Shown here: piece by piece, positions 1-64,000 of the stretch
How positions within the stretch are numbered: position 1 is the stretch's first letter
How the letters are laid out: each line of letters opens with the position of its first letter
DNA from: Kaistia sp.
Lineage (GTDB): Bacteria > Pseudomonadota > Alphaproteobacteria > Rhizobiales > Kaistiaceae
Assembly: GCA_965227845.1 (NCBI GenBank)
Contig: OZ245770.1
Location: 2,715,017 to 2,779,016, forward strand
Reading direction: 5' to 3'
DNA length: 64,000 nt
Made by a program: the position numbers and the translations under genes
The notes under the pieces: generated by a model
What the model was told of the DNA's origin: nothing
What the model saw: the letters and a program-made list of their open reading frames with translations, nothing else
The model's database searches: none

Positions 1-603
1 AAATTCTGGAGCCAGTGCGCGAAGGACTACGCCGCGGCCCATCCGGCCGACACGGCCGCCGCGGCCGATGCAACTGCGACCCCGCCGGTTGAGCCGCCGG
101 CGAAGGCGAAGCCCGCCGCCGCTGCCAAGCCTGCCGCCGAGCCGGCCAAGCCGGCCCCCGCAGCCGAGGACACCGCCGCCACCGGCAAGGGCAAGTCGCC
201 CGCCATGCAGGCCTGCTCCGACCAGTGGGCCAAGCTGAAGGCCGACAACAAGGTGCCTGCCGGCCAGACCTGGCCGAAGTTCTGGAGCCAGTGCTCGAAG
301 GATTATGCCGCCGCCCATCCGGACGCGACGCCTGCCAAGCCGTCCAAGGCGGCTGCGGCGGCCGACGATGCCGATCTCGGCGCGCCGCTGCCCGATCCGG
401 AGACCGCCGCCAAGGTCGATCCTGCCAAACCGCTTGCCGGCAAGAAGGAGCCGACGCCGGGCCAGAAGGCCGCCTGGGCGCGGATGCGCTCCTGCGGCGC
501 CGAATGGCAAGCCGACAAGGCAGCGAGCAAGCTTCCGGCCGGCGCCAAGTGGCCGCAGTTCTGGAGCGACTGCAACAAGCGGCTGAAGGCCAAGGGCCAG
601 TAG
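1..603 (+). CDS. 3' part of a protein (truncated by window edge) with repeated C-x3-W...W-P-x-F-W-S-x-C modules separated by Ala/Pro/Lys-rich linkers (PsiF-repeat-like); probably exported, but the N-terminus is not visible
   Basis: Frame 1 is open from base 1 (KFWSQCAKDYAAAHP...) through the track ORF 205..603 to TAG at 601-603. Three copies of FWSxC, two of them in complete modules. Confidence 0.8.
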   Translation, partial: KFWSQCAKDYAAAHPADTAAAADATATPPVEPPAKAKPAAAAKPAAEPAKPAPAAEDTAATGKGKSPAMQACSDQWAKLKADNKVPAGQTWPKFWSQCSKDYAAAHPDATPAKPSKAAAAADDADLGAPLPDPETAAKVDPAKPLAGKKEPTPGQKAAWARMRSCGAEWQADKAASKLPAGAKWPQFWSDCNKRLKAKGQ

Positions 604-653
604 CCCCAAGGGCCACAAGCCGAACCACGACAGGCGATCCCTGTCCCGCATGG

Positions 654-678
654 GCCTGCCGGCCGAGCGCCGGCAGGC
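654..678. terminator. GC-rich hairpin after the repeat-protein gene, no U-tract
   Basis: gcctgccggc-cgagc-gccggcaggc, perfect 10-bp stem. Confidence 0.4.
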
Positions 679-711
679 ATCGTCATGATGAACCGAACGG
701 GGGAAACGTTC

Positions 712-1080
712 ATGGGACTTTTCGATGGACTGTTGAATACGGTGCTGAAGAATCTCGGCAGCAAGGACGGCGAACCGAGCTCGCTCGGCGACACGCTGAA
801 CAGCGCGCTCGCCCAGACGGACTTCGGCAGCCTTCAGGGGATCCTGGACCATCTGCAATCGTCCGGCCTCGGCGCGCAGGTCGCGTCATGGCTTGGGACC
901 GGCAGCAATCTGCCGATCAATGTCGAGCAGATCCGCAGCGCGCTCGGCAATGAGCAATTGCAGAAGCTCGCAGCACAATTCGGCGTTCCGCTCGACCAGG
1001 TCTCCGGCATGCTGGCGCAGGTGCTGCCCGAGACGGTGGACAAGCTGAGCCCGAACGGCAAGCTGACCTTGCCGAGCTGA
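712..1080 (+). CDS. YidB (DUF937) family protein
   Basis: MGLFDGLL start after a GGGG/GGAA SD-like run; GLGAQVASWLGTGSNLPI and LAQVLPETVDKLSPNGKL are typical YidB segments. Confidence 0.85.
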   Translation: MGLFDGLLNTVLKNLGSKDGEPSSLGDTLNSALAQTDFGSLQGILDHLQSSGLGAQVASWLGTGSNLPINVEQIRSALGNEQLQKLAAQFGVPLDQVSGMLAQVLPETVDKLSPNGKLTLPS

Positions 1081-1096
1081 CGCAGTTGGCATGATC

Positions 1097-1121
1097 CGGC
1101 CCGGCAGTACCTGCCGGGCCG
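1097..1121. terminator. GC-rich hairpin downstream of yidB-like gene
   Basis: cggcccggcag-tac-ctgccgggccg, perfect 11-bp stem, no U-tract. Confidence 0.45.
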
Positions 1122-1230
1122 CACCGCTCTCGAGCGAGCAGCGTCCCGACGCGACGGCGGCTGCCAGAGGTGTATTCGCGGACCGTTTCGGCTAAAGGGA
1201 AGCTGATCGCCCCGAACCCCGAGCCGTACC

Positions 1231-2196
1231 GTGACCGAGAACAGTCAAGCCGCCGATCCGAACCTCGCCGCCGCCCATCTCGAGACGGTGCGCGACTTTC
1301 TGCGCTATGCCGTCAGCCGCTTCGGCGCGGCGGGGCTCGCCCATGGCCATGGCGCCTCGACCGCCTTCGACGAGGCGGCCTATCTGGTGCTCGAGGGGCT
1401 GAAGCTGCCGATCGACGAACTGGAGCCGTTCCTCGACGCGAAGCTTCTGCCGGCCGAACGTACCCGCCTGGCCGACCTGATCGAGGCGCGGGTGACGACA
1501 CGCAAACCCAGCGCCTATCTGCTCGGTCGCGCCTATGTCCAGGGTGTGCCGCTCTATGTCGACGAGCGCGTGATCGTGCCGCGCTCGTTCATCTGCGAAC
1601 TGCTGTTCTCGGAGCTCTTCGGCGGCGACGACTTCACGCTTGTTGAGGACACCGGCTCGATCGAGAGCGTGCTCGACCTCTGCACCGGCTCGGGCGCGAT
1701 CGCGATCCTCGCGGCCGACGTGTTCGAGAATGCCGATATCGACGCGGTCGACCTGTCGCCCGGCGCGCTGGAAGTCGCGGCAATCAATGTCGCCGAGCAT
1801 GGCCAGGAGGCACGGATCTCGCTGATCGAAGGCGATCTCTTCGCCCCGCTCGAGGGCAAGACCTACGATCTCATCCTGACCAATCCGCCCTATGTCGACG
1901 CCATCGCGATGGAAGAACTGCCGCCGGAATATCGGCACGAACCTGAAATGGCACTCGGCTCCGGGCTCGACGGGCTCGACATCGTCCGCCGCATCCTCAG
2001 TGAGGCCGGTGCGCATCTCAACCCGGGTGGCGGCCTCCTGTGCGAGATCGGCGCGGGCCGCGAGATCATCGAGGCGGAATATCCGGACCTGCCCTTCCTC
2101 TGGCTCGATACCGAGGAGAGCGAAGGCGAGGTGTTCTGGCTGCCGGCCGAAGCCCTCGGCGTGCAGCCGTCGAGCACCATCGGCACGGTCGAGTAA
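1231..2196 (+). CDS. prmB: 50S ribosomal protein L3 N5-glutamine methyltransferase
   Basis: LETVRDFLRYAVSRF...HGHG..TAFDEAAYLV N-terminus, VDERVIVPRSFI, LDLCTGSG SAM motif, NPPY motif. Confidence 0.93.
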   Translation: MTENSQAADPNLAAAHLETVRDFLRYAVSRFGAAGLAHGHGASTAFDEAAYLVLEGLKLPIDELEPFLDAKLLPAERTRLADLIEARVTTRKPSAYLLGRAYVQGVPLYVDERVIVPRSFICELLFSELFGGDDFTLVEDTGSIESVLDLCTGSGAIAILAADVFENADIDAVDLSPGALEVAAINVAEHGQEARISLIEGDLFAPLEGKTYDLILTNPPYVDAIAMEELPPEYRHEPEMALGSGLDGLDIVRRILSEAGAHLNPGGGLLCEIGAGREIIEAEYPDLPFLWLDTEESEGEVFWLPAEALGVQPSSTIGTVE

Positions 2197-2210
2197 GATC
2201 GACATCGCAG

Positions 2211-2236
2211 CGCCCCGGCCGTTGCCGGCCGGGGCG
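2211..2236. terminator. Hairpin between convergent prmB and MFS genes (possible bidirectional terminator)
   Basis: cgccccggccg-ttgc-cggccggggcg, 11-bp stem. Confidence 0.5.
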
Positions 2237-2249
2237 TGTCGAACCTGGT

Positions 2250-3773
2250 TCAGGCCTCGATTTCCAGCATCCGCTCGCGCCGGCGCGGTCCGGGCCGGCG
2301 GACGAGGGCGAGGAACGTCACCACCGCCGCCGTGAAGGTAATGGCGCCGACGATCAGCATCGTCGAGCGGAAGGCGGCTCCATAGGCCATCGCGAAGGTA
2401 CCGGCCGGGACCGCCGGCGCAATCCGCGCCGCCTCGGTGAAGGCCCCGTTCGCGACCGCAAGGGAGAGACCTTCGATCGCCGTCCCGCCGCCGGGCAGGC
2501 TGGCCCCGACAAAGGCCGCAATCACGGCGCCGATCACCGCGATCGCCACCGTCTCGCCGGCGACGCGCATCGTGCCGAAGATGCCGGTCGCCATGCCCGC
2601 GCGCTCGGTCGGCACGACCGAGATGGCGAGATCATCCATCAGGCCCCAGGGCATGCCGGCACCGATGCCGACCAGAAGCAGCGGCGGCACGAAGGCCATC
2701 GGCGCCGCGCCCGGCGCGATCGCCGCCAGCCAGACGATGCCGGCGGCCGAGAGCAGCAGGCCACCCGAAGCGAGCAGTCCCGCCGGGACGACGCGGGCGA
2801 GATTGGCCGCGACGAACGGCACGATGGCAATCGGCGCCGAGAGCGGCAGCAGCATCAGCCCCGCGCCGAGTTCGCTCATTCCCTCGACCCGCACGAAGCG
2901 GATCGGCAGCAGGAACAGCGGCACGACGAAGGAATAGGCGACTGCGACGGGCAGCGCCTGGATGCCGACGAAACGGCCATAGGTGAACAGCGTCAGGTCG
3001 AGCATCGGCCGGCGGACGAGCCGTTCAACCGTGATGAAGCCGATCAGGAGCAGGCCGGCGAGCCCGAACAGGCCGATGACCAGCGGATGATCGAAGCCGA
3101 GCACAGGCCCTTCCATGATGGCGAAGATCAGCGCCACCAGCATGGCGGTGAAGCTGGCAGCGCCGAGACCGTCGATGCCGGTCGCGCCAGGATCGCGCGA
3201 TTCACGAAGGCGCGGCGCCGCGACGGCGAGGATCAGGACGCCGGCCGCCGAGGTGGCGAAGAAGATCGCGCGCCAGCCGAGCGAGGCGATCAGGAGGCCG
3301 GCGATGATCGGGCCGAAGGCGATGCCAATGCCGAAGCCGGAACCGATGAGGCCGAGCGCCCGCGTCCGGGCCGGCCCTTCAAATTCCTGCGCCAGCGCGG
3401 CAAAGCCGGCCGAAAGCGCGATCGCCCCGGCGACGCCCTGAACGCCGCGCAGCAGATCGAGCACCAGCACGCTCGGCACGAAGCCGATGGCGAAGGACGT
3501 GATCGTGAAACCGGCCATGCCGAGGATGAACATGCGCTTGCGGCCATACTGGTCGGCCAGCGCCCCACCCAGCATCACGCTGGAGCCGACCGCGAGCATG
3601 AAGCCCGAGACGATCCAGTTGAGCGCCGTGACGCTGCCGCCGAGATCGGCGCCGATCGCGGGAATCGCGACGGCGGGACCCGTGAAGGAGATCGGGATGG
3701 TGACGGCGACGAGGAAGATGGCGGCAAGAATGAATGCCTTCTTCCGCGCCGCATCGGAGGATGCGTCGGTCAT
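2250..3773 (-). CDS. MFS efflux transporter, DHA2 (EmrB/QacA-like, 14-TMS) type
   Basis: GALADQYGRKR motif A, many hydrophobic helices, divergent from a TetR gene. Confidence 0.88.
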   Translation of the reverse strand: MTDASSDAARKKAFILAAIFLVAVTIPISFTGPAVAIPAIGADLGGSVTALNWIVSGFMLAVGSSVMLGGALADQYGRKRMFILGMAGFTITSFAIGFVPSVLVLDLLRGVQGVAGAIALSAGFAALAQEFEGPARTRALGLIGSGFGIGIAFGPIIAGLLIASLGWRAIFFATSAAGVLILAVAAPRLRESRDPGATGIDGLGAASFTAMLVALIFAIMEGPVLGFDHPLVIGLFGLAGLLLIGFITVERLVRRPMLDLTLFTYGRFVGIQALPVAVAYSFVVPLFLLPIRFVRVEGMSELGAGLMLLPLSAPIAIVPFVAANLARVVPAGLLASGGLLLSAAGIVWLAAIAPGAAPMAFVPPLLLVGIGAGMPWGLMDDLAISVVPTERAGMATGIFGTMRVAGETVAIAVIGAVIAAFVGASLPGGGTAIEGLSLAVANGAFTEAARIAPAVPAGTFAMAYGAAFRSTMLIVGAITFTAAVVTFLALVRRPGPRRRERMLEIEA

Positions 3774-3893
3774 GATAGGTCTCGTGGTTTGGCTTGCCCC
3801 AGGCGGAAGGGCAGAATCAAAGGCCTGGAATGCGCGGCGGGAGAGGCGCCGCGCATTCCAGCGACGGCCGGCCGCCGTCGGCAGCCCCTTATT

Positions 3894-3951
3894 TGTAGGG
3901 ACCGTTACACAAACATAAACCCTTGATTCCTGCCGTCAAGGGCTTTATTTA
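3894..3951. promoter_or_regulatory. Divergent overlapping sigma70-type promoters plus putative TetR operator
   Basis: + strand TTGATT(3923)-N17-TATTTA; - strand TTGACG(3939)-N16-TATGTT; TGTA-N8-TACA at 3894-3909 in an AT-rich patch. Confidence 0.5.
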
Positions 3952-4013
3952 GCGATCATAACAGAAAGAAGGCCGGGCCTGCTGCTGGGCCGGATTTCGA
4001 GGACACCGAGGCA

Positions 4014-4625
4014 ATGGGTGCACGTGGCAGGCCGCGCGGGTTCGACCGCGACGCCGCCCTTGAACAGGCGATGGACGTCTTCTGGGCGCGCGGTTATGCC
4101 GGCGCCTCGATCGCGGAATTGACCGAGGCGATGGGCATCAACCCGCCCAGCCTCTATGCCGCGTTCGGCTCCAAGGAAGAGCTGTTCAAGGAAGCCGTCC
4201 GCCTGTACGCGGCAACCGACGATGCCTGCACGCTGGCGATGCTCGAAGGCGATCTCTCGACGCGCGACTCGATCGCCGCAATGCTCCAGGCGAGCGCGCG
4301 CTCCTGCGCGATGCCGGGCAAGCCGAGCGGCTGCTTCATGATGCTCGGCGCCACCAATGGCGGCCCGGAGAGCGAGGCAGCGAAGGATTTTCTCTGCGAC
4401 CGCCGTCGCGACATGACGGCCCGCATTCGCGCCCGGCTCGCCCGCGGCATTGCCGACGGTGAATTGCCGCCTGGACTGGACCTCGGCCGCGTCACCGCCT
4501 TCTTTGCCACCGTCATCAAGGGCATGTCGATCGAGGCGCGCGACGGCGCCGACATCGAGACGCTCGCCGCCGTCGCCCGCAGCGCGATGCTCGGCTGGGA
4601 CGCGATCACCTCGACACAGGGCTGA
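4014..4625 (+). CDS. TetR/AcrR family transcriptional regulator
   Basis: GRPRGFDRDAALEQAMDVFWARGY...GINPPSLYAAFGSKEELF HTH. Confidence 0.93.
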   Translation: MGARGRPRGFDRDAALEQAMDVFWARGYAGASIAELTEAMGINPPSLYAAFGSKEELFKEAVRLYAATDDACTLAMLEGDLSTRDSIAAMLQASARSCAMPGKPSGCFMMLGATNGGPESEAAKDFLCDRRRDMTARIRARLARGIADGELPPGLDLGRVTAFFATVIKGMSIEARDGADIETLAAVARSAMLGWDAITSTQG

Positions 4626-4662
4626 GGGGCGGACCGCGCCGGAGCGCGATCCGCCGGGATCA

Positions 4663-5754
4663 TCAGGGCGCCAGCGCCTCGGCGCCGACCACCGCCGCCG
4701 GATAGGGCAGCGCCGACACCGGCTTCGATACCGGCTTGCTGCTCGCGAACAGCGGCGCGAGGTCGATCGTGAGATAGCTGGTGCGGTGGTCGTAGTCGGA
4801 GATCGTCAGGCGGTTGTTGGTGAGGTCCTTGATCGACACCCACTGGGTATAGTCCGAGACGACCTTATCGCCGTCCTTCGACTGTGCGATGCCGATCGGA
4901 ATATCGACGGTATTGAGGATATGCGTGATGGTCTGCGTCGCCTCGCCGACGTCCTTCGGCTGCGGCACGAAATGGCGCATGAAGGCGGCGCGCACGAAGC
5001 GCGAGGGCGGCGTGAAGTCGCCCGGCAGGCCCATCGTGCCGCCGCCCTGGCCGAGCGCGGTCACATCGACATCGCCATATTGCCGGCTGTCGGCGCCGAT
5101 CGAGGACAGGTTCACATAGTTCCGGAGATTGGTGAGGTGCCAGTCATAGGTCGGCGCATTGGTCAGCACATGCGCTGCGTCGTCGTGCATCTGCAGTTCG
5201 CCGCCGACATATTCGACGATCAGCCCAGCGCCGGAGCGGTCGTTGATCTTGAAGTGCATGGCCGGAACCGTCGGTCCGGTCGGCAGCGCGGGGTCGGACC
5301 AGACCTTCACGGTCGGCAGCGCTGCCTTGACGCTTGCGACATCCTTGAAGCTGCCGAGCAGCCATTTGGCGAAGGAGAGGATCTCGACCGCGTTCTCGTC
5401 GCCGGTGCCGGCGCTCTGATATTGCGTGAAGCCCGGCAGGAAATTGGCGCTGAGGGCGAGGCCCGCCTCATTCTGACCCTCGACGATCGGCGTGCCGGGG
5501 ATGATGCCGGCGCCGATGCCAACTGCTGAATAGGTCGTCGTGACGGTCTTCGCCGGCATGCCCTTCGGCATCGGCAGCGTCAAGGTCGTGCCCTTGGGGG
5601 TGCTGACCAGCGTCCAGTTCATGTCGAACGCCCACTCCATCGTGCGGCCGGCGACAACGGACTTGTCGTTGGCGACGATGTCGACCGCCGTGCAGGCGAG
5701 CGCGGCATTGGTGATGGCGAGGATCGAGACGGTGGCGGCGAGGATGCGCAGCAT
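4663..5754 (-). CDS. Secreted linear amide C-N hydrolase (choloylglycine hydrolase / penicillin V acylase family, Ntn hydrolase)
   Basis: Signal peptide MLRILAATVSILAITNAALA followed by CTAV (N-terminal nucleophile Cys), GRTMEW, GQNEAGL, LTNAP, LPGDFTPPSRFVRA. Start placed at the ATG after an AGGGAG SD. Confidence 0.88.
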   Translation of the reverse strand: MLRILAATVSILAITNAALACTAVDIVANDKSVVAGRTMEWAFDMNWTLVSTPKGTTLTLPMPKGMPAKTVTTTYSAVGIGAGIIPGTPIVEGQNEAGLALSANFLPGFTQYQSAGTGDENAVEILSFAKWLLGSFKDVASVKAALPTVKVWSDPALPTGPTVPAMHFKINDRSGAGLIVEYVGGELQMHDDAAHVLTNAPTYDWHLTNLRNYVNLSSIGADSRQYGDVDVTALGQGGGTMGLPGDFTPPSRFVRAAFMRHFVPQPKDVGEATQTITHILNTVDIPIGIAQSKDGDKVVSDYTQWVSIKDLTNNRLTISDYDHRTSYLTIDLAPLFASSKPVSKPVSALPYPAAVVGAEALAP

Positions 5755-5995
5755 GGCGTGAGCTCCCTGAGGTTCGTGCTTATTGCCCCTAAGCGGCACC
5801 TTAGCCTTACGGCCTTAAGGGTGGTTGAATGATGTCGGATGCATTCGCCACATGGGTGACCCGCGCCGGGATGGCGCATCCAGGGTGCAAACCCGCTGAT
5901 TTCCGTGTCCGCCTGTGCTATGAGGCGGCCAACACCCTGATGCCGAACCGTTTGAGCGCACCCGCGCACCGGTCGGCCATAGACTGGATTTCGCC

Positions 5996-7222
5996 ATGAC
6001 CGCCCCGCTTGCCGCCGCGCCGGCCGAGACGCCCGTTCCCGCCTACATCCCGCGCGTCGTCGCCGAGACGCCCTCCCTGGTCGGCCTGTCGCGCGCCGGC
6101 ATCGGCGCGGAACTCGCTCGCATCGGCATCGAGCAAAAGCAGATCCGCATGCGCACGGCGCAGATCTGGAACTGGATCTATGCCCGCGGCGTGACCGACT
6201 TCGGCGACATGCTGAACGTCTCGAAGGATATGCGCGCGACGCTCGCTGCCGCCTTCACGCTCAAGCGGCCCGAGATCGTAACCGAGCAGATCTCCGAGGA
6301 CGGCACGCGCAAGTGGCTGATGCGCTTTCCCGCCCGCGGCGCCGGGCGGCCCGTCGAGATCGAGACCGTCTATATCCCGGAAATCGGCCGTGGCACGCTC
6401 TGCGTCTCCTCGCAGGTCGGCTGCACGCTGACCTGCTCGTTCTGCCATACCGGAACGCAGAAGCTGGTGCGCAATCTGACCGCCGAGGAGATCGTCGGCC
6501 AGATCCTCGTCGCGCGCGACCGTCTCGGCGATTTTCCCGACAAGGCGACGCCGGTCGGCGCCGCGGTTCCTTCCGAGGGACGCCTCGTCTCCAACATCGT
6601 CATGATGGGCATGGGCGAGCCGCTCTACAATTTCGACAATGTGAAGGAGGCGCTTCTCATCGCCTCCGATGGCGAGGGCCTGTCGCTGTCGAAGCGTCGC
6701 ATCACGCTGTCGACATCGGGCGTCGTGCCGGAAATCCCGCGCGCCGGCGCCGAGATCGGCTCGATGCTCGCCATCTCGCTGCATGCGGTGCGCGACGATC
6801 TCCGCGACATGCTGGTGCCGCTCAACCGGAAATATCCGATCGCCGAGCTGCTCGAAGCCTGCCGGAACTATCCCGGCCTCTCCAACGCCCGGCGCATCAC
6901 CTTCGAATATGTGATGCTGAAGGACGTCAACGACAGCCCGGCCGACGCGCGCGAACTGGTGCGGCTGCTGAAGGGCATCCCGGCCAAGATCAACCTGATC
7001 CCGTTCAATCCCTGGCCGGGGGTCAACTACCAGTGCTCCGACTGGGAGACGATCGAGGCGTTCTCCGACATCGTCAACCGCGCCGGCTATGCCTCGCCAA
7101 TCCGCACGCCGCGCGGCCGCGACATCCTCGCAGCCTGCGGCCAGCTGAAGAGCGAAAGCGAGCGCATGCGGGCGCGCGAGCGCCTGGCGCTCGAAGCGAT
7201 GATGGCCGACAGCGACGACTGA
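5996..7222 (+). CDS. rlmN: 23S rRNA m2A2503 / tRNA m2A37 radical-SAM methyltransferase
   Basis: [20 protein letters not shown] (CxxxCxxC), [22 protein letters not shown]. Confidence 0.96.
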
Positions 7223-7347
7223 CCCATCGTCGGTGGGCGTGCTCGCCCGGCGATCGTCGACATGGCAAATGTGATGCGTGTGCCATTGTCAGCAGCTAGC
7301 ATGCCCTCATCGACCAGCCGTTCTACGGCATGGGCAGGGAGAGGGAC

Positions 7348-9003
7348 ATGTCGGATACCACCGTTAATGCACTGGCCGGAAAACCCGTGCCGCGCGCGCT
7401 GCTCGCGAATATTCCTCGGCTGATGACGGCCTATTTCACGCTGACGCCCGACCCCGCCATCCGGGCGCAGCGCGTGGCGTTCGGCACCTCCGGCCACCGT
7501 GGTTCGGCCTATGCGGCCTCGTTCAACGAGTGGCACATCCTCGCGATCACGCAAGCCGTCTGCAACTACCGGAAGAGCGTCGGCACCACCGGGCCGCTGT
7601 TCATCGGCATGGACAGCCATGCGCTGTCCGAAGCGGCCTTTGCCAGCGCCCTCGAGGTTCTCGCGGCCAATGGCGTCGAGACGATGATCGACGCTGCCGG
7701 CGGCTACACACCGACGCCGGTCATCTCGCACGCGATCCTCACCTATAACCGCGGCCGCACCGAGGGCCTTGCCGACGGCATCGTGATCAGCCCGTCGCAT
7801 AATCCACCTGATGAAGGCGGCTTCAAATACAACCCGGTCAATGGCGGCCCAGCCGATGTCGACGTTACCGGTTGGATCGGCAAGGCCGCGAACGATTTCC
7901 TCGCGGCCAAGCTCGTCGGCATCAAGCGCCTGCCTTATGAGACGGCGCGCAAGGCCGCCTGCGTCCACGCTTATGACTTCGTCACACCCTATGTGGCCGA
8001 TCTCGCCCGCGTGGTCGACATGGACGCGATCCGCGGCTCCGGCGTCCGCGTCGGCATCGATCCGCTCGGCGGCGCCGCGATCGGCTACTGGCAGCCGGTG
8101 ATCGAGCGCTATGGCATCGCCGCGACCGTGGTCAACGACGTCGTCGACCAGACGTTCAGCTTCATGACGGCGGACTGGGACGGCAAGATCCGCATGGACT
8201 GCTCCTCGCCCTATGCGATGGCGCCGCTGATCGCGCTCCGCGACCGCTTCGACGTCGCCTTCGCCAACGATACCGATGCCGACCGGCACGGCATCGTCAC
8301 GCCCTCGGGTGGCCTGATGAACCCGAACGCCTTCCTCGCCGCCTCGGTCGCCTATCTCTGCGGCAACCGACCCGACTGGCGGGCCGACAGCGCCATCGGC
8401 AAGACCGTCGTCTCCAGCGGCATGATCGACCGCGTTGCAGCCAAGATGGGCCGGCGGCTGGTCGAGGTGCCCGTCGGCTTCAAGTGGTTCAGCAAGGGGC
8501 TCGTCGACGGCACGCTCGCCTTCGGCGGCGAGGAGAGCGCCGGTGCCTCGTTCCTGCGCCGCGACGGCACGGTGTGGACCACCGACAAGGACGGCCTGAT
8601 CATGGGCCTCCTGGCGGCGGAGATCACCGCACGCAGCGGCATGGATCCGAGCCAGCTCTATGCCTCGGCCACCGCCGATCTCGGCCACTCCTATTATGCC
8701 CGCATCGATGCGCCGGCGACGGTCGAGCAGAAGGCGCTGCTCGGCAAGCTCGACCCGGGGCAGATCGACGCCACCGAACTCGCCGGCGAGACCGTCGAGG
8801 CGCGGCTGACGCATGCGCCCGGCAATGGCGAGCCGATCGGCGGCATCAAGATCGTGACGAAGGACGGCTGGTTCGCGGCGCGGCCGTCGGGCACCGAAGA
8901 AGTCTACAAGATCTACGCCGAGAGCTTCCGCAGCGCCGAGCATCTCGCCGAGATCCAGGCCGATGCGCGCGCGACGGTGTCGCGCCTGTTCGCGGCGCAA
9001 TAG
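7348..9003 (+). CDS. pgm: Phosphoglucomutase (alpha-D-glucose phosphate-specific)
   Basis: FGTSGHRG, ISPSHNPP active-site Ser, DTDADRHG metal loop, GGEESAGAS, RPSGTE. Confidence 0.95.
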   Translation: MSDTTVNALAGKPVPRALLANIPRLMTAYFTLTPDPAIRAQRVAFGTSGHRGSAYAASFNEWHILAITQAVCNYRKSVGTTGPLFIGMDSHALSEAAFASALEVLAANGVETMIDAAGGYTPTPVISHAILTYNRGRTEGLADGIVISPSHNPPDEGGFKYNPVNGGPADVDVTGWIGKAANDFLAAKLVGIKRLPYETARKAACVHAYDFVTPYVADLARVVDMDAIRGSGVRVGIDPLGGAAIGYWQPVIERYGIAATVVNDVVDQTFSFMTADWDGKIRMDCSSPYAMAPLIALRDRFDVAFANDTDADRHGIVTPSGGLMNPNAFLAASVAYLCGNRPDWRADSAIGKTVVSSGMIDRVAAKMGRRLVEVPVGFKWFSKGLVDGTLAFGGEESAGASFLRRDGTVWTTDKDGLIMGLLAAEITARSGMDPSQLYASATADLGHSYYARIDAPATVEQKALLGKLDPGQIDATELAGETVEARLTHAPGNGEPIGGIKIVTKDGWFAARPSGTEEVYKIYAESFRSAEHLAEIQADARATVSRLFAAQ

Positions 9004-9017
9004 GCGCGCCGTCGCGA

Positions 9018-9041
9018 ATGGGCCGGGTCGACCCGGCCCAT
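9018..9041. repeat. Perfect 24-bp palindrome just downstream of pgm
   Basis: atgggccgggtc|gacccggcccat. Confidence 0.75.
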
Positions 9042-9149
9042 CGCCCATCTTTGCTCTCCGTCAATCGGCGGTTGGCGATTCCCGCTAGGGTGCGCGCGAT
9101 CGGGCGGCCGAGGCCGGCTCCGATCGCGTCCGAGCTTTGCGAGGAATTC

Positions 9150-9221
9150 ATGCCGTTCGAGCAGCCGCCTTTCTTTGTGATCGCGGCCCGGCCTGGCGCG
9201 ACGGCGGAGGCACCGCGGTGA
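9150..9221 (+). CDS. Putative 23-aa Pro-rich leader peptide upstream of mgtA (MPFEQPPFFVIAARPGATAEAPR)
   Basis: GAGGA SD at 9141-9145, ATG at 9150, 5 Pro including a PP pair, stop TGA overlaps the mgtA start (GTGATG). Confidence 0.45.
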   Translation: MPFEQPPFFVIAARPGATAEAPR

Positions 9222-11794
9222 TGGGGCATCAGGACCGGCCGCCGGCGCGCAGGAGCCGAGGCGCCGCACCGCGGGCCCAGCCGGCCTTCTGGACAGAGAC
9301 CGACGACGCGCTGCTCGCGCGGCTGCAGAGCCGGCAGGCGGGCCTCACCTCGGCCGAGGCCGGCGAGCGCCTTGCGAGGATCGGGCCGAACACCGCCGTC
9401 ATCGGCGGGCGGCATGGCTTCCTCGCCCGTCTCGCCAAGCGCCTCACCGAGCCGCTGGTCGCCATCCTCCTGATCGCCGCCACGATCTCCGGACTTACCG
9501 GCGACTGGCAGAGCTTCGTCATCATCCTCGTCATCGTCCTGTTCTCGATCGGGCTCGACATGGTGCAGGAACGCCAGGCCCGCACGACGATCGAGGCGCT
9601 GAAGCGTTCGGTCGCGGTGTCGGCATCGGTCCGCCGCGACGGCGTCACACACGAATTGCCCGTGCACGAGATCGTCCCGGGCGACATCGTCGATCTGAAG
9701 GCTGGCGAACTCGTCCCAGCCGACGGCGTCGTTCTCGCCGCCGCGGCGGCCGAGGCCAACGAGGCGGTGCTGACGGGCGAGCCCTATCGCGTCGAGAAGC
9801 GGCCGGGCCCGTCTGGCTCCACCGCGCTCTCCGGCGCCTTCAACGCCCTGATCGGCGGCACGTCCCTGGTCGGCGGCACCGCCGTCATGCTCGTCGTCGC
9901 CACCGGCAGTGCCACGCGCTTCGGCGCCATCTCGGCCGCGGTCCAGGAACTCGAGCCGCCGGGCGCCTTCGAGCGCGGCGTGCACGCCTTGGGCATGCTG
10001 ATCCTGCGGCTGACCGGATTCCTGGTGCTGTTCGTGTTGCTGACGCAGCTCCTTCGCAACGGGCTGACGCTCGAGGGCTTCCTATTCGCCGTTGCGCTCG
10101 CCGTCGGGCTGACGCCCGAATTGCTGCCGATGGTGATGACCGTGACTCTGGCGCGCGGCGCCGAGCGGATGGCGGCGCGCAAGGTGGTGGTGAAGCGGCT
10201 GTCGGCGATCCACGATCTCGGCGCGATGGACGTGCTCTGCACCGACAAGACGGGCACGCTGACCGAAGCGCGGATCGCCCATGTCGGCAGCTTCGGCATC
10301 GAGGGCGGCGATAGCGCGCGCGTGACGGCCCTCGCCCGGCTCAACAGCCGCTTTGCCGGCGGCGTCGGCAACAGCCTCGACGAGGCGCTTCTCGACGGTG
10401 CGACGGATCGGGCCGAGGGCTGGATCCATCTGGACGACCTGCCCTTCGACTTCGAGCGCCGGCTGGCCTCGGTGCTGCTCGGCCATGACGGCGCGGCCAC
10501 CATGATCACCAAGGGCGCGCCGGAGGCGCTGCTCGCACGGTGCACCCAGGCCGAGGCGGCGGACGGGAGCCTCGTTCCCCTCGATTCCGCGCTGCGCGCC
10601 CGCATCGAGGCGGCGATCGAGGCCAAGGGACGCGAAGGCTTCCGGTTGCTCGGCGTCGGCTGGCGGACGATGGAACCCGCCTGCCAGACGATCGCGACGA
10701 GCGATGAGGCGGACCTCGTCTTTGCCGGCTGCACGGTCTTCCTCGATCCGCCCAAGCCGTCGGCCGGCGCGGCGGTGACCCGGCTCATCGCGGCGGGCGT
10801 CCGCGTCAAGATCATCTCCGGCGACGGCGCCGCCGTCGTCAGCCATCTCGTGGAGACACTCGCCCTGCCGGCGCATGGCCTCATGACCGGCGAGGAGATT
10901 GCCGCCCTGAAGGACGACGCCCTGGCGCTGCGCGTCGTCGACACGGATCTGTTCGTGCGCGTCTCGCCGGACCAGAAGAGTCGCATCGTGCGGGCCCTGC
11001 GCCGCCGTGGCCATACGGTCGGCTTCATCGGCGACGGCATCAACGACGCGCCGGCAATCCATGCCGCCGATGTCGGGCTCTCGGTCGAAGGGGGCGCCGA
11101 TGTCGCGCGCGAGGCGGCCGACATCATCCTGCTCGCCCCCGATCTCGGCGTTCTTGCCGACGGCGTCGCCGAGGGGCGGCGGACCTATGCCAACATCATG
11201 AAATACATCCGCATGGGTACCAGCTCCAATTTCGGCAACATGCTGTCGATGGCGCTGGCCTCGCTCGTCTTGCCGTTCCTGCCGCTCGCGCCGCTGCAGA
11301 TCCTGCTCAACAACCTCATCTATGACGTCTCGGAAATCGGCATTCCGTTCGACAGCGCCGACAAGGAACAGCTCGCGACCCCGCAATCCTGGGACATGCG
11401 CCAGGTCCTTCGCTTCACGCTGGTGATGGGGCCGCTGTCCTCGCTGTTCGACCTCGCCACCTTCGCCATGCTGCATTGGGGCTTCCATGCCGATGTCGCG
11501 ACTTTCCGCACGGCCTGGTTCGTCGAGTCGATCGCGACGCAGATCCTCGTCATCTTCATCATCCGCACCGCCAAGCCGCTCTGGCTCAGCCGGCCGCATC
11601 CGATCCTGATCGCGACCTCGCTTGGCGCGCTCGCGGTCGCCCTGGTGCTGGCGCTGACCCCGCTCGGCGCGATCGTCGGCTTCGTCGCGCTGCCGGGACC
11701 GATCCTCGCCAGCATTGCCGCCGTCTCGCTCGGCTATCTCGCCATGGCCGAGATGCTGAAGCGCTATGCCGTGCCGCGGGTTGCTCAGGCCTGA
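9221..11794 (+). CDS. mgtA: Magnesium-translocating P-type ATPase (type IIIB)
   Basis: GLTPELLP, LCTDKTGTLT phosphorylation motif, TKGAPE, GDGINDAPA, NFGNMLS. GGAGG SD at 9206-9210; start is GTG 9218 or ATG 9221. Confidence 0.9.
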   Translation: MGHQDRPPARRSRGAAPRAQPAFWTETDDALLARLQSRQAGLTSAEAGERLARIGPNTAVIGGRHGFLARLAKRLTEPLVAILLIAATISGLTGDWQSFVIILVIVLFSIGLDMVQERQARTTIEALKRSVAVSASVRRDGVTHELPVHEIVPGDIVDLKAGELVPADGVVLAAAAAEANEAVLTGEPYRVEKRPGPSGSTALSGAFNALIGGTSLVGGTAVMLVVATGSATRFGAISAAVQELEPPGAFERGVHALGMLILRLTGFLVLFVLLTQLLRNGLTLEGFLFAVALAVGLTPELLPMVMTVTLARGAERMAARKVVVKRLSAIHDLGAMDVLCTDKTGTLTEARIAHVGSFGIEGGDSARVTALARLNSRFAGGVGNSLDEALLDGATDRAEGWIHLDDLPFDFERRLASVLLGHDGAATMITKGAPEALLARCTQAEAADGSLVPLDSALRARIEAAIEAKGREGFRLLGVGWRTMEPACQTIATSDEADLVFAGCTVFLDPPKPSAGAAVTRLIAAGVRVKIISGDGAAVVSHLVETLALPAHGLMTGEEIAALKDDALALRVVDTDLFVRVSPDQKSRIVRALRRRGHTVGFIGDGINDAPAIHAADVGLSVEGGADVAREAADIILLAPDLGVLADGVAEGRRTYANIMKYIRMGTSSNFGNMLSMALASLVLPFLPLAPLQILLNNLIYDVSEIGIPFDSADKEQLATPQSWDMRQVLRFTLVMGPLSSLFDLATFAMLHWGFHADVATFRTAWFVESIATQILVIFIIRTAKPLWLSRPHPILIATSLGALAVALVLALTPLGAIVGFVALPGPILASIAAVSLGYLAMAEMLKRYAVPRVAQA

Positions 11795-11883
11795 TCCCCA
11801 TGCGTCCGCCGTCGCGCGGTGCGAAAGCAGGCTGACGGACCTCCCGCGCCGATGCTATGGATTCGGCGAAGGGAACTGCGGGC

Positions 11884-12285
11884 ATGGCGAAGCGCATAGC
11901 GAGGAGAGCACGGAGCGAGGCGGCGCTGTTCGTCGCGCTGATGCTCGTCGTCCAGGCGCTGCTGAGCGGCCTGTCGCTCGGCCTCGGTGCCGCATCCTCC
12001 GACGGCATCTGGCAGATCGATGCCAGCGGCCTCATCATCTGTACCCGCGACGGCGGCACCGCAACGGCACCCGGCGAGCCGGGCACGGCACATCACGGCT
12101 CCACCGATTGCTGCACCCTCGGCTGCAGCATGGTTGGCGCACTCACCCCCGACCTGCCGCGCGAACCCGCCATCTATCCGCAACCCTCGCGCAGCCTCGG
12201 CGTCAGCCTGGCGAGGATCGTTGATCCCCAGCGACAGGTCGGCCACACGCCGCAGAACCCGCGCGCGCCGCCGATCCTCGCCTGA
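11884..12285 (+). CDS. DUF2946-like membrane-anchored uORF with Cys motif and C-terminal RAPP (CruR-like)
   Basis: N-terminal TM segment, IICTRDG, HHGSTDCCTLGC, ends NPRAPPILA*; sits directly upstream of a PepSY-TM gene. Start may be 11857 or 11884. Confidence 0.75.
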   Translation: MAKRIARRARSEAALFVALMLVVQALLSGLSLGLGAASSDGIWQIDASGLIICTRDGGTATAPGEPGTAHHGSTDCCTLGCSMVGALTPDLPREPAIYPQPSRSLGVSLARIVDPQRQVGHTPQNPRAPPILA

Positions 12286-12437
12286 CGACCGGCCCTCGGG
12301 CCATCCCGATCCCTTCACAGCGCCCTGCCGCGGTCCCGCGCGCAACCGGCCGTGCTCGAGCCGCTCTCTGCGGCCCTGCCGGCCATGCCGCGCGCCGCCG
12401 GGCGCTCGCCCCCACCTCGTTCGAGCCTTTTTCGCCC

Positions 12438-13823
12438 ATGACCAAGTCAGACCCTTCGGCCGCGCCTGCGGTCAACCCGTTCTATTTCGCCGCCTGGCGC
12501 TGGCACTTCTATGCCGGGCTCTTCGTCATCCCTTTCCTCGTGATGCTCGCTTTGACCGGCGCCGTCATGATGATCTACTCGGGCGTCGGCAACGAGCTCG
12601 GCCAAGCGCCGAACGTCACCCCGAGCGGCCAGGCGCTGCCCGTATCGGCGCAGGCCCGTGCAGCGGCCGCGGCCGTGCCCGGCGGCATGCTCACCACCTA
12701 TATCGCACCTGAATCGGCCACGCGTCCGGCCTTCTTCGAACTCAGCAAGGACGGCGCCTCCTTCGCGGTCTCGATCGATCCCTATACCGGCAAAGTGCTG
12801 GGCGCGACCGACGAGGCCACGACGATCCGGGCGCTCGCCGAGAAGATCCACGGCACCCTGCTGATCGGGACCGCCGGCGACCGGCTGATCGAAGCGGCGG
12901 CGTCACTGACCCTTCTCCTGATCGCGACCGGGCTCTATCTCTGGTGGCCGCGCCGGTCCGGCCTCGCTGCGGCGTTCGTGCCGAAGCTGGCCGCACGGGG
13001 ACGCGGTTTCTGGAAGGAACTGCACAAGACGACGGGTATCTGGATCGCCGGCTTCCTGACGCTGTTCATGCTGTCGGGCCTCGCCTGGACCGGCATCTGG
13101 GGCGACAGCTTCGTCAAGCCGTGGTCGTCTTTCCCGGCCGAGAAATGGGACAATGTCCCGCTGTCGGATTTGACCCATGCCTCGCTGAACCACTCGCCGC
13201 TGCATGAGGTGCCGTGGGGACTGGAACTGACGCGCCTGCCGGCCTCCGGCTCCAGCGCGGGAACGCCGGCCGTGCCGCAGCCGGTCGTGCTCGATACGGT
13301 CGCGCAATGGGCGGCGGCGAACGGTTTCAAAGGCCAGTACAAGCTCGCTCTGCCGATGAGCGAAACCGGCGTCTATTCGGTGTCTGTCGATGCGCGCAAT
13401 GGCGACGGCTTCACGCCTTCGGACGACCGCTTCGTCCATATCGACCAGTATACTGGCAACATCCTCGCCGATATCCGCTACGCCGACTACAAGCCGGTCG
13501 CAAAGCTGATGGCCTGGGGCATCGGACTGCACAAGGGCATGGCCGGGACGTGGAACTTCGTGTTCAACCTCGTCTATATCGCGCTGGTGCTGCTGCTCTG
13601 CGTCTCGGGAGTCGTCATGTGGTGGAAGCGCCGTCCGGCGGGCGCCTTCCGGCTCGCCGCACCGCCGATGCCGCGCGACCTGCCGCTCTGGCGCGGCGCC
13701 ATCCTGACCGGGCTGGTCATCGCCCTCGCCTTCCCGATGGCGGGCGTGGTGCTCATCTGCGTCCTCGCGGCCGATCTCCTGGTGATCACGCGCGTACCGG
13801 CGCTAAAGCGCGCCTTCTCCTGA
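12438..13823 (+). CDS. PepSY-associated TM helix domain protein
   Basis: WRWHFYAGLFVIPFL, IHGTLL, TGLYLWWPR, ELHKTTG, LHKG, SGVVMWWKRRP. Confidence 0.9.
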   Translation: MTKSDPSAAPAVNPFYFAAWRWHFYAGLFVIPFLVMLALTGAVMMIYSGVGNELGQAPNVTPSGQALPVSAQARAAAAAVPGGMLTTYIAPESATRPAFFELSKDGASFAVSIDPYTGKVLGATDEATTIRALAEKIHGTLLIGTAGDRLIEAAASLTLLLIATGLYLWWPRRSGLAAAFVPKLAARGRGFWKELHKTTGIWIAGFLTLFMLSGLAWTGIWGDSFVKPWSSFPAEKWDNVPLSDLTHASLNHSPLHEVPWGLELTRLPASGSSAGTPAVPQPVVLDTVAQWAAANGFKGQYKLALPMSETGVYSVSVDARNGDGFTPSDDRFVHIDQYTGNILADIRYADYKPVAKLMAWGIGLHKGMAGTWNFVFNLVYIALVLLLCVSGVVMWWKRRPAGAFRLAAPPMPRDLPLWRGAILTGLVIALAFPMAGVVLICVLAADLLVITRVPALKRAFS

Positions 13824-13843
13824 GAAGCGGCCGGTCACGACAT

Positions 13844-13884
13844 CGGAGTCCGGCTGTCGGCGCTTGACAGCCGGGCTCCGTTTC
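13844..13884 (+). terminator. Intrinsic terminator after the PepSY-TM gene
   Basis: cggagtccggctgtc-ggcgctt-gacagccgggctccg stem followed by tttcgt. Confidence 0.65.
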
Positions 13885-13962
13885 GTGCCTCGCCATTCAG
13901 GTGCGCGGTCGCGCGCCGGGATTTAACGCCGCATGGTGCTTGCATCGGCGGCGTGAGGCGAC

Positions 13963-15279
13963 ATGTTGCAGCCGGGCGTGCAGGCGGGAGACGGGACGAT
14001 TCAGGCGCGGGACATCACCAACAAGAAGAACCTGCTGCTGCTCGTCCAGCTGCGCTGGCTGGCCGTCATCGGGCAGGTGGTGACGATCCTCTATGTCCAT
14101 CTCAGGCTCGGCATCGACCTGCCGCTGCCGGCGATGGCGGCCGTGCTCGCCTTCCTCGTCGCGCTCAACCTCTTGACGCTGCTCCGGCAATATCGCCGCG
14201 AGGCGATCTCCAATTCCGAGATCTTCCTCGAACTGATGATCGATGTCGGCGCGCTGACGCTGCAGCTCTATCTCAGCGGCGGCGCGGCGAACCCGTTCGT
14301 CTCGCTCTACCTGCTGCAGGTCATTCTCGGTGCGGTGCTGCTCGACGCATGGTCGGCCTGGCTGCTGGTCGTCGGGACCAGCGGCTGCTTCGTGTTCCTG
14401 ACGCTCGCCTATCGGCCGCTGGTGCTGCCGCGCAGCGACGGCGCAGCGCTGCTCTCGCTGCATATCCAGGGCATGTTCATCTGTTATGTCCTCGCCGCCT
14501 CGCTGCTGATGGTTTTCGTGACGCGCATCCAGCGCAACCTCAAGGCCCGCGACGCCCATCTCGCCGAACTACGGCAGCGCTCGGTCGAGGAGGACCATAT
14601 CGTCCGCATGGGCCTGCTCGCCTCCGGAGCGGCACATGAACTCGGAACGCCGCTCTCGACGCTCTCCGTCATCCTCAGCGACTGGCAGCGCATGCCGGCC
14701 TTCGCGGCGGACGGCGAGATTTCCGGCGAGATCGCCGAAATGCAGTCGCAGCTCGATCGCTGCAAGGCGATCGTCTCGGGCATCCTGATCTCCTCCGGCG
14801 ATGCACGCGGCGAGGGCACGATCCGCACGACGGCGGCGCGGTTCATGGACGATACGCTGGCCGAATGGCAGGCGAGCCGGTCGCCGCCTTCGATCGACTA
14901 CAGCAACCTGATTGAGCCGGACGCGGCGATCGTCTCCGATACCGCGCTTAAGCAGGTGATCTTCAACATCCTCGACAATGCGCTCGAAGCCTCGCCCGGC
15001 TGGGTCGGCGTCGTCGCCGGGCGGCAGGGCGACATGATCGTCATCGCCGTCAGCGACGCCGGCCGCGGCTTCGAGGAGGGCATGCTGGCAACCTTCGGCA
15101 AGCCCTATCGATCGAGCAAGAACCGTCCGGGCGGCGGGCTCGGCCTCTTCCTCGTCGTCAATGTCGTGCGGAAGCTCGGCGGAACCGTCACCGCGGAGAA
15201 CGGGATCGACGGCGGCGCCTGCGTCACCCTGATCCTGCCGCTCGAATCGCTGGCCACGGGAGACGATCATGGACACTGA
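13963..15279 (+). CDS. regB: RegB/PrrB/ActS-family redox sensor histidine kinase
   Basis: LVQLRWLAV, GGAANPF quinone-binding motif (GGxxNPF), AHELGTPL H-box, DRCKAI redox Cys, GGLGLFLV. Confidence 0.8.
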   Translation: MLQPGVQAGDGTIQARDITNKKNLLLLVQLRWLAVIGQVVTILYVHLRLGIDLPLPAMAAVLAFLVALNLLTLLRQYRREAISNSEIFLELMIDVGALTLQLYLSGGAANPFVSLYLLQVILGAVLLDAWSAWLLVVGTSGCFVFLTLAYRPLVLPRSDGAALLSLHIQGMFICYVLAASLLMVFVTRIQRNLKARDAHLAELRQRSVEEDHIVRMGLLASGAAHELGTPLSTLSVILSDWQRMPAFAADGEISGEIAEMQSQLDRCKAIVSGILISSGDARGEGTIRTTAARFMDDTLAEWQASRSPPSIDYSNLIEPDAAIVSDTALKQVIFNILDNALEASPGWVGVVAGRQGDMIVIAVSDAGRGFEEGMLATFGKPYRSSKNRPGGGLGLFLVVNVVRKLGGTVTAENGIDGGACVTLILPLESLATGDDHGH

Positions 15280-15802
15280 CCGGCCGCTGCTGATCGTCGA
15301 GGACGACGAGGTGTTCGCCCGCGCGCTTCGTCGCTCGCTGGAGCGGCGCGGCTTTGGTGTCCACCTCGCCGACGGCCTCGACAGCATGCGCGCCGTGCTC
15401 GCCACCATCTCGCCCGGCTATGCGGTGGTCGACCTCAAGCTCGGCAGCGGCTCGGGGCTCGACTGCGTCGCGCTGCTGCATGCGCATGATCCGGCGATGC
15501 GGATCGTCGTCCTCACCGGCTTTGCCAGCATCGCCACCGCCGTCGAGGCGATCAAGCTCGGCGCCTGCCACTACCTGCCGAAGCCCTCCAACACCAACGA
15601 CATCGTGGCCGCCTTCGAGCGCGCCGAAGGCGACACCTCGGTCGCGCTGACGCAGCGGCCGACCTCGATCAAGAATCTCGAATGGGAGCGCATCCACGAG
15701 ACGCTGGCCGAGACCGGATTCAACATCTCGGAGACCGCGCGCCGGCTCGGCATGCACCGCCGCACGCTGGCGCGCAAGCTCGAGAAGGCGCGCGTGAAAT
15801 AG
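15269..15802 (+). CDS. regA: RegA/PrrA/ActR-family response regulator
   Basis: Receiver domain (VEDD, VDLKL, LTGFASIATAVEAIKLGA) plus LEWERI...NISETARRLGMHRRTL HTH. Confidence 0.85.
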   Translation: MDTDRPLLIVEDDEVFARALRRSLERRGFGVHLADGLDSMRAVLATISPGYAVVDLKLGSGSGLDCVALLHAHDPAMRIVVLTGFASIATAVEAIKLGACHYLPKPSNTNDIVAAFERAEGDTSVALTQRPTSIKNLEWERIHETLAETGFNISETARRLGMHRRTLARKLEKARVK

Positions 15803-15808
15803 GGCGGT

Positions 15809-17161
15809 CTATTTCTGGCCGGCGCTCTCGAGCCGCTTGTTGGCGCCGAGCGCCAGCAGCGTGCAGACCGCGCCGGAGAGCAGATAGAGGCCCGACGAGA
15901 TCAGCCCGAAATGGCTTGAGAGATAGAGCGCGACGAAGGGCGCGAAGCCGGCGCCGAACAGCCAGGCCAGATCGGCCGTGAGCGCGGCGCCGGTATAGCG
16001 GTAGGCCGGCGCGAAATTCGAGGCGAGCGCGCCCGAGGACTGGCCGAAGGAAATGCCGAGCAGGAGGAAGCCTGCCAGCATGAATACCGCTTCTCCGAGA
16101 AGGCCGCTGGCGAGCAATTGCGGCGCGAAGCCGCTGAACACGGCGATGGCGACGGCACAGGTACCGAGCAGCGCCGTACGGCCGAAGCGATCGGCGAGAT
16201 AGCCCGAGGCGATGATCGAGAGCACGCCGACGACGCCGGCGATCGCCTCGACATAGAGGAAGCGGGACGGCGTCTCGCGGGTGAACAGGAACACCCAGGA
16301 GAGCGGAAACACCGTCACCATGTGGAAGAGGGCGAAGCTCGCCAGCGGCGCGAAGGCGCCGATCAGCACCGTGCGGCCGGCGGCATTGACGGTGTCGCGC
16401 ACCCGGGCCGGCTGCAATTCGCGCGTCTCGTAGAGCGCGGCATATTCCGGCGTCACCACGATGCGGAGCTTTGCGAACAGCGCGACGACATTGATCGCGA
16501 AGGCGACGAAGAACGGATAGCGCCAGCCCCAGTCGAAGAAGTCGGCCGAGGACAGGTTGCCGACGAAGAAGGCGAACAGCGCGCTCGCGACGATGAGGCC
16601 GAGCGGAGCGCCGAGCTGCGGGATCATGGCATACCAGCCGCGACGCTTGTCGGGCGCATTCAGCGCCAGCAGCGAGGCGAGCCCGTCCCACGCGCCGCCC
16701 CAGGCGAGACCCTGGCCGATCCGAAGCGCCGCGAGCAGCCAGGCCGAGGCGATGCCGATATCCGCGTGTCCAGGCAGGAAGGCGATCGCCACCGTCGAGA
16801 TGCCGAGCAGGAGCAGCGCGACCGTCAGCTTCAGACCGCGGCCATAGTGGCGGTCGATCGTCGTGAAGATCACCGTGCCGACCGGGCGGGCGATGAAGGC
16901 GAGCGCGAAGATCGCGAAGGAGTAGAGCGTGCCGGTCAGGGGATCGAATTGCGGGAAGACGAGCCGCGGGAACACCACGACCGAGGCGATCGCATAGACG
17001 AAGAAATCGAAGAATTCCGAGGCGCGGCCGATGATGACGCCGATGGCGATCTCGCCCGGCTTCACGGCGCCGTGGCGGGCATGGATGCGCACCGCGTCGT
17101 TCTCGGCCTCCGTCACCATGGGCGTCGTCGTCATGGTCGTCGCTGCCGTTTCAGCCGTCAT
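15809..17161 (-). CDS. MFS transporter, MHS (metabolite:H+ symporter) family
   Basis: EFFDFFVY, ARPVG, GWRYPF, LADRFGR; divergent from cyoA. Confidence 0.88.
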   Translation of the reverse strand: MTAETAATTMTTTPMVTEAENDAVRIHARHGAVKPGEIAIGVIIGRASEFFDFFVYAIASVVVFPRLVFPQFDPLTGTLYSFAIFALAFIARPVGTVIFTTIDRHYGRGLKLTVALLLLGISTVAIAFLPGHADIGIASAWLLAALRIGQGLAWGGAWDGLASLLALNAPDKRRGWYAMIPQLGAPLGLIVASALFAFFVGNLSSADFFDWGWRYPFFVAFAINVVALFAKLRIVVTPEYAALYETRELQPARVRDTVNAAGRTVLIGAFAPLASFALFHMVTVFPLSWVFLFTRETPSRFLYVEAIAGVVGVLSIIASGYLADRFGRTALLGTCAVAIAVFSGFAPQLLASGLLGEAVFMLAGFLLLGISFGQSSGALASNFAPAYRYTGAALTADLAWLFGAGFAPFVALYLSSHFGLISSGLYLLSGAVCTLLALGANKRLESAGQK

Positions 17162-17254
17162 CCTGAACCCATTCCTTCGTCGGTGCCGATCCTTCCCGGA
17201 TCCGGCGGACTCCGCGCGTCGAGGGCGATTTCTCTCCCTTCACGGCTCCGGCGG

Positions 17255-17320
17255 GCATTGGACAAATTGTCCAGTGCCACCTTTGCTGCAGTGCATCTAG
17301 TTCTCTCGGCATGCACTGCA
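17255..17320. promoter_or_regulatory. Two palindromes in the MFS/cyoA divergent region (candidate RegA-type and second regulator sites)
   Basis: GCATTGGACAA-A-TTGTCCAGTGC (17255-17277); TGCAGTGCAT-N14-ATGCACTGCA (17287-17320). Confidence 0.55.
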
Positions 17321-17339
17321 ACCAAGATTGGTCCGCATC

Positions 17340-18527
17340 GTGAGCCGATTCCGTAGTCTTTTCTTCCTGCCGGCGGCACTGCTGCTGGGCGGCTGCAACA
17401 TCGTGGTCCTGTCGCCGGCTGGCGACGTCGCCGCACAGCAGCGCGACCTGATCGTCATCTCGACGGTGCTCATGCTGCTGGTGATCCTGCCGGTGATGGC
17501 GCTGACAATCCTGTTCGCCTGGCGCTACCGCACCGCCAACAAGGCCGCCACCTACGAGCCCGACTGGGATCATTCGACCCAGCTCGAACTCGTCATCTGG
17601 GCCGCGCCGCTGCTGATCATCATCTGCCTCGGCGCCGTCACCTGGATGGGCACGCATCTCCTCGATCCCTACCGGCCGCTCGACCGCCTCGCCAGCGACC
17701 GCCCGGTGACCGGCGCGATGCAGCTGCTTCGGGTCGAGGTGGTGGCGCTCGATTGGAAGTGGCTGTTCATCTACCCCGATTACGGCATCGCCAGCGTCAA
17801 CGAACTGGCCGCGCCGGTCGACCGGCCGATCGAGTTCAGCATCACATCGTCGGCGGTGATGAATTCGTTCTTCATCCCGGCGCTCGCCGGCCAGATCTAC
17901 GCCATGCCCGGCATGCAGACCAAGCTGCATGCCGTCATCAACCAGCCGGGCCGCTATGAGGGCTTTTCGGCCAATTACAGCGGTGCCGGCTTCTCGCAGA
18001 TGCGGTTCGCCTTCCACGGCGTCGACGAGGCCGGGTTCGAGAGCTGGATCGATGACGCCCGCAAGAGCGAGGGTGGGCTCGACCGCACGGCCTATCTGAC
18101 GCTGGAGCAGCCGAGCGAGAACGTGCCGCCGCAGCGCTTCGCCTCGGTCGATCCCGATCTCTACCGCCGCATCCTCAATCGCTGCGTCGAGCCCGGCAAG
18201 ATGTGCATGAGCGAGATGATGGCGATCGATGCCAAGGGCGGCCTCGGCATGGCCGGCATCGATAACGTGATGCCGCTGCTCTACGACAAGTACAATCGCC
18301 GTGGCACCGTGCTCGGGCCGGCTCCAGCCTATGTGCAGAGCATCTGCACGCCGGAAGGGGCCGCCGCGATGCTGGCGAGCCGGCCGCTGCCGGTTTCTCT
18401 GCCGGCCGGCAGCCCGCTCTACGGCTCCGGCCTTTCTCTGCCCGGAACCGCGATCCCCGGCTTCAGCAGGGCGCTCGCCCCTTCCCTCACCCTCCTGACC
18501 GGCGAAAGCCGGCCGTCGAACTCATGA
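17340..18527 (+). CDS. cyoA: Cytochrome bo3 ubiquinol oxidase subunit II with C-terminal extension
   Basis: Lipobox [53 protein letters not shown]. Start TTG 17328 or GTG 17340. Confidence 0.93.
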
Positions 18528-20563
18528 GCACCGCTTCCATGAGCGCCGCCCCCCTGTCCGAAACTTCCCCCGTCGTCCATGCCCTGTTCGGCCGCTTGAC
18601 GCTCGACCAGTTGCCGCTGCACGAACCGATCGTCGTCGGCACCTTCGTCGTCGTCGCGGCCGTCGGCCTCGCCGTCCTCGCCGCCATCACCTATTTCAAG
18701 CTCTGGGGCTATCTCTGGCGCGAGTGGTTCACGAGCGTCGACCACAAGCGCATCGGCATCATGTACATGGTGCTCGGCATCATCATGCTGCTGCGGGGCT
18801 TCGCCGACGCGATCATGATGCGCCTGCAGCAGTCGCTCGCCTTCAATGGCAGCGAAGGCTATCTCAACGCCCATCACTACGACCAGATCTTCACCGCCCA
18901 TGGCGTGATCATGATCTTCTTCGTGGCGATGCCGCTCGTCACCGGCCTCATGAACTTCGTTGTGCCGCTGCAGATCGGCGCGCGCGACGTCTCGTTCCCG
19001 TTCCTCAATAATTTCAGCTTCTGGATGACCGCCGCCGGCGCCGTCATCGTGATGATGTCGCTGTTCATCGGCGAGTTCGCCCGCACCGGCTGGCTCGCCT
19101 ATCCGCCGCTGTCCAATATCGGCTACAGCCCGGATGTCGGCGTCGACTACTATATCTGGGCGCTGCAGGTGGCCGGCGTCGGGACGCTGCTGTCCGGCGT
19201 CAACCTCATCTGCACCATCGTCAAGATGCGCGCCCCCGGCATGACGATGATGAAGATGCCGGTCTTCACCTGGACCGCACTCTGCACCAACGTGCTCATC
19301 GTCGCCGCCTTCCCCGTGCTCACGGCTGTGCTGGCGCTGCTCTCGCTCGACCGCTATGTCGGCACCAACTTCTTCACGAACGACTTCGGCGGCAACCCGA
19401 TGATGTACGTGAACCTGATCTGGATCTGGGGCCATCCCGAGGTCTACATCCTGATCCTTCCCGTCTTCGGTATCTTCTCGGAGGTGGTGTCGACCTTTTC
19501 CGGCAAGCGACTCTTCGGCTATACGTCGATGGTCTATGCCACGGTCGTGATCACCGTTCTCTCCTACCTCGTCTGGCTGCATCACTTCTTCACGATGGGC
19601 TCCGGCGCCAGCGTCAACTCGTTCTTCGGCATCACGACGATGATCATCTCGATCCCGACGGGCGCGAAGATGTTCAACTGGCTGTTCACGATGTATCGCG
19701 GCCGCATCCGCTTCGAGCTGCCGATGATGTGGACGATGGCCTTCATGCTGACCTTCGTCATCGGCGGCATGACCGGCGTGCTGCTCGCCGTGCCGCCGGC
19801 CGACTTCGTGCTGCACAACTCGCTGTTCCTCGTCGCCCACTTCCACAATGTCATCATCGGCGGCGTGCTGTTCGGCCTCTTCGCCGGCATCAACTACTGG
19901 TTCCCGAAGGCGTTCGGCTTCACGCTCGACAAGTTCTGGGGCAAGCTGTCGTTCTGGTTCTGGGTCGTCGGCTTCTACTTCGCCTTCATGCCGCTCTATG
20001 TGCTCGGCCTGATGGGCGTCACGCGGCGGCTTCGCGTCTTCGAGGATCCCTCACTGCAGATCTGGTTCGTGATCGCGGCCTTCGGCGCCGCCCTGATCGC
20101 GCTCGGCATCCTGTTCTTCATTGTCCAGATCGCCGTCAGCATCAAGAACCGCGCCCGCCTCGTCGACGTCACCGGCGATCCCTGGAACGGCCGCACGCTC
20201 GAATGGGCGACGTCCTCGCCGCCGCCGGACTACAACTTCGCGTTCACGCCGGTCGTGCATGACAACGACGCCTGGTGGGACATGAAGAACCGCGGCTATG
20301 AGCGCCCGCTCGGCGGGTTCAAGCCGATCCTGATGCCGCGCAATACCGGCGCCGGCATCATGCTCGCCGGGCTCAGCATCGCGCTCGCCTTCGGTCTCAT
20401 CTGGTACATCTGGTGGCTGGCCGCCGTGAGCTTCGTCGGCCTCCTGGCGGTGGCGATCGGCCATACCTTCAACTATGCCCGCGACTTCCGGATTCCGGCC
20501 GAGACGATCCTCGCAACCGAGACGACGCGGACCCGCCTCCTCGCCGGCAAGGTGACGACATGA
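18524..20563 (+). CDS. cyoB: Cytochrome bo3 ubiquinol oxidase subunit I
   Basis: [53 protein letters not shown]. Confidence 0.97.
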
Positions 20564-21189
20564 GCAATCCAAGCCTGACCACCGCGAGCGGCGCGCCGAT
20601 CTTCCATCTCGCCGACGAGCACGAGCATGCCGAAGGCGGCAGCACCATGCTCGGCTTCTGGATCTACCTGATGAGCGACTGCCTCATCTTCGCGATCCTC
20701 TTCGCCACCTTCGGCGTGCTCGGCGGCAGCTATGCTGCCGGCCCCGGCCCGAAGGACCTCTTCGACCTGCCGCTGGTCGCGCTCAACACCGCGATGCTTC
20801 TGTTCTCCTCGATCACCTATGGCTTCGCCATGCTGGCGATGCAGCGGGGCAACGCGCGGCAGGTCCAGGCCTGGCTCGCCGTTACGGGCCTCTTCGGCCT
20901 CGCCTTCCTGTCGATCGAGCTCTACGAGTTCAGCCACATGATCATGGAGGGCGCGACACCGCAGCGCAGCGCCTTCCTGTCGTCCTTCTTCACTCTGGTC
21001 GGCACGCATGGACTGCACGTCACCTTCGGCCTGATCTGGCTGGTGACGCTGATGGTGCAGGTCGGGCGGCGCGGCCTCATTCCCGCCAACCAGCGCCGGC
21101 TGACCTGCCTCAGCATGTTCTGGCACTTCCTCGACGTCATCTGGATCGGCGTCTTCACCTTCGTCTATCTGATGGGAATGCTGCGATGA
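20560..21189 (+). CDS. cyoC: Cytochrome bo3 ubiquinol oxidase subunit III
   Basis: [31 protein letters not shown]; ATGA overlap with cyoB. Confidence 0.95.
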
Positions 21190-21587
21190 GCTCGACTGCA
21201 CACCCCGCCGCCGCCCACCCCGCCCATGATCACGGCCACGATGGCGGCCATGACGGCGCCGCGCATCCGCATGGCAGCCTCAAGAGCTACACGATCGGCT
21301 TCGTGCTCTCGGTCATCCTGACGGCGATCCCGTTCTGGCTGGTCATGAGCGGCACGCTGCCGACGCAGCTGACCGCGATGGCGATCATCGCCTTCGCGGT
21401 GGTGCAGATCGTCGTGCACATGGTGTTCTTCCTGCACATGACGGTGAAGACCGAAGGCGGCTGGTCGATGATGGCGCTCATCTTCACGCTGATCCTCGTC
21501 GTGATCGCGCTCAGCGGCTCGCTGTGGGTCATGTATCACCTCAACAGCAACATGATGCCCGGCCACGACATGAGCCAGATGCCGTGA
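21186..21587 (+). CDS. cyoD: Cytochrome bo3 ubiquinol oxidase subunit IV (His-rich N-terminus)
   Basis: YTIGFVLSVILTAIPF, QIVVHMVFFLHM, GSLWVMYHLN. Confidence 0.95.
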   Translation: MSSTAHPAAAHPAHDHGHDGGHDGAAHPHGSLKSYTIGFVLSVILTAIPFWLVMSGTLPTQLTAMAIIAFAVVQIVVHMVFFLHMTVKTEGGWSMMALIFTLILVVIALSGSLWVMYHLNSNMMPGHDMSQMP

Positions 21588-21591
21588 GGCG

Positions 21592-22386
21592 GTGACCGTG
21601 ACGAAGACGGACGGCACGCCGCCTGAGCGATCGCGGCGCGGCATCACGGCGCTGATCGTCGCTGGCTGCTGCGCCGTGCTGCTGCTCGCCGGCCTCGGCG
21701 TCTGGCAATTGCAGCGCCGCGCCTGGAAGCTGGAACTCATCCAGCAGGTCGAGACGCGGGCCGACGCAGCGCCGGTCGCAGCGCCGGGACCCGACGAATG
21801 GCCGGCGCTGACGGCAGCGAACGACGCCTATCGCCGGGTCGTCGTCTCGGGCCGCTTCCTCAACGATCGCGAAACCCTCGTCCAGGCCGTCACCGAGCGC
21901 GGCGCCGGCTTCTGGGTGCTGACGCCGATGGCGACCGACTGGGGCTTCACCGTCCTGGTCAATCGCGGCTTCGTCCCGGCCGACCGGCGCGACGCCGCCA
22001 GCCGAACCGCCGGCCAGATCGAGGGTGACACGGCGCTCGCGGGCCTGCTCAGGATGCCGGAACCGGGGGGTGCATTTCTCCGCGCCAACGATCCCGCCGC
22101 CGATCGCTGGTATTCGCGAGATGTCGCGGCCATCGCGCAAGCAAGGGGTCTTACAGCCGTTGCGCCCTATTTCGTCGATGCCGACGCGACCGAGAACGAA
22201 GGCGGGCTGCCGATCGGCGGGCTCACCGTCATCCGCTTTCCCAACAACCACCTCGTCTATGCGCTGACCTGGTTCGCCATGGCGGCGCTGCTCGCCGGCG
22301 GCCTCGTCCATGTCATCAGGGCCGAACGGCGACGGTCGCATCCGGCCGCGCCGACCGAAACCAGCCCGGCCTCGCTCAACCGGTAA
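21592..22386 (+). CDS. SURF1 family protein
   Basis: LGVWQLQRRAWK, VNRGFVP, NNHLVYALTWF. Confidence 0.92.
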   Translation: MTVTKTDGTPPERSRRGITALIVAGCCAVLLLAGLGVWQLQRRAWKLELIQQVETRADAAPVAAPGPDEWPALTAANDAYRRVVVSGRFLNDRETLVQAVTERGAGFWVLTPMATDWGFTVLVNRGFVPADRRDAASRTAGQIEGDTALAGLLRMPEPGGAFLRANDPAADRWYSRDVAAIAQARGLTAVAPYFVDADATENEGGLPIGGLTVIRFPNNHLVYALTWFAMAALLAGGLVHVIRAERRRSHPAAPTETSPASLNR

Positions 22387-23122
22387 AGACGGTGGCGAGA
22401 TCGACCGGCGCCAGGGGCCGCTCGAGCAGCACGAGTTCGGATTCGATCTCGTCGATATGCTGCGCCATCGCGGCTGCGAAACCGTCGGCATCGCGGCGCT
22501 CGAGCAGATAGACCAGATGCTGGTGGCTGACATGCGAGCAGAGCTCGGCATTCGGCCGCTCATAGATCGCCGTGATCAGGGCCGAGCGCGACAGCAATTC
22601 CTCGACATAGCCGGTGAGCACGCTGTTGCCGGCGAGCCGTGCGATCAAGAGGTGGAAGTCGTGGCTGGTCTTCAGTTCGGTCCGACGATCGCCCCGCTGC
22701 TCGGCGCGTTGCTCACGCAGGATATGCGCCTTCAGCTGCTTGAGCGCGCGATCGTCGAGCGCTTCGACGACCTGCCGCGCCAGCGATACCTCGATCAGCC
22801 GCCGCGCGGCGAAAACCTCGCGGGCATCGCGGATCGAGGGCTGGGCGACGAAGGCGCCGCGATTGCGTTCGAGGGTCACGACACGGTCGCGCGCGAGATG
22901 CTGGAACACCGTGCGGATGCGGGCGCGGGTGACGCGGAAGATTTCGGCGAGCTGCTCCTCGGCGAGCTTGGTGCCGGGCGGCAGGCGGCGCTCGGCGATC
23001 GCGAGATGGATCGCGTCATAGACCCGCGTCTCGTCGTCCGGCTTCGTCCGGCGCGCCTTTCCGATCGCCGGCGGCGAGGCTGCCGGCTCTGCTTCGATGG
23101 GTTCGGCGCGCGAAGGGGGCAT
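22376..23122 (-). CDS. GntR family (FadR/FCD) transcriptional regulator
   Basis: RLPPGTKLAEEQLAEIFRVTRARIR wHTH, RGAFVA, HDFHLLIARLAGN FCD domain. Start set at ATG 23122, just after the upstream gene. Confidence 0.9.
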   Translation of the reverse strand: MPPSRAEPIEAEPAASPPAIGKARRTKPDDETRVYDAIHLAIAERRLPPGTKLAEEQLAEIFRVTRARIRTVFQHLARDRVVTLERNRGAFVAQPSIRDAREVFAARRLIEVSLARQVVEALDDRALKQLKAHILREQRAEQRGDRRTELKTSHDFHLLIARLAGNSVLTGYVEELLSRSALITAIYERPNAELCSHVSHQHLVYLLERRDADGFAAAMAQHIDEIESELVLLERPLAPVDLATVFTG

Positions 23123-23126
23123 GGAC

Positions 23127-24008
23127 CTAGACTGCGAGATCGGGACGGCCGTGAATGAATTCGGCGATTCGCCCGGGGGTGGTAAGCCAGCAATCATGCC
23201 GCCGCGCGGCGATATGGTCGAGGGCCCGCGACAGTGCCCTGAGGCGAAAGGGCTGGCCGGAAATGAAGGAATGCACGACCACAGCCATCACCAGCGGCTG
23301 ATCGCTGCTCGACGAGAGCATCTCGTCGAACTGGTCGATGATCATGCGCTCGAAATCGGTTGCGCTCGCCTGACGGCCGATCACCGTGCTGCTGTCGTTG
23401 AGCTCCAGCGCATAGGGGATATGCAGCAGCGGGCCGCGGGCTGTCGCGAGCCAGACCGGCTGGTCGTCCATGCCGAGATCGAGCACATAGCGATAGCCGG
23501 TCTCGACGAGCGATTCCGGCGTCGTCTCGGTGTGGGCGAGCCAGGGGCTCGACCAGCCGGCGGGCGGCGCGCCCTCGACGGCCGCGATGCGCGCGGCAAC
23601 GGCGGCGAGATAGGCGCGCTCGTCCTCTGCCGTGCGGCCGGCGAGCGTGTCGGAATTGGTGAGGCCATGGCCGACGATCTCCGCGCCCGCAGCGCGGGCA
23701 TGGTCCATCAGCGACGGAGCGTGATCATAGACCTCGGTGTTGAGCAGGATGGCGAGCGGGATGTCGTGCGCGGCAAAGCGGTCGATGAGGCGGAAGCCGC
23801 CGACGCGGTTGCCATAGTCGCGCCAGGAGGTGTTGGCGAAATCCGGCTTGCTGGCGCCGGGGAACAGATCCTCGGTGAGGCCCTCGCCGAAGACATATTC
23901 CTCGATGCCGAGCGCGAAATAGACCGCGAGGCGGGCGCCGTTCGGCCAGGCATAATCGGGCCGGCGCGTGATCGGCGCGTAGGCGTAGCGGGTCTGGCTG
24001 GTGAGCAT
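23127..24008 (-). CDS. Polysaccharide deacetylase (CE4) family, PuuE-like hydrolase
   Basis: WPNGARLAV, SWRDYGNRVG, EIVGHG, GWSSPW, DDQP, HSFISGQPFR. Confidence 0.85.
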   Translation of the reverse strand: MLTSQTRYAYAPITRRPDYAWPNGARLAVYFALGIEEYVFGEGLTEDLFPGASKPDFANTSWRDYGNRVGGFRLIDRFAAHDIPLAILLNTEVYDHAPSLMDHARAAGAEIVGHGLTNSDTLAGRTAEDERAYLAAVAARIAAVEGAPPAGWSSPWLAHTETTPESLVETGYRYVLDLGMDDQPVWLATARGPLLHIPYALELNDSSTVIGRQASATDFERMIIDQFDEMLSSSSDQPLVMAVVVHSFISGQPFRLRALSRALDHIAARRHDCWLTTPGRIAEFIHGRPDLAV

Positions 24009-24013
24009 GGCGA

Positions 24014-25525
24014 TCAGTTCCGGGAGGGATCGAGGCGGCGGTTGAAGCCGATATCGCGGGCATGCGCCTTCAGCACCATGGCGCGATAGGCCGGGGCCCA
24101 GTCGGCGGCTTCGCGCTCGGCGATGGCAAGCGCCGCGCGCTTTTCGGCGAAGATCGTGCGCGCCTCGGCCCGCAGCGCCTTTTCGTCGACTGTGGTGACG
24201 CGCTCGCCGTCATAGACGACGGCACCGGCGACCATGGTCAGGCGGACCGAGGATCCGTTCTCGCAATGGACGAGCTGGCGGCCGATATCGTTGAGCGGCG
24301 TAAAGGCGAGCGTATCGAGGTCGAGGATCGTCAGGTCGGCCAGGCGACCGGGCGCGATGGTGCCGAGCGTCTCCGCCGCGCCCATGGCGCGGGCGCCGCC
24401 GCGGATCAGGCAGTCGAGCACCTCATGTGCCTTCGGCCATACCGCGTAATCCGGATCGGTGAGCGTATGCAGCAGCGCCGCCGTCTTGGCGACCGCCCAC
24501 ATGTTGACCGCATCGTCGGCGATCGCCTCGTCGGTGCCGAGGCAGATCGGAATGCCGCGTTCCCTGAGGGCGCGGAACGGCATGATGCCGCTGCCGAGGC
24601 GAAGGTTGGAGATCGGATTATGCGCGACGACCGTCCCCGCATCGGCGATGAGGTCCATGTCGGCCTCGTCGATCCAGATGCCGTGGATGAGGTTCATCCG
24701 CTCCGACAGGAAGCCGAGATCGGCGGTGTAGCGCACCAGTGAGCGGCCGCCGAGTTTCTCGGTTCCGAGGACGCGCTGGACCTTGGTTTCGAGCATATGG
24801 GCGTAGAAAGGCAGGTCGTGCCGGCGCGAGAGGTCGTCGAGCGCCGCGAAGTAATCGAGCGAGACGCGCTGCGGCGCCGAGCAGGAGACCGCCGCCTTGA
24901 TCCGGCCGCCGGCACGGCCATGCCAGGTCGCGATCATCCGCTCATAGGCGGCGAGCAGCGCCTCGGCGCCGAATTCCGGCGGCGCGGCGAGGCGGGCCTT
25001 CTGCGCCGGGGTGACCAGATCGTCGATGAAGGGCAGCTTGCCGAGCTCGGGCATATCCGACTGGTCGAGCGCGAGCCGAGCGCGGATGCCGACATCCTCA
25101 TAGGCCTGGAACACCGCGTCGACGATCTCGGGCGTCGGATGCGGGACGAAGAAGGCATCGTCCTGGACCGCCGTGACGCCGCTCCTCAGCATTTCGAGCG
25201 CCGCCAGCATGGTCCGCACATAGGCCTCGCGCGGCGTCGGCAGCAGCGCCGCCAGCGACGGGCTCTCATAGAGCATGAAGACTTCGAGCGGCAGGCTGTC
25301 GAGCATGCCCTTCATGTGGTTGACGGGCGAATGGAAATGGGCGTTGACGAGGCCGGGCATGACCAGCCGGCCGCCGGCCGCGATGACGGTCTCGCCGGGA
25401 AGAGGGTCGAGCCTTTGCTCGACCGCGGCGATGCGGTCGCCGACGACGCGGATATCAGCGCGGCGCATCGAGACGCCGCCCTCGATCACGTCGAGAACCG
25501 CGCCGCCTTCGATCAAGATGCTCAT
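24014..25525 (-). CDS. Metal-dependent amidohydrolase (TRZ/ATZ / deaminase-like)
   Basis: MPGLVNAHFH, HMLET, LIHGIW, AHNPISNLRLGSG, LGTDE. Confidence 0.88.
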   Translation of the reverse strand: MSILIEGGAVLDVIEGGVSMRRADIRVVGDRIAAVEQRLDPLPGETVIAAGGRLVMPGLVNAHFHSPVNHMKGMLDSLPLEVFMLYESPSLAALLPTPREAYVRTMLAALEMLRSGVTAVQDDAFFVPHPTPEIVDAVFQAYEDVGIRARLALDQSDMPELGKLPFIDDLVTPAQKARLAAPPEFGAEALLAAYERMIATWHGRAGGRIKAAVSCSAPQRVSLDYFAALDDLSRRHDLPFYAHMLETKVQRVLGTEKLGGRSLVRYTADLGFLSERMNLIHGIWIDEADMDLIADAGTVVAHNPISNLRLGSGIMPFRALRERGIPICLGTDEAIADDAVNMWAVAKTAALLHTLTDPDYAVWPKAHEVLDCLIRGGARAMGAAETLGTIAPGRLADLTILDLDTLAFTPLNDIGRQLVHCENGSSVRLTMVAGAVVYDGERVTTVDEKALRAEARTIFAEKRAALAIAEREAADWAPAYRAMVLKAHARDIGFNRRLDPSRN

Positions 25526-26292
25526 GCGTGGTTCTCCAACGCAGCCGGTTCCGAAAAGCCGGCAAAGGGACCCGTGAAGACCTTAGCCAGCGGGCTCGCG
25601 TAGCTCGACCGCTTCGAGGTCGCGAGGCCGCAGCGCACCAACCCCTCCGCCATGGTGACGGCGACGGCGACGCCGTCGATCACGGGAACGCCGAGTTCCG
25701 CCGACAGCGCCGATGCGAGATGGCCGATGCCGGCGCAGCCGAGCACGATCGCCTCGGCGCCGTCCTGTTCGACGGCGAGCCGCGCCTGCACCGCGAGGGC
25801 ATCTGCCACTGCCGCTTCCTCGTCGGCGCCGAAGAGAACCGGCACGTCGATGGCACGGATCGGCAGCGAGCGGCCAGCGGCATCGAGACCCAGACTGCGC
25901 ACGACGCGATGGGCGTGGATTCGGGTGCGGGCCGGCAGCGTGACGATCGAGAAGGTCTCGGCCAGAAGCGCCGCCGCGAACAGCGCCGCTTCCGTCATGC
26001 CGACAACCGGGCCGCGCGCGATCTCGCGCGCCGCCGCAATGCCGGTGTCGCCGAAGCAGGCGATGACATAGCCGTCGATACCCTCGGCCTCGCCGCGCCG
26101 AACGGCCTCGACGACGCCGAGGGTCGCCACCGCGTCGTCGAGATGACACTCGACCGAGGGCACGCCGAAGGCCGGGGCGACGGTGGTGACCATCGTGCCG
26201 GCGGCTGCAACGGCCGCACCGGCCTGCTGGTCGGCGGCGCTGAAGGCTGCCGTCGTATTGGGATTGATGATCCGGATCTGCATCGAAGGCAT
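25522..26292 (-). CDS. Asp/Glu/hydantoin racemase family protein (allantoin/hydantoin racemase-like)
   Basis: IRIINPNTT, IACFGDTG and VLGCAG (two catalytic Cys), PVIDGV; GGGAGG SD. Confidence 0.9.
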   Translation of the reverse strand: MPSMQIRIINPNTTAAFSAADQQAGAAVAAAGTMVTTVAPAFGVPSVECHLDDAVATLGVVEAVRRGEAEGIDGYVIACFGDTGIAAAREIARGPVVGMTEAALFAAALLAETFSIVTLPARTRIHAHRVVRSLGLDAAGRSLPIRAIDVPVLFGADEEAAVADALAVQARLAVEQDGAEAIVLGCAGIGHLASALSAELGVPVIDGVAVAVTMAEGLVRCGLATSKRSSYASPLAKVFTGPFAGFSEPAALENHA

Positions 26293-26363
26293 CGCCTCCC
26301 GCTTCTTCTTGGTCTCGGGAACGCCCGCTCCCGCCGCGATCGCAGGGGAGCGGGCGGCAGGGG

Positions 26364-27560
26364 TCAGGCGTTCTTGAACTTCGCCACGGCGCCTTCGTAG
26401 TGCTCCATGCTCTTGAACCAGCCGGGATCCCAGAACAGGTCCTTGGCGAATTTGGTCCCGAGCTTGGCCTTGGCGCCCTCGATCGCGGCGATGTCGGTCT
26501 CTTTCCAGCCATGCGCCTTCGCATAGGCGATGCCGAGATCGGGCCGCGCGGTGACATAGCCTTCGAAGGCCGATTTTTCGGCGCTGTACTGGGCGCCCAT
26601 CAGGAAGTCGATCAGCGCATGTGCCTTGTCGGAGGCGCCGCGATCCATGACCTGGGCCGGGATCATGACGTTCTGGGCCCATTTGTCGTAGCCCTCGACC
26701 GTGTAGGCATAGGCGACGTCGAGGCCCTTGCCCTTGGCCTCGATCGCGGCTGGCTCCCAGCAGCTCTGCGCCAGCACTTCGCGATTGGCGAGCAGCTGAA
26801 CCTGCTCGTCATAGGACTTGTAGAGGGTGCGGAACTGGCCGGCCTTCTTGCGCTCGATCAGATAGGCGGCGACGGAATCGGCCTCGCTGGCCGACATGTC
26901 CGCGATGTCCTTGATCGAAACGATCTTGTGATAGTCGAGATAGATGGCGCAGCAGAGGATGGCGTAGATGCCGTTGTCGAGCGCGACCTTCCCCTTGGTC
27001 CGCTCGTCGTCATAGAGGATCTTCCACGACACCTCCTGCGGCGCGTCGGGCTCGCCGAGTTCCTTGTAGAAATAGGCGAAGCTGTCGGCGTTGATCATGA
27101 ACGGGATCGACCACGCCTCGCCCGGCGCCTTGAGCGGCGTCGCCTTCTGCAGCGCGGCGTCCATGCCGGACCAGTTGGTGAGCTTGGCGGTGTCGATCGG
27201 CGCCAGCAGGCCCTGGTCGGCCAGAGCCTCATAGGTTCCGGAGAGGCTGGTGACGAGGTCGTAGCGCTCGCCGGCATCGTTGGCCATCATCTCGTGCAGG
27301 AAGATGCCGACGTCGTCGCCGATCGGCGTCCACTCGACGGTGAGGCCGGTCTTGGCGGTGAACTCGTCCCAGCTCTTCGGCGGGCCGTTGGAGACGCCAA
27401 GGACGCGCACGACATTGTCCGAGCCATCGGCGGCCATCGCCCTGCCGATCGAGCGCGGCGCGAGCGTGAAGCCGGCCGCGGCCGCGCTCATCGCGAGGCC
27501 GGCATTCTTCATGAAGTCGCGGCGGTTGAAGCCGCGCTTCGGCATCCAGAGTTTCGACAT
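26364..27560 (-). CDS. ABC transporter substrate-binding protein (PotD/PotF-like) with Tat signal
   Basis: FNRRDFMK twin-arginine leader, AAGGAG SD, upstream of hydrolase genes in the ABC operon. Confidence 0.8.
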   Translation of the reverse strand: MSKLWMPKRGFNRRDFMKNAGLAMSAAAAGFTLAPRSIGRAMAADGSDNVVRVLGVSNGPPKSWDEFTAKTGLTVEWTPIGDDVGIFLHEMMANDAGERYDLVTSLSGTYEALADQGLLAPIDTAKLTNWSGMDAALQKATPLKAPGEAWSIPFMINADSFAYFYKELGEPDAPQEVSWKILYDDERTKGKVALDNGIYAILCCAIYLDYHKIVSIKDIADMSASEADSVAAYLIERKKAGQFRTLYKSYDEQVQLLANREVLAQSCWEPAAIEAKGKGLDVAYAYTVEGYDKWAQNVMIPAQVMDRGASDKAHALIDFLMGAQYSAEKSAFEGYVTARPDLGIAYAKAHGWKETDIAAIEGAKAKLGTKFAKDLFWDPGWFKSMEHYEGAVAKFKNA

Positions 27561-27615
27561 CGATCCCACTCCTTTGAGGTTCAGGCGGCCCCCCCGGCCG
27601 CGACTTGGATGGCGC

Positions 27616-28686
27616 TCAGGCATCGGTGCCGAGGGGGCCGATCACGGCCGCCTCGGATCGCCAGACCAAGCTGACGAGGTTGTCGGCCGGGGCTTCGGCC
27701 ATGGTCGCGACGACGGGGCCGAGCGCTGTATCGACGGTCACCTCGACCTCGGTGCCCTTGTAGATCGCGGCCGTGACCCGTCCGGCGAGAAGACCCTGCC
27801 CGACCGAGGGCTCGAGGCGGATCGCGCGCGGATGCAGCGCGAGAAAGCCGCGTGCGCCGATATGCGGCGCGGCGAGGCCGCACCAGCGGCCGGTGAAGCG
27901 ATGGCTGCCAACGGCGAGGACGACCGCATCGCCGGCAATCTCGATTACTTCGCCGGCAAATATCGTGCGGTGACCCATGAAATCGGCGACGAACCGTGTG
28001 GCCGGGCTCTCGAACACGTCGCGCGGGCTGCCGATCTGCTCGATCCTGCCGCGATTCATCACGACGATCCGATCGCTCATGGTCAGCGCCTCTTCCTGGC
28101 TGTGCGTTACCTGGATGAAGGTCGTGCCGAGGGTGCGCTGCAGGGCGCGGACCTCGACCTGCATGTCGCGGCGGAGCTTCTCGTCGAGCGCGCCCATCGG
28201 TTCGTCGAGCAGGAGGATGCGCGGTGCGGTGACGAAGGCGCGGGCGAAGGCGACGCGTTGCTTCTCGCCGCCCGAGAGCTGGCTGATCCGCCGCCCGGCC
28301 TTGTCCGGCAGGCGGACGAGGGCGAGCGACCGCTCGGCGCGCTGCCGCCGCTCGGCCGCAGCGACCTTGCGCAGCTTCAGGCCGTATTCGACATTCTCGC
28401 CGACGCTCATATGCGGAAACAGCGCGTAGTGCTGGAACACCGTAGCGACCGGCCGGTGGTTCGCCGGCAGGCCGCGCATGTCGACGCCACCGATCGAAAG
28501 TTCCGCTGCCGCCGAGGCTTCCTCGAAGCCGCCGATGAGGCGCAGCAGCGTCGTCTTGCCGGAGCCGGATGGCCCGAGAATGGTCAGGAATTCGCCGTCC
28601 GCCACGGTGAGCGAGACATGGTCGAGGGCGAGCGTACCGCCGAAGCGGTGGACGAGGTCGCGAATGGCGAGCGCCGGCTGGGTCAT
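27616..28686 (-). CDS. ABC transporter ATP-binding protein (PotA-like, TOBE domain)
   Basis: GPSGSGKTT, VFQHYALFPH, LSGGEKQR, LLDEPMGALD, VTHSQEEA. Confidence 0.93.
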   Translation of the reverse strand: MTQPALAIRDLVHRFGGTLALDHVSLTVADGEFLTILGPSGSGKTTLLRLIGGFEEASAAAELSIGGVDMRGLPANHRPVATVFQHYALFPHMSVGENVEYGLKLRKVAAAERRQRAERSLALVRLPDKAGRRISQLSGGEKQRVAFARAFVTAPRILLLDEPMGALDEKLRRDMQVEVRALQRTLGTTFIQVTHSQEEALTMSDRIVVMNRGRIEQIGSPRDVFESPATRFVADFMGHRTIFAGEVIEIAGDAVVLAVGSHRFTGRWCGLAAPHIGARGFLALHPRAIRLEPSVGQGLLAGRVTAAIYKGTEVEVTVDTALGPVVATMAEAPADNLVSLVWRSEAAVIGPLGTDA

Positions 28687-29576
28687 GGGGTCTCCTTGCC
28701 GCGGGCGGCGCGCGACAGCAGCAATACGGCGGCGACCGAGAGGGCGACGCTGACGGCTGCGACCAGGGTGTTGAGGCCGTAGATCAGCGGAATATGCGAG
28801 CTCTGGCCGGCAGCCTCGGCGAAGACGAAGAGCGGCAGCGTCATCGCTCCGCCGCGGATGAAGATCGAGCGCGGCAGTTCGGTCATCGACAAGAGGAAGC
28901 CGAACATCGCGGCCGAGACGATGCCCGGCATCAGCAGCGGCGCCTCGATATCGACGAAGGCGCGCCAGCGCGAGGCGCCGAGATCCGCGGCGGCCTCCAC
29001 CAGCGTGCGGTCGAAGCGCAGCGTCACCACCAGCATCGACAGCAGCGCGAACGGAAAGGCCCAGATGAAATGCGTCAGGATCAGCGACCAGATGCCGGGC
29101 CGGATGCCGAGCAGGCCGCGATAGGCAATGAATTCCTGCACGCCGAGCACGATGCCCGGGATGACCAGCGGCAGCAGGAACACGGCAAGGAGCCGGCCCT
29201 TCGAACGCCCGAGACGCGGCACGAGCCGGCCGACCAGCGTCGCCCCGGCCGCGGAGAGGAGCGCGACGACCAGCGCGATCATCACCGAGAGGCCGAGCGG
29301 CGCCAGCCAGCGGCGATCCTCGAACAATTGCTGATACCAGGCGAGCGTGAAGCCGCCCGGCGTTCCGCTGAGCGGATCGGCACTCACCGAGAGCACGCCG
29401 AGCAGGGCAACCGGCAGCGCGATCAGCAGCGTCACGCCGAGGCCGGCCGCGACCGCGAGCGCAGTGACAGAGCGCACCAGTCGCTGCTCGTGGAGGGCGG
29501 CGCGATGGGCGCGGTCGAGCCGGGGCACGGCCAGGTCGCTGGTGGCGTCGCTCGCAATCCCCTCGCGCGCCGTCAT
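28683..29576 (-). CDS. ABC transporter permease (PotC-like)
   Basis: FTLAWY, LVEAAADLGASRWRAF EAA loop. Confidence 0.9.
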   Translation of the reverse strand: MTAREGIASDATSDLAVPRLDRAHRAALHEQRLVRSVTALAVAAGLGVTLLIALPVALLGVLSVSADPLSGTPGGFTLAWYQQLFEDRRWLAPLGLSVMIALVVALLSAAGATLVGRLVPRLGRSKGRLLAVFLLPLVIPGIVLGVQEFIAYRGLLGIRPGIWSLILTHFIWAFPFALLSMLVVTLRFDRTLVEAAADLGASRWRAFVDIEAPLLMPGIVSAAMFGFLLSMTELPRSIFIRGGAMTLPLFVFAEAAGQSSHIPLIYGLNTLVAAVSVALSVAAVLLLSRAARGKETP

Positions 29577-30469
29577 GCTGCACTCCCGCGCCGCGCGAGG
29601 CGGCCGATCGCCAGCGGCGCCAGCGCCACCAAGGCGCCGAGCACCAACACGAAGGCCGAGAAGGCCGAGGCGCCGGCATAGTTCATCGTCGTCGACAGCG
29701 AGGTGACGCTGTCGGCGAGATATTCCTTCTTGCCGCCGCCGAGCAGATTGGTGGTGACGTTGTCGCCGAGGATGGGCACGAAGGTGAAGATGACGCCGGC
29801 GATGATGCCGGGGAGTGCCAGCGGCAGCATCACGGTGCGCAGCACCGCCGTCGGCGCAGCGCCGAGATCGCGGGCCGCGGCGACGAGGTCGCCATCGACG
29901 AGCACGACGGCCAGGAAGACCGGCCAGACCATATTGGGAAAGTAGCTGCCGACCAGCCCGAAGCCGACCGCGAAATCGGAGAACAGCAGCCAGTCGAGCG
30001 GGGCATCGACGAGGCCGAGCTTCAAGAGAGCGGTGTTGATGGCGCCGCTGTTGCCGAGAACGGCGCGCCAGACCAGCGTGCGCGCAGAAGGGTCGAGGAA
30101 GAACGGAACCGTCAGCGCCATCCAGACCAGTTGGTCGAGCCAGCGCGGCTTCCGCGCCTTGGCCATCCAGATGGCGAATGGAATGCCGACCAGCGCACAG
30201 ATCGCGGTGACCGCCGCCGCCATCGAAACGGTCCGCACCAGCACTTCCCAGCGGCCGGACTGGATGATGTCGGCATAGGCGTCGAGCGAGAAGGTCCAGT
30301 CGATCTGGACGCCGCGCATCTTTACCAGCGAGAAGACGAAGATCCCGGCCATCGGCACCAGCACGATCGCGATCCAGACGACCGTGAACAGCACGAAGGG
30401 GCCCCATTCGCCGAGGCGGGCGAGAAGGGGGGCAAGGACGCGACGAAGACTGGCGAGGGATGCGGCCAT
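29573..30469 (-). CDS. ABC transporter permease (PotB-like)
   Basis: LVAAARDLGA, LPLALPGIIAG, LLGGGK. Confidence 0.9.
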   Translation of the reverse strand: MAASLASLRRVLAPLLARLGEWGPFVLFTVVWIAIVLVPMAGIFVFSLVKMRGVQIDWTFSLDAYADIIQSGRWEVLVRTVSMAAAVTAICALVGIPFAIWMAKARKPRWLDQLVWMALTVPFFLDPSARTLVWRAVLGNSGAINTALLKLGLVDAPLDWLLFSDFAVGFGLVGSYFPNMVWPVFLAVVLVDGDLVAAARDLGAAPTAVLRTVMLPLALPGIIAGVIFTFVPILGDNVTTNLLGGGKKEYLADSVTSLSTTMNYAGASAFSAFVLVLGALVALAPLAIGRLARRGSAA

Positions 30470-30563
30470 GAGCTGCTCTCGTTGGAACGCAGACTCTAGA
30501 GCATGACGCATGCCAACCCATAATTCCTTCTTTCTTTCATGTGCTTACGATATACCGCTTCCG

Positions 30564-30599
30564 AGATTGTCGACAATCTAACGATGATTGGCGACAAAT
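30564..30599. promoter_or_regulatory. Putative GntR/FadR-type operator pair in the divergent ABC/argE region
   Basis: Perfect 16-bp palindrome AGATTGTCGACAATCT (30564-30579) and degenerate copy GATTGGCGACAAAT (30586-30599) in an AT-rich patch. Confidence 0.65.
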
Positions 30600-30708
30600 T
30601 ATGAGCAGGCTGCGCAGCCGATTGCCGTCTTTTTCCGCAGCCGCGAGAGCCCGGCGCCGGCTAGCATGGCGGCGCCTGCATGGTGGACGGCAGGGGAAGG
30701 AGACAAGG

Positions 30709-31863
30709 ATGGCGCGTGCGGACACGTTGGCGATGATCGAGCGCTTCATCTCCTTTCCGACGGTGAGCCGCGACAGCAACCTGCCGCTGATCGCCTTTGC
30801 GGCGGAGACGCTGCGGCAGGCGGGCGCGACGATCTCGCTGACGCATGACGCGACGCGGCAGAAGGCGAACCTTCTCGCCTGCCTCGGGCCGCGCGACCGG
30901 CCCGGCATCATCCTTTCCGGCCATTCGGATGTGGTCCCGGTCGAGGACCAGGTCTGGACCGGCGATCCCTTCCGCCTCGCCCGGCGCGACGGGCGCCTCT
31001 ATGGCCGCGGCGTCTGCGACATGAAGGGCTTTCTCGCGATCGCAACGGCGATGGCACCGCGGCTCGCCAGCGCCCGGCCCGATGTGCCGGTGATCCTCGC
31101 GATGTCCTATGACGAGGAGGTCGGTTGTCTCGGCGTCGGTGATCTCCTTGCGGATATCGGCCGCAGCCTGGCGTCGCCACGCGGCGCGATCGTCGGCGAG
31201 CCCTCTGAAATGCGCGTCGTCGCTGCGCACAAGGGCAAGATCGGCTGCCATGTCGACGTGCGCGGCCGCGCCGCCCATTCCTCGCTGTCGCAGCTCGGCG
31301 TCAATGCCGTCGAAGCGGCGGCCGAGGCGATCGGCTTCCTCACCACGCTCAAGCGGCAGTTCCGCGACGCCGGGCCGCATGATCCGGCCTTCAGCGATCC
31401 GGATCACACGACCATCGAGGCCTGCATGATCGAGGGCGGAACGGCGGTGAATGTCATCCCGAGCCGCTGCGGCTTCGACTTCGACGTGCGCAGCGTGCCC
31501 GGCAGCGATCCGGGCGCCGTCGTCGCCGCGCTTGAAGCGCATGTGCGGACCGTGATCGAACCGGCGCTGCAGGCAGTCGATCCAGAAACCGGCTTCACCT
31601 TCACGCGGATCCCCGGCTGCGCCGCCTTCCGCCAGGATGCCGATGCGCCGTTCGCGCGGATGGTACGCAGCGTCCTGCCGCCGCATCCGGTCGGTGCCGT
31701 GCCGTTCGGCACCGAGGCCGGACATTTTCGCGAAGCGGGGATCGCGACCCTCATCTGCGGCCCCGGCGCGATCGCCGAAGCACACCAGCCCGACGAATTC
31801 CTCGCCATCGATCAGGTGACGGCCTGCGAGGAGTTCCTCGAGGCGCTCTGGGCCGCCGCCTGA
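30709..31863 (+). CDS. M20 family hydrolase, acetylornithine deacetylase (ArgE)-like
   Basis: LSGHSDVVP, GRGVCDMKG, YDEEVGC, GEPS, AHKG, FGTEAG, AHQPDE. Confidence 0.88.
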   Translation: MARADTLAMIERFISFPTVSRDSNLPLIAFAAETLRQAGATISLTHDATRQKANLLACLGPRDRPGIILSGHSDVVPVEDQVWTGDPFRLARRDGRLYGRGVCDMKGFLAIATAMAPRLASARPDVPVILAMSYDEEVGCLGVGDLLADIGRSLASPRGAIVGEPSEMRVVAAHKGKIGCHVDVRGRAAHSSLSQLGVNAVEAAAEAIGFLTTLKRQFRDAGPHDPAFSDPDHTTIEACMIEGGTAVNVIPSRCGFDFDVRSVPGSDPGAVVAALEAHVRTVIEPALQAVDPETGFTFTRIPGCAAFRQDADAPFARMVRSVLPPHPVGAVPFGTEAGHFREAGIATLICGPGAIAEAHQPDEFLAIDQVTACEEFLEALWAAA

Positions 31864-31960
31864 GAGCCTCCCCGCGGTGGTCGTTCGCCCGGGCACACGC
31901 TATCTCATAGGGAGCCGCCGCAGCGCATGAACCGATCGAGGCGGGAGACGTTGAGCTGCC

Positions 31961-33118
31961 ATGAAAACGACCGCCGCCAGCCTCGCCCTTGCCGCAGCGA
32001 CAACCCTCGTCGCCGTCATGCCCGCCCTCGGCCAGACAGCGTCGGCCCCGGCCTCGATCAATGCCGGCGGCCGCGCGCCGAACCCGGACAAGCCTTTCAC
32101 CGCCAAGGCCGTCGCCGAATTCGACACGCCCTGGGCGCTCGCCTTCCTGCCTGACGGGAGGATGCTGGTCACCGAAAAGCCGGGACACCTGTTTCTCGTG
32201 ACACAGGACGGACGCAAGACACCGGTCGACGGCGTCCCGGCCGTGCTCGCCGAAGGTCAGAACGGTCTACTCGACATCGCGCCGGCACCCGGCTTTCGCA
32301 GCAGCCGGCTCGTCTACCTGACCTATGTCGAACCCGGCGCCGGCGGCGGCGCGCTGGTTCTCGCCCGGGCCAAGCTCGTGATCGCCGGGACGCGCTGCAA
32401 GCTCGACGACCGCGCCGTGCTCTGGCGCCAGACCCCTGCGGGAGGCGGCGGCCAGCCCGGCGGCATCATCGCCTTCGACCCGGCGGGCGAACATCTCTTC
32501 CTCACCGTCGGCGACCGGATGCGGCCGGCGAGCGCGCAGGACCCCGACCAGGCGCGCGGCAAGGTGCTTCGGCTGACGCTGGACGGCGCGATTCCTTCCG
32601 ACAACCCGCAGGCGAGCGCCGGCGGCATTCGCGGCGAGACTTGGTCCACGGGCCACCGCAACCCTTATGGACTTGCCTTCGCGCCGGATGGCACGCTCTG
32701 GCTCGACGAGATGGGGCCGCGCGGCGGCGACGAACTCAACCGGATCGAACCCGGCCTCAACTACGGCTGGCCTCTCGTCTCCAACGGCGACAACTACAAC
32801 GGCACGCCGATCCCGCGCCATGCGACGCGGCCGGATCTCGCCGCCCCAGTTCTCTATTGGACCCCGGTGATCGCGCCGGCGGGTCTCGCCTTCTACGAGG
32901 CGGGCTTGTTCCCGCAATGGCGTGGCTCGGCCTTCGTCGGCGGACTCGCCGCAACCGCTCTCGTCCGCATCGCTTTCACCGCGACGGGCGGCGCCGACGA
33001 AGCCGAGCGCTTCGACATGGGCGCCCGCATCCGGGATGTCGCTGTCGCGCCGGACGGTGCGCTCTGGCTGATCGAGGACGCCGATCCGGGCCGCCTCCTG
33101 CGCCTCACGCCGCGCTGA
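31961..33118 (+). CDS. PQQ-dependent sugar dehydrogenase (GSDH/YliI-like beta-propeller), exported
   Basis: Signal peptide, PWALAFLPDG, QNGLLDI, GHRNPYG, GGDELN, NYGWP. Confidence 0.9.
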   Translation: MKTTAASLALAAATTLVAVMPALGQTASAPASINAGGRAPNPDKPFTAKAVAEFDTPWALAFLPDGRMLVTEKPGHLFLVTQDGRKTPVDGVPAVLAEGQNGLLDIAPAPGFRSSRLVYLTYVEPGAGGGALVLARAKLVIAGTRCKLDDRAVLWRQTPAGGGGQPGGIIAFDPAGEHLFLTVGDRMRPASAQDPDQARGKVLRLTLDGAIPSDNPQASAGGIRGETWSTGHRNPYGLAFAPDGTLWLDEMGPRGGDELNRIEPGLNYGWPLVSNGDNYNGTPIPRHATRPDLAAPVLYWTPVIAPAGLAFYEAGLFPQWRGSAFVGGLAATALVRIAFTATGGADEAERFDMGARIRDVAVAPDGALWLIEDADPGRLLRLTPR

Positions 33119-33133
33119 TGACCCGCCGCTCGC

Positions 33134-33162
33134 TTGCGATTGTCTCGCGCGCGATCTATCTG
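33134..33162 (+). promoter_or_regulatory. sigma70-type promoter with internal palindrome for the OhrR-like gene
   Basis: TTGCGA-N17-TATCTG; TCGCGCGCGA palindrome at 33145-33154. Confidence 0.5.
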
Positions 33163-33168
33163 AAGACG

Positions 33169-33654
33169 ATGAGCGAGCGCAGCGATACGACCACCGAACG
33201 GACGGACGAGGCTCCATCCGACCTGCCAGGGCCGCTGACGCTCGACGACTATCTGTGCTTCGCCCTCTATTCGGCGAGCCATGCCTTCAGCAGGCTCTAC
33301 CGACCGATGCTCGACGCGATCGGCCTGACCTATCCGCAATATCTCGCGATGATCGTGCTCTGGCAGAACGACGGCCTCACCGTCGGCGCGCTGGGCGAGC
33401 GGCTGTTCCTCGAATCGAACACACTGACGCCGATGCTGAAACGGCTGGAAGCGCTCGGTTTCATCACGCGGCGGCGCGAGGCCGGCGACGAGCGCCAGGT
33501 CCTGGTGCGCCTGACTGAGCGCGGCCGCGCGCTCCAGGCCGAGGCGGCCGGTATTCCGGCCTGCGCCTTCGAGAAGATCGGGCTCGATCGCGACCAGGCG
33601 ATCGACCTCCTGACCAGCGTCGCGAGCCTGCGCGATCGTCTTCGGGCTGGCTGA
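33169..33654 (+). CDS. MarR family regulator, OhrR-like
   Basis: LDDYLCFALYSASH (reactive Cys), GLTYPQYL, LTPMLKRLE, DERQV. Confidence 0.88.
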   Translation: MSERSDTTTERTDEAPSDLPGPLTLDDYLCFALYSASHAFSRLYRPMLDAIGLTYPQYLAMIVLWQNDGLTVGALGERLFLESNTLTPMLKRLEALGFITRRREAGDERQVLVRLTERGRALQAEAAGIPACAFEKIGLDRDQAIDLLTSVASLRDRLRAG

Positions 33655-33722
33655 GGGCCGACGCTGTCGGCCGCACCGGCGCTTCCTATATATTGGCGAC
33701 ACGAGCTCAAGGAGAGGCCACC

Positions 33723-34124
33723 ATGCTGACGACGTCATTTCCGGTCACGCGGACCGACGAGGAATGGAAGCAGCTGCTGACGCCCGAGCAGTATCATGTG
33801 ATGCGCCAGCACGGCACTGAATATCCCGGCAGTTGCGCGCTGCTGCACGAGAAGCGGCCGGGGACATTCTCCTGTGCCGGCTGCGGTCAGGCGCTGTTCG
33901 CCGCCAATGGCAAGTTCGAGAGCGGCACGGGATGGCCGAGCTTCAACGACCCGATCGAGGGCGCGGTGGAGACCACGGTCGATCGCAGCCATGGCATGGT
34001 GCGCACCGAAGTTCACTGCGCCCAGTGCGGCAGCCATCTCGGCCATGTCTTCGACGACGGTCCGGCGCCGACCTATCTGCGCTACTGCATCAACGGCGTC
34101 GCGATGACGTTCGATCCGGCCTGA
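33723..34124 (+). CDS. msrB: Peptide-methionine (R)-S-oxide reductase
   Basis: GTEYP, CAGC...CAQC Zn sites, KFESGTGWPSF, HLGHVFDDGP, RYCING. Confidence 0.96.
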   Translation: MLTTSFPVTRTDEEWKQLLTPEQYHVMRQHGTEYPGSCALLHEKRPGTFSCAGCGQALFAANGKFESGTGWPSFNDPIEGAVETTVDRSHGMVRTEVHCAQCGSHLGHVFDDGPAPTYLRYCINGVAMTFDPA

Positions 34125-34138
34125 GGGTTCCGACCATG

Positions 34139-34175
34139 CGCAGCGCTGCCGGGCTCCGGCAGCGCTGCGATTTCG
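34139..34175 (+). terminator. Intrinsic terminator after msrB
   Basis: cgcagcgctgccgg-gct-ccggcagcgctgcg 14-bp perfect stem followed by atttcgtt. Confidence 0.7.
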
Positions 34176-34243
34176 TTGGCATTTCGCCAGTCGGGCAGGC
34201 ATATCTCCACCCCTGAGACGGATTGTGTCGGGGGGACAGATCG

Positions 34244-35377
34244 ATGACCGTGCCGCCTATTTCGCGACGCTCCGCTGCGCTTCTGGCGGCCGGCCTCGCC
34301 ATCGCGACGGCCCTGGCACCGGCCGCCGGCCGCGCCCAGGATGCTGCGCCGATCAGGGTCGGCACCGTCGCCGCCACGGCGCAGCCGATCAATCCGGCCA
34401 AGGAATTCGTCGGCCGCATCGAAGCGAGGGAGCGCGTCAGCGTTCGCGCCCGTGTCACCGGCTATCTGCAGGCGGTGCAGTTCAAGGAAGGGCAGATCGT
34501 CAAGGAAGGCGACCTGCTCTACAAGATCGAGCCCGAGCCGTTCCAGGCGGCGCTGTCGCAGGCCGAAGGCAATCTCGATAAGGCGCGTGGCCAGAAGGCT
34601 TTCGCCGAGCAGCAGCTCGCCCGCGCCGACCAGCTCCTCAAGACGCAGACCGGCACGCAGGCGACCCGCGACCAGCGCCAGGCTGAGCAGCTCACCGCCA
34701 ATGGCGACGTGCTGATCGCCGAGGCCAACGTCCAGACGGCCAAGATCAATCTCGGCTACACCGAGATCACCGCGCCGATCACCGGGCTGATCGGCCGCAC
34801 CGCTGTCACCAGAGGCAATGTGGTCGGGCCGGACAGCGGCGTGTTGACGACGATCGTCAGCCAGGACCCGATGTTCGTGACGATCCCGATCAGCCAGCGC
34901 GAATTCCTGACGCTGAAGACCGACGACCGCACCAAGGGGGCCGGGCAGCTCACCGCGCTGATCCGCTTCTCGGACGGTACCGCCTACGACCAGCCGGGCA
35001 AGATCAACTTCGTCGACGTCTCGGTCGACCGCGCCACCGACAGCGTGCTGGTGCGCGCGGTGATCCCCAACCCGTCCGGGCTCCTGATCGACGGCCAGCT
35101 GGTCAAGGTCGCGTTGCAGCTCGAAGCACCGGTCGAGAAGATCCTGGTGCCGCAATCGGCGCTGATCGCCGACCAGAAGGGCGTCTATGTCTTTATCGTC
35201 GAGGATGGCAAGGCGGCGACGCGCCGCCTGACGCTCGGCGGAGAACTCGGGCCGAGCGCGATTGTCGATGACGGCCTCAAGGCCGGCGACCAGGTCGTGG
35301 TGCAGGGGCTCGAGACGCTGCGGCCCGGCGCGGCGGTCACCGCTTATCCGGCGGCGACGCTGCCGGGCGCAGGCTGA
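34244..35377 (+). CDS. RND efflux periplasmic adaptor (membrane fusion protein)
   Basis: VRARVTGYL, GQIVKEGDLLYKI, LGYTEITAPITG, GLKAGDQVVVQG. Confidence 0.93.
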   Translation: MTVPPISRRSAALLAAGLAIATALAPAAGRAQDAAPIRVGTVAATAQPINPAKEFVGRIEARERVSVRARVTGYLQAVQFKEGQIVKEGDLLYKIEPEPFQAALSQAEGNLDKARGQKAFAEQQLARADQLLKTQTGTQATRDQRQAEQLTANGDVLIAEANVQTAKINLGYTEITAPITGLIGRTAVTRGNVVGPDSGVLTTIVSQDPMFVTIPISQREFLTLKTDDRTKGAGQLTALIRFSDGTAYDQPGKINFVDVSVDRATDSVLVRAVIPNPSGLLIDGQLVKVALQLEAPVEKILVPQSALIADQKGVYVFIVEDGKAATRRLTLGGELGPSAIVDDGLKAGDQVVVQGLETLRPGAAVTAYPAATLPGAG

Positions 35378-35380
35378 GCC

Positions 35381-38300
35381 ATGATCTCCGCCCTCTTCGT
35401 CGACCGCCCGCGCTTCGCCATCGTCATCGCGCTCGTGACGGTTATCGCCGGCCTTGTCTCGCTGTTCGCGATCCCGATCGCGCAATATCCCGACATCGTC
35501 CCGCCGCAGGTCTCGGTGACGACCTTCTATCCCGGCGCCTCGGCGGCCGTGGTCGAAGCGACCATCGCCCAGCCGCTCGAAAGCCAGATCGTCGGCGTCG
35601 ACAAGGCGATCTACATGAAGAGCGTCTCGGGCAATGACGGCAGCTACTCGCTGCTGGTCTCGTTCGAGCTCGGCACCAATCCCGATATCAACGCCGTCAA
35701 CGTCAACAACCGCGTCCAGGTGGCGCTGTCGAAGCTGCCGCAGGATGTCCAGCGCCAGGGCGTGACGGTCAAGAAACAGTCCTCGGCGCTGCTCGGCGTC
35801 ATCGCGCTCTCCTCGCCCAAGGAGACGCATGACGAGTTGTTCATCTCCAACTACGCGACGATCAACCTCGTCGATGAGATCCGCTCGACCCCCGGCGTCG
35901 GCGACGCCCGCCTGTTCGGGCCGCAGGACTATGCGATCCGCGCCTGGATGCAGACCGATCGGCTGACCGGGCTCGGCCTCACCACCGCCGACGTCATCAA
36001 GGCGATCCAGAGCCAGAACGTCCAGGCGGCGGTCGGGCGGATCGGCGCGGCACCGATTTCCAGCGACCAGCAACTGCAGCTCAACATCCAGACCAAGGGC
36101 CGCCTGTCCTCGATCGCGGATTTCGAGCGCATCATCGTGCGCACCAATCAGAACGGCTCGGTGCTCCGGCTCGGTGATGTCGCGCGGCTTGAACTCGGCG
36201 CCGCCAATCTCGATCGCTCGACCCGCCTCAACGGCTCGCCAGCGACGCTGATCGGCATCTACCAGGCGCCCGGCGCCAACGCGCTTTCCACGCTGGCCGC
36301 CGTCAAGGCCAAGCTGGACGAGGCGAAGAAGAACTTCCCCGAGGACCTCGACTGGAAGGTCACCTACGATCCGACCACATTCGTGTCGGCGACCATCACC
36401 GTCGTGGAACACACGCTCATCGAGGCCTTCGTCCTCGTCGTGCTCGTCGTGTTCCTGTTCCTCGGCAACTTCCGCGCAACGCTGATCCCGACCATCGCCG
36501 TCCCGGTCAGCCTTGTCGGCACCTTCATCGTGCTGAACGCGATCGGCTATTCGGCCAATACGGTCTCGCTGCTGGCGCTCATCCTCGCCATCGGCATCGT
36601 CGTCGACGATGCGATCGTTGTGGTCGAGGCGGTCGAAGCCAAGATGGAACTCCATCCGGAGCTTTCGCCGGCCGACGCCACCAAGGCCGCGATGGCCGAG
36701 ATCACCGCGCCGATCATCGGCATCACGCTCGTGCTGCTGTCAGTCTTCGTGCCGGTCGCCTTCCTCGGCGGCATCACCGGCGAACTGTTCCGCCAGTTCG
36801 CCGTCACGGTCGCGGTCTCGATGCTGCTTTCAGCGATCAATGCGCTGACGCTGTCGCCGGCCCTTTGCGCCATCCTGTTGAGGCCGCATCACGGGCCACG
36901 CCGGGGGCCGATCGGCGCCTTGATGCGCGGCATCGATCATGTCCGCGACGCCTATGGCGCCGTGGTGGCGCGGCTCGTACGCATCTCGATCATCGGCCTC
37001 GCCATGGTCGTCGTCGCCGGCTTCGGCATCGTCACGCTCAACAAGGTGACGCCGACCGGCTTCCTGCCCGAGGAAGACCAGGGCGCCTTCTTCGTCGTGG
37101 TACAGACGCCCGACGGCGCCTCGATCGGCCGGACCGGCGCGGTAGTTTCTCAGGTCGAGGCGATCCTCAAGGACGAGTCGGCGATCGCCGACTATTCCTC
37201 GATCATCGGCCTCAACTTCGTCGACAACTATTCGCAGCCGAATGCCGCCTTCGTCATCGTCTCGCTGAAGCCGTTCGACGAGCGCACAGCCCCGTCGGAT
37301 TCCGCCGCCGCCGTGATGGCGCGGCTCTCCGGCAAGCTTTCCGGCGTCACCGGCGGCCGGGCGCTGCCGCTGGCGCCGCCGCCGATCATCGGCCTCGGCA
37401 ATGGCGGCGGCTTCAGCTACGTGCTGCGCGCGCTCGCCAACAACGACCCGACGGCGCTTGCCCAGGCGCTGCGCGGCCTGCTCGTCGCCGCCAATCAGGA
37501 CCCGCAGCTCTCGCGCGTTTTCAGCACGTTTTCGGCCTCGAATCCGTCGATTTTCCTCGATATTGACCGCGACAAGGCGCAGATCCTCGGCGTCGAGATC
37601 AGCGACATCTTCGCCGCGCTGCAGACCTCGCTCGGCGGGTCCTATGTCAACGACGTCAACCTGTTCGGGCGCACCTGGCAGGTGCAGGCGCAGGCCGAGG
37701 CCGCCGACCGCAAGTCGATCGACGACATCAGCCGCATCAATGTCCGCAGCAAGAGCGGCGAGATGATCGCGCTCCGCAGCCTCGTCGAGACCCGTGTCGT
37801 GCTCGGGCCGCAGGCCCTCATCCGCTACAACAACAAGCTCGCCGTTACAGTCCAGGGCAGCCCGGCGCCGGGCATTTCCTCGGGCCAGGCGCTGGCGGCC
37901 ATGGAGCGGGTCGCGGCCGCCTCGCTGCCCTCAGGCTATGGTGGCGAATGGACCGACATTTCGTTCCAGGAGAAGCGGGCCGAAGGCCAGATGGGCATGA
38001 TCCTCGGCTTCGCGGTTCTGTTCGCCTTCCTGTTCCTCGTCGCGCTCTATGAGAGCTGGACCATTCCGGTTCCGGTGCTGCTCTCGGTGGCGATCGGCCT
38101 TCTCGGCGCCTTCCTCGCCCTCGTGGTCGGGCACCTAACGCTCGATCTCTATGGCCAGATCGGCATGATCGTGCTGATCGGCCTAGCCGCCAAGAACGGC
38201 ATCCTGATCGTCGAATTCGCGAAGGAGCGGCGCGAGCACGGCATGCCACTGCTCGAGGCAGCGACGGAGGGCGCTCGGCTGCGCTTCCGGCCGGTGATGA

Positions 38301-38530
38301 TGACGTCCTTCGCCTTCATCCTCGGCCTCGCACCGCTGGTCTTCGGCAGCGGCGCTGCGATGCTGGCGCGGCGCAACGTCTCGACCCCGGTGTTCGGCGG
38401 CATGCTCGCCGCCTCGCTCATCGGCATCTTCGCGATTCCCGCGCTCTATGTGACGTTCCAGGCGCTGCGCGAGCGGGTGAAGGGTCAGTCCAAACCCAAG
38501 GCCGAATCGGACATCGCCCCCAAGACCTGA
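35381..38530 (+). CDS. RND efflux transporter permease (AcrB/HAE1 family)
   Basis: [45 protein letters not shown]. Confidence 0.95.
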
Positions 38531-38542
38531 GGCCGGCGGCAA

Positions 38543-39745
38543 TCAGGCGATGCCGACGACGGCGCCGCGAGCCGGCGCGAAGCGATAGCCGTCTCGGCCG
38601 GCAGCCTTCGTCTCGTAGAGGGCCATATCGGCCCGGCGCATCGCGCTCTCGATCGGCTCGCTACGGTCGGTCATGGCGATGCCGAAACTCGCGGTGACGC
38701 GGTAATCCGCCGGCAGCAGCGGATAGGCCGTCATGGCGGCGAGCTCGCGGATGGCGTCGAGATAGACCCGCGCCGCCGCGATCGAGCATTCGGGCATCAG
38801 GACGCAGAATTCCTCGCCGCCGATGCGGCCGCAGACGCCGTTGCCCTGGGTCAGTTCGCCGAGGCTGGCGCCAAAGACGCGGATGACCTCGTCGCCGGCG
38901 GCATGGCCGAAGCGGTCGTTGATCGCCTTGAAGTGGTCGAGATCGCACATGATGAGGCTCGACGGCAGGCCTCGCGCCGTCGCCGCAAGCGCAGCCGCGG
39001 CCTCTTCCAGGAAGGCGGCGCGCGTCAGCGCCCCCGAGAGCGCATCGCGCTGCAACCGCCGCGCGGTATCCGCCATGACGGCACGGCCGACGACGAAGAG
39101 CAGCGACAGCCCGAGCAGGACCGAGAGGATGCCGCCGGCGGTCTGCGAAATCTGGGCATAAAGGGTGACGAGATAGTCACGGACATCGGGGCCGCTCTTC
39201 GAAGCCGCGCCGATCAGGAAGGCCTTGCCCAGGAAGTGGACTGCGCTGACGACAAGAACGAACCCGAGCGCGATATCGGGCGCGCGTCGGCGCGGCGCGG
39301 CCAGGACGAAGTAGGCCGCGATTCCGAGGATGATCGTGAATGGCACATGGTAGCACATGCCGAAAAGCAGCGCGCGCGGCAGGTCGAACAGAACGAAGGT
39401 GTTGATCGTCGCGGCCAGAACCCCGAAGGGGATCAGCCAGGCGATCGGCCGCTGCGGCCGATAATGCCGCGAGAGGCCCGCGGTGATCAGCGACACCGCC
39501 AGCAGCAGTGACGCGTAGGACATCGTCCAGACGAGGCGCGGCCAGGGAGCATCGAAGACATAGGCCAGACCCTCCGTAGCAACGGCGGCGGCCGCAGACA
39601 CGAAGCCAGCGGCACACCACCAGCCGAGACGGATTTCGCTCTTCCAGGTGAGCGCCAGAAAGGCGGCGGCAAAGCCGACGCCGATCATGAAATTCATCGC
39701 CAGGAGAAAAGCCGCACTGCCCATCAGTCCCCATCCGATCGACAT
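38543..39745 (-). CDS. Membrane-anchored diguanylate cyclase (GGDEF domain)
   Basis: Multi-TM N-terminus; DLDHFKAINDRFGHAAGD, RIGGEEF, VTASFG, ADMALY. Confidence 0.92.
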   Translation of the reverse strand: MSIGWGLMGSAAFLLAMNFMIGVGFAAAFLALTWKSEIRLGWWCAAGFVSAAAAVATEGLAYVFDAPWPRLVWTMSYASLLLAVSLITAGLSRHYRPQRPIAWLIPFGVLAATINTFVLFDLPRALLFGMCYHVPFTIILGIAAYFVLAAPRRRAPDIALGFVLVVSAVHFLGKAFLIGAASKSGPDVRDYLVTLYAQISQTAGGILSVLLGLSLLFVVGRAVMADTARRLQRDALSGALTRAAFLEEAAAALAATARGLPSSLIMCDLDHFKAINDRFGHAAGDEVIRVFGASLGELTQGNGVCGRIGGEEFCVLMPECSIAAARVYLDAIRELAAMTAYPLLPADYRVTASFGIAMTDRSEPIESAMRRADMALYETKAAGRDGYRFAPARGAVVGIA

Positions 39746-39832
39746 CTGCCTCTACTGGCAGAAGGGTTAAGGCGCATGGCCCTGTCAAGGTGAACTGCCA
39801 GCGGCCCGGGGGCGGCCGTCGGCGCCGATGCG

Positions 39833-40570
39833 TCAGAGGCTGGCGAGAAAGAGGCGGATCAGCCGGACGCTCTCGGCACTGATGCCGGCGATGAGCCGCT
39901 CGCCCTTTTCGGCCGTCGCCGGCCGCGGATCGCCGAAGACGCCCGAATGGTTGAAGGTCGAAAGATCGAGCGGGACAGTGCCGAACAGTTCCGGGAAGAT
40001 CGGGTATTCGGGTGCAGCCTTGTCCGTCTGCACGAGCTCAGGCGCGAGCGCCAGCATCATCGAGGTCTCGACCTCGTCGGCATGATAGAAGGTCGGCGCG
40101 GCCGGCTGGCTGTCGCAGATCGCGGTCGCGATGCGCTCCATGCCGGGATAATCGAGATACATCACCGGAAAGCCGAGCTCCGTCTTCAAGAGCCGCGCGG
40201 CGAGCGCAATCGGCTCGCGATTGCCGAAATGGCCGTTGACGATGACCAGCGCGCGGACACCCATGCGGGCGAGGCCGCGACCAAGATCCACCAGCACGGC
40301 GCGCAGCGTATCGGGCGAAAGCGACAGCGTGCCGACGAAGCCCTCATTGTTCCAGGCATCGCCATAGGCGATGGGCGGCAAGAGCAGCGCATCGAGCGCC
40401 TCGGCGATCCGCCGCGCGACGCCATGGGCCATCACCGTATCGGTGGAGAGCGGCAGATGCGCGCCATGCTGTTCCTGCGCGCCGACCGCGAGCAGGGCGA
40501 CGGCCCCTTTCGCGATCGCGGCCTTCGCCTCCGGCGACGTCGCGGCGTGGAGATCGAGCATGGTTCTCAT
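39833..40570 (-). CDS. Creatininase (creatinine amidohydrolase) family protein
   Basis: GAQEQHGAHLPLSTD, VNGHFGN, HADEVETS, GVFGDP. Confidence 0.9.
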   Translation of the reverse strand: MRTMLDLHAATSPEAKAAIAKGAVALLAVGAQEQHGAHLPLSTDTVMAHGVARRIAEALDALLLPPIAYGDAWNNEGFVGTLSLSPDTLRAVLVDLGRGLARMGVRALVIVNGHFGNREPIALAARLLKTELGFPVMYLDYPGMERIATAICDSQPAAPTFYHADEVETSMMLALAPELVQTDKAAPEYPIFPELFGTVPLDLSTFNHSGVFGDPRPATAEKGERLIAGISAESVRLIRLFLASL

Positions 40571-41517
40571 TCCTTGTCCGGACGGCCACGCCGGAACGGG
40601 ACGCCGAGCGCAGCGGGCGCGCCGCTTCGGCCGACGAAGCCGGCGAGCACGATGATCGTCAATACATAAGGAAGCATCAGCAGAAACTGGAACGGCACGC
40701 CGGTCGGCAGGATCTGCGCCCGGAGCTGCAGCGCATCCGCTGCGCCGAAGAGGAGCGCGGCGAGCAGCACGCCGAAGGGATGGCGGCGGCCGAGGATGAG
40801 GATGGCGAGCGCGATGTAGCCGCGCCCAGCCGTCATGCCGTCGATGAACACACCGGTCGCCGACAGCGACAGGAATGCGCCGCCGAGCCCTGCGAGCCCG
40901 CCCGAGATGGCGATGGCGCGGAAGCGAATGCGCTCGACATCGAGGCCGAGCGTCTCGGCTGCGGCCGGATGCTCGCCGACGGCGCGGATATCGAGGCCGA
41001 AGCGGGTCTTCGCCATCAGGAACCAGGCGACGAGCACCAAAGCGAGCGCAACATAGGCGAGCGCGTCCTGGCGGAAGAGCAGCGGGCCGATCACCGGGAT
41101 ATCGCCGAGCGCGCCGAGATCGAGCGGCACGAACGCATCGACGCGCGGGCGATCCGTGCCGGTGCCGAAGGCGAGGCGATAGAAGAATGAGGTCACCCCG
41201 ACGGCCAAGAGGTTGATCGCGATGCCGACGACGACCTGGTTGGCGCCGAGCGTGATCGTGTAAAATCCGAGGACGAGGCCTGTGGCGATCCCGGCCGCGA
41301 TGGCAGCGACAACGCCGATCGCCAGATGGCCGCTGGCATAGGCGGCGGCGAAGCCGACAAAGGCGCCGACCAGCATCATGCCTTCAAGGCCGATATTGAG
41401 CACGCCCGACCGCTCGGCGAAGACGCCGCCGAGCGCCGCCAGCATGATCGGGATGGCGAGCCGCATCGAGGCCGACAGGAACCCGGCGAAGGTCGGATCG
41501 GTGAGGAGCGCGATCAC
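40567..41517 (-). CDS. ABC transporter permease (nucleoside/CUT2-type)
   Basis: AERSGVLNIGLEG, RAVGEHP, MTAGRGYIALA, LPYVLT. Confidence 0.92.
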   Translation of the reverse strand: MIALLTDPTFAGFLSASMRLAIPIMLAALGGVFAERSGVLNIGLEGMMLVGAFVGFAAAYASGHLAIGVVAAIAAGIATGLVLGFYTITLGANQVVVGIAINLLAVGVTSFFYRLAFGTGTDRPRVDAFVPLDLGALGDIPVIGPLLFRQDALAYVALALVLVAWFLMAKTRFGLDIRAVGEHPAAAETLGLDVERIRFRAIAISGGLAGLGGAFLSLSATGVFIDGMTAGRGYIALAILILGRRHPFGVLLAALLFGAADALQLRAQILPTGVPFQFLLMLPYVLTIIVLAGFVGRSGAPAALGVPFRRGRPDKE

Positions 41518-42596
41518 GGACGAACCCTCCGCCTGAAGATGCCGGAAAGGCGGTCCCGCAGCATCGGCAGGGCAGCACGGCCGATCAGGAACAGCACGAC
41601 GAGACCCTGGATGACCGTCGTCAGCGTCGAGGGCACGCCGGCTGCGGATTCCATCGTCGAGGCGCCGATCTGAAGCGCCGCGAACAGGAAGGCGCTGGCG
41701 AGAACGCCGAACGGATTGGTCTGGCCGAGCAGGGCGACGATGATCGCGGTGTAGCCGAAGCCGGGCGAGAGGTTTTCGATCATCCGCCGCTGGACGCCGG
41801 CGACCTCCGAGAAACCGGCAAGCCCGGCCAGCGCGCCGCAGACGAGGAAGCCGAACAGGATGGTGCGGCGGACATCGATGCCGGCATTTTCAGCCGCGCG
41901 CGGATTGAAGCCAACGACGCGCAGGCGGAAGCCATCGGTGCGCCGCCACAGGAAGAGATGCGCCAGCACGGCCGCGACGAGCACGATGAGGATGCCGGCG
42001 TGAAGGCGCGTTCCCGCGAGCAGAACCGGAAGGCGGCCATCCGTGGTCAGGCGAGCCGTCTGCGCCAGTGCCCCGTTCGGGTCCTTGAGCGGACCGTGCA
42101 GCAGGAACGAGACGAGATGGATCGCGACGTAATTGAGCATGATCGTCGTGATCAGCTCGTCGGCCCGAAAGCGAAGCTTGAGGACGGCGGCAAGGCCAGA
42201 CCACAGCGCTCCGGCCAGCGCCGCCGCGAGCGCCATCGCGGGCAGGAGCATGAAGGCAGGCAGCCCTGCGCCATAGACGCCGGTGGCGCCAGCAGCGACG
42301 CCGCCGAGGAACAACTGGCCCTCGGCGCCGACATTGAACACGCCGGCGCGGAAGGCGAGCGCGATACCGAGCCCGCAGAGCGCCAGCGGAACCGTGCGCA
42401 CCAGCGTTTCGGCGAGGCCGTTCTGCGAGCCGAGCGCCGCCTCGAACAGCGCGCCATAGGCGGTGAGCGGGTTGACGCCCACCGCCGCGATCAGGAGTGC
42501 GCCGACAAGGAAGGCGGCGGCAACAGACGCCAGGCTGCCGATCAGGCCGGGGGGAAGACGCAGGCGCGAGACGATCGGGGACGAGGGCGTGTTCAT
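41514..42596 (-). CDS. ABC transporter permease (nucleoside/CUT2-type)
   Basis: GVFNVGAEGQL, ELITTIMLNY, GFNPRAA, GFGYTAIIVALLG. Confidence 0.92.
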   Translation of the reverse strand: MNTPSSPIVSRLRLPPGLIGSLASVAAAFLVGALLIAAVGVNPLTAYGALFEAALGSQNGLAETLVRTVPLALCGLGIALAFRAGVFNVGAEGQLFLGGVAAGATGVYGAGLPAFMLLPAMALAAALAGALWSGLAAVLKLRFRADELITTIMLNYVAIHLVSFLLHGPLKDPNGALAQTARLTTDGRLPVLLAGTRLHAGILIVLVAAVLAHLFLWRRTDGFRLRVVGFNPRAAENAGIDVRRTILFGFLVCGALAGLAGFSEVAGVQRRMIENLSPGFGYTAIIVALLGQTNPFGVLASAFLFAALQIGASTMESAAGVPSTLTTVIQGLVVLFLIGRAALPMLRDRLSGIFRRRVRP

Positions 42597-44200
42597 GCCG
42601 CGCGCCCCGCCATCATCAGACCGAGCCGTTCCACGCTCACCTCGGCGCGGGCGACGACGCCGACCAGGCGGCCCTTGAACATCACGGCGACGCGGTCGGA
42701 CAGCGCCAGGATCTCGTCGAGTTCGGTCGAGACCAGCAGCACGCCGGCGCCGGCGGCGCGGCGGGCGAGCAATTGGCGATGCACGAAGGCGGTGGCGCCG
42801 ACATCGAGGCCACGGGCCGGCTGGACCGCGACGAGCAGGCGCGGATCGCGCGACAGCGCCCGGCCGAGCACCACCTTCTGCTGGTTGCCGCCGGAAAGCG
42901 TGCCGACGCTCTGCTCCGGCCCGCTGGCGCGGACGTCGAAGGCGGCCATCACGTCGCGGGCCAGCGCGGCGACCGCGCCACGGTCGAGCCAGCCGCCGCG
43001 GGAGAAGGGCGGCGCTCCGACACGCTCGAGCACGATGTTGTCGCGGATCGACATCGGCTCGACGAGCGCGGTGCGATGACGGTCCTCGGGAATATGCGCG
43101 AGGCCGAGTGCGATGCGGCGGGCGATGGGCGCCGCCGACACATCCTCGCCCGCCAGGTGGATCGTGCCGGCCGCGACCCGCGACAGGCCGACGACGGCCT
43201 CGGCGAGTTCCTGCTGGCCGTTGCCGTCGACGCCGGCGACGCCGACGATCTCGCCGGCACCGACCGCGAGGCTGACGCCGTCGACGCGGACGAGACCGCG
43301 CGCATCGCGGCAGACGAGATCGGATATCAGCAGGATGGGCGCCCGTGCCTCGGCGGTCGCCGGCTGTGCCGCCTCTTCGAGCCGCGGCAGCGCAACCTCG
43401 GCGCCGACCATCATCCGGGCGAGACCGCGGGCATCCGTTTCCGCCGTCACGGCGGTCGCGACGACCTTGCCCTGGCGCAGCACCGTGACCTTTTCGGTGA
43501 GCGCCATGACCTCGTTCAGCTTGTGGCTGATGAAGACGATCGCCGTGCCCTCGGCCGCGAGCGTCCGGAGGATGCGGAAGAGGCCCTCGGTCTCCTGCGG
43601 TGTCAGCACGGCCGTCGGCTCGTCGAGCACGAGGATGCGCGCGCCGCGATAGAGCGCCTTCAGGATCTCGACCCGCTGCTGGCCGGCGATCGAGAGGCTG
43701 TCGATGCGGGCCGAGGGATCGATGTCCAGGCTATAGGTCTCGGCGAGGGTCCGGACCCTCGCCGCGACGCTCTTCAGATCGGGGATGAAACGGCCGGTCG
43801 AGGCGAGGCCGAGGCAGACATTCTCGGCGACCGTCAGCGTCGGGACGAGCATGAAATGCTGGTGCACCATGCCGATGCCGAGCCGCATCGCCTCCTGCGC
43901 CGAACCGAGCCTCTCGACGCGGCCCGCGATGCGGATTTCCCCTGCCGCCGGCACGATGAGCCCGGCGAGGACCCGCATCAGCGTCGACTTGCCCGCGCCG
44001 TTCTCGCCGAGCAGCGCATGGATTTCGCCGGAGGCGACGGCGAGATCGACATCGTCATTGGCGAGGAACGTGCCAAAGGCGACGCGGATGCCGCGCATGT
44101 CGAGAAGGGGAAGAGGTTCGGTCATTGGCCGCGACCGAGGCGATGGGCCCTCGCCCCCCTTGTGGGGGAGCGATGGAGAGGGGCGAGCTGCGTCGGGCAT
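42593..44200 (-). CDS. ABC transporter ATP-binding protein, two NBDs (nucleoside/CUT2-type)
   Basis: GENGAGKST, LDEPTAVL, FISHKL, LSGGNQQK. Start is ATG 44125 (no SD) or ATG 44200 (GAAGGT SD). Confidence 0.93.
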   Translation of the reverse strand: MPDAARPSPSLPHKGGEGPSPRSRPMTEPLPLLDMRGIRVAFGTFLANDDVDLAVASGEIHALLGENGAGKSTLMRVLAGLIVPAAGEIRIAGRVERLGSAQEAMRLGIGMVHQHFMLVPTLTVAENVCLGLASTGRFIPDLKSVAARVRTLAETYSLDIDPSARIDSLSIAGQQRVEILKALYRGARILVLDEPTAVLTPQETEGLFRILRTLAAEGTAIVFISHKLNEVMALTEKVTVLRQGKVVATAVTAETDARGLARMMVGAEVALPRLEEAAQPATAEARAPILLISDLVCRDARGLVRVDGVSLAVGAGEIVGVAGVDGNGQQELAEAVVGLSRVAAGTIHLAGEDVSAAPIARRIALGLAHIPEDRHRTALVEPMSIRDNIVLERVGAPPFSRGGWLDRGAVAALARDVMAAFDVRASGPEQSVGTLSGGNQQKVVLGRALSRDPRLLVAVQPARGLDVGATAFVHRQLLARRAAGAGVLLVSTELDEILALSDRVAVMFKGRLVGVVARAEVSVERLGLMMAGRAA

Positions 44201-44275
44201 GCAAACGACCTTCGACGGCAGAGCGTCTTCAGGGACCGCCGCCTCGCTCGCCCTCCCCCGCTGCGCGGGAGAGGG
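44148..44275. repeat. Alphaproteobacterial REP/RIME-like element (two GC hairpins)
   Basis: tcgc-c-ccccc-ttgt-ggggg-a-gcga (44151-44173) and ccctc-c-cccgc-tgc-gcggg-a-gaggg (44251-44275); they resemble the CCCTCTCCC..GGGAGAGGG repeats common in Rhizobiales. Confidence 0.65.
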
Positions 44276-44288
44276 GAAGACGCTGCCC

Positions 44289-45269
44289 TCACTCCGCGTT
44301 CGACGTATCGAGCGGCACGGTGAAGGCGCCCGACTTGATCGCCTCGAACTTGGCCTGCACCGCCTTCAGCACCGCGGGCGGCACGCCGGCATCGAGGCCA
44401 TGGAAATCGGCGAGCTTCACCGAGCCCTCGGGAATGCCATAGGACCAGTTCTGGCTCTTCCAGCTCTTGTCCTCGACCGCCTTGGCGACTGCCGTCACCA
44501 GCGGGCCGAGATCCCAGGTGACCGAGGTCAGCACGACCTTGGGCCCGAGATGGTTCTGATCGGTCATGGCGCCGAGGGCGAAGACATTCTTGGCGATCGC
44601 AGCGTCGATGACGCCGACGCCCTGTGCCGAGAGCACGTCGGCGCCCTGCTCGACCTGCGCGATGGCGGCTTCCTTGGCCTTCGGCGGATCGAACCAGGAG
44701 CCGATGAAGGTGTGCAGCACCTTGGCGTCCGGCACCATCTCCTTCGCGCCCGCCTCATAGGCATGGAGATTGGCGAGCATGTTCGGCGCCGGCATGCCGC
44801 CGACCCAGCCGATGGTCTTGGTCTTCGAAGCGCCGGCGCCGAGCATGCCCGCGAGATAGGCACCCTGGTAGTCGGGGTTCGAATAGGTGCCGAGATTGGG
44901 CGCCAGTTCCTTGGCCGTGCCGGCCATGAACACCGTGTTCGGGAAATCCTCGGCGACGTTGTGCGCCGCATCGCCGAACGAGAAGGAATGGGCGAAGACG
45001 AGGCCGTAGCCGCGCGAGGCATAGTCGCGCAGGATGCGCTCTGCATCGGCGTCGGAGACGTTTTCCGAATAGGCGACTTCGACGCCGAGCGCCTTGGCGG
45101 CGGCCTCGAGACCGTTATAGCCGACCGAATTCCAGTCATTGTCGCTGATCGGGCCCGGCAGGACCATCGCGACCTTGAGGCCTTCGGCCTCGGCAAGGCC
45201 CGCGCCGCCGAGCGCCAGCGGCAGCAGCGCCAGCGCGAGTTTGAGACCCGTGCGCATCTTCTTGAACAT
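44289..45269 (-). CDS. BMP family ABC transporter substrate-binding protein (purine/nucleoside type)
   Basis: Signal peptide, PGPISDNDWN, GYLAGML, IGSWFDPPK, QGADV. Confidence 0.9.
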   Translation of the reverse strand: MFKKMRTGLKLALALLPLALGGAGLAEAEGLKVAMVLPGPISDNDWNSVGYNGLEAAAKALGVEVAYSENVSDADAERILRDYASRGYGLVFAHSFSFGDAAHNVAEDFPNTVFMAGTAKELAPNLGTYSNPDYQGAYLAGMLGAGASKTKTIGWVGGMPAPNMLANLHAYEAGAKEMVPDAKVLHTFIGSWFDPPKAKEAAIAQVEQGADVLSAQGVGVIDAAIAKNVFALGAMTDQNHLGPKVVLTSVTWDLGPLVTAVAKAVEDKSWKSQNWSYGIPEGSVKLADFHGLDAGVPPAVLKAVQAKFEAIKSGAFTVPLDTSNAE

Positions 45270-45391
45270 CGTCGTCCCCGCTCGTTCGAACCGTTTCAAC
45301 ACTGGTCTAGTCGAAGCGTGCATTTTCGCCAGCCCGAATTGCGTGCGCCGCACCACGAAATGTGCACATCAAATCGACTTTCGTGTGCGCA

Positions 45392-47272
45392 CTACCAGAC
45401 GATGGGATGCGTATCACCCGTCGCAACGTTGACGAAGCCCTCCGGCGCCAGTGGCGAGGGCGCGACGAGCACCCAGCGCCAGGGCGCGCAGGTGAGCGTC
45501 GCGAAGGAGAGACGCTCGGGAAAGCCCGGCCACCAGCGCGGCGAGAAGGTCGGCTCGTACATCCAGTCGATGCCCGCGCCCGCTGCATAGAGCGCCTGCA
45601 TCTCGGCATCGAGCTCTGCGGCAGGCCGCGCCGTCATCAGGCCGCCGACCTCGTAGAACACCCGCGCAATCACCTTGCCGCTGGAAACCAGCACCCAGCC
45701 GCCCTGCTGTTCGGCGAGCGCATTGGCAACCAGCGCCATCGCCGCGTCGGAAGAGCCGGTGACCCAGATATTGTGCTTGTCATGGCCGAGCGTCGCGCCG
45801 AGCGCCGTATCGGGCGTGCGCGGGCCGGTGCCGAGCCAGAACATCTTCGACACCTTCGCCTCGCCAGAAAAGCGGTCGACGATGGCGAATTTGGTGACGT
45901 TGCGGCTCGCGTCGCGCTGCACGGCGCCATCCTCGACCGGCAGTTCCATGGTGATGAAGTCGTCATGCCAATGGAACGGCCTGAGCAGCGCCGCCTTGGC
46001 GGTCGTCGCACCCGGCGTCGGCGCCGCGATCCTGAAATCAGCCGCCGTCACCGTGCGGCCGAGATTGACGGTGCGCGTCGCCCATTCGGGCCAGTCGATC
46101 TTCGGCAGCGGACCCTCATACTGCCCGGCATCGGCCGCAAGGCGTCCATCGGCGAAGACCTTGGCGATGCGGAGCGTCGCGACATCATCAAGTAGAACGA
46201 CATCGGCGAAGCGGCCCGGCGCGATCGAACCGACCCAGGGCGTCAACCGCATGTGGCGGGCCGGATTGATCGTGACGCACTGGATCGCGATCTCGGGCGG
46301 AAGGCCGCTTTCGATGGCGGTGCGGACATTGTGGTCGGTGGCGCCGATCTTCAGCGTATCCGAGGCGCTGCGATCGTCGGTGACGAAGGCGACCTGCGAC
46401 CAGTCGGAAAGGCCCTTGGCGATGAGGCCCTTGATGACGTCGCCAAGCGAATGCAGGCGCAGTTCGACGAAGAGGCCGTGCGTCAGCTTGTCCCAAACCT
46501 CCTCGACGAACCAGCCTTCGTGGTCGGAGGCCATGCCGGCGGCGGCGAAGGCGTTGATCGTGGCGAGATCGCGGAGACCGGCGGCATGGCCCTCGACGAC
46601 GCCGCGCTTCTCGAAGGTGGCGCGGATCATGCCCCAGAGCCGGTCATAGGACGGATTTTCCGGGTTCCAGACCGAGGGCCAGTCCATGACCTCGTCGAGC
46701 CCGGCGACCATCAGGCTGTCGGCCATGAACTGCTTCTGGTCGTCATAGCCGAACCAGCCGCCGCCCCATTCATAGGCGGTGGGCGGCACGGCGGAGCCGG
46801 GCAGCGGGAAGATCTTCATCGGCGAGCCGCGCCGGCGTGCCTCGAGCCAGAATTCGAGATTGCGGCCGCCATTCACGTTGGAGAATTCGTGGCTCGCCTC
46901 GCAGACCCAGGTGACCCCGTGCGGCATGACAAGCGCCGCCTCGTGTTCCGGCGTCAGATGCGAGCTCTCGATATGCTTGTGCGCCTCGCCGAAGCCGGGG
47001 ACGGCGGCGAGATCCGGCTCATGCAGCCGCTCGGCGGCCTCTCCGGTCCAAGAGCCGGCCGGGCCGACATAGGCGATGCGCCGGCCCTTGATGACGATCT
47101 CCTGATCGGGAAGCCAGGTCCGCGAATGCACGTCGAGCAAGCGCCCGACCCGGAGCACGCGGTCGGCCGGGCGCTTGCCGAGCGCGGTCAGCGTCAGGTC
47201 CTGGCGGATGGCGATCTCCTGCTCGGCCTCGATGAGGAGATCGTCGGGAAGCGGCGCAGCGGCATCGACCAT
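45392..47272 (-). CDS. Adenine deaminase (AdeC/COG1001) family protein, divergent
   Basis: PGFGEAHKHIESSHLTP, GLDEVM, EGHAAG, SDHEG, FVTDDR, TINPARH, GSIAPGRFAD, GHDKHNI. Confidence 0.85.
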   Translation of the reverse strand: MVDAAAPLPDDLLIEAEQEIAIRQDLTLTALGKRPADRVLRVGRLLDVHSRTWLPDQEIVIKGRRIAYVGPAGSWTGEAAERLHEPDLAAVPGFGEAHKHIESSHLTPEHEAALVMPHGVTWVCEASHEFSNVNGGRNLEFWLEARRRGSPMKIFPLPGSAVPPTAYEWGGGWFGYDDQKQFMADSLMVAGLDEVMDWPSVWNPENPSYDRLWGMIRATFEKRGVVEGHAAGLRDLATINAFAAAGMASDHEGWFVEEVWDKLTHGLFVELRLHSLGDVIKGLIAKGLSDWSQVAFVTDDRSASDTLKIGATDHNVRTAIESGLPPEIAIQCVTINPARHMRLTPWVGSIAPGRFADVVLLDDVATLRIAKVFADGRLAADAGQYEGPLPKIDWPEWATRTVNLGRTVTAADFRIAAPTPGATTAKAALLRPFHWHDDFITMELPVEDGAVQRDASRNVTKFAIVDRFSGEAKVSKMFWLGTGPRTPDTALGATLGHDKHNIWVTGSSDAAMALVANALAEQQGGWVLVSSGKVIARVFYEVGGLMTARPAAELDAEMQALYAAGAGIDWMYEPTFSPRWWPGFPERLSFATLTCAPWRWVLVAPSPLAPEGFVNVATGDTHPIVW

Positions 47273-47453
47273 GGGAACCTCGGCATTGGGGGTCCGGCAG
47301 AGGTAGAAGCGGGCGCGGCGGCTGTAAAGCGCCGCCCCGGGGTCCATGCGTGCCTCGCGGTGCACAGTCCGTTCGCAGCCCGGCCAGTATTCCCCAAGGC
47401 GCGGGCGGCCTATGGTCGAGACTTCCGAAACAGATCAGGGGCGGTGCCACGCC

Positions 47454-48422
47454 ATGCTCGTCGACGGCAAATGGTCCGCCAACTGGGACCCGGTTCAGGC
47501 CAAGGATGCCAAGGGCGGTTTCGTCCGCCAGATCTCATCTTTCCGCAACTTCGTCACGCCGGACGGTGGCGCCGGCCCGACCGGCAGCGGCGGCTTCAAG
47601 GCCGAGGCGGGCCGCTACCATCTCTATGTCGCGCTGATCTGTCCCTGGGCGTCGCGAACGCTGATCGCCCGCGCGGTGAAGCGGCTCGAAAACGTGATCG
47701 CCATCACCGTCGTCGAGCCCGCTTTGACCGAGGAAGGCTGGCGCTTCGGCGACGATGCCGATTGCCGGCCCGATCCGGTGGGCGGCGCGCGCTACATGCA
47801 TGAAATCTACACCAAGGCGGACCCGCATTTCACCGGCCGCGCCACGGTGCCCGTGCTCTACGACATCCAGCGGGACACGATCGTCAACAACGAATCGGCC
47901 GATATCGTCCGCATGCTGAATTCAGGATTCGGCAGCCTCGCCGAAGACAGCGTCGATCTCTATCCCGAGGCGCTCAGGCCCGAGATCGACGCGCTCAACG
48001 AGCGGATCTATCCGCGGCTCAACAACGGCGTCTACCGCGCCGGCTTCGCGACGACGCAGATCGCCTATGACGAGGCCTTTGCCGATGTGTTCGCGATGCT
48101 GGACGAACTCGAGAAGCGGCTCGACGGGCACAGCTTCCTGGTCGGGGAGCGCTTCACCGAGAGCGACATCCGCACCTTCGTGACGCTCGTCCGCTTCGAT
48201 GCCGCCTATAACGGCATCTTCAAGTGCAACCGCCGCCGCCTCGCCGACTATCCCCGGCTCTCGGCCTATCTGGAGCGTATCCTCGCCGTGCCCGGGGTCG
48301 CGGCCACGGTTTCGATCGACCACATCAAGCGCGGCTATTATTCCGTGAAGGCCCTCAACCCGAACGGTATCGTGCCGCTTGGGCCCGACCTTCCCTTCGC
48401 CTCGCTTCTGGTACGCGCCTGA
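47454..48422 (+). CDS. Glutathionyl-hydroquinone reductase (YqjG/ECM4 GST family)
   Basis: GRYHLYVALICPWASR, TGRATVPVLYD, NNESADI, NNGVYRAGFA, HIKRGYY. Confidence 0.92.
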   Translation: MLVDGKWSANWDPVQAKDAKGGFVRQISSFRNFVTPDGGAGPTGSGGFKAEAGRYHLYVALICPWASRTLIARAVKRLENVIAITVVEPALTEEGWRFGDDADCRPDPVGGARYMHEIYTKADPHFTGRATVPVLYDIQRDTIVNNESADIVRMLNSGFGSLAEDSVDLYPEALRPEIDALNERIYPRLNNGVYRAGFATTQIAYDEAFADVFAMLDELEKRLDGHSFLVGERFTESDIRTFVTLVRFDAAYNGIFKCNRRRLADYPRLSAYLERILAVPGVAATVSIDHIKRGYYSVKALNPNGIVPLGPDLPFASLLVRA

Positions 48423-48443
48423 ACGGCTGATCGCACCGGCGCC

Positions 48444-49142
48444 TCATGCCATCTCGGCGAGCGCTTCCATCACCAGCGCGGCGGTGGGCGCGGCCGAGGC
48501 CGGATTCTGCCCGGTGATCAGCGCGCCGTCGCGGGTCGCGAACGGCGCGAAATCCGGTCCCGAGACGTGCAGGGCGCCGAGCTCGCGCAGCCGGCTTTCG
48601 AGCAGGAACGGCACTGCGCCGTCGAGCCCGACGGCGCGCTCCTCGCTGTCGGTGAAGGCGGCGAGCCGGCGCCCCTTCACCAGCGGCACGCCATGCTCGT
48701 CACGCGCGGCGACGAGGCCGGCCGGGCCGTGGCACACCGCCGCGACGATGGCGCCAGCGCCGAGCCGGCGCGCCACCAGATCGGCCAATGCGATGCTTTC
48801 AGGAAAATCGAACATCGTGCCGTGGCCGCCGGCAAGGAAGATCGCATCGAAGCCGCTGCCATCCAGCGTATCTAGGCGCGGTGTCGCCGCGGTCTTCTGC
48901 TTGAAGTCCTCGTCGCCAAACGACCGCTCGACCGACGGCTCGTTTTCGTAATCCGGCTTGAGGCTGCGCGGATCGACTGGAATGGCACCACCGGCGATCG
49001 ACGCGATCGTCACCTCGGCGCCGGCATCGCGGAAGGCATAGTAGGGCGTCGTCAGCTCTTCGAGCCAGAGGCCGGTCGGCTCGCCATTGTCCATCCGGGC
49101 GGCCGAGGTGGCGATGAGCAGGATCGTCTTCGGGCGGGTCAT
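48444..49142 (-). CDS. DJ-1/PfpI (type 1 GATase-like) protein, glyoxalase III-like
   Basis: TGLWLEELTTPY, GGHGTMFD, AVCHGP nucleophile, ITGQNPAS. Confidence 0.9.
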   Translation of the reverse strand: MTRPKTILLIATSAARMDNGEPTGLWLEELTTPYYAFRDAGAEVTIASIAGGAIPVDPRSLKPDYENEPSVERSFGDEDFKQKTAATPRLDTLDGSGFDAIFLAGGHGTMFDFPESIALADLVARRLGAGAIVAAVCHGPAGLVAARDEHGVPLVKGRRLAAFTDSEERAVGLDGAVPFLLESRLRELGALHVSGPDFAPFATRDGALITGQNPASAAPTAALVMEALAEMA

Positions 49143-49186
49143 GGCGTGTCCTCTTCAGGCTGAGCGCGCGCAGCAGTCGGCCTCAG

Positions 49187-49211
49187 AACGGCGCACGGGC
49201 GCCGAAGTTCC
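49187..49211 (-). promoter_or_regulatory. sigma-EcfG (general stress response)-type promoter for the DJ-1 gene
   Basis: GGAAC-N16-CGTT on the minus strand, exact consensus. Confidence 0.7.
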
Positions 49212-49289
49212 CCGGCAGTGGCCGGAGAACGCCAACGCGAAACGCTCCTTGGCCACCCGCGGTCGCGGCAACCGGCCATCTCCGACCGC

Positions 49290-49314
49290 GGAACCAAGCC
49301 GCGCGGCCCGCATT
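49290..49314 (+). promoter_or_regulatory. sigma-EcfG-type promoter for the entericidin gene
   Basis: GGAAC-N16-CATT. Confidence 0.55.
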
Positions 49315-49351
49315 GGCGCCTGGTGTCTTCCCCCAATGTGGAGATCTTTCG

Positions 49352-49489
49352 ATGAAATCGCTTCCCTCGACCGCGGTCGTCGTCGCCATGCTGCTCGCCG
49401 CGACCCTCGCCGGCTGCGCCAACACGGTCCGCGGTGTCGCGACCGACGTCAAGCAGACCGGGAACGCCGTGGAGGATTCGGTCCGCTAG
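49352..49489 (+). CDS. Entericidin EcnA/B family lipoprotein (45 aa, absent from the ORF track)
   Basis: MKSLPSTAVVVAMLLAATLAGC-ANTVRGVATDVKQTGNAVEDSVR; lipobox LAGC; GGAGA SD. Confidence 0.85.
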   Translation: MKSLPSTAVVVAMLLAATLAGCANTVRGVATDVKQTGNAVEDSVR

Positions 49490-49520
49490 CACGCCCGAAG
49501 CGCTTGCTGTCGCGGACCCG

Positions 49521-50006
49521 ATGATGCTCGATCTCATCGAGGCGTCCTTTCTCGAGACCCATCTGCCGACAGGCCAGATCGCGTTGCGGCTCATCGCCGC
49601 CGCCCTGCTTGGCGCCGCGATCGGCGCTGAACGCGAATGGCGCTCGCGGCCGGCGGGTCTGCGGACGCACACGCTGACGGCGCTCGCCTCGGCGGTGTTC
49701 ACGATCGTGATGCTCGAGATCCTCCATTCCGATGCGCTCGGCATGGAGCATGTGGTCTTCGACCCAATCCGTATCATCGAGGCCGTGACCTCGGGCGTCG
49801 CCTTCCTCGCCGCTGGCGCCATCATCCAGAGCCGCGGCCGCGTGAAGGGACTGACGACGGGCGCCGCGATGTGGCTCGCCGGCGCGATCGGCGTTTCCTG
49901 CGGCCTCGGCTATGTCGCGGTCGGTATCATGGCGACGGTCATCTGCCTGTTCGTGATCATCGTTCTGTCGCTGGTCCAGGTGAAGGAGAGCGACGACCAC
50001 GATTGA
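49521..50006 (+). CDS. MgtC/SapB family membrane protein
   Basis: IGAERE, PAGLRTH, DPIRI, GVAFLAAGAI, GLTTGAAMW. Confidence 0.9.
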   Translation: MMLDLIEASFLETHLPTGQIALRLIAAALLGAAIGAEREWRSRPAGLRTHTLTALASAVFTIVMLEILHSDALGMEHVVFDPIRIIEAVTSGVAFLAAGAIIQSRGRVKGLTTGAAMWLAGAIGVSCGLGYVAVGIMATVICLFVIIVLSLVQVKESDDHD

Positions 50007-50089
50007 GTCCGCGGCCGGCCCTTCGTATGACTGGACCAACGCCGGCCGGCGCAAGACCGGCGGCCTTCAGGAAGGGTGGAAGCAATCTC

Positions 50090-50929
50090 ATGAAGATCGG
50101 ATTCTATACGTCGACGCTCGGCGATCGCCCTGTTGACGAGGTGATCGATTTCGCCGCCAGCGAAGGCTTCGACGCCATCGAGCTCGATGTCGGCAGCCAT
50201 ATTCCGACGCCCGGCGATCTCGCGCCGATCGTCGCCCGCGCCCGCGCCAAGGGCCTCTTCGTTTCCTCGGTGACTCTGTTCGGCAACCAGTTGGAGCCCG
50301 ACGAGACCGCACGCGCCGCCTTGCGCGAGCGGACCAAGTCCTATGTCCGCGCCGCCGCCGATGCCGGCGTGCCGATCTTCGTCTATTTCGCCGGGCGCAA
50401 CCCGAACGTCTCCGAAGACGAGAACTATGGCGACTTCGCCGCCTGGTCCAAGGAACTGCTTGAAGCGACTGCAGATTCGCCGATCAAGCTGGTGCTCGAG
50501 AACTGGCCGGGACGGGACAAGAATTTCATTGCCGTCAATCCGGTCGGCTGGCGGAAGCTGTTCTCGCTGGTCGAGGACCCCCGGCTCGGCCTCGAATTCG
50601 ATCCGTCGCATCTGATCTGGCAGGACATCGACCCGATGGCGGCGCGCAAGGAATTCGCCGGCCGCATCGCCATCCTGCATGCCAAGGACACCGTGCTCAA
50701 TCGCGAGGTCATCGAGGCGCATGGCTATCCCTGGTTCCGCTACGTGCTGCCCGGCCGCGGCCTGATCGACTGGCGCTCCTTCCTGTCCGAGGCTCACGCC
50801 GACGGCTTCGACGGCGTCATTTCGCTCGAGCACGAGGACAGCGATTTCGGCTGGCCGAAGAAGGATCTGGAGGCCAGGCGCGAGGGCCATCGCGTGGCGC
50901 TGGAAACGCTGCGGGCGGCTCTGCGCTAG
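50090..50929 (+). CDS. Sugar phosphate isomerase/epimerase (xylose isomerase-like TIM barrel) family protein
   Basis: GFDAIEL, LENWP, FDPSHL, LHAKD, GRGLIDW, SLEHED. Confidence 0.88.
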   Translation: MKIGFYTSTLGDRPVDEVIDFAASEGFDAIELDVGSHIPTPGDLAPIVARARAKGLFVSSVTLFGNQLEPDETARAALRERTKSYVRAAADAGVPIFVYFAGRNPNVSEDENYGDFAAWSKELLEATADSPIKLVLENWPGRDKNFIAVNPVGWRKLFSLVEDPRLGLEFDPSHLIWQDIDPMAARKEFAGRIAILHAKDTVLNREVIEAHGYPWFRYVLPGRGLIDWRSFLSEAHADGFDGVISLEHEDSDFGWPKKDLEARREGHRVALETLRAALR

Positions 50930-51058
50930 CCGGAGCGCCGCGGGGGCGCGGGCGCGGCGAAGCCCGCGCTTGACGCCGGCGGAGACGGGCCGCTCCGCTT
51001 TCCGACTATCCGGCGACGCGCTGCCCTCGACAGGGCCGCGCCGCCGCTCTATTCGGGC

Positions 51059-51718
51059 ATGATGATGATGCTCGCCATCGACACAGCGCTCGAAAACTGC
51101 GCCGTCGGACTTTCGCTCTCCGGCGAGCTACTGGTGCGGGTGCGCGTGATCGGCCGCGGCCATGCCGAAATCCTCATCGGCGAGATCGCGGCGCTGTTGA
51201 CCGAAGCCGGCGTCGGGGCCGACGCGCTGGAGCGGATCGCCGTCTCGGTCGGTCCAGGCTCGTTCACCGGCCTTCGCGTCGGCATCGCCGCGGCCCGTGG
51301 CCTGGCGCTCGTCCGGCGCATTCCCGTCGTCGGGATTTCGACACTCCATGCCCATGCCGCGCATGCGAGCGCGATCGGCAGCGGCGGCAGGCCGATCCTG
51401 GTGTTGCTGCCGGCGCGCGGCAGCGAGGCGTTCGGGCAGCTCTTCTCTGCCGAGGGCGAGCCGCTCGAGGCGGCCGTCGCGGCGCCGGTCGCGCTCTTGG
51501 CCGCGCGCGCCGAAGCCGAGGGGCTGGCCGTCGCCGGCGCCGGAGCGGCCCTTCTCGGCGCCGCGTTCACGCCGCTGCACCTCGACAGCGCGCCGCGGAT
51601 CGAGACGCTGCTGGCGCTCGGGGCCAGGCTCGATCCCGCCGACCATCCGCCGAAGCCGCTTTATGTGAAGCCGCCCGACGCCGTGCCTCAGGCTGGGGCG
51701 AGGATCGCGCGCCGATGA
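51059..51718 (+). CDS. tsaB: tRNA t6A biosynthesis protein TsaB
   Basis: LAIDTA, GHAE, VGPGSFTGLRVG, PLYVKPPDA. Confidence 0.93.
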   Translation: MMMMLAIDTALENCAVGLSLSGELLVRVRVIGRGHAEILIGEIAALLTEAGVGADALERIAVSVGPGSFTGLRVGIAAARGLALVRRIPVVGISTLHAHAAHASAIGSGGRPILVLLPARGSEAFGQLFSAEGEPLEAAVAAPVALLAARAEAEGLAVAGAGAALLGAAFTPLHLDSAPRIETLLALGARLDPADHPPKPLYVKPPDAVPQAGARIARR

Positions 51719-52215
51719 TCGAGACCATGTTCAATCTTTTCCCGCAGTCCCGCATGGTCATCGACGATGTGCGTGGCGAGACCGATGTCGAGGCGATGGT
51801 CGCCATCCATGGCGAGGGCTTCCACCGCGGCTGGGGCATCGACGAGTTCGAGACGCTGCTCGCCGAGCCGACGGTCCGTTGCCTGCTGCTGCGGCGGGAG
51901 ACGGTGTTCGGCACGCGCCGCGTGCTCGGCTTCATCATGACGCGACTCGTTGCCGGCGAGGCCGAGGTGCTGACGATCGCGGTCGCCGCGGCGCGGCGCG
52001 GACATGGCTATGGCCGCCGGCTCATCGACGAAGCGATCCGCCGCGCCTATGCCGAGGGCATCGGCGAGGTGTTCCTCGAGGTCAGCGACAGCAACCCGCC
52101 GGCGCTCGCGCTCTATCGCCGCATCGGCTTTCGCGAAGTCGGCCGCCGCAAGGGCTATTATGCCGAGGGCGGGCCCGGCGGTACTGCGCTTGTCATGCGG
52201 TTGCAACTTCGTTAA
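51715..52215 (+). CDS. rimI: Ribosomal protein S18 alanine N-acetyltransferase (GNAT)
   Basis: EAEVLTIAV, GHGYG, FLEV, GRRKGYY; follows tsaB. Confidence 0.85.
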   Translation: MIETMFNLFPQSRMVIDDVRGETDVEAMVAIHGEGFHRGWGIDEFETLLAEPTVRCLLLRRETVFGTRRVLGFIMTRLVAGEAEVLTIAVAAARRGHGYGRRLIDEAIRRAYAEGIGEVFLEVSDSNPPALALYRRIGFREVGRRKGYYAEGGPGGTALVMRLQLR

Positions 52216-52254
52216 GCGGCACAGAGCCGGGATCGTGCCTCCGGAGGATGCGGG

Positions 52255-52704
52255 ATGAGCCAGCCAGTCGTCGAAGAGAACCACACGCTCGAAATCGCCT
52301 GCGCCGCCAAGGGCATGCGCATGACCGACCAGCGCCGGACGATTGCCCGGGTTCTCGATGCCGCGACCGACCATCCCGACGTGGAGGAGGTCTATCGCCG
52401 CGCCTCTGCGATCGATCCACGCATCTCGATCTCCACCGTCTACCGGACGGTGAAGCTGTTCGAGGATGCCGGCATCATCGAGCGCCACGATTTTCGCGAC
52501 GGCCGCAGCCGCTATGAAACGGTGTCCGAGGAACATCACGATCATCTGATAGACTTGCGCTCGGGCGCGGTGATCGAGTTTCGCAGCGAGGAGATCGAGG
52601 CGCTGCAGGAGGTGATAGCCAAGCGGCTCGGCTATCGGCTGGTCGATCACCGGCTCGAACTCTATGCGGTGCCGATCGAAGCGAAGGACAAGGAACGGTC
52701 TTGA
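52255..52704 (+). CDS. fur: Fur family transcriptional regulator
   Basis: MRMTDQRR, DHPDVEEVY, ISTVYRT, HHDHLID, HRLELY. Confidence 0.9.
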   Translation: MSQPVVEENHTLEIACAAKGMRMTDQRRTIARVLDAATDHPDVEEVYRRASAIDPRISISTVYRTVKLFEDAGIIERHDFRDGRSRYETVSEEHHDHLIDLRSGAVIEFRSEEIEALQEVIAKRLGYRLVDHRLELYAVPIEAKDKERS

Positions 52705-52717
52705 AGGCTCTCACATC

Positions 52718-53554
52718 GTGAAGCTGTCGGTGCGTCTCGTGGTGCTCGTGCTCGTGCTCGCGCTGACGACGCTCCTGTTTCTGCCGTTCCAGCTTCTCGC
52801 CATGCGGTTCTTCCCACGCCGCGCCGGCATCCTGCCGATGGCCTGGCAGCGGGTCGCCGCCTTCATGCTCGGCCTCACGGTCCGCATCGAGGGAACGCCC
52901 ACCACGGCGCGGCCGCTGCTCATCGTTTCCAACCACGTGTCCTGGCTCGACATCGTGACGCTCGGCAGCCTGATGCCGGTTTCGTTCATCGCGAAGCGCG
53001 AGGTGTCCGAATGGCCGGTGGTCCGCCGGCTGGCCCGGCTGCAGAGAAGCGTCTTCATCGATCGGGCGCGGCGCACGGCGACCGCCGAAGCGGGCGAGGC
53101 GATCGCGACCCGGCTCGCCGGCGGCGATGCGCTGGTCCTGTTCGCCGAAGGAACGACCGGTGACGGCGTCTCGGTACTGCCGTTCCGCAGCGCGCTGGTC
53201 GGCGCCGCCGCCAAGGCGAGCAGCAGCGCAGCCGCGAACGACGATGGCAGCGCCCGCGCCGAGACGATCACGATCCAGCCGGTGGCGATCGTCTATACGG
53301 CGCTGCAGGGGCTGCCGATCGGCAGGCTGCGCATGACCGACGTCGCCTGGCATGGCGACATGGACCTCGCGCCGCATCTCTCCAACCTGGTCGCCACCGG
53401 GGCGATCGATGCCGTCGTCGCCTTCGGCACGCCGATGGAGCTCCGCGCCGGCGCCGACCGCAAGCAGGCGACCGCCGCCGCCGAGCGCGAGGTTCGCGCC
53501 ATGGTGCGCCGAATTCGCGCCGAAGGGCGGAAACCGAAGACCGCGGCGTCATAG
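52718..53554 (+). CDS. Lysophospholipid acyltransferase (PlsC family; position matches olsA of rhizobia)
   Basis: NHVSWLD (HxxxxD), FIAK, FIDR, FAEGT. Confidence 0.85.
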   Translation: MKLSVRLVVLVLVLALTTLLFLPFQLLAMRFFPRRAGILPMAWQRVAAFMLGLTVRIEGTPTTARPLLIVSNHVSWLDIVTLGSLMPVSFIAKREVSEWPVVRRLARLQRSVFIDRARRTATAEAGEAIATRLAGGDALVLFAEGTTGDGVSVLPFRSALVGAAAKASSSAAANDDGSARAETITIQPVAIVYTALQGLPIGRLRMTDVAWHGDMDLAPHLSNLVATGAIDAVVAFGTPMELRAGADRKQATAAAEREVRAMVRRIRAEGRKPKTAAS

Positions 53555-53605
53555 AGCGGCAGCCGCGCTTCTCAGAAGCGGCGAAAGAGGCTAGGAAGAA
53601 CGCTC

Positions 53606-55105
<1,500 letters not shown>

Positions 55106-55155
55106 CACCACGCTCGACGACGCCAGGCAGCCCGATTCCGGGCCGGGTTACCGAG

Positions 55156-56181
55156 ATGTCGCACGCCTCGGACCTTGCCCATGTCGTCGTCGGCTTCGAC
55201 GACAACCGCCTGGCCAGCGAGCTGTTTGGCCAGTTCGACCAGAACCTCGCCATCATCGAGAAGCGGCTCGGCATCGAAGCCGTGGCGCGCGGCAACCAGC
55301 TCTCGATCCGCGGCCGGCCCGAAGCCTGTGCGCAGGCGCGGCTCGCGCTCGACCTGCTCTATCTGCGGCTGCAGCAGGGCCACGAGATCGGCCCGGCCGA
55401 TGTCGAGGGCGCCGTGCGCATGGCCGAGACCGCCGACGAGCAGCTGACGCTGCCGAGCCTCGAGCCGAAGGGCCGGCTCGCCATGGCGCAGATCTCGACG
55501 CGGCGGCGCACGATCATGGCGCGCAACCCGGCGCAGGACGCCTATATACGCGCGATGGACCGCGCCGAGATGGTGTTCGGCATCGGCCCGGCGGGAACGG
55601 GAAAGACCTATCTCGCCGTCGCCTATGCCGCCGCTCTGATCGAGCGCGGCGACGTTTCACGGCTGATCCTGTCGCGGCCGGCGGTCGAGGCCGGCGAACG
55701 GCTTGGTTTCCTGCCCGGAGACATGAAGGAGAAGGTCGATCCCTATCTGCGCCCGCTCTATGACGCGCTCTACGACATGATGCCGCCCGACAAGGTCGAG
55801 CGCGGCCTCAGCTCCGGGATGATCGAGGTGGCGCCGCTCGCCTTCATGCGCGGCCGCACGCTCGCCAATGCCGTCGTCATCCTGGACGAGGCGCAGAACA
55901 CGACCTCTATGCAGATGAAGATGTTCCTGACCCGTCTCGGCGAGGGCTCGCGCATGATCATCACCGGCGATCCGACCCAGGTCGACCTGCCGCCTGGCCA
56001 GATCTCGGGTCTCGGCGAGGCGAGCGAATTGCTGCGCGACGTCCAGGGCATCGTGCAGATCCGCTTCACCGATGTCGATGTCGTCCGCCACCCGCTGGTC
56101 GGGCGGATCGTGCGCGCCTATGACGCCGCGCCGAAGCCGCTGCCGCAGCCGCGCCCGGCCCGCCACGGAGCCGGTGCTTGA
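55156..56181 (+). CDS. phoH: PhoH family ATPase (YbeZ)
   Basis: GPAGTGKTYLA, RPAVEAGERLGFLPG, AFMRGRTL, DEAQN, DVVRH. Confidence 0.93.
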   Translation: MSHASDLAHVVVGFDDNRLASELFGQFDQNLAIIEKRLGIEAVARGNQLSIRGRPEACAQARLALDLLYLRLQQGHEIGPADVEGAVRMAETADEQLTLPSLEPKGRLAMAQISTRRRTIMARNPAQDAYIRAMDRAEMVFGIGPAGTGKTYLAVAYAAALIERGDVSRLILSRPAVEAGERLGFLPGDMKEKVDPYLRPLYDALYDMMPPDKVERGLSSGMIEVAPLAFMRGRTLANAVVILDEAQNTTSMQMKMFLTRLGEGSRMIITGDPTQVDLPPGQISGLGEASELLRDVQGIVQIRFTDVDVVRHPLVGRIVRAYDAAPKPLPQPRPARHGAGA

Positions 56182-56696
56182 GCGCCGTCGCGGCAGATCG
56201 CGCGACGTCGGCCGTGCCGATCGCGATCGATCTCATGGTCGAGGCCGGCGAATGGCCGGACGAGGCGCATCTGGCGGCGATGCTCGCGCGCGTGGTCGAG
56301 GCGAGCTTCGCCGAGGCGCGACTCGCGGTCGTCAAGGGCTCGGAGCTTTCCGTCGTCTTCACCGACGATGCGCATATCCGCACCCTCAACGATACCTGGC
56401 GGCAGAAGGACAAGCCGACCAATGTCCTCTCCTTCCCCGGCAGCCCGCCCCGTCGCGGCCGCTTCGGCCCGCTGATCGGCGATATCGTCGTCGCCGGCGA
56501 GACCGTTCGCCAGGAAGCAGAAGCCGAGGAGATCGCATTCGACGACCACCTCACCCATCTTCTCGTCCATGGCTTGCTTCACCTGTTCGGGCATGATCAC
56601 ATAGAAGATGTGGAAGCCGAACGCATGGAAGCGCTGGAAACGGCCATTCTCGGCAGGCTCGGAATTGCCGACCCTTATGCCGAGGCCGTCCCCTGA
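56178..56696 (+). CDS. ybeY: rRNA maturation endoribonuclease YbeY
   Basis: KDKPTNVLSFP, GDIV, HGLLHLFGHDH. Confidence 0.95.
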   Translation: MSAVAADRATSAVPIAIDLMVEAGEWPDEAHLAAMLARVVEASFAEARLAVVKGSELSVVFTDDAHIRTLNDTWRQKDKPTNVLSFPGSPPRRGRFGPLIGDIVVAGETVRQEAEAEEIAFDDHLTHLLVHGLLHLFGHDHIEDVEAERMEALETAILGRLGIADPYAEAVP

Positions 56697-56732
56697 CCGG
56701 GGCAGGCGCAGCTCACACGAACAACTGGACCG

Positions 56733-57710
56733 ATGACCGACACAGACACGCCCGGATCGGGCGCCGACAACGCCCCCGAACCGCCAAGTATCCCCGCCTT
56801 CGCGCCGGAGACGCGCGAGGCGGAGAAAGCCCCTGACAGCTGGTTCGACCGCCTGCGGCATGCCGTGGGCTTCAAGCCGAACGCGACGCTGCGCGAGGAC
56901 ATCGAAGAGGCGCTCGAAGGCGATGGCGCCGCCGATGCCTTCTCGCCGGAAGAGCGGCTCATGCTGCGCAACATCCTGCGCCTGCGCGACGTGCGCGTCG
57001 ACGACGTGATGGTACCGCGCGCCGCAATCCTCGCGCTCGATGTCGACATGACGCTCGCCGAGGTGATCGGCGCCTTCCGCGAGAGCGGCCATTCGCGCAT
57101 GCCTGCCTATCGCGAGTCGCTCGACGACCCGGTCGGCATGGTCCACATCAAGGACCTGATGGACCTGATCACCTCGGTCGCCATGGCCGATGGCGGGATC
57201 GATTTCTCGAAGATCGACCTCAAGGTCAAGCTCGCCGACACCAATGTCGTGCGCAGCGTGCTGTTCGTGCCGCCCTCGATGCCGGCGGCGACGCTGCTTT
57301 CGACGATGCAGGCGAGCCGCGTGCAGATGGCCGTGGTGATCGACGAATATGGCGGTACCGACGGCCTCGTCTCACTTGAGGACGTCGTCGAGATCGTGTT
57401 CGGCGAGATCGAGGACGAGCATGACGAAGACGAGGCGCTGATCACGCCCGAGCCCGACGGCACGTTCCTCGCCGACGCCCGCGCCGATCTCGACGATCTC
57501 GAAGCGGCGCTCGGCGTCGATCTTGCGCTCGGCGACGGTCATGACGACGTCGACACGGTTGGAGGGCTGGTCTTCGGCCTGCTCGGCCGCATTCCGCAGG
57601 CGGGCGAACGGATCGACCTGCCGGGCGGCCTCGCCTTCGAGATTCTCGAATCGGACCAGCGCCGAGTCAAACGGCTGCGGGTGCGGCGGGAGAGCGCTGC
57701 CGCCGCTTGA
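56733..57710 (+). CDS. CorC/HlyC family CBS-domain protein (YbeX)
   Basis: VMVPR, GHSRMP, tandem CBS domains, VIDEYGGTDGLVSLED, CorC_HlyC C-terminus. Confidence 0.92.
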   Translation: MTDTDTPGSGADNAPEPPSIPAFAPETREAEKAPDSWFDRLRHAVGFKPNATLREDIEEALEGDGAADAFSPEERLMLRNILRLRDVRVDDVMVPRAAILALDVDMTLAEVIGAFRESGHSRMPAYRESLDDPVGMVHIKDLMDLITSVAMADGGIDFSKIDLKVKLADTNVVRSVLFVPPSMPAATLLSTMQASRVQMAVVIDEYGGTDGLVSLEDVVEIVFGEIEDEHDEDEALITPEPDGTFLADARADLDDLEAALGVDLALGDGHDDVDTVGGLVFGLLGRIPQAGERIDLPGGLAFEILESDQRRVKRLRVRRESAAAA

Positions 57711-57827
57711 CCTGGAGCCAGCCGGTCGCAACTCTCACGCGGATCGTCTCCGGCCCCTGATTCGCGAGCCAACGCCATTTCGAGATCGCGTTCCAGCCGC
57801 GCGGGGTTCTCCGCGCTCGCCGATGCT

Positions 57828-59411
57828 GTGCTTCTGTCATGGGGCTGGCGTCGCGGCCTGATCGGCATCGGCGCGGGCGCGCTTTCCGCACTCGCCCTGC
57901 CGCCCTTCGGCTTCTTCCCGATCCTTTTCCTGACGCTGCCCGTCCTCGTCCTCCTGCTCGACGGCGCGACGCCGACGCCCGGCGCTGGTTTCCTGCGACG
58001 CCGGCTGCCCGCCTTCTGGACCGGATGGTGCTTCGGCTTCGGCTATTTCCTCGGCGGGCTCTGGTGGATCGGCGCCGCGTTCCTTGCCGATGCCGGCGCG
58101 TTCATCGCGCTGATGCCGCTCGCAGTGCTGTTGCTGCCGGCCGGTCTGGCCTTGTTCTGGGGCATCGGCGCCGCGATCGCCCGTCTCGTCTGGCCGGAGG
58201 GATGGGGCCGCGTCCTCGTGCTCGCCGCCGTCCTGTCGGTGGCGGAATGGCTGCGCGGCCATGTCCTGACAGGATTTCCCTGGAACGCCTTCGGCTACAC
58301 GCTGATGCCCGTTCCCGTCTTGATGCAGGGCGCCGCGCTGGTCGGCCTCTGGGGCATGACGCTCGCCGCCTTCCTCATCTTCATGGCGCCGATCCTCCTG
58401 ATCGACGAGCGCCGCCGCCGCGGCAACCGCATCACCTTCCTCGTCCTTGCGGCGCTCTTCCTCGCCAATCTCGGCTATGGCGCGGTCCGCCTCACGATCG
58501 CGGCCGACACGACGGTTCCCGGAGTCAAGCTGCGCCTCGTGCAGCCGGTGCTTGCGCAGGACGAGAAGTGGTCTCCCGGACGCGACAGCACCGTGCTGCA
58601 ACGCTACCTGTCGCTCTCCGCAACCGGGATGAAAGAAGGCGCTCCGCCACCTTTCTCGATCCTGATCTGGCCTGAAACGGCGCTGCCCTTCTTCCTCACC
58701 GACCAGCCCAACGCCCTCGCGGCGATCGGCGCGCTGCTGCCGACGGGGACGACGCTCATCACCGGTGCGGCCCGGAGCGAACCGGGTGCCGATCCGGACC
58801 AGGCCGGCCGGGTCTTCAACAGCATCTATGTCATCGGCGACGACGGCGTCATCCGCGACGCCTATGACAAGGTCCATCTCGTGCCGTTCGGCGAATATCT
58901 GCCGTTCGACGGGCTGCTTTCCCGCCTCGGCCTGCATCAGATGGTCGCACTTCCAGGCGGGTTCGATGCAGGATCACGGCTCCGAACCTTGCCGCTGGAA
59001 GGTGCGCCCGCCTTCGGACCGCTGATCTGCTACGAGATCATCTTTCCGGGCGCAGCAACCGACCACCGCCTGCGGCCGCAATGGCTTGTCAACGTCACCA
59101 ATGACGGCTGGTTCGGCAATACGCCCGGCCCCTACCAGCACCTGCAGCAAGCCAGCGTTCGCGCGGTGGAAGAAGGACTTCCGCTCGCTCGCGCAGCCAA
59201 TACGGGCATCTCCGCCATCGTCGATCCCTATGGCCGCATCACCGCCCAGCTTGCGCTCGGCGAGGCCGGGATCGTCGACGGATCCTTGCCCGGAGCCCTC
59301 GGGGAAACAGCTTATGACCGCTTCGGAGACGTCCCTTTTGCGGTGGCGATACTGCTGGCAGTCTTGCTCGCAATTCCCGCAGTTTTCACTCCTGCTAAAA
59401 CCCGGAATTGA
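57828..59411 (+). CDS. lnt: Apolipoprotein N-acyltransferase
   Basis: TGFPWN, WPE, KVHLVPFGEY, ICYE, NDGWFG, RAVEEG, ANTGIS. True start uncertain. Confidence 0.95.
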   Translation: MLLSWGWRRGLIGIGAGALSALALPPFGFFPILFLTLPVLVLLLDGATPTPGAGFLRRRLPAFWTGWCFGFGYFLGGLWWIGAAFLADAGAFIALMPLAVLLLPAGLALFWGIGAAIARLVWPEGWGRVLVLAAVLSVAEWLRGHVLTGFPWNAFGYTLMPVPVLMQGAALVGLWGMTLAAFLIFMAPILLIDERRRRGNRITFLVLAALFLANLGYGAVRLTIAADTTVPGVKLRLVQPVLAQDEKWSPGRDSTVLQRYLSLSATGMKEGAPPPFSILIWPETALPFFLTDQPNALAAIGALLPTGTTLITGAARSEPGADPDQAGRVFNSIYVIGDDGVIRDAYDKVHLVPFGEYLPFDGLLSRLGLHQMVALPGGFDAGSRLRTLPLEGAPAFGPLICYEIIFPGAATDHRLRPQWLVNVTNDGWFGNTPGPYQHLQQASVRAVEEGLPLARAANTGISAIVDPYGRITAQLALGEAGIVDGSLPGALGETAYDRFGDVPFAVAILLAVLLAIPAVFTPAKTRN

Positions 59412-59561
59412 CAGTCCGTTTATTGCACTCCATTTTGTGGACGTGGGCCGGATGGATGGCGCCGGAATATTGTCGTCCAGTCATAAGTGAAACCTTGTGC
59501 AATGGTCGGTATTGACCCGACCTGGCATAGCCCTGCGCTATTTCTGGAAAGAGAGCCCTCG

Positions 59562-59972
59562 ATGGTCAATAAGAAAGTACCCAATCCCATCGACGTTCAC
59601 GTGGGAGGGCGGGTCCGGCTGCGTCGCATGATGCAGAACATGAGCCAAGAAAAGCTTGGAGAAAGTCTGGGGATTACGTTCCAGCAGATTCAGAAATACG
59701 AGAAGGGGACCAACAGGATCGGCGCAAGCCGGCTGCAGCATATTTCATCGGTCCTGCAGGTTCCCGTCTCGTTCTTCTTCGAAGACGCCCCCGGCGCACC
59801 GTCGGATCCCGGCTTCGAGGAAGCGCGTCCGGCCGCGTTCGTGACCGACTTCCTGTCCTCGTCGGAAGGGTTGCAGCTCAACCGCGCCTTCGTCCGAATC
59901 AAGGATCCGAAGGTCCGGCGCAAGATCGTTGATCTCGTCCGCGCCGTTGCGGGTGAAGAAACCGTCGACTGA
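59562..59972 (+). CDS. XRE-family HTH regulator (PhrR/PraR-like)
   Basis: PNPIDVHVGGRVRLRR, MSQEKLG, ITFQQIQKYEKGTNRIGASRL; between lnt and metK as in rhizobia. Confidence 0.9.
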   Translation: MVNKKVPNPIDVHVGGRVRLRRMMQNMSQEKLGESLGITFQQIQKYEKGTNRIGASRLQHISSVLQVPVSFFFEDAPGAPSDPGFEEARPAAFVTDFLSSSEGLQLNRAFVRIKDPKVRRKIVDLVRAVAGEETVD

Positions 59973-60164
59973 GCTCTCTGCAGCGGTTGTTCCCGAGCCG
60001 GTCCATTCTCACGATCCGGCCGGTTCGGGAAGTTCGTTCCAACGCAGACGGCAAACCGAAATCGCAACCGTTCGCGCTTGACCGGCCGATCGATCCGATC
60101 GATACCCATGGCTCCGAAAACCGGTGCAGTCCCCGGCTTAGCCGACAGTGTGCGAGGGGTTATA

Positions 60165-61348
<1,184 letters not shown>

Positions 61349-61352
<4 letters not shown>

Positions 61353-62047
61353 ACGAGGCGGGCGCGGGTACGCGCCGCGATTCATTCTACGGTCGGCGCA
61401 AGGGCCACGCCCTCCGCGCCGGCCAATCCGAAATGCTCGATCGGGTGCTGGCGCGGCTGCGCGTCGATACCGGCATGTCGGCGCCGTCCGATCTTCGCGC
61501 GCTGTTCGAGGCCGATGTCGCCGATGTCGCGCTCGAGATCGGCTTCGGCGGCGGCGAGCATCTGCTCCACCGTGCCACCACCGAGCCGGCGACCGGGCGG
61601 ATCGGCGCCGAACCGTTCATCAATGGCATGGCGAAGGCCGCGGCCGCGATCGATGCCGGCCAGCCGGGCAATCTTCGCCTCTTCGACCGCGACGCCGCCG
61701 AACTGCTGGACTGGCTGCCGCCGGCGAGCCTTGCCGTCGTCGATCTGCTCTATCCCGATCCATGGCACAAGCGGCGCCACTGGAAGCGCCGCTTCGTCTC
61801 GGCCGACAATCTCGCCCGGATCGCGCGCGTCCTCCGCCCCGGCGGCAGCTTCCGCTTCGCGTCCGATATCGCATCCTATGTCGACTGGACGTTGATCGCC
61901 GTCACCGCCTCGCCCGACTTCGAATGGACGGCGCAGGATGCCGACGACTGGCGGCGCCCGTTCCCGGGCTGGCCGGGCACGCGCTACGAGCAGAAGGCCA
62001 TCAGGGAAGGCCGGCGCGGAACCTATCTGACGTTCCAGCGCCGGTAA
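61349..62047 (+). CDS. trmB: tRNA (guanine-N7)-methyltransferase
   Basis: [36 protein letters not shown]. Confidence 0.94.
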
Positions 62048-62051
62048 TCGG

Positions 62052-62144
62052 TCACGGACCGACGAGATAGGGGAGAGCGAGCAGCGAGGTGCTCGCCGCT
62101 GTCAGGATCAGAAACGCGGCAAAACGCAAAGCGATGGATTTCAT
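62052..62144 (-). CDS. Putative 30-aa hydrophobic small protein (MKSIALRFAAFLILTAASTSLLALPYLVGP)
   Basis: ATG 62144, TGA 62054-62052; basic N-terminus then one hydrophobic helix; lower-GC intergenic context; no clear SD. Confidence 0.35.
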   Translation of the reverse strand: MKSIALRFAAFLILTAASTSLLALPYLVGP

Positions 62145-62329
62145 GATACGCAGCACCGGAAACGTTCGGGGATCGAACGCGGCGTAGACTGCGAAGACCT
62201 TGCTTAGCAATGTATTGATACGAACACTCCACAACGAAATAAATGCGACCGGTGTCGCGCGCATCACGCCGGATCGGTGCCGGTGACCGGCCGCATGCTC
62301 AAGCGGCATGCGCCAAAGCCAGACGACGC

Positions 62330-62358
62330 TTGCAATTGCCGGCTCATCGGCCTATACG
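62330..62358 (+). promoter_or_regulatory. sigma70 promoter of the rimP-nusA operon
   Basis: (C)TTGCAA-N17-TATACG. Confidence 0.7.
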
Positions 62359-62496
62359 CCAGTCATTCATCTCAAACGATCGGCTCGTTGGAGAGTGGAC
62401 CCCCGGGGCCCGCTCGCAAGACCTCTTGGCCGATCGGGCGAGTTTCCCGACGGCCCGGATGCGTCCCGCGCCGAACCAAACCTCGGACGGACTGAC

Positions 62497-63102
62497 TTGG
62501 TCGACTCCGCAGCCATCGAACCGCGCATCATCGTCGAGACGGGCCTCGATGCCTGCGTCGCCGCCATCGTCGAGCCGGTCGTCGCCGATCTCGGCTACCG
62601 CCTGGTGCGCGTCAAGACCTCCCGCCGCAACGGCATGACGCTGCAGGTGATGGCCGAGCGGCCGGATGGCAGCATGTCGGTGACCGACTGCGAGCAGATC
62701 AGCCGCAACCTGTCGCCGGCGCTCGACGTCGAGGATCCGATCGCGGAGGCCTATCATCTGGAGGTCTCCTCGCCCGGCATCGACCGTCCGCTGGTCCGCC
62801 GTTCGGATTTCGAGCGCTGGACCGGACACATCGCCAAGATCGAGGCCAGCATCCCGGTCGACGGGCGCAAGCGCTTCCGCGGCACGCTGCTCGGCCTCGA
62901 AGGCGACGCGACCGCATTGAAGCTCGAGGACGTGCCGGCCGGTGCGCCCGACCGCGTCCTGGTGCCGCTCGCCTCCATCGGCGAGGCCAAGCTGGTCCTC
63001 ACCGACGCACTGATCGACGACACGCTCCGGGATCACGCCGCCCTCGAGGGCGCCGAGGATGCCGATATCGACGACATGACCGACGATACGTCCGACGCCT
63101 GA
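62497..63102 (+). CDS. rimP: Ribosome maturation factor RimP
   Basis: [38 protein letters not shown]; probable TTG start. Confidence 0.93.
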
Positions 63103-63143
63103 AGGCGGGACGATCGCGCAGAAAGAGTAACGGAGACAGGACG

Positions 63144-64000
63144 ATGGCAGTCAGCGCCAACCGGCTCGAACTCTTGCAGATCGCCGACGCGGTCGCCCGT
63201 GAGAAGGTGATCGACCGGCAGATCGTCATCGCCGCGATGGAGGACGCCATCCAGAAGGCGGCCCGCTCGCGCTATGGCTCCGAAACCGACGTCCGCGCCG
63301 AGATCAATCCGAAGACCGGCGAGATCCGGCTGCAGCGCCTGCTGCAGGTGGTGGAGACGGTCGAGAATCCGGCGATCGAGGTTTCGCTCGATGTCGCGAC
63401 CGACCAGAACCCGGCCGCCCGCGTCGGCGACTATATCGCCGAAGCGCTGCCGCCGATGGATTTCGGCCGTATCGCGGCGCAGTCGGCCAAGCAGGTCATC
63501 GTGCAGAAGGTGCGCGAGGCCGAGCGCGACCGCCAGTTCGACGAATACAAGGATCGCATCGGCGAGATCGTCAACGGTTCGGTCAAGCGCGTCGAATATG
63601 GCAATGTCATCGTCGATCTCGGCCGTGGCGAGGGCATCGTCCGTCGCGACGAGCTGATCCCGCGCGAAACCTTCCGCTATGGCGACCGCATCCGGTCCTA
63701 TGTCTACGACGTCCGCCGCGAGCAGCGCGGGCCGCAGATCTTCCTGTCGCGCACGCATCCGCAGTTCATGGCGAAGCTGTTCGCGCAGGAAGTGCCGGAA
63801 ATCTATGACGGCATCATCGAGGTGAAGTCGGTCGCCCGCGATCCGGGCTCGCGCGCCAAGCTCGCCGTCATCTCGCGCGACTCGTCGATCGATCCGGTCG
63901 GCGCCTGCGTCGGCATGCGCGGCAGCCGCGTCCAGGCGGTCGTGAACGAATTGCAGGGCGAGAAGATCGACATCATTCCGTGGTCGGGCGACCCGGCGAC
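63144..64000 (+). CDS. nusA: Transcription termination/antitermination factor NusA (5' part, runs off the window)
   Basis: Translated by hand from ATG 63144: MAVSANRLELLQIADAVAREK...FGRIAAQSAKQVI...ARDPGSRAK...DPVGACVGMRGSRVQAV. Confidence 0.96.
   Translation, partial: MAVSANRLELLQIADAVAREKVIDRQIVIAAMEDAIQKAARSRYGSETDVRAEINPKTGEIRLQRLLQVVETVENPAIEVSLDVATDQNPAARVGDYIAEALPPMDFGRIAAQSAKQVIVQKVREAERDRQFDEYKDRIGEIVNGSVKRVEYGNVIVDLGRGEGIVRRDELIPRETFRYGDRIRSYVYDVRREQRGPQIFLSRTHPQFMAKLFAQEVPEIYDGIIEVKSVARDPGSRAKLAVISRDSSIDPVGACVGMRGSRVQAVVNELQGEKIDIIPWSGDPA

Follow-up and report, generated by a model that had tools for sequence, protein, structure and literature searches.

In a Kaistia genome the start codon of mgtA overlaps the stop codon of a 23-codon, proline-rich upstream open reading frame (uORF), which raises the question of whether this uORF is a translated leader that governs MgtA synthesis or merely an open frame that happens to end there. 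Enterobacterial mgtA (Salmonella, E. coli) is preceded by MgtL, a 17-codon leader peptide with Pro at residues 3, 5, 7 and 9, and in Salmonella the translation of MgtL reports cytoplasmic Mg2+, Pro-tRNA and EF-P activity. To our knowledge MgtL-type control has been worked out in Salmonella and E. coli only, and our literature search found no leader peptide described for an alphaproteobacterial mgtA. We analysed the locus within a 64,000-nt stretch of the Kaistia genome (the window, meaning this whole stretch) and compared it with two relatives in which we found the same type of leader, genome G021/L002 (hereafter L002) and the ENA contig L155.

Layout of the mgtA leader

The gene downstream of the uORF is a genuine mgtA, as its product scores 756.8 bits against TIGR01524 (cut-off 610.75), and its start was placed by comparing the N-termini of orthologs (Table 1). 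If mgtA instead began at TTG 9137, the uORF would merely be an out-of-frame overlap within the mgtA coding sequence; the mgtA frame is indeed open from 9089 and this TTG is in frame. However, we find such a start hardly credible. No SD precedes the TTG, the 28 extra codons have a low GC3 and are not conserved, and the TIGR01524 profile begins at residue 28 of the protein read from ATG 9221. The TTG is also an unlikely start because no in-frame start codon precedes the mgtA ATG of L002. For annotation this means that mgtA of this clade should be taken to start at the codon with which the leader stop overlaps.

Table 1. Features of the mgtA leader region, with positions counted from the first nucleotide of the window
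Feature	Position	Strand	Description
Conserved block TTGCTCTCCGTCAA	9051..9064	+	TTGyTCTnnGTCAA in all three genomes (three-way alignments)
Invariant GCTAGGGTG	9084..9092	+	Identical in window, L002 and L155; once per strand in genome
Hairpin at presumed 5′ end of leader RNA	9094..9129	+	Predicted fold, 10–11 bp
uORF Shine-Dalgarno GCGAGGA	9139..9145	+	GAGG 5 nt before ATG 9150; GCGAGG invariant in three genomes
Leader ORF (uORF)	9150..9221	+	23 codons + TGA, MPFEQPPFFVIAARPGATAEAPR; orthologous ORFs in L002 and L155
Pro-Pro codons CCG CCT (codons 6–7)	9165..9170	+	Same CCG CCT in L155 codons 5–6
SD-like GGAGG of mgtA	9206..9210	+	10 nt before ATG 9221, 7 nt before GTG 9218
mgtA, Mg2+-translocating P-type ATPase	9221..11794	+	TIGR01524 above cut-off and Pfam domains; start ATG 9221 or in-frame GTG 9218

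A first-pass annotation of this DNA had described a hairpin, an SD, a 23-codon Pro-rich ORF and an overlap of its TGA with the mgtA start, and all of these are found where it had put them. The uORF peptide holds five Pro, including a PP pair at codons 6–7, and its TGA (9219–9221) shares one base with the mgtA ATG (9221–9223) and also overlaps the in-frame mgtA GTG (9218–9220) as GTGA. In keeping with an MgtL-type arrangement, it is a short, SD-preceded ORF inside the mgtA 5′ leader, and its SD is largely unpaired in the predicted folds. The GGAGG of mgtA is not conserved, as the equivalent is absent from L002, where only CAGGG is found; that L002 has no usable mgtA SD fits a dependence of its mgtA on coupling to the uORF.

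Further signals lie 5′ of the uORF. The block TTGCTCTCCGTCAA is unique in the 4.85-Mb genome and so is not a repeated regulon motif there, and the conservation of the leader unit starts at TTGyTCT whatever gene lies upstream, the upstream gene of L002 being a different one; the block may be a promoter or an operator, or may mark where the leader unit begins on its 5′ side. The invariant GCTAGGGTG is possibly a −10-like element, and a scan of the leader for the sigma-70 consensus gave no match. The predicted hairpin (−23 to −31 kcal/mol, centroid −22.8) is not exceptional when compared with shuffled sequences (z = −1.2), and the relatives fold some hairpin at the matching site, of unrelated sequence and without excess stability.

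Conservation and proline content of the uORF

The MgtA proteins of the three leader-bearing genomes are mutually ∼80% identical, and nucleotide identity among the three is 0.67–0.70 at four-fold sites and 0.54–0.57 in the leader. The leader has diverged save for four islands, two of which are the uORF ribosome-binding site and its ATG with Pro codon 2. Despite this divergence GCGAGG-N4-5-CATGCC is invariant in all three genomes, and Pro codon 2 varies synonymously (CCG, CCC and CCG). The orthologous uORFs encode MPSAPLPLPAKSPRRPALALVSGPSR in L002 and MPSTPPHYAALTAPGGGAGRWPRTWPRTLARAAPP in L155. The uORF ATG lies 71, 77 and 71 (or 104) nt before the mgtA ATG, a spacing of 2 mod 3 in every case; the uORF is in the +1 frame in 3/3 genomes, and its first stop and an in-frame mgtA start overlap as NTGA or TGATG. 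The geometry of L155 is ambiguous: if mgtA starts at its first ATG the overlap is 36 nt, but the ORF ends right at a second in-frame ATG. Two hallmarks of translational coupling are thus present, namely a stop/start overlap (TGATG/GTGA in the window, ATGA in L002, and ATGA at the second in-frame ATG in L155) and a ribosome-binding site of the upstream ORF's own that is conserved in the three genomes. Counting against a leader, the amino acids of the uORF are not conserved past M-P and the Pro positions, and its GC3 resembles that of coding DNA in the window (0.83) but not in the relatives (0.65 and 0.74).

That the uORF is proline-rich and carries a PP pair, as first described, is borne out by a frame-specific enrichment. 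CC dinucleotides in the three uORFs are distributed over codon phases 0/1/2 as 20/7/6 (p = 0.0012), and the bias holds in L002 and L155 alone (15/6/5, p = 0.009), two genomes that were not selected for Pro content. The Pro fractions of 0.22, 0.27 and 0.23 place the uORFs in the top 3.8%, 0.7% and 2.4%, respectively, of random ORFs (mean 0.094 in 13,254 random 20–40-codon ATG ORFs of the window's genome). The positions of the Pro codons are also kept: codon 2 is Pro in 3/3 genomes and PP occurs at codons 5–7 in 2/3, L002 having P-L-P-L-P where the window and L155 have PP.

A different explanation is that the uORF is open merely by chance, given how GC-rich the leader is, and is not translated in any way that matters, and that the islands are promoter, operator or RNA-binding elements resembling an SD and a start. 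Stop codons are scarce at 66.5% GC, every +1-frame ATG ahead of an ATGA start produces an ORF of this kind, as is the case at many loci, and the islands TTGyTCTnnGTCAA and GCTAGGGTG are themselves non-coding signals conserved in this leader; the relatives' GC3 values and the sample of only three genomes favour a chance frame as well. We nevertheless consider a chance frame unlikely, since the two islands lie at an exact SD-to-ATG spacing (GAGG-N5-6-ATG) in segments predicted to be mostly unpaired, the change in codon 2 is synonymous, indels between the uORF ATG and the mgtA ATG keep the frame, and the Pro-phase bias reaches significance even when only the two genomes picked without regard to Pro are counted. 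The uORF appears to go beyond chance, as two diverged relatives share its SD, ATG, frame and Pro enrichment as well as the overlap of its stop with the mgtA start.

To define the distribution of the leader we screened 22 genomes of the genus, 41 relatives, species genomes from GTDB, metagenomes from JGI and a collection of 5.8 billion proteins, and also ran a model of the leader sequence over 401 genomes of the order. Beyond L002 and L155 no further members were found in any of the collections searched, which counts against the leader reading, and none of the ∼20-bit matches of the model in the 401 genomes lies beside a P-type ATPase. By these searches the element is confined to a small Kaistia sub-clade with three known genomes. 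A Pro-rich uORF is not a general feature of alphaproteobacterial mgtA, being seen among 81 loci only in the Kaistia clade and in the metagenome singleton L095 (MSRRMMRGAHRPARPARPAFRPVR), and the Xanthobacter sister clade has its own conserved mgtA leader of ∼300 nt, in which an MP-initiated frame is not consistently open. The conservation expected upstream of related mgtA genes is found in part, as the uORF and its Pro codons are kept in two relatives, but no conserved stems were found in the three leaders and the arrangement does not extend to Alphaproteobacteria at large.

The other Kaistia mgtA orthologs are either coupled to ChaB or have a terminator-bearing leader. Overlap of the mgtA start by an upstream ORF recurs in the MgtA clade with ChaB, BI-1-like and Usp-like genes, and an ATG ORF ends within −3..+45 of the mgtA start at 44/81 loci. 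In GC-rich DNA, open frames and ATGA overlaps come cheap, an observation that speaks against the leader reading.

The uORF could also be translated and couple ribosomes to mgtA while sensing nothing, perhaps as the remnant of an internally deleted chaB. Such non-sensing coupling is favoured by how common upstream-ORF overlap is for mgtA, and by the ChaB (PF06150) gene, which has 70 codons, lies likewise in the +1 frame with an overlap of 15 nt at the mgtA start (L003–L005, L079 and L156) and is found at loci occupying neighbouring branches of the MgtA tree. The chaB start, CATGCC(C/A)TA or MPY, resembles the uORF in M-P and in the CATGCC context, some copies have DLPP at residues 8–11, and in L004 GCGAGG lies upstream of chaB too. 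However, a chaB DNA profile (nhmmer --max) had no match in the three leaders, and a ChaB protein profile (hmmsearch --max) reached at best ≤0.5 bits (E > 0.3) in all their frames. That the leader has no detectable similarity to either chaB DNA or ChaB protein counts against a chaB relic. ChaB is moreover only 6% Pro, so that a relic leaves the frame-specific Pro enrichment unexplained, and a pure coupling device has no need of conserved Pro positions. Overall, coupling without sensing seems doubtful to us.

RNA pairing, folding and termination

The first-pass annotation had noted that CCGCC (9165–9169) is complementary to GGCGG (9203–9207), which overlaps the mgtA SD, and this would fit a stall-to-open attenuator of the ermC/secM type, in which a ribosome pausing at the PP codons would stop the 5′ half of the uORF from pairing with the mgtA SD and start, so that mgtA is initiated independently at low Mg2+. 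Both motifs are present and complementary, but their pairing is at chance level, is not conserved and is absent from every MFE and centroid fold of the leader; the window has 5.2 CCGCC and 4.6 GGCGG per kb, and the leader alone holds three GGCGG and two CCGCC. In favour of an attenuator, positions 9180–9186 (codons 11–13) pair with 9213–9219 in a 148-nt fold from the window, with the SD GGAGG buried, and the footprint of a ribosome holding PP in its P and A sites would extend over about 9150–9185. In the mgtE leader of the same genome, moreover, the PP codons (GCCGCC) of an 18-codon ORF pair with a GGCGGC that precedes the mgtE SD, as they do in 17/17 Kaistia genomes aligned. However, the start hairpin in the window is lost once 40 more nucleotides are folded, the start-proximal hairpin of L002 lies wholly within the 3′ half of the uORF, and the mean unpaired probabilities of the two ribosome-binding sites differ inconsistently among the genomes, with no consistent sequestration of the mgtA start. 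Taken with the chance-level pairing, this makes a stall-to-open attenuator very improbable.

The fold energies of the leaders are no better than those of shuffled sequences (z = +0.7, +0.15 and +1.1 for the three genomes). No common structure was found in the three sequences, the alifold covariation term being positive, nor any conserved RNA switch or alternative helix linking the Pro codons to the mgtA start. The leader holds no terminator-like site, and a Rho-loading C>G tract is present only in L002 (C/G of 0.86, 1.67 and 0.95); because the uORF stop overlaps the mgtA start, there is also no spacer in which transcription attenuation could take place. A cmscan of 8900–9400 at E ≤ 10 returned three unrelated hits only (13–16 bits) and no Mg_sensor, and Rfam scans of the relatives' loci, the type-(c) Kaistia leader and the mgtE locus returned no relevant family.

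Proposed working and known systems

Together these data suggest that the uORF probably gates MgtA synthesis as a translated leader; the fuller proposal, that it is coupled to the mgtA start and passes ribosomes on in a Pro-dependent manner, has in our judgement about an even chance of being right. In this proposal ribosomes would load at the conserved GAGG-N5-ATG of the uORF, make a short peptide that may differ in sequence as long as it stays Pro-rich, and terminate at the stop overlapping the mgtA start (GTGA/TGATG in the window, ATGA in the relatives). MgtA synthesis would then be driven at least in part by termination-reinitiation and by leader ribosomes opening up the GC-rich start region. 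The Pro load consists of fMet-Pro at codons 1–2, a PP or PLPLP cluster at codons 5–9 and more Pro downstream, and because the leader is loaded with Pro codons, the flow of ribosomes to the mgtA start should depend on the speed at which these codons are translated. From sequence comparison we infer that the uORF is translated, that coupling sets the output of MgtA and that the Pro codons act as the sensor. With direct coupling, slower translation of Pro codons at low Mg2+ would result in less MgtA, unless stalling frees the start site.

The locus had been put forward as an independently evolved, translationally coupled analogue of MgtL. An SD-preceded, Pro-enriched uORF that overlaps mgtA and is unrelated to enterobacterial mgtL agrees with this, but the pairing and switch part is not supported. 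The uORF resembles MgtL in being a short mgtA-leader ORF with its own SD and Pro codons near the N-terminus, in which the act of translating would matter more than the peptide sequence, and the spaced Pro run of MgtL resembles the P-L-P-L-P of L002. In the enterobacterial leader (Rfam family Mg_sensor, RF01056), a stem-loop A/B/C switch and a Rho-dependent terminator lie between mgtL and mgtA, whereas the Kaistia uORF overlaps the mgtA start and leaves no room for either. The two also lack any similarity in sequence or structure (no Rfam match at E ≤ 10), and no PhoP-type promoter is evident in Kaistia. In MgtL, Pro combined with acidic residues leads to pausing and ribosome destabilisation at low Mg2+ (PMC12856214). 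The Kaistia uORF is without this acidic/Pro motif, as the N-terminus has a single Glu in the window (MPFEQPP) and none in L002 (MPSAPLPLP) or L155 (MPSTPPH).

A second Salmonella leader ORF, MgtP of mgtCBR, is reportedly Pro-rich as well (reportedly described by Nam et al. in 2016, a study that PMC12856214 cites). By analogy the uORF may be likened to MgtP, as both loci serve Mg2+ transport and have a leader ORF with consecutive Pro codons, and translation of MgtP depends on EF-P and Pro-tRNA; MgtP, however, uses alternative stem-loops that act on transcription elongation within a long leader, whereas the Kaistia uORF abuts its gene. Overlapping stop and start codons couple translation in many operons, and the ATGA/TGATG coupling of ChaB to mgtA in other Kaistia has the same +1 frame and the same overlap geometry as the uORF, but unlike the ChaB–mgtA pairs the uORF comprises 23–35 codons of variable sequence and high Pro content with no conserved protein product. 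In SecM–secA, ErmCL–ermC and the RAPP-type CruR/CutF expression of a gene is controlled by the slowing of a ribosome on a short ORF ahead of it, with Pro central to the stall; unlike these arrest-peptide leaders, the uORF has no conserved arrest motif (only L155 ends in RAAPP) and no conserved helix that sequesters a ribosome-binding site.

A broader view, which we offer tentatively and think rather unlikely, is that Kaistia Mg2+ transporters are under ribosome-based sensors and not under M-box riboswitches or PhoPQ-type leaders. The mgtA uORF would then be an independent Pro-codon sensor working by coupling alone, with no terminator or RNA switch, the genus-wide 18-codon PP ORF before mgtE would add a second case of different structure, and both would belong to a wider, undescribed class outside enterobacteria. 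If the proposal for mgtA is true, an unrelated Pro-rich leader at an alphaproteobacterial mgtA would imply that the logic of MgtL evolves repeatedly. Its architecture would be simpler than that of MgtL, as direct translational coupling replaces the Rho-dependent attenuator, and would provide a compact system in which to ask whether the translation of Pro codons is a general sensor of cytoplasmic Mg2+.

Layout of the mgtA locus

The first-pass annotation had described a short ORF upstream of mgtA, together with a preceding hairpin, its SD and a stop codon overlapping the mgtA start, and re-reading of the sequence combined with the TIGR01524 profile confirmed all of these elements as well as the identity of mgtA. 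The long ORF 3′ of the leader ORF is a bona fide Mg2+-translocating P-type ATPase, as its product scores 756.8 bits against TIGR01524 (cut-off 610.75) and contains the usual Pfam domains. An SD-like GGAGG precedes GTG 9218 by 7 nt and ATG 9221 by 10 nt. The open mgtA frame extends back to a TTG at 9137, which was rejected as the start codon, since the closest relative has no in-frame start codon 5′ of its mgtA ATG and the TIGR01524 profile begins at residue 28 of the protein counted from ATG 9221; the start at 9218/9221 therefore stands.

The perfect GC hairpin following pgm probably serves as its terminator, and the hairpin's T-rich tail extends into the mgtA leader, reaching the first block conserved there. 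An analogous hairpin (GCCGCCG...CGGCGGC) is present at the equivalent place after pgm in L155, an ENA contig from a relative.

Coordinates of the mgtA leader and of related features (window positions, or positions within the named locus or relative to the mgtA start)
Feature	Position	Strand	Remarks
pgm	end at 9003		window
GC hairpin GGGCCGGGTCGACCCGGCCC	9020-9039		17 nt past pgm stop, then ATCGCCCATCTTTGCTCT
Hairpin	9094-9129		window, mgtA leader
GCGAGGA	9139-9145		ahead of leader ORF ATG
Leader ORF, 23 codons	ATG at 9150		window, peptide MPFEQPPFFVIAARPGATAEAPR
Leader ORF stop TGA	9219-9221		A shared with ATG 9221; forms GTGA with in-frame GTG 9218
mgtA	ATG 9221 or in-frame GTG 9218, to 11794		TIGR01524 and Pfam domains
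DUF2946-like ORF	11857-12437		between mgtA and PepSY_TM gene
Leader ORF, L002			peptide MPSAPLPLPAKSPRRPALALVSGPSR
Leader ORF, L155			peptide MPSTPPHYAALTAPGGGAGRWPRTWPRTLARAAPP
ChaB (PF06150), 70 codons	L003, L004, L005: -197..+15; L079:1277-1489; L156:1304-1516		15-nt mgtA overlap
Type-(c) mgtA leader	L006:4054-4320; L007:4051-4317; L008:4051-4317	minus	three other Kaistia species
mgtE	G000:854118-855485		window's genome, outside the window
mgtE leader	G000:C1:855486-855610	minus	L163:2866-2990; orthologs L164-L183
Xanthobacter mgtA leader	about -300 to -1		L023, L056, L074; ~300 nt
RP-repeat ORF, 24 codons	-76..-2		metagenome L095

Conservation and proline content of the leader ORF

The MgtA proteins of the window, L155 and L002 (a locus of the Kaistia MAG G021) are ~80% identical to each other and the four-fold sites of their genes are 0.67-0.70 identical (∼0.46 expected at saturation), while the three leaders are 0.54-0.57 identical over alignable columns. 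The intergenic alignment contains four conserved islands, TTGyTCTnnGTCAA, GCTAGGGTG, GCGAGG and CATGCC, of which the last two are separated by 4-5 nt in all three genomes. They read as a Shine-Dalgarno sequence followed by an ATG start and the CC of a Pro codon 2, whose third position varies (CCG, CCC and CCG in the window, L002 and L155, respectively). The promoter-like TTGyTCTnnGTCAA block occurs once in the window's genome and shows no match to the sigma-70 consensus. The upstream neighbour in L002 differs from that of the window, being a divergent glycosyltransferase-like gene, and conservation still starts at the TTGyTCT block, which appears to mark the left edge of the conserved leader unit.

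The leader ORFs (uORFs) are 23, 26 and 35 codons long in the window, L002 and L155. The uORF and mgtA ATGs lie 71, 77 and 71 (or 104) nt apart, all spacings being equal to 2 mod 3, and the first stop in the uORF frame overlaps an in-frame mgtA start in 3/3 cases (TGATG/GTGA, ATGA and ATGA). In L155, the mgtA frame has another ATG 5′ of the overlapped one; as the GC3 of the 12 codons before the overlapped ATG is 11/12 in the mgtA frame, the first ATG may be the real mgtA start, in which case the uORF overlaps mgtA by 36 nt. Alignment of the mgtA upstream regions bears out a conserved uORF, with SD, ATG, frame, stop overlap and Pro codon 2 kept in all three genomes, and the three sequences give no common RNA structure.

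The CC dinucleotides in the three leader ORFs are distributed 20, 7 and 6 over codon phases 0, 1 and 2 (binomial p=0.0012), and this bias is retained (binomial p=0.009) when the window, which had been selected for its prolines, is left out. Pro accounts for 0.22, 0.27 and 0.23 of the codons in the window, L002 and L155, ranking them in the top 3.8%, 0.7% and 2.4% of the genome's short ORFs (mean 0.094 over 13,254 ORFs with an ATG start and 20-40 codons from the window's genome, 4.85 Mb and 66.5% GC). In addition to the Pro at codon 2 in 3/3 ORFs, the window and L155 have a CCG CCT pair at codons 6-7 and 5-6, respectively, and L002 encodes P-L-P-L-P at codons 5-9. Beyond the Pro positions there is no conservation of the peptide among the three genomes, and GC3 is coding-like in the window only (0.83, vs 0.65 and 0.74 in the relatives; real genes of the window's genome 0.88-0.90). 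Given this otherwise unconserved peptide and weak GC3, the leader ORF, if it matters, would do so through its translation and Pro codons and not through a folded product. Although the sample is three genomes only, the SD/ATG islands, the preserved frame and the Pro-phase bias in two unselected genomes, taken together, make an ORF arising by chance alone an unlikely explanation.

Mg2+ transporter leaders in Kaistia and its relatives

Among 22 Kaistia species genomes, 11 contain a match to the window's MgtA at E≤1e-150, namely 9 orthologs (67-100% identical) and 2 paralogs (41-42%). The orthologs have three different upstream arrangements: (a) a short, proline-rich ORF that terminates at the mgtA start, in the window and L002 (MgtA 80% identical); (b) a ChaB gene of 70 codons that extends 15 nt into mgtA, in L003-L005 and also in metagenome loci L079 and L156; and (c) a long leader that combines an invariant multi-stem element with an intrinsic terminator, in L006-L008. 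Searching 5.8 billion proteins gave one more close MgtA (P0004, 81%), whose contig L155 has a type-(a) leader and keeps the window's synteny pgm-mgtA-DUF2946-PepSY_TM. A tree built from the closest MgtA proteins places the window, L002 and L155 in one clade, sister to Xanthobacter. No further type-(a) leader was found in JGI metagenomes or GTDB species genomes, and a leader sequence model run over 401 genomes of the order recovered the known two with 102 and 92 bits and all others with ∼20 bits, none of which adjoins an ATPase. The leader element is known from three genomes so far.

The type-(a) leader ORF could be a relic of chaB, as chaB genes start with CATGCC(C/A)TA (MPY...) in the same +1 frame. 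However, DNA- and protein-level profile searches find no chaB trace in the leaders, and as ChaB is 6% Pro, such an origin would leave the Pro enrichment unexplained. The ChaB/mgtA overlap in several Kaistia and metagenome relatives itself suggests a functional ChaB-MgtA pairing.

An ATG-initiated ORF, 10-70 codons long, has its end between -3 and +45 relative to the mgtA start in 44/81 mgtA loci, and many of these ORFs are tails of real genes (BI-1/YccA-like in sphingomonads, Usp-like, ChaB). As upstream-ORF overlap is so common in this MgtA clade, the ATGA overlap alone is weak evidence; coupling to some upstream element seems to be a general trait of mgtA.

In sphingomonads (L024, L031, L036, L037, L081, L131, L137) the mgtA start shares an ATGA with the stop codon of an upstream gene that ends ...LYLDFLNLFLSLLRFTGRRR; from its C-terminus alone we take this gene to be BI-1/YccA-like. 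In the S. pruni group (L043, L044, L105, L106, L110) only a short SD-preceded ORF (MDRQSRHLLTSR...) remains upstream of mgtA, with a similar C-terminal tail kept in 3/5 loci (L044, L105, L110); this looks like a decayed upstream gene retained for coupling. Xanthobacter mgtA has its own conserved leader, with blocks including GGCTCGCCGATCCCGCGCCGATGCCGAGGGAGAGGAGGGTTCGCCGGTCGATCACAACGCTTCGCCTTC and CACAGATAGCGCGAAGC, in which no uORF is consistently kept open. A singleton, metagenome L095 (MgtA 61% identical), carries an SD-preceded ORF with an RP-repeat, MSRRMMRGAHRPARPARPAFRPVR, whose stop overlaps the mgtA ATG as TGATG, like the window.

The type-(c) leaders, one of them from K. geumhonensis according to its protein record, contain an invariant ∼75-nt multi-stem element (TGCGAGGCGGTGGTTCCCCCGAGCGCCGGAGACGTCTCCCCCACGGTCGCGTCTCGTCGGAAACGGCCCTCGCA), folded by RNAalifold into a three-way junction, and 3′ of it an intrinsic terminator (CGCCGCCGGGATTCCCCCTCCCGGCGGCGG and a T-run) ∼100 nt before the mgtA ATG. 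No Rfam family matches. This element is a candidate unclassified riboswitch or attenuator.

The mgtE gene is present in 22 Kaistia genomes and its leader is conserved in 20/20 examined. This leader contains an 18-codon ORF (MPSDSPSRLSVPPAAATV in the window's genome, MSSDSSCRIQAPPTAAVT in others), open at the same length in 18/20 genomes and preceded by an SD in the window's sub-clade only. In 17/17 aligned sequences the GCCGCC of the PP codons pairs with a GGCGGC further 3′. The leader also has palindromic CGATCG boxes and a GGCTCAC box, the latter complementary to GTGAGCC-ATG at the mgtE SD/start. Rfam gave no match for this leader; a leader-peptide switch and a riboswitch are both candidates. 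Although it lies outside the window, the mgtE leader adds to the plausibility that Kaistia controls Mg2+ transport through the ribosome.

RNA structure, proposed translational coupling and comparison with MgtL

A pairing between CCGCC (9165-9169) in the PP codons and GGCGG (9203-9207) at the mgtA SD had been proposed earlier. The two are complementary, but each 5-mer occurs ∼5 times per kb, none of the MFE or centroid structures contains the pairing, and neither L002 nor L155 has an equivalent of it at the mgtA SD; L002 mgtA has no usable SD. None of the leader folds exceeds its dinucleotide shuffles in stability (z = +0.7, +0.15 and +1.1), the covariation term of the three-sequence consensus fold is positive, and predicted accessibility does not differ consistently between the uORF and mgtA ribosome-binding sites. 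The 148-nt fold contains a hairpin (9177-9222) in which the mgtA SD and start of the window are buried; the 189-nt fold lacks it. The mgtA leader contains no terminator-like site, the three leaders share no consistent C-rich tract, and no Rfam family, including the enterobacterial Mg_sensor, matches.

The 23-codon ORF is most likely a translated leader of mgtA, judging from its conserved sequence features. A ribosome terminating on it would hand over to, or open, the mgtA start, and its Pro load (fMet-Pro and the early PP cluster) would make leader ribosome flux sensitive to limits on Pro-codon translation. With simple coupling, slower Pro translation would result in less MgtA, whereas in a stall-to-open alternative it would result in more; the latter is not supported by the fold predictions. 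Of the MgtL-like coupled analogue originally suggested, the conserved, Pro-enriched uORF with its stop overlapping the mgtA start is supported, and the CCGCC/GGCGG link is not.

Full-text literature searches returned MgtL work in enterobacteria only, and no leader peptide described for an alphaproteobacterial mgtA. In Salmonella, translation of the MgtL Pro codons reports Mg2+, proline and EF-P (PMC12856214). The Kaistia leader ORF is not a member of the MgtL family, from which it differs in having no homology, spacer, attenuator or acidic/Pro motif; what it would have in common with MgtL is that its Pro codons make ribosome flux dependent on Pro-codon translation.

Follow-up and report, generated by a model that had tools for sequence, protein, structure and literature searches.

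The leader peptide CruR (Bp2923) of Bordetella pertussis heads the cruR-crtA(bfrG)-crpH operon (Roy et al. 2022, PMC9426467), and the arrest of ribosomes at its RAPP motif has been demonstrated by toeprinting (PMC12992588). In this organism a C>G bubble maps from the 3' part of the upstream ORF (uORF) into the intergenic region, the rut site lies within the 3' part of the uORF rather than in the spacer alone, and dependence on Rho was proved with bicyclomycin and by in vitro transcription (PMC9426467). CutF, at the head of the cutFOG operon of Rhodobacter capsulatus, carries a CxxxC motif at a spacing of 45 residues (Ozturk et al. 2023, PMC9973294; bioRxiv 10.1101/2025.02.05.636593). A cruR homologue also heads pcuABCDE, the copper-starvation-induced cytochrome oxidase biogenesis operon of Bradyrhizobium japonicum (cited in PMC9426467). 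The PepSY_TM protein CrpH (Bp2921) acts in support of heme-copper oxidases without depending on the TonB receptor, and a bo-type quinol oxidase has been proposed as its client (Hachmi et al. 2026, PMC13038864).

The locus considered here lies in the genome of a Kaistia-like soil alphaproteobacterium, within a 64-kb window (the whole stretch of DNA analysed). The anatomy of the locus, its family membership, its conservation, its copper-type synteny and its C>G bubble could all be observed directly, and its features are the following.

11832-11862, + strand: promoter-like block CTGACG-N16-GCTATG(GA), inferred from conservation in relatives; overlaps ATG 11857
11869-11875, + strand: Shine-Dalgarno (SD)-like AAGGGAA, 8 nt 5' of ATG 11884, read from the sequence
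11884-12285, + strand: leader ORF, 133 aa, a DUF2946 CruR/CutF-type peptide of the CCxxGC subfamily (Pfam match, homologues and profile search)
11920-11994, + strand: N-terminal transmembrane (TM)/export segment with a family-invariant Gln (LVVQ), from hydropathy and conservation
11960-12530, + strand: C>G bubble, candidate Rho-utilisation region, from a 78-nt sliding window
12109-12126, + strand: Cys motif CCTLGC, putative metal sensor, comprising C85, C86 and C90 as numbered from ATG 11857 (sequence and homologues)
12262-12273, + strand: RAPP arrest motif, CGC GCG CCG CCG, residues 136-139 (sequence; arrest known from CruR)
12286-12437, + strand: C-rich spacer, 152 nt, with C 75, G 43, T 23 and A 11 by base count
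12438-13823, + strand: PepSY_TM protein, 461 aa, CrpH-like (Pfam PF03929 197.6 bits; PepSY 40.5 bits)

An earlier note on this DNA began the leader at 11857. The + strand frame is indeed open from 11857 to 12285, but ATG 11884 is most likely the true start, because ATG 11857 sits in the promoter-like block, while AAGGGAA and the 133-aa protein that results from initiation at 11884, which is the same as the database entry, both fit the later codon. In an alignment of upstream regions, the matching SD position is occupied in relatives by GGGAGAG or GGAGGAGG. The internal elements that the note had read in the ORF are all present. Behind a basic N-terminus runs the hydrophobic stretch AALFVALMLVVQALLSGLSLGLGAA, with a 19-residue hydropathy maximum of 2.31, and the Gln of this segment is kept in at least 90% of 148 representatives. 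With numbering from ATG 11857, the Cys of the ICT motif is C62 and the HH pair is residues 79-80, DCCTLGC follows, and RAPP is succeeded by three codons (ILA) and a TGA stop at 12283-12285. The gap between C90 and R136 is exactly 45 residues (91-135).

The proposed likeness to DUF2946 held in an HMM search against PF11162, where the leader scored 23.8 bits, the cut-off being 23.7, and matched profile positions 4-117 of 117, a borderline result; NCBIfam has no family for the leader or the PepSY_TM protein. A score 0.1 bit over the Pfam cut-off is a point against the CruR model. As the CCxxGC subfamily falls right at the DUF2946 threshold, it is easily overlooked in annotation.

With CruR the leader shares DUF2946 membership, an N-terminal export/TM segment, a semi-conserved upstream Cys, a Cys motif followed by RAPP after exactly 45 residues and, as in Bp2923, a RAPP motif three residues from the C-terminus. 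Also as in CruR, the first bubble peak is inside the ORF (12130-12200 here), the intergenic region is long (152 nt, compared with 162 nt in B. pertussis), the cargo is a PepSY_TM gene and a cyoABCD quinol oxidase lies close by in the same 'copper locus'. By contrast, the Cys motif is CCxxxC rather than the CXXC of CruR: in C85-C86-T-L-G-C90 a Thr occupies the first CXXC position, and by spacing the last Cys, C90, lines up with C93 of Bp2923. The present case differs further in the absence of a TonB-dependent transporter from the operon, in its alphaproteobacterial, Kaistia-like host, in a Pfam score that just reaches the cut-off, and in the conservation of its TM segment, which is dispensable in CruR. 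This last difference, taken with the invariant Gln, points to possible sensing of copper in the periplasm or at the translocon, after the manner of CutF.

The Cys motif itself is of the CutF type, with C86-TLG-C90 standing 45 residues before RAPP. A CxxxC with an extra Cys speaks against the CruR model, given that copper induces arrest in CutF. The CCxxxC arrangement had been regarded as a variant; the motif is certainly present, but it is not singular, being that of a large subfamily (147 of 163 family sequences, CCxxxCC counted in) with the CxxxC motif of CutF as its core (PMC9973294). Further likenesses to CutF are a DUF2946-like leader in an alphaproteobacterium, the 45-residue distance between CxxxC and a C-terminal proline arrest motif, and an exported N-terminus that is likely to matter. 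However, CutF has PPP with EF-P dependence in place of RAPP, and a short stem-loop hiding the cutO SD in place of a long, C-rich, unstructured spacer; copper-induced arrest there turns on a detoxifying multicopper oxidase, whereas the cargo here is of the acquisition or maturation type. Neither PPP, nor a short SD-masking stem-loop, nor detoxification cargo was found at this locus.

The B. japonicum pcuABCDE operon belongs to the same order, Hyphomicrobiales, and its leader precedes genes of the PCuAC, YcnI and CopCD types, an arrangement also seen at loci L020-L023 and L031 of the present family; this cargo differs from the PepSY_TM gene here. Arrest peptides of the ApdA/ApdP/SecM type, bearing RAPP or RAGP, resemble the leader in a C-terminal R-A-P-P arrest motif that acts in the peptidyl-transferase centre; they monitor Sec or YidC export and regulate the translation of localisation factors, and differ in having no metal sensing and no Cys motif.

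The length and hand counts given for the spacer in the earlier note (152 nt, 75 C and 43 G) were exactly reproduced. A C-G excess of at least 32 in 152 nt is found in 0.14% of such intervals across the 64-kb window and in 0.037% of those across the 4.85-Mb genome. The bubble has peaks at 12130-12200, in the 3' uORF, and at 12260-12450, from RAPP through the spacer. A bubble extending from the 3' uORF into the spacer is present at 26 of 29 family loci, as against 8 of 29 cargo CDS, a recurrence that fits Rho-dependent attenuation, and a rho gene is present in the genome. The skew is suggestive of a candidate rut site without proving one.

No AGGAG-like SD precedes ATG 12438, in line with the earlier remark that the PepSY_TM gene lacks a good one. 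An independent promoter inside the spacer had been named as evidence that would count against attenuation; an E. coli-type consensus scan of 12286-12437 found no sigma-70-like promoter, and no intrinsic terminator was found in the spacer. The spacer does not fold better than its shuffles (z = -0.54), on which ground a riboswitch or a specific SD-masking stem was rejected as the main device. In the MFE fold and the centroid fold alike, the stretch from Pro139 to the stop pairs with codons 4-8 of the PepSY_TM gene, a long-range interaction not clearly kept in the relative L008. A small hairpin 5-12 nt 3' of the leader stop is seen in most of the 29 family loci, with a mean z of -0.92 against mononucleotide shuffles, while a median of 36% of the remaining 43-nt windows at these loci fold as well or better, and at this locus z is -0.09; because its stability is unremarkable, it is not claimed as a feature. 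The closest relative has a 155-nt palindromic insertion directly 3' of the leader stop codon, implying either that the immediate post-stop sequence is not critical or that regulation differs in that relative.

Upstream of the leader, the promoter-like block spans 11832-11859 as CTGACG-N16-GCTATG, and the upstream genes differ among its carriers. Invariant TGAC and CCGATGCTAT blocks are seen when the upstream regions of this locus and two Kaistia relatives (L008 and L009) are aligned, and the E. coli-type consensus promoter scan gave no match at this position. That transcripts normally come from the upstream P-type ATPase gene was considered and rejected, because the ATPase is not syntenic in the relatives and the promoter-like block is conserved; in none of the relatives compared does mgtA lie upstream of the leader.

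The PepSY_TM gene is the sole cargo of its leader, and cyoABCD lies 3.5 kb downstream, with cyoA and cyoB (COX2/COX_ARM, COX1) at 17328-20563, bearing out the description of a lone PepSY_TM gene near a heme-copper oxidase operon. Its product has four membrane His (H23, H138, H196 and H365) that are invariant in five orthologues, down to 45% identity. It can be likened to CrpH by architecture, with heme-ligand-type His on both membrane faces, and by context, with a CruR-type leader directly upstream and heme-copper oxidase genes in the genome; unlike crpH, however, the gene is here the only cargo, and a RegB/RegA-like redox two-component system follows. A sequence search for relatives of solved structure returned only a weak PepSY-domain match and did not retrieve FoxB. 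Neither in the operon nor beside any leader in the genome is there a TonB-dependent transporter. The cargo, a CrpH-like PepSY_TM protein of the di-heme kind, is probably a periplasmic metal (copper) reductase feeding heme-copper oxidases such as cyoABCD. That such a protein takes part in a copper route for heme-copper oxidases, with no need of a TonB receptor, is not a new proposal, having already been published (PMC9426467; PMC13038864).

A family profile search recovered 428 clusters at E <= 1e-10, and 163 family sequences were examined for motifs. RAPP is present in 154 of the 163 and the three-residue tail in 135, with a Cys-to-RAPP spacing of 45-47; CC..GC and RAPP are invariant in sixteen homologues and, together with the tail and the spacing, are conserved over approximately 150 cluster representatives. 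Between the Cys motif and RAPP the length is fixed but the sequence is not conserved. Identities to relatives are 73%, 49% and 48% for the leader against 93%, 88% and 83% for the cargo; on these comparisons the leader is evolving much faster than its cargo, in a leader-like manner. In this GC-rich genome R[AG]PP near the C-terminus is not rare, occurring in 110 of the 62,134 open frames that are 40 aa or longer, but only three of the 110 also have a strongly hydrophobic segment, and two of these are the two DUF2946 leaders. The features of the locus exceed chance. The second of these leaders precedes PCuAC-Sco1 and scores 24.0 bits on PF11162; a third DUF2946 match (C1:1630919) is spurious, falling in the His-rich loop of a cation-diffusion-facilitator-like ORF.

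Among 201 genomes of the order, 28 carry the subfamily, with PCuAC-Sco1, YcnI-CopCD or PepSY_TM as cargo. The operon types behind its leader are PCuAC-Sco1, PCuAC-YcnI-CopCD, YcnI-CopCD and PCuAC-(Sco1)-PepSY_TM, the leader always being the first gene while the cargo varies. Kaistia genomes contain two or three leader copies, before PepSY_TM, PCuAC-Sco1 and YcnI-CopCD, and in Kaistia dalseonensis an 83%-identical PepSY_TM gene ends a leader-PCuAC-Sco1-PepSY_TM operon. This copper-type cargo consists of acquisition and maturation genes, and so fits expression that is on when copper is scarce. The available portion of Table S1 of Roy et al. includes many Hyphomicrobiales, and Kaistia was not found in it.

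The DUF2946 match, the geometry of Bp2923, the C>G bubble and the copper-type synteny support the suggestion of a CruR-type attenuator before the PepSY_TM gene. It is likely that the leader at 11884-12285 acts as a CruR-type peptide, making PepSY_TM expression dependent on copper supply; arrest, copper sensing, Rho dependence and the direction of regulation would here follow B. pertussis CruR, by analogy with which the steps were inferred. Transcription would begin at a dedicated promoter just 5' of the leader, and the lead ribosome would translate the leader and stall at RAPP when the two Pro codons occupy its P and A sites. It would then stand on the end of a long C-rich, G-poor tract that begins in the 3' third of the leader and continues across the 152-nt spacer. 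At low copper the arrest would persist, Rho would be unable to load or to catch the polymerase, and the PepSY_TM gene would be transcribed, its translation following by de novo initiation. Copper binding to the nascent CCxxxC, 45 residues behind the arrest point, would relieve the arrest; the ribosome would read the last three codons and depart, and Rho would terminate transcription in the spacer. As a more tentative possibility, the CCxxGC subfamily may be a hybrid, in which a CutF-like CxxxC and the conserved TM segment with its invariant Gln sense periplasmic copper at the translocon while a CruR-like RAPP arrest drives a Rho attenuator. On this view the Kaistia leaders together could constitute a distributed regulon without a transcription factor, coordinating the delivery of copper to respiratory oxidases, and the leader-plus-spacer cassette appears to be swapped among different cargo sets in sister species.

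Should the logic be wholly that of CutF, copper bound to CxxxC in the periplasmic vestibule of SecYEG would prolong the arrest, opening the RNA and exposing the PepSY_TM start, such that copper would act as a translational on-switch. The CxxxC core with its 45-residue spacing, exactly as in CutF (PMC9973294), the strongly conserved TM segment of the leader, the PepSY_TM gene without an SD and the folds that pair Pro139-to-stop with codons 4-8 would all suit such a switch. It is nevertheless unlikely: the cargo here and its syntenic counterparts (PCuAC, Sco1, YcnI-CopCD) serve acquisition or maturation rather than detoxification, the arrest motif is RAPP plus three residues as in CruR and not PPP, the 152-nt spacer has little in common with the short stem-loop of cutF-cutO, the fold (z = -0.54) is unexceptional and its long-range pairing not clearly kept in L008, and the C>G bubble is family-wide. 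Improbable, too, is that the 133-aa product is a working membrane-anchored or periplasmic copper-binding protein, for instance a chaperone for the PepSY_TM protein, with a non-regulatory RAPP tail and spacer. Conservation of the TM Gln, the ICT Cys and CC..GC would be expected of such a protein, and CutF was at first conjectured to be a chaperone (PMC9426467), but a Cys-to-RAPP region of fixed length and no sequence conservation is typical of a tunnel-spanning spacer rather than a folded domain. Moreover, neither RAPP nor its distance from the stop codon varies, the leader comes first in every case whatever the cargo, and neither the CruR nor the CutF protein can be detected in vivo (PMC9426467, PMC9973294).

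The same stalling attenuator might instead respond, through CCxxxC, to another thiophilic metal or to redox state by disulfide formation. The RegB/RegA-like redox two-component system 3' of the locus could be read in this way. Known PepSY_TM enzymes, moreover, are ferric-siderophore reductases. Little probability is given to this reading, as all other cargo found for the subfamily consists of dedicated copper proteins (PCuAC, Sco1, YcnI and CopCD) and Cys-rich family clusters are linked to Cu genes (PMC9973294). It is scarcely credible that the ORF merely happens to be open in GC-rich DNA and that the C-rich tract is ordinary intergenic sequence: the 110 open frames ending in R[AG]PP by chance and the borderline Pfam score favour this reading, but it is contradicted by conservation specific to the motifs, seen across hundreds of clusters and in 28 of the order's 201 genomes, and the synteny with copper genes is conserved.

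The leader is therefore best described as a clear further example of the published CruR/CutF copper-sensing leader family, an interpretation that the sequence comparisons support and that is not new; the case is real but ordinary, and raises no new question. It provides a clean alphaproteobacterial instance in which there is no TonB receptor, a CrpH-like PepSY_TM protein is the sole cargo and a bo-type quinol oxidase operon adjoins. The operons that join PCuAC, Sco1 and an orthologous PepSY_TM protein offer independent genomic support for the recently proposed role of CrpH-type proteins in the maturation of heme-copper oxidases.

The feature proposed in an earlier note, a probable copper-sensing attenuator ending in RAPP ahead of a lone PepSY-TM gene, is real and was correctly interpreted there. 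The locus comprises the following features, with positions counted within the window:

11832-11837 and 11854-11859, plus strand: promoter-like block (CTGACG, N16, GCTATG) kept upstream of orthologous leaders in two Kaistia assemblies
11857-12285, plus strand: leader ORF from the first ATG, 142 aa, read from the sequence and the ORF listing
12286-12437, plus strand: spacer, 152 nt (C 75, G 43, T 23, A 11)
12438-13823: PepSY_TM protein (PF03929, 197.6 bits, and a PepSY domain)
13963-15802: sensor kinase (6-TM histidine kinase) and receiver/Fis-HTH response regulator, overlapping by 11 nt
17328-20563: cyoA (COX2 and COX_ARM) and cyoB (COX1)
neighbourhood of the PepSY_TM gene, minus strand: MFS transporter

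Numbered from ATG 11857, the leader has a basic N-terminus followed by a hydrophobic segment, the motifs I-C62-T, H79-H80 and D-C85-C86-T-L-G-C90, and a C-terminus of R136-A-P-P139 (nt 12262-12273, where the earlier note placed it), then I-L-A and TGA. Because ATG 11857 falls within the CTGACG-N16-GCTATG block, while AAGGGAA at 11869-11875 precedes ATG 11884 and a start there gives the 133-aa product of the protein-database entry, the leader start is taken as 11884 rather than 11857. The block is likely to be a dedicated leader promoter, since it is kept in two Kaistia assemblies with differing upstream genes; the P-type ATPase at 9137-11794 is non-syntenic, other genes lying upstream of the leader in both. 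This ATPase is MgtA-like (Cation_ATPase_N, E1-E2, Cation_ATPase_C) and ends 90 nt before ATG 11884. No terminator was detected between its end at 11794 and the leader, and a consensus scan of 11600-14100 found neither a sigma-70-type promoter nor an intrinsic terminator.

Compared with PF11162 (DUF2946), the Pfam family to which it had been likened, the leader ORF barely passes, scoring 23.8 bits against a gathering score of 23.7 with the whole profile covered; no NCBIfam model matches it. In 16 homologs found by word-indexed search, CC..GC and N-P-R-A-P-P plus three residues are invariant, with little conservation in between. When 1.84 billion representatives were searched with a profile, 1167 clusters reached E<=1e-3 and 428 of them E<=1e-10. 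RAPP occurs in 154 of the 163 family sequences examined and is followed by a tail of exactly three residues in 135; the last Cys lies 45-47 residues ahead of the RAPP Arg. Near-invariant positions in an alignment of 148 cluster representatives are the TM-helix Gln, the upstream Cys, CC..GC and RAPP; the Gln (LVVQ; 11920-11994 in the window) is kept in at least 90% of them, which is unusual for a mere export signal. CCxxxC itself is present in 147/163 sequences. The 'CCxxxC variant' of the earlier note is therefore a large, coherent subfamily and no quirk of this locus. Of the 62,134 open frames of 40 aa or more in the window's GC-rich genome, 110 finish with R[AG]PP plus 0-6 residues; a strongly hydrophobic segment occurs in only three of the 110, two of which are the leader and its paralog.

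Comparison with related loci of named genomes puts the organism within Kaistia or beside it, in the Hyphomicrobiales. Of 201 genomes sampled from this order, 28 have the subfamily (17 of 111 genera). At the window and related loci (L numbers), the following genes lie behind the leader:

PepSY_TM directly, then regB/regA wherever the sequence extends far enough: window, L008 (Kaistia sp. MAG OZ245859.1)/L016, L009, L045
PCuAC, Sco1, PepSY_TM in one operon: L010 (Kaistia dalseonensis), L015
PCuAC, PepSY_TM: L018, L027
PCuAC, Sco1: L019, L025, L042
PCuAC, YcnI, CopCD: L020-L023, L028, L031 (CopCD outside the sequence examined for L022, L028 and L031)
YcnI, CopCD: L011, L012, L024, L026, L029, L030, L044

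The PepSY_TM protein of the window shares 93% identity with that of L008/L016, 88% with L009, 83% with K. dalseonensis, 74% with L045 and 45% with the Hyphomicrobiales MAG L015. The locus C1:1636149-1637770 of the window's genome (L007 10150-11770) holds a second leader, with DCCTLGC...SRAPPAA and a DUF2946 score of 24.0 bits, 80 nt upstream of a PCuAC (132 bits) - SCO1/SenC (162 bits) pair. The two copies thus serve separate oxidase-copper modules within one genome; neither adjoins a TonB-dependent receptor, as the earlier note had observed for the first. A sister genome (G116) has three copies. By these arrangements and the second leader's cargo, all cargo identified for the subfamily serves copper acquisition or cuproenzyme maturation. 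Identity drops much more quickly among leaders (73, 49 and 48%) than among cargo (93, 88 and 83%), as expected if only motifs and spacing matter in such a peptide. The leader and a 78-nt spacer (L010, L011, L012 4364-4441) are clearly homologous between K. dalseonensis, K. terrae and K. defluvii, but the cargo differs (PCuAC-Sco1-PepSY_TM vs YcnI-CopCD), so the leader cassette looks modular. Two stems, CCGGCTC/GAGCCGG and CCACCC/GGGTGG, lie in this 78-nt spacer, and their loops vary.

Residues H23, H138, H196 and H365, in the membrane, are invariant in PepSY_TM orthologs down to 45% identity; four membrane His make up the di-heme signature of FoxB-type reductases and also of CrpH, which is the PepSY_TM protein encoded in the Bordetella pertussis cruR operon (PMC13038864). 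No Shine-Dalgarno precedes the PepSY_TM start (12438) in the window or in L008; L009 has GGGAGG at this position. The kinase-regulator pair directly follows PepSY_TM, an order kept in L008 and L009, and the two proteins presumably resemble RegB/RegA (ActS/ActR). SenC, a homolog of Sco1, is encoded in the reg locus of Rhodobacter, so redox signalling may here too be tied to the copper supply of oxidases. The heme-copper oxidase genes noticed earlier are cyoA and cyoB.

The earlier hand count of 75 C and 43 G in the spacer was exact. A C-G excess at least as large occurs in 0.14% of 152-nt windows in the 64 kb and in 0.037% across the 4.85-Mb genome (187 distinct regions, either strand), and the spacer is no more stably folded than shuffles of it (z = -0.54). 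With the 78-nt sliding window used for B. pertussis, the C>G bubble is continuous from about 11960 to 12530, with maxima at 12130-12200 (Pro-rich 3' part of the leader) and 12260-12450 (RAPP through the whole spacer). Across 29 family loci, whose phylogenetic relatedness makes the counts non-independent, the mean C-over-G excess is +8.5% over the leader's 3' third and +8.6% over the first 80 nt past its stop (each positive in 26/29), vs -1.2% in cargo coding sequence (positive in 8/29). The closest relative, L008, carries a near-perfect palindrome of 155 nt (4403-4565; -108.6 kcal/mol) inserted straight behind the leader stop codon, with the C-rich 3' portion of the spacer left whole. The palindrome resembles a small mobile repeat and is about 80% identical to two copies in the window's own genome (C1:1261851 and C1:3065406).

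The reading best supported by this analysis is the mechanism of CruR (Bp2923), because the geometry is Bp2923-like, the spacer is unstructured and lies in a C>G bubble, and the genome has a rho gene. Like CruR, the leader has 45 residues between the Cys motif and RAPP, then three more; in vitro, Bp2923 has been shown to arrest with Pro codons in the P and A sites (PMC12992588), and the B. pertussis rut site was mapped to a bubble running from the unstructured 3' part of cruR into the 162-nt intergenic region (PMC9426467). For the leader here we infer the arrest, the sensing of copper, the need for Rho and the way in which control runs: under copper scarcity, ribosome arrest at RAPP would keep Rho off the transcript, and copper on the nascent Cys motif would release the ribosome, so that Rho would terminate ahead of the PepSY_TM gene.

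Unlike that of CruR, however, the Cys motif is not CXXC. Its C86-xxx-C90 core, spaced 45 residues from RAPP, matches that of CutF, the leader of Rhodobacter capsulatus cutFOG (PMC9973294); CutF senses copper within SecY's periplasmic vestibule, and copper there lengthens the arrest (bioRxiv 10.1101/2025.02.05.636593). The palindrome inserted behind the leader stop codon in L008 is a further point that sits poorly with CruR. A CutF-like translational switch is the main rival, and the conservation of the TM helix and of the Gln inside it also favours it, but the acquisition-type cargo, RAPP instead of PPP, the long unstructured spacer and the family-wide bubble make it improbable. The same helix and Gln hint that membrane insertion matters for this leader, unlike CruR.

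The suggestion in the earlier note that the PepSY_TM protein belongs to a copper route was right in substance, but it was already in the literature. Roy et al. listed ScoC, PCuAC, YcnI and CopC genes with long intergenic distances (PMC9426467); Ozturk et al. 2023 found 5,334 CutF-like proteins, which form 29 clusters that differ in their Cys/His motifs and whose commonest neighbours include TonB-like and PCuAC-like genes (PMC9973294); and Hachmi et al. 2026 found that CrpH supports heme-copper oxidases and works independently of the TonB receptor, a likely client being the bo-type quinol oxidase encoded in the same copper locus (PMC13038864). What the window adds is a subfamily at the edge of Pfam detection, a receptor-less, single-cargo arrangement typical of Kaistia, two leaders within one genome and, in the fused PCuAC-Sco1-PepSY_TM operons of relatives, an independent tie of this PepSY_TM lineage to oxidase copper supply.

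Follow-up and report, generated by a model that had tools for sequence, protein, structure and literature searches.

In the soil bacterium Kaistia sp., the interval from surf1 to a sugar dehydrogenase gene raises the question of whether the transporter, racemase, hydrolase and regulator genes found there form a single catabolic unit, and for what kind of compound. In the window, the whole stretch of 64,000 nucleotides that was analyzed, an eight-gene minus-strand operon and a divergent plus-strand M20 gene span positions 22376-31863 (Table 1). GC3-guided gene calls recovered every gene of the original prediction, and Pfam and NCBIfam confirmed every family. The M20 start proposed there, at 30541, is probably too far upstream; a good Shine-Dalgarno sequence precedes the ATG at 30709. 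At the operon junctions, neighboring genes overlap by 4 bp (ATGA type) in three cases and are separated by 4-5 bp in two and by 55-80 bp in another two; the genes are translationally coupled.

Table 1. Features of the island, with positions in the window.
Feature	Position	Strand	Remarks
Inserted island	22357..31881		~9.5 kb, nine genes; limits from blastn break-points against congeners
GntR/FCD (FadR-type) regulator	22376..23122	-	248 aa; GntR + FCD domains (Pfam); a start at 23197 is also possible but would run into the CE4 gene
PuuE-like CE4-fold hydrolase	23127..24008	-	293 aa; Polysacc_deac_1 (Pfam)
cog0402 (TRZ/ATZ / deaminase-type) metallo-amidohydrolase	24014..25525	-	503 aa; Amidohydro_1 (Pfam); C-terminus carries a helix of about 45 aa
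Two-cysteine hydantoin/allantoin-type racemase	25522..26292	-	253-256 aa; PF01177, 145 bits (Pfam)
Periplasmic binding protein	26364..27560	-	398 aa; SBP_bac_8 (Pfam); distantly PotD/PotF-like; predicted Tat export
PotA-like ABC ATPase	27616..28686	-	356 aa; ABC_tran + TOBE_2 (Pfam)
ABC permease 2	28683..29576	-	297 aa; BPD_transp_1 (Pfam); 4-bp overlap at each end
ABC permease 1	29573..30511	-	312 aa; BPD_transp_1 (Pfam); opens the operon; other possible starts at 30470 and 30394
Two candidate GntR operators	30566..30598		divergent promoter region, operon/M20; about two helical turns apart
ArgE-like M20 metallohydrolase	30709..31863	+	384 aa; divergent from the operon

The block is an inserted island, probably acquired horizontally, and is present in Kaistia sp. 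only among the congeners compared. Four congeners have an empty site, and the synteny mfs-cyoABCD-surf1-gsdh-marR-msrB-hlyD-acrB-ggdef is unbroken in all four; blastn homology to the empty-site DNA ends at about position 22356 and restarts at about 31882, and the insertion takes in all nine genes. An inserted block, as had been suggested from the 11 bp by which the GntR stop overlaps that of surf1, is thus borne out directly, and the overlap itself is real (22376-22386). The final ~10 codons of surf1 come from the insert. The regulator is native to it, since the GntR C-terminus is homologous to that of its orthologues. Orthologues of the CE4 and M20 genes were absent from all 21 congeners examined, where the best M20 match (44%) is not an orthologue. 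A search for a target-site duplication at the island ends gave no convincing candidate.

We then compared the island with 80 loci from other genomes, in 75 of which the amidohydrolase gene was called. The CE4 gene follows the amidohydrolase gene directly, at +1.1 to +1.3 kb, in 67/80 loci, so their adjacency is not due to chance. Of the 75 loci just mentioned, 56 also contain a racemase-fold gene, usually ahead of the pair; in several lineages this partner lacks both cysteines. At least eight loci have the amidohydrolase without CE4 but beside a second cog0402 paralogue. Racemase, amidohydrolase and CE4 form a widespread core module that databases label only generically; a literature search found no published characterization of it. 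The other neighbors that recur (AllC-like carbamoylase in 8 loci, dihydropyrimidinase in 8, 2OG oxygenase in 7, AtzD/TrzD in 5 and CN-hydrolase in 4, together with NCS1 permease) belong by family to ureide, hydantoin or pyrimidine metabolism. FrlB/FrlD-like SIS and PfkB genes are added in about a third of the loci, which hints at sugar-conjugated substrates outside a simple scheme.

GntR orthologues (cluster 5) were called in 23/75 loci with a called amidohydrolase, and 26 of the 80 loci are GntR-positive when tblastn matches are counted too. Upstream of the Kaistia operon lie two candidate operators, the perfect palindrome ATTGTCGACAAT (30566-30577) and ATTGGCGACAAA (30587-30598). The motif TTGTnnACAA occurs in 23/26 GntR-bearing loci compared with 6/54 loci without GntR (Fisher p = 1.3e-11). 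Of its 45 sites, 44 fall between genes, almost always in a promoter region beside genes of the module. TTGTnnACAA is thus a conserved candidate operator that tracks GntR, and in both the window and the nearest syntenic relative, L087, a box lies in the intergenic region common to the operon and the M20 gene.

This shared promoter region bears on whether M20 belongs to the pathway at all. The enzyme might instead be a deacetylase of the ArgE type that came in as a passenger of the operon, since its scores exceed the NCBIfam cut-offs for acetylornithine deacetylase (457 bits against 412 for PRK07522 and 359 against 298 for TIGR01892); in the PDB it matches E. coli ArgE (7RSF) best. An M20 orthologue is missing from 79 of the 80 related loci, occurring in L074 only, and a decarbamoylase-type neighbor of any kind is found in about 12/80, so that most loci lack a candidate for this step. 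Judged by this distribution, M20 is an accessory rather than a core step. On the other hand, M20 is contained in the 9.5-kb insertion along with the operon, and since the 21 congeners lack an orthologue it is not the housekeeping ArgE; L087 has a 52% M20 orthologue in the same divergent position; and ArgE/DapE-type M20 genes follow the amidohydrolase-CE4 pair in L027, L040 and L058. We therefore regard a passenger role as rather unlikely; M20 probably serves the island as its N-acyl or N-carbamoyl hydrolase. Of the complete route originally proposed, the inclusion of M20 agrees with its co-acquisition and the operator-bearing promoter region but not with the near absence of orthologues from related loci.

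The core enzymes resemble known families to different degrees. The racemase is 46% identical (203 bits) to the Klebsiella pneumoniae allantoin racemase 3QVJ and retains both catalytic cysteines, Cys76 and Cys183. The amidohydrolase has the invariant residues H63, H65, H243, E246, H281 and D332 (HxH, H, HxxE, H, D) and is at most ~25% identical to any characterized enzyme, the nearest structures being AtzA, 3LNP, 4DZH, isocytosine deaminase Vcz and TrzN (all ~25%). No NCBIfam equivalog reached its cut-off (best 232 bits against 609), and the models for 8-oxoguanine deaminase (195 against 532) and guanine deaminase (88 against 375) were rejected. The AF2 model of the CE4 protein (pLDDT 86.6) has the PuuE group as its top Foldseek matches (TM ~0.8). 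Its residues E36, H114 and H246 match the PuuE catalytic positions and are invariant in 45 orthologues, whereas the Trp position of PuuE is Asn118 in 45/45, and the subfamily has invariant pocket residues of its own. Since the score of the CE4 protein with the PuuE model TIGR03212 is 103-107 bits (cut-off 424.6) and a canonical PuuE (536 bits) is encoded elsewhere in the same genome, the protein is not PuuE itself; its match to PuuE 3CL6 amounts to 83 bits and ~28% identity. The Asp-His-His metal triad found in true deacetylases is missing from the CE4 protein, which is probably metal-independent. It belongs to a distinct subfamily and probably opens a cyclic ureide or amide ring.

From family chemistry we infer the steps of a pathway, their order, the role of M20 and the substrate class. 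The compound would be taken up by the ABC system, and the amidohydrolase would replace its exocyclic nitrogen by oxygen, through deamination or release of an N-alkylamine as in deaminases and AtzB/AtzC-type enzymes, to give a hydantoin-type ring. The racemase would interconvert the C5 enantiomers, one of which the CE4 enzyme would open to an N-carbamoyl (ureido) acid, and in the Kaistia island M20 would take off the carbamoyl or acyl group. GntR/FCD would bind the two TTGTnnACAA-type boxes in the gap between operon and M20 gene and be released by the substrate or an intermediate. The amidohydrolase could also act after ring opening, by analogy with HutF on an open-chain amidine. We thus consider it reasonably probable that the island is a GntR-repressed catabolic unit for a small chiral N-heterocycle with an amino or imino group in exocyclic position. 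Among possible substrates, a 2-imino- or amino-hydantoin substituted at C5 (a "glycocyamidine-type" cyclic ureide) would fit most simply; guanidinohydantoin is a guess. Counting against the pathway are the ArgE-like rather than carbamoylase-like character of M20, the distance of the amidohydrolase from any characterized enzyme, the loci in which the amidohydrolase occurs without CE4, the racemase partners without cysteines and the SIS and PfkB genes added in about a third of the loci.

A further point against it is that PuuE-like enzymes double as cyclic imidases, and the ring need not be a hydantoin (PMC11424739, PMC9304392). The PuuE-family enzymes BpIH, HxnM and P. putida CIH293 have been reported or modeled to hydrolyze small cyclic imides or amides, including glutarimide- and succinimide-type rings (PMC11424739, PMC9304392). 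The CE4 protein might accordingly be an imidase for a cyclic imide, dihydropyrimidine or lactam. In that case the amidohydrolase would convert a cyclic amidine to the imide, and the racemase would fix an alpha-stereocenter. Consistent with this, some other loci contain the dihydropyrimidinase and barbiturase-like AtzD/TrzD genes listed above, a nucleoside hydrolase gene, and a 2OG oxygenase of the same DIOX_N/2OG-FeII_Oxy type as HxnY, whose closest structural homologue is thymine-7-hydroxylase (PMC9304392). However, the Kaistia island has none of these neighbors, and its racemase is far nearer to allantoin racemase than to other characterized members of the fold, making such a ring unlikely.

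That resemblance, the PuuE fold with its catalytic Glu and His, and the allantoate-amidohydrolase-like and PuuE-like genes that follow the pair in two Rhodospirillales loci would also suit an ordinary allantoin unit, in which the racemase and a PuuE-type allantoinase act as in Klebsiella and the amidohydrolase is an accessory purine (guanine or 8-oxoguanine) deaminase. Against this stand the PuuE and deaminase scores, the invariant Asn, the separate canonical PuuE and the lack of allantoate, ureidoglycine and ureidoglycolate enzymes in the island, which also substantiate the mismatch with the standard allantoin pathway noted in the original prediction; we consider an allantoin unit very unlikely.

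The importer had been taken as a further clue to the substrate, a use that did not hold up. The ATPase scores 352 bits against the PotA equivalog (cut-off 482), and the binding protein, with the Tat motif RRDFMK read from the translation, scores 35-42 bits against the PotD, PotF and YdcS models (cut-offs 580-725); its best PDB match is 3TTL (61 bits). Across the 80 loci, the transporter type is swapped between lineages (PotD-like, Dpp, TRAP, PAAT, NMT1, NCS1, TonB), so a PotD-type receptor is uninformative on the substrate, and the retention of the enzyme core indicates that the enzymes are the functional unit. Uptake and deacetylation of polyamines or acetyl-polyamines, as the PotA-like ATPase, the distantly PotD/PotF-like receptor and the "deacetylase" label might suggest, is extremely improbable given these scores, the exchange of transporters and the missing metal triad.

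Several known systems resemble the proposed unit. In the creatinine deaminase pathway, creatinine is converted through N-methylhydantoin and N-carbamoylsarcosine to sarcosine. The proposed chemistry is alike, with conversion of a 2-imino-imidazolidinone to a hydantoin, ring opening and decarbamoylation, but the creatinine enzymes for the last two steps, an ATP-dependent N-methylhydantoinase and an isochorismatase-type amidase, are not homologous to the PuuE-like and M20 proteins of Kaistia. Moreover, creatinine has no chiral C5, whereas the presence of a racemase implies one. Classical hyu operons for 5-substituted hydantoins combine a hydantoin racemase, a hydantoinase, an N-carbamoyl-amino-acid amidohydrolase and an NCS1 permease, and thus likewise unite racemase, ring hydrolase, decarbamoylase and dedicated importer. 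Their ring hydrolase is of the dihydropyrimidinase or HyuA/B type instead of CE4, their carbamoylase is an AllC-like M20 or a CN-hydrolase family member, and they contain no deaminase.

In the iprodione pathway of Paenarthrobacter (IpaH, DdaH, DuaH), the CE4 "deacetylase" DdaH opens a hydantoin ring and the M20 enzyme DuaH cleaves the ureido acid (PMC12927932). This order of a polysaccharide-deacetylase-annotated ring opener and an M20 resembles the Kaistia scheme, the likeness of the two CE4 enzymes being one of annotation and proposed reaction; the substrate is a xenobiotic, and the pathway starts with an amidase where that of Kaistia would use a cog0402 enzyme and needs no racemase. The PuuE-family cyclic imidases share fold and size (about 293 aa) with the Kaistia CE4 protein but are reported or modeled to use the Glu-His-Trp site of metal-independent PuuE, where the Kaistia family has Asn for Trp. 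BpIH keeps this triad and is ~61% identical to PuuE, and HxnM is reported to be 64% identical to the P. putida imidase. A precedent for the pairing itself is the allantoin racemase HpxA with the PuuE-type HpxB (PMC13751858). Klebsiella hpxA/hpxB and Pseudomonas PuuE differ from the Kaistia cluster, in which a cog0402 amidohydrolase gene lies between the two genes, the CE4 protein forms a separate subfamily and urate enzymes, like those for allantoate, are lacking. What they have in common is a two-Cys racemase, that of Kaistia being 46% identical to HpxA, and a PuuE-fold ring opener with catalytic Glu, His and His. The logic of hpxA/hpxB, in which racemization of a cyclic ureide precedes the opening of one of its enantiomers, would apply to the Kaistia island as well.

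Genes in the island region were called by frame-specific GC3 analysis together with a suffix-score gene caller, and families were assigned with Pfam and NCBIfam. Since the region has a G+C content of 65–70%, the raw ORF lists were crowded with antisense ORFs; the GC3-guided calls gave eight co-directional genes on the minus strand and one divergent gene. Neighboring genes of the operon overlap by 4 bp at three junctions and are separated by 4–5 bp at two and by 55–80 bp at another two. Every gene family named in the original prediction was recovered with Pfam and NCBIfam.

Genes and candidate operators of the island in Kaistia sp. (window positions)
Feature	Position	Strand	Assignment
ABC permease	29573-30511	-	Pfam/NCBIfam
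ABC permease	28683-29576	-	Pfam/NCBIfam
ABC ATPase with TOBE domain	27616-28686	-	nearest PotA, 352 bits vs cut-off 482
SBP_bac_8 binding protein, RRDFMK Tat motif	26364-27560	-	PotD, PotF and YdcS models, 35-42 bits only
Asp/Glu/hydantoin racemase	25522-26292	-	Pfam/NCBIfam
Amidohydro_1 protein, cog0402 / TRZ-ATZ group	24014-25525	-	Pfam/NCBIfam
PuuE-like Polysacc_deac_1 (CE4) protein	23127-24008	-	Pfam/NCBIfam
GntR+FCD regulator	22376-23122	-	Pfam/NCBIfam
M20 protein	30709-31863	+	above NCBIfam acetylornithine-deacetylase cut-offs
Candidate operator, perfect palindrome ATTGTCGACAAT	30566-30577		operon-M20 intergenic region
Second candidate box ATTGGCGACAAA	30587-30598		21 bp beyond ATTGTCGACAAT

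The region following the cyo-linked surf1 gene was compared with that of four congeners. In all four, the order mfs-cyoABCD-surf1-gsdh-marR-msrB-hlyD-acrB-ggdef is intact at 70–98% protein identity, and the sugar dehydrogenase gene begins within about 200 bp after surf1. The DNA homology between the window and the congeners ends at ∼22356 and picks up again at ∼31882, which defines an insert of ∼9.5 kb containing exactly the eight-gene operon and the M20 gene, plus the last ∼10 codons of surf1. The GntR and surf1 stops do overlap by 11 bp; the inserted block, with which this overlap had been judged consistent, is now shown directly by congener synteny and the homology breaks. Whole-genome searches of the 21 congeners found no orthologue of the CE4 protein (best match 34% identity) or of the M20 protein (best match 44%, in six genomes). 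The C-terminus of GntR can be aligned with its orthologues and is therefore native to the insert. No convincing target-site duplication was found at the island ends; a shared 11- to 14-mer there is not significant, its left copy lying in native GntR coding sequence. The block itself is free of integrase genes, IS elements and tRNA genes, and plasmid records contained only distant CE4 relatives (≤50% identity) in other contexts.

The last ∼10 codons of surf1 (22357-22386) come from the inserted DNA and are unlike those of the congeners, so that the native C-terminus of this cytochrome-oxidase assembly factor has been replaced. On the right flank (32018-34124), the genes for a soluble glucose/sorbosone dehydrogenase, MarR and MsrB are kept in the congeners and are unrelated to the island.

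The M20 protein is most similar to E. coli ArgE, and its scores exceed the ArgE cut-offs (TIGR01892, 358.7 vs 297.7; PRK07522, 457 vs 412). A housekeeping role in arginine biosynthesis was nevertheless rejected, as the gene has no orthologue in the congeners and lies inside the insertion; it was therefore co-acquired with the operon. Identification of the ABC system as a PotABCD spermidine/putrescine importer was likewise rejected. The ATPase falls short of the PotA cut-off, the binding protein reaches 34.6 bits where PotD requires 582, and the gene order (permease, permease, ATPase, binding protein) is not that of potABCD; the general architecture is the sole feature in common.

The racemase matched PF01177 with 145 bits (cut-off 31) and no NCBIfam equivalog. 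It shares 46% identity (203 bits) with the allantoin racemase HpxA of K. pneumoniae (3QVJ), and both catalytic cysteines are conserved, Cys76 and Cys183 being the counterparts of those in HpxA. Judged by the model match and the two cysteines, it probably belongs to the hydantoin/allantoin racemase family of the HpxA type. The amidohydrolase has an intact set of metal ligands (HxH, His, His, Asp) and the HxxE motif of the cog0402 (beta/alpha)8-barrel enzymes, with H63, H65, H243, E246, H281 and D332 invariant in 16 orthologues. Its fold matches AtzA, TrzN and deaminases at TM 0.75–0.8, and it is ∼25% identical to the nearest structures, namely AtzA, TrzN, adenosine/MTA deaminases and the isocytosine deaminase Vcz. 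It could not be given the name of any equivalog tried (8-oxoguanine, guanine, 5'-deoxyadenosine and MTA/SAH deaminase, HutF and chlorohydrolases), the best NCBIfam scores being 232 vs 609, 225 vs 522 and 195 vs 532. The names ‘MTA/SAH deaminase’ and ‘8-oxoguanine deaminase’ carried by its orthologues are unsupported, with scores far under the cut-offs.

The CE4 protein scored only 103.2–106.8 bits against the PuuE model TIGR03212, whose equivalog cut-off is 424.6; with this model, a different gene of the genome reached 536 bits. According to the account of Ramazzina 2008 in PMC11424739, a Glu-His-Trp triad in PuuE replaces the Asp-His-His metal site of CE4 enzymes, and His259 is catalytic. In the island protein Glu36, His114 and His246, the counterparts of the catalytic Glu and the two histidines of PuuE, are invariant, and the position of the PuuE-triad Trp is occupied by Asn118 in all 45 orthologues; a group of pocket residues is constant throughout this family but differs from that of PuuE. 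An AF2 model (pLDDT 86.6) returned 1Z7A, 3CL6, 3RXZ and 3S6O as top Foldseek matches at TM ∼0.8, as against only ∼0.5 for true deacetylases, and its predicted fold is of the PuuE type rather than that of a canonical CE4 deacetylase. The protein represents a distinct PuuE-like subfamily and is not the allantoinase.

The canonical PuuE gene of the source genome (C1:4818116-4819006; locus L124:10189-11016) stands alone between genes for an aldehyde dehydrogenase and a DJ-1/PfpI protein, outside any ureide operon. Two further paralogues with intermediate scores (327 and 265 bits, both under the cut-off) are located in C1:570000-589999 (L125) and C1:1750000-1769999 (L126), and a fragmentary PuuE-like match was seen at 582614-583363. 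The long co-directional gene rows around the matches in L125 and L126 may be further uncharacterized cyclic-amide clusters.

We analyzed 80 related loci from species-representative genomes, which were searched with the nine window proteins and in which genes were called and clustered. Homologues of the amidohydrolase number in the thousands; the best 120 are 63–70% identical and bear names that are generic or open to doubt (‘MTA/SAH deaminase’, ‘8-oxoguanine deaminase’, ‘amidohydrolase family protein’). The CE4 gene lies 1.1–1.3 kb downstream of the amidohydrolase gene in 67 of the 80 loci and, by our gene calls, directly adjoins it in 59 of 75. Of the 75 loci, 56 have a gene with the racemase fold, mostly just upstream; where it is adjacent, its product is a two-Cys racemase like that of the window in 28 of 34 cases, the rest being atypical and lacking both cysteines. 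The associated transporter may be a PotD-like ABC (12 loci), Dpp-type ABC (21), TRAP (14), polar-amino-acid ABC (PAAT, 5) or NMT1-type ABC system (8), an NCS1 permease (4) or a TonB-dependent receptor (18). As the enzymes are kept while the transporter varies, the functional unit is the triad of racemase, amidohydrolase and PuuE-like CE4 hydrolase, and the binding protein tells little about the substrate. An M20 orthologue was found among the 80 loci only in L074/L087, a Mesorhizobium MAG with the gene order of the window; there, too, it and the gene of the first permease are divergently oriented.

Regulators of the module are a GntR protein of the window type in 23 loci or a DeoR protein in 22. 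Pfam detected both the N-terminal GntR wHTH and the FCD domain in the island regulator, which has the features of the FadR/FCD subfamily, including the predicted operator. Members of this subfamily bind palindromic operators of the t.GT.n.AC.a type. The operon and the M20 gene are separated by a 200-bp AT-rich region containing the two candidate boxes. The motif TTGTnnACAA occurred 45 times in the 80 loci, with 44 sites intergenic, and was present in 23 of 26 loci with an orthologous GntR vs 6 of 54 without (Fisher p = 1.3e-11). It is nearly always located in a promoter region beside module genes, in most cases ahead of the leading gene of the operon, which encodes a permease, DctP, TonB receptor, 2OG oxygenase, racemase or amidohydrolase; in L087 a box lies between the M20 and permease genes, as in the window. 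There is thus good comparative evidence for predicted operators through which GntR would control the module and, in this island, M20 as well. An Rfam scan of 22000-32200 revealed no riboswitch or leader, a sigma-70 promoter scan gave no match, and terminator-like matches were at chance level.

From the chemistry of these families we infer a pathway in which the ABC system would import the compound, the cog0402 enzyme would hydrolytically replace an exocyclic amino or imino nitrogen, the racemase would interconvert the C5 enantiomers and the PuuE-like enzyme would open the ring stereospecifically. In this island, M20 would then remove an N-carbamoyl or N-acyl group, and the substrate or an intermediate would release GntR from its predicted operators. 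The simplest type of substrate that would call for all three core enzymes is a 5-substituted 2-iminohydantoin, with guanidinohydantoin/iminoallantoin and arginine-derived hydroimidazolones as special cases. The mismatch with the standard allantoin pathway noted in the original prediction was borne out, since the CE4 protein falls under the PuuE cut-off and neither allantoate amidohydrolase/allantoicase, ureidoglycine aminohydrolase nor ureidoglycolate lyase/dehydrogenase was found among the nine island genes or in the inspected flanks (cyoABCD-surf1 and gsdh-marR-msrB). That reading had drawn on both the enzyme set and the PotD-type receptor; the enzyme set is indeed non-standard, but the receptor is uninformative because the transporter is not conserved.

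A less likely rival explanation is that the substrate is a non-ureide ring, in favor of which PuuE-family enzymes act as cyclic imidases (PMC11424739, PMC9304392). Recurrent neighbors of the module include ureide-, hydantoin- or pyrimidine-type genes, comprising AllC-like carbamoylases and dihydropyrimidinase (8 loci each), 2OG oxygenase (7), AtzD/TrzD ring-opening amidohydrolase (5) and CN-hydrolase (4), and further an NCS1 permease, a nucleoside hydrolase and a PuuE-like paralogue. An ATC-to-cysteine route was dropped, as ATC hydrolase belongs to a protein family separate from CE4; in the literature searched, no link between it and the cluster was found. A pterin/lumazine pathway relies on other enzymes (PMC12391406) and was discarded.

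In a Lichenihabitans MAG (L088:12549-17631), the genes directly behind the triad encode an Amdase-like protein, CN-hydrolase and amidase-signature enzyme, then a second cog0402 paralogue (38% identical); a Bmp-type nucleoside ABC system comes after these. On the Polaromonas plasmid pE10SP1 from an Antarctic glacier (L130), a CE4 relative (47%) has as neighbors genes for an NTF2-like protein, racemase, ABC importer, AtzD/TrzD ‘ring-opening amidohydrolase’, ureidoglycolate lyase, RpiR regulator and dihydropyrimidinase.

In about one third of the loci the module is combined with two SIS proteins resembling GlmS/FrlB, a PfkB kinase and DeoR as the regulator. These loci include the nearest CE4 relatives, in Devosia and Aureimonas; none of the SIS, PfkB or DeoR genes is present in the island. 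The SIS/PfkB neighbors suggest that some lineages import a sugar-conjugated or Amadori-type form. The clusters of the nearest CE4 relatives (72–77% identity), in GCA_038209775.1 (L127), Devosia psychrophila (L128) and Aureimonas sp. (L129), carry a second CE4 paralogue, a 49–51% amidohydrolase homologue, BtpA, SIS, PfkB, DeoR and a Dpp-type ABC system, and look like a variant of the pathway that is linked to sugars.

A bolder interpretation, which we regard as unlikely, is that the triad constitutes an undescribed, widespread ‘imino-hydantoin pathway’ that is built on the same logic as the creatinine pathway, with non-homologous enzymes, and recovers nitrogen from damaged guanidino compounds. 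If so, candidate substrates would be oxidized guanine products (guanidinohydantoin/iminoallantoin, yielding allantoin-like ureides) or glycation products of arginine of the hydroimidazolone type; the latter would account for the FrlB/FrlD-like deglycase and kinase genes beside the module in about one third of the loci.

Homologues of the amidohydrolase-CE4 pair occur by the thousands in bacteria from soil or associated with plants, lichens and the sea, under generic or likely wrong names, ‘polysaccharide deacetylase’ among them, and no published function for the pair was found in the literature searched. Identification of the substrate would mend a large block of annotation and could show how bacteria recycle one class of nitrogen heterocycles, possibly guanine or arginine damage products. 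The strain is a convenient test case, since its clean insertion is absent from 21 congeners and comes with a predicted operator as well as a binding protein of its own that is suited to ligand screening.

No published characterization of the combination of racemase, amidohydrolase and PuuE-like CE4 hydrolase was found in the literature searched. Individual steps have a precedent in the creatinine pathway. HpxA with HpxB provides a further precedent for a step (PMC13751858), and in iprodione breakdown the CE4 enzyme DdaH opens a hydantoin ring before the M20 enzyme DuaH acts (PMC12927932). The island is a variant of the already known racemase/ring-hydrolase/decarbamoylase type of cluster.

Follow-up and report, generated by a model that had tools for sequence, protein, structure and literature searches.

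What is taken up and broken down by an operon that couples a divergent relative of adenine deaminase to an ABC importer and a creatininase-family hydrolase? The question is raised by six co-oriented genes, all on the minus strand, which ORF analysis places at 39833-47272 of the window, a 64,000-nucleotide stretch of Kaistia sp. DNA. They encode a divergent COG1001 enzyme (here called ADEL), the four components of a BMP-type ABC importer, and a hydrolase of the creatininase family, and their shared orientation agrees with what an earlier, sequence-only reading had described. We consider it somewhat better than even (roughly 55%) that the six genes are one operon that imports and hydrolyses a planar, adenine-like N-heterocycle other than adenine itself. 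A literature search found no paper on this gene combination, and the paper on N2,N2-dimethylguanine hydrolase does not discuss gene neighbourhoods.

To our knowledge, few catabolic enzymes have been described for modified or damaged purines. The module may reveal how soil bacteria recycle such compounds. It would also provide the first known function for a large COG1001 subgroup, and likewise for a subgroup of the creatininase family, and would extend the ligands named for purine-type BMP importers.

Layout of the operon

The genes and the adjoining intergenic region are:

45392..47272, minus strand: ADEL, a 626-aa COG1001 amidohydrolase of a distinct clade (Pfam, NCBIfam, 3nqb alignment, tree)
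44289..45272, minus strand: BMP-family periplasmic binding protein, probably for purine bases; signal peptide present, no lipobox Cys (PF02608)
42593..44200, minus strand: ABC ATPase with two fused nucleotide-binding domains (PF00005, two stretches)
41514..42596, minus strand: ABC permease subunit (BPD_transp_2; Pfam/NCBIfam), with 4-nt overlaps with both neighbours
40567..41517, minus strand: ABC permease subunit (BPD_transp_2; Pfam/NCBIfam), with 4-nt overlaps with both neighbours
39833..40570, minus strand: creatininase-family metal hydrolase, 245 aa (PF02633, 222 bits)
47273..47345, no strand: intergenic stretch separating ADEL from a divergently oriented, YqjG-like GST gene, presumed by position only to be the promoter/operator

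The junctions of the last four genes are 4-nt overlaps. The longest ORF for ADEL begins at 47365; the start was set at the ATG at 47272 because GAGG lies 7 nt upstream of it. An alternative GTG start for the BMP gene is found at 45356, and the intergenic region upstream of ADEL possibly extends to 47411 or 47453, given a later ATG for the GST gene. Pfam and NCBIfam confirm the family of each of the six genes, with all scores under the equivalog cut-offs.

No regulator gene lies inside the Kaistia operon, as the sequence-only reading had said, but this does not carry over to other genomes, where XRE, LacI or AraC regulators flank the ADEL module. An Rfam scan of the Kaistia region gave no element and two chance-level matches only. 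Consensus scans yielded no sigma-70 promoter, including in the ADEL/GST intergenic region, and no terminators, terminator-like sites being fewer than in shuffled sequence. Further upstream, 4-9 kb from the operon, lie tsaB and miaB; a link to tRNA modification through these genes was considered and dropped because the adjacency is seen in Kaistia only.

ADEL among the COG1001 enzymes

ADEL consists of an amidohydrolase barrel (Amidohydro_1, PF01979, 53 bits) followed by Adenine_deam_C (PF13382, 94 bits), both over their cut-offs, which is the COG1001 architecture. Its score against the adenine deaminase model TIGR01178 (EC 3.5.4.2) is 266.3 bits, below the cut-off of 472.5. The best solved match is Atu4426, adenine deaminase 2 of A. 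tumefaciens (3nqb, 3t81, 3t8l; E 5e-47), with which ADEL shares the two-domain architecture, the binuclear ligands, the third-metal residues and the adenine contacts. Residues H98, H100, E194, H229, H251, E252 and D299-D300 are retained, invariant and aligned with the Atu4426 ligands, as are the third-metal residues H128, E129, H497 and D498. Published docking is said to place His94, Arg260 and Asp289 of Atu4426 in contact with adenine (PMC12133300), and sequence alignment shows these residues conserved in ADEL. The two proteins differ, however, in that they are only ~30% identical, belong to different clades and are separated by about a dozen substitutions around the active site of ADEL.

The sequence-only reading had noted a COG1001 enzyme with its metal ligands kept and its motifs altered; the motifs EAHKHIESSHL, GHAAG and DHEGW were indeed found, and in a 144-sequence COG1001 alignment most of these changes set the clade apart from other adenine deaminases. 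The clade is tight and separate, with 100% local support in a FastTree tree of 144 sequences. Comparison of 17 clade members with 115 others from this alignment showed E at position 96 in all 17, against D in 103 of the 115, and A at position 231, where 64 of the 115 have P. Position 99 is K in the clade vs V/I/M/L in other COG1001 proteins, position 105 is H vs M/L, and position 254 is W vs T/V/I. The clade-specific invariants near the ligands, roughly a dozen, comprise E96, K99, H105, A126-S127, G159/A161, D193 and W254, together with E270, K499, W503 and Y540-E541. In a library clustered at 50% identity, the matches to ADEL stand at 64%, 52% and then at most 44%, most full-length matches being 30-37% identical, and residues 565-626 can be aligned only to its closest relatives. 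A 927-aa relative (P0129) was rejected as a gene fusion, the amidohydrolase domain being the sole domain found in it.

A precedent exists for a COG1001 enzyme that prefers a modified adenine and releases an amine instead of ammonia, namely Bh0637/YerA (Bsu06560), which are N6-methyladenine/N6-methyladenosine deaminases of COG1001 subgroup 2 (PMC13296781, PMC12133300, PMC8643624). The sequence-only reading had cited Bh0637 as an N6-methyladenine deaminase, and the literature agrees (PMC13296781, PMC12133300). YerA is without the third-metal residues (PMC12133300), whereas ADEL keeps them, and at E <=1e-3 the YerA C-terminal domain (9jql) has a match in each of the two further Kaistia paralogs and none in ADEL. 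Because of these two features, ADEL apparently lies outside the Bh0637/YerA subgroup. The earlier proposal of a pathway for a non-standard purine holds in part: ADEL belongs to a distinct, additional clade with purine-type partners elsewhere, but it is not near Bh0637/YerA.

In the genomes sampled, ADEL is always additional to another COG1001 adenine deaminase. The Kaistia genome encodes ADEL, a canonical adenine deaminase (596.4 bits to TIGR01178) and a third COG1001 paralog. Among 401 sampled genomes, 22 have ADEL, and each of the 22 carries one or more further COG1001 genes. In Ensifer (L073), ADEL and the Atu4426 ortholog are separate, adjoining genes of the same operon, in which ADEL follows an Atu4426-type gene scoring 906 bits to 3nqb; an unclassified Rhizobiales isolate (L072) has the same arrangement, with ADEL downstream of an Atu4426-type gene in a shared operon. 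A single locus of Faunimonas contains three COG1001 genes. We infer that ADEL is probably something other than the cell's adenine deaminase; it is probably a hydrolytic deaminase or dealkylaminase acting on an adenine-like base. The named ADEL relatives are all annotated "adenine deaminase" or generically, and for ADEL this database label is likely wrong. If so, one systematic error is common to the purine-metabolism reconstructions of these organisms. Nothing could be learned from the genes beside the second COG1001 paralog of Kaistia, which encode a GST and an aldo-keto reductase.

The binding protein and the creatininase-family enzyme

The sequence-only reading had called the importer a nucleoside importer, a description that has to be revised. 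The closest solved relatives of the BMP protein are the purine-base binders AtzT (6pi5, E 8e-54) and 3s99 (E 3e-45), and the nucleoside binders TmpC (E 1.8e-8) and BmpD (E 3.3e-14) match more weakly. Judged by these matches, the protein most likely belongs with the BMP proteins that bind purine bases rather than with the nucleoside branch (PnrA/TmpC/BmpD). AtzT of Pseudomonas sp. ADP is a guanine binder that also takes ammeline at 0.36 uM and 2-hydroxyatrazine at 2.2 uM (PMC6834077), and the Brucella protein 3s99 binds adenine. Both hold the base in an aromatic sandwich like that of the Kaistia protein, where the stacking pair Tyr45/Trp194 of AtzT is Trp/Trp and Ser97-Phe98 is kept, but the hydrogen-bonding residues differ: Glu165 of AtzT is replaced by Asn and Asn220 by Gln, and Asn218 is deleted. 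The changed pocket is invariant in all ADEL-linked orthologs examined, which are 69-70% identical (A. vitis and R. ruizarguesonis plasmids). On the same plasmids, orthologs of the ATPase (58-62% identical) come after ADEL; the nearest NCBIfam model for the ATPase is NF047930, with a score under the cut-off.

The last gene of the operon matches PF02633 with 222.5 bits over profile positions 3-238 of 238 and thus belongs to the creatininase family. Its best solved match is the creatinine amidohydrolase of P. putida (1j2t, 3a6d; E 9e-26), with which it shares the fold and equivalents of Glu34, His36, Asp45, His120, His178 and Glu183. It differs, in alignment to 3a6h, at Glu122, which is Gly, at the Ser78 loop and Trp174, which are deleted, and at Trp154-Asp155, which is Tyr-Pro. 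We take Glu122 to be a ligand of the second metal in creatininase, and the Ser78 loop, Trp154 and Trp174 to be creatinine contacts. A plain creatininase, which the sequence-only reading had named as part of the outcome that would speak against it, is not what was found: the score against TIGR04448 (creatininase, EC 3.5.2.10) is 142 bits vs a cut-off of 235, and the creatinine contacts are lost. From its sequence, the protein is likely something other than the creatininase that databases name it. It also falls below the cut-off for the mycofactocin peptidase MftE (TIGR03964, 136.2 vs 172 bits).

Another family member, the archaeal formamidopyrimidine nucleotide deformylase ArfB, hydrolyses a formamide on an aminopyrimidine ring, and it is listed as a creatininase-family deformylase in NF033501, as the earlier reading had it. 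Chemistry of this type would suit the partner of a purine-ring hydrolase. ArfB itself, however, works on a nucleotide of the biosynthetic pathways to riboflavin and F420, and since the Kaistia protein scores 21.2 bits vs the NF033501 cut-off of 180, the two are not orthologous.

Orthologs of the creatininase-like gene (at least 62% identity) occur in 10 of the 401 genomes, and all ten carry ADEL, at most 5.6 kb away. The linkage spans five genera in four families, with differing gene orders. We regard the protein as a probable partner of ADEL that hydrolyses an amide, be it a lactam, a formamide or a ureido group. Its nearest paralogs, 41-44% identical, belong to sugar gene clusters that also encode an FGGY kinase, an SDR and a regulator of the SorC type, and for that reason no function was transferred from them.

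Gene neighbourhoods and candidate substrates

In a collection of one genome per species, ADEL relatives were confirmed at 329 places, and 80 loci were examined, with ORFs in the high-GC DNA called using a third-codon-position GC filter. The 80 loci are mostly from soil- or plant-associated Alphaproteobacteria (Rhizobium, Neorhizobium, Ensifer, Devosia, Microvirga), and ADEL is also present on plasmids of Agrobacterium. An importer stays with ADEL, and the other partners vary: hydrolases (M20, nitrilase-type or TatD), nucleoside hydrolases and a purine permease of the NCS2 family. Clusters of the Devosia and Microvirga type contain a nucleoside hydrolase and adenosine-type deaminases, and the COG0402 partner enzymes are closest to MTA/SAH/5'-deoxyadenosine deaminases. 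A gene of the sister subclade lies downstream of an NCS2 purine permease, and Faunimonas has a compact operon of an NCS2 permease, ADEL-a, a creatininase-like gene and ADEL-b. The NCS2 permease, nucleoside hydrolases and COG0402 deaminases point to purine or adenosine-analogue chemistry. Three Rhizobium neighbours (c16, c18 and c23), namely glycerate kinase and cbb3 oxidase subunits, were set aside as unrelated.

The following scheme is our inference, as regards the chemistry, the sequence of events and the view that the base is not adenine. The periplasmic BMP protein would capture the free base in its aromatic sandwich, and the permeases and ATPase would carry it into the cell. At the binuclear metal centre of ADEL, a hydroxide would attack the amidine carbon and expel ammonia or a substituted amine. 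The creatininase-family enzyme would cut an associated amide (lactam, formamide or ureido), either in the product or leaving group of ADEL or in a precursor that gives rise to the ADEL substrate. Since the partner hydrolase varies (creatininase-like, M20, nitrilase-type, TatD), its step may be peripheral.

A more specific and distinctly unlikely version is that ADEL-type enzymes and the creatininase-like hydrolase together provide a route, hydrolytic throughout and not yet described, for a purine refractory to the standard enzymes. This may be an N6-carbamoyl adenine that derives from tRNA, for example the base of t6A, from which ADEL would yield hypoxanthine and an N-carbamoyl amino acid to be cleaved by the creatininase-like, M20 or nitrilase-type partner. 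Alternatively, the purine ring may be opened non-oxidatively to a formamido-imidazole, which would then be deformylated. In that case the compact operon of Faunimonas would represent the route at its simplest.

The best-surviving alternative to import and hydrolysis of a non-adenine base, and one that we regard as rather unlikely, is that ADEL is an ordinary adenine deaminase isozyme for the use of external adenine or adenine nucleosides as a nitrogen source, the importer bringing in adenine and the creatininase-like enzyme performing a side or clean-up reaction. The catalytic and proposed adenine-contact residues are all kept (PMC12133300), and the contacts suit adenine as well as analogues; the closest solved binding proteins take adenine or guanine (PMC6834077). 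Clusters that join a nucleoside importer, a nucleoside hydrolase, adenosine-type deaminases and ADEL read as ordinary adenosine and adenine catabolism, and the pairing of the sister subclade with an NCS2 purine permease also argues against a non-adenine substrate. This pair resembles that of E. coli, in which an adenine permease is paired with an adenine deaminase, and the occurrence in bacteria of paralogous isozymes with the same activity counts on the same side. Against this, the other COG1001 gene of each sampled ADEL genome is read as a canonical or Atu4426-type adenine deaminase, the operon shared with the Atu4426 ortholog in Ensifer and the invariant substitutions around the active site count against an isozyme, and the pocket is without the Glu and Asn that bind guanine in AtzT. 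Nor is any role left for the creatininase-like gene, orthologs of which occur only with ADEL.

Less probable still is a cyclic guanidine of the iminohydantoin or creatinine type, from which ADEL would strip the imino group, after which the creatininase-like enzyme (elsewhere TatD) would open the hydantoin and a carbamoylase would finish the reaction. The creatininase family hydrolyses cyclic amides of such a type. On plasmids of A. vitis, Martelella and R. ruizarguesonis, moreover, ADEL is flanked on one side by a nitrilase-type N-carbamoyl-amino-acid hydrolase and on the other by an aldolase-like gene with the alanine-racemase fold, and on those of A. vitis and R. ruizarguesonis a TatD hydrolase ends the module, a set that resembles a hydantoinase pathway. 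However, the Kaistia operon has no carbamoylase, the binding protein is of the purine type, ADEL retains the putative adenine-ring contacts, and the other settings of ADEL, with their NCS2 permease, nucleoside hydrolases and deaminases of the adenosine type, indicate purines.

Very little credence can be given to amino-s-triazines (ammeline, melamine) as in the atrazine pathway, with ADEL as a triazine deaminase: AtzT, the closest solved relative of the binding protein, does bind ammeline and 2-hydroxyatrazine, but it is itself regarded as a recruited purine binder (PMC6834077), the genes read at these loci include no cyanuric acid, biuret or allophanate hydrolase, and the location of the module in the core genome of Kaistia and its 70-90% conservation across many genera suit a natural substrate over a xenobiotic.

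The ADEL operon and the ADEL active site

ADEL, the divergent COG1001 (adenine-deaminase-like) enzyme of the window, is encoded by the first gene of a six-gene operon. The sequence-only reading described a co-oriented set without a regulator, and both points were borne out: the genes run head to tail on the minus strand from 47272 to 39833, and no regulator gene was found in the Kaistia operon. The final four gene junctions are 4-nt overlaps. No riboswitch, consensus promoter or consensus terminator was found for the operon. The source of the window is a Kaistia-type alphaproteobacterium whose G+C content is about 67%.

Genes of the ADEL operon
45392-47272, minus strand, first gene: ADEL, a COG1001 protein of 626 aa
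Second gene, minus strand: BMP-family binding protein
Third gene, minus strand: double-domain ABC ATPase
Fourth and fifth genes, minus strand: two ABC permeases
39833-40570, minus strand, sixth gene: creatininase-family protein of 245 aa

The family of each of the six proteins is supported by Pfam, and all six score under the cut-off (the curated bit score for calling a function) of the nearest curated NCBIfam model. ADEL itself reaches 266 bits against an adenine deaminase cut-off of 472.5. Its best alignment with a solved protein is to the Agrobacterium tumefaciens adenine deaminase Atu4426 (3nqb; E 5e-47), in which the HxH pair, the bridging Glu, two further His, the catalytic Glu, the Asp-Asp and all four third-metal-site residues are retained. 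Also retained are His94, Arg260 and Asp289, identified in a docking study as the adenine contacts of Atu4426 (PMC12133300). Since the metal, catalytic and adenine-contact residues are conserved, ADEL is expected to be catalytically active, as a metal-dependent hydrolase that works on an adenine-shaped ring.

All the altered motifs cited in the sequence-only reading are present in ADEL. An alignment of 144 COG1001 sequences revealed about 12 ligand-adjacent positions that do not vary within the ADEL clade and differ in nearly all other members; the clade-specific residues are E96, K99, H105, A126-S127, G159/A161, D193, W254, E270, K499, W503 and Y540-E541. Local support for the clade is 100% (FastTree). 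Among 1.8 billion cluster representatives, identity to ADEL drops from 64% to 52% and then to 44% or less, and for most full-length matches, which make up the bulk of the family, it is 30-37%. The clade comprises two subclades: ADEL-b, to which the gene in the window belongs, and ADEL-a, which includes an A. tumefaciens plasmid gene preceded by an NCS2 purine permease gene.

The importer and the creatininase-family protein

The best solved relatives of the binding protein are AtzT, the purine-base-binding BMP protein of Pseudomonas sp. ADP, and Brucella 3s99, the former crystallised with guanine and the latter modelled with adenine (PMC6834077). TmpC and BmpD, which bind nucleosides, are much weaker matches, and the importer is predicted to be a base-type one. 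In the alignment, AtzT's aromatic sandwich and Ser-Phe pair are retained, while in the pocket Glu165 is changed to Asn, Asn218 is deleted and Asn220 is changed to Gln. This altered pocket is invariant in the ADEL-linked orthologs of Kaistia, a Mesorhizobium, and plasmids of A. vitis and R. ruizarguesonis (the plasmid proteins being 69-70% identical to that of the window), which suggests a planar heterocycle whose hydrogen-bonding pattern is not that of adenine or guanine.

Judged by its sequence, the last gene of the operon does not encode a creatininase. The protein scores 142 bits against the creatininase cut-off of 235, 136 against that of MftE (172) and 21 against that of ArfB (180; all NCBIfam). 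In alignment to the Pseudomonas enzyme, Glu34, His36, Asp45, His120, His178 and Glu183 are retained, but Glu122, a metal ligand of that creatininase, is replaced by Gly, and the Ser78 loop, Trp154 and Trp174 are absent. Orthologs (at least 62% identity) occur in 10 of 401 genomes, all ten with ADEL no more than 5.6 kb away. The ten genomes are related and count as five genera from four families, not as ten independent observations. The two genes directly adjoin each other in three non-Kaistia genera and are separated by one gene in a fourth. Because their order differs between Kaistia and the other genera, the linkage has survived rearrangement.

The next-nearest creatininase paralogs are 41-44% identical, and transfer of function from them was rejected since they sit in sugar clusters. 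The nearest such paralogs (L169 in genome G253, 2138-10209; also L167 and L168) lie in a conserved sugar-type cluster, accompanied by genes for a SorC-type regulator, the binding protein of a sugar ABC transporter, an SDR and an FGGY kinase and by another gene of the creatininase family; this may represent another uncharacterised role of the family.

Redundancy, gene neighbourhoods and possible function

Two further COG1001 genes are present in the Kaistia genome, one for a canonical adenine deaminase (596 bits, over the cut-off) and the other for a third paralog. Among 401 evenly sampled genomes of the order, ADEL is found in 22, every one of which has at least one additional COG1001 gene, either canonical or with an E of about 1e-100 to 1e-108, as for an Atu4426 ortholog. 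In an Ensifer (L073) and an unclassified Rhizobiales isolate (L072), an Atu4426-type gene (906 bits to 3nqb in the Ensifer) is directly followed by ADEL in the same operon. A Faunimonas-type genome (G388, contig 13; L151, 8745-16700) has three COG1001 genes from three clades, with an Atu4426-like gene divergent from an operon that carries both ADEL-a and ADEL-b. This locus may be the pathway in its most compact form, and it is unlikely that three paralogs at a single locus all have the same activity. ADEL is an extra gene and probably not the resident adenine deaminase.

Relatives were confirmed at 329 places by a pattern scan of a collection with one genome per species. An importer lies beside ADEL-b in all contexts, while the other partners vary.

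Gene neighbourhoods of ADEL
Kaistia, a MAG labelled Bosea sp., a Mesorhizobium: the arrangement of the window
Devosia-type: cytidine-deaminase-like gene, creatininase-like gene, ADEL, LacI regulator, GATase1-like gene; facing these, a COG0402 enzyme, a nucleoside hydrolase and a nucleoside-type BMP importer
Rhizobium, Neorhizobium, Microvirga: PotD-like ABC importer with differing combinations of M20 hydrolases, a nucleoside hydrolase and a COG0402 enzyme
A. vitis, Martelella and R. ruizarguesonis plasmids: nitrilase-type carbamoylase, XRE regulator, ADEL, alanine-racemase-fold aldolase-like gene; in A. vitis and R. ruizarguesonis these are followed by genes for the orthologous BMP importer and for a TatD hydrolase
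Faunimonas: NCS2 permease, ADEL-a, creatininase-like gene, ADEL-b

What recurs is ADEL with an importer and a single amide hydrolase whose fold changes, often accompanied by enzymes for adenosine analogues. The COG0402 partners are closest to the MTA/SAH/5'-deoxyadenosine deaminases 4f0r and 4gbd/4dyk.

The reading we favour, at a probability of roughly 0.55, is that an adenine-like base other than adenine is taken up and hydrolysed in two steps. ADEL would displace ammonia or an amine at an amidine carbon, and the creatininase-like enzyme would cleave an associated amide. The less likely reading that ADEL is an ordinary adenine deaminase serving catabolism agrees with the conserved contacts and the nucleoside-type clusters. 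It accounts neither for the constant redundancy with other COG1001 genes nor for the altered pockets or the link to the creatininase-like gene. An iminohydantoin or creatinine route would fit the carbamoylase-type contexts but not the purine-type partners, and is improbable; a triazine route is more improbable still. Our guesses at specific substrates include the t6A base, other N6-substituted adenines and FAPy-type bases, and a further guess is hydrolytic ring opening followed by deformylation. A literature search found no paper on the ADEL clade or on this gene combination. The enzyme superfamilies and the importer type are already known, but the subfamilies are uncharacterised and their specificity is probably new.

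Flanking genes and plasmid copies

Downstream of the operon, on the same strand and after an 87-nt gap in which no consensus terminator was found, is a GGDEF diguanylate cyclase gene (38543-39745, minus strand). Of the eight loci sharing the operon of the window, four retain this gene, with 55-68% identity. Upstream are the following:

47346-48422, plus strand: xi-class (YqjG-like) glutathione transferase (GST), divergent from ADEL
48444-49142, minus strand: DJ-1/PfpI-family gene
49434-50006, plus strand: MgtC-family gene
51059-56181, plus strand: housekeeping block of tsaB, rimI-like GNAT, fur, acyltransferase, miaB and phoH

Since the GST domains begin near residue 98 of the first of these, its true start may be a later ATG in the same frame, near 47412 or 47454. 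The GST gene is found beside ADEL in several Kaistia-type genomes only. In the block, tsaB (t6A synthesis) and miaB (ms2i6A synthesis) are tRNA adenosine N6-modification genes located 4-9 kb from the operon, which may itself serve to break down modified adenines. This proximity is probably coincidental, because no counterparts of the upstream genes were found at ADEL loci in other genera.

The third Kaistia paralog lies outside the window (G000:C1:2840164-2841849; L092:7964-9871), scores 334 bits to the adenine deaminase model TIGR01178, and comes right after a gene of the GST family, with an aldo-keto reductase gene following it. The two non-canonical COG1001 genes of Kaistia thus each have a GST neighbour.

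On the A. vitis plasmid pAvCG78a (L096, 3254-21912), the ADEL module has IS66, IS3 and DDE transposase genes on its flanks and so looks mobile. Identity is 72% for the ADEL of the R. ruizarguesonis plasmid pRlX2 (L100), a clearly greater divergence than that of the chromosomal copy from a different strain of the same species (82%).
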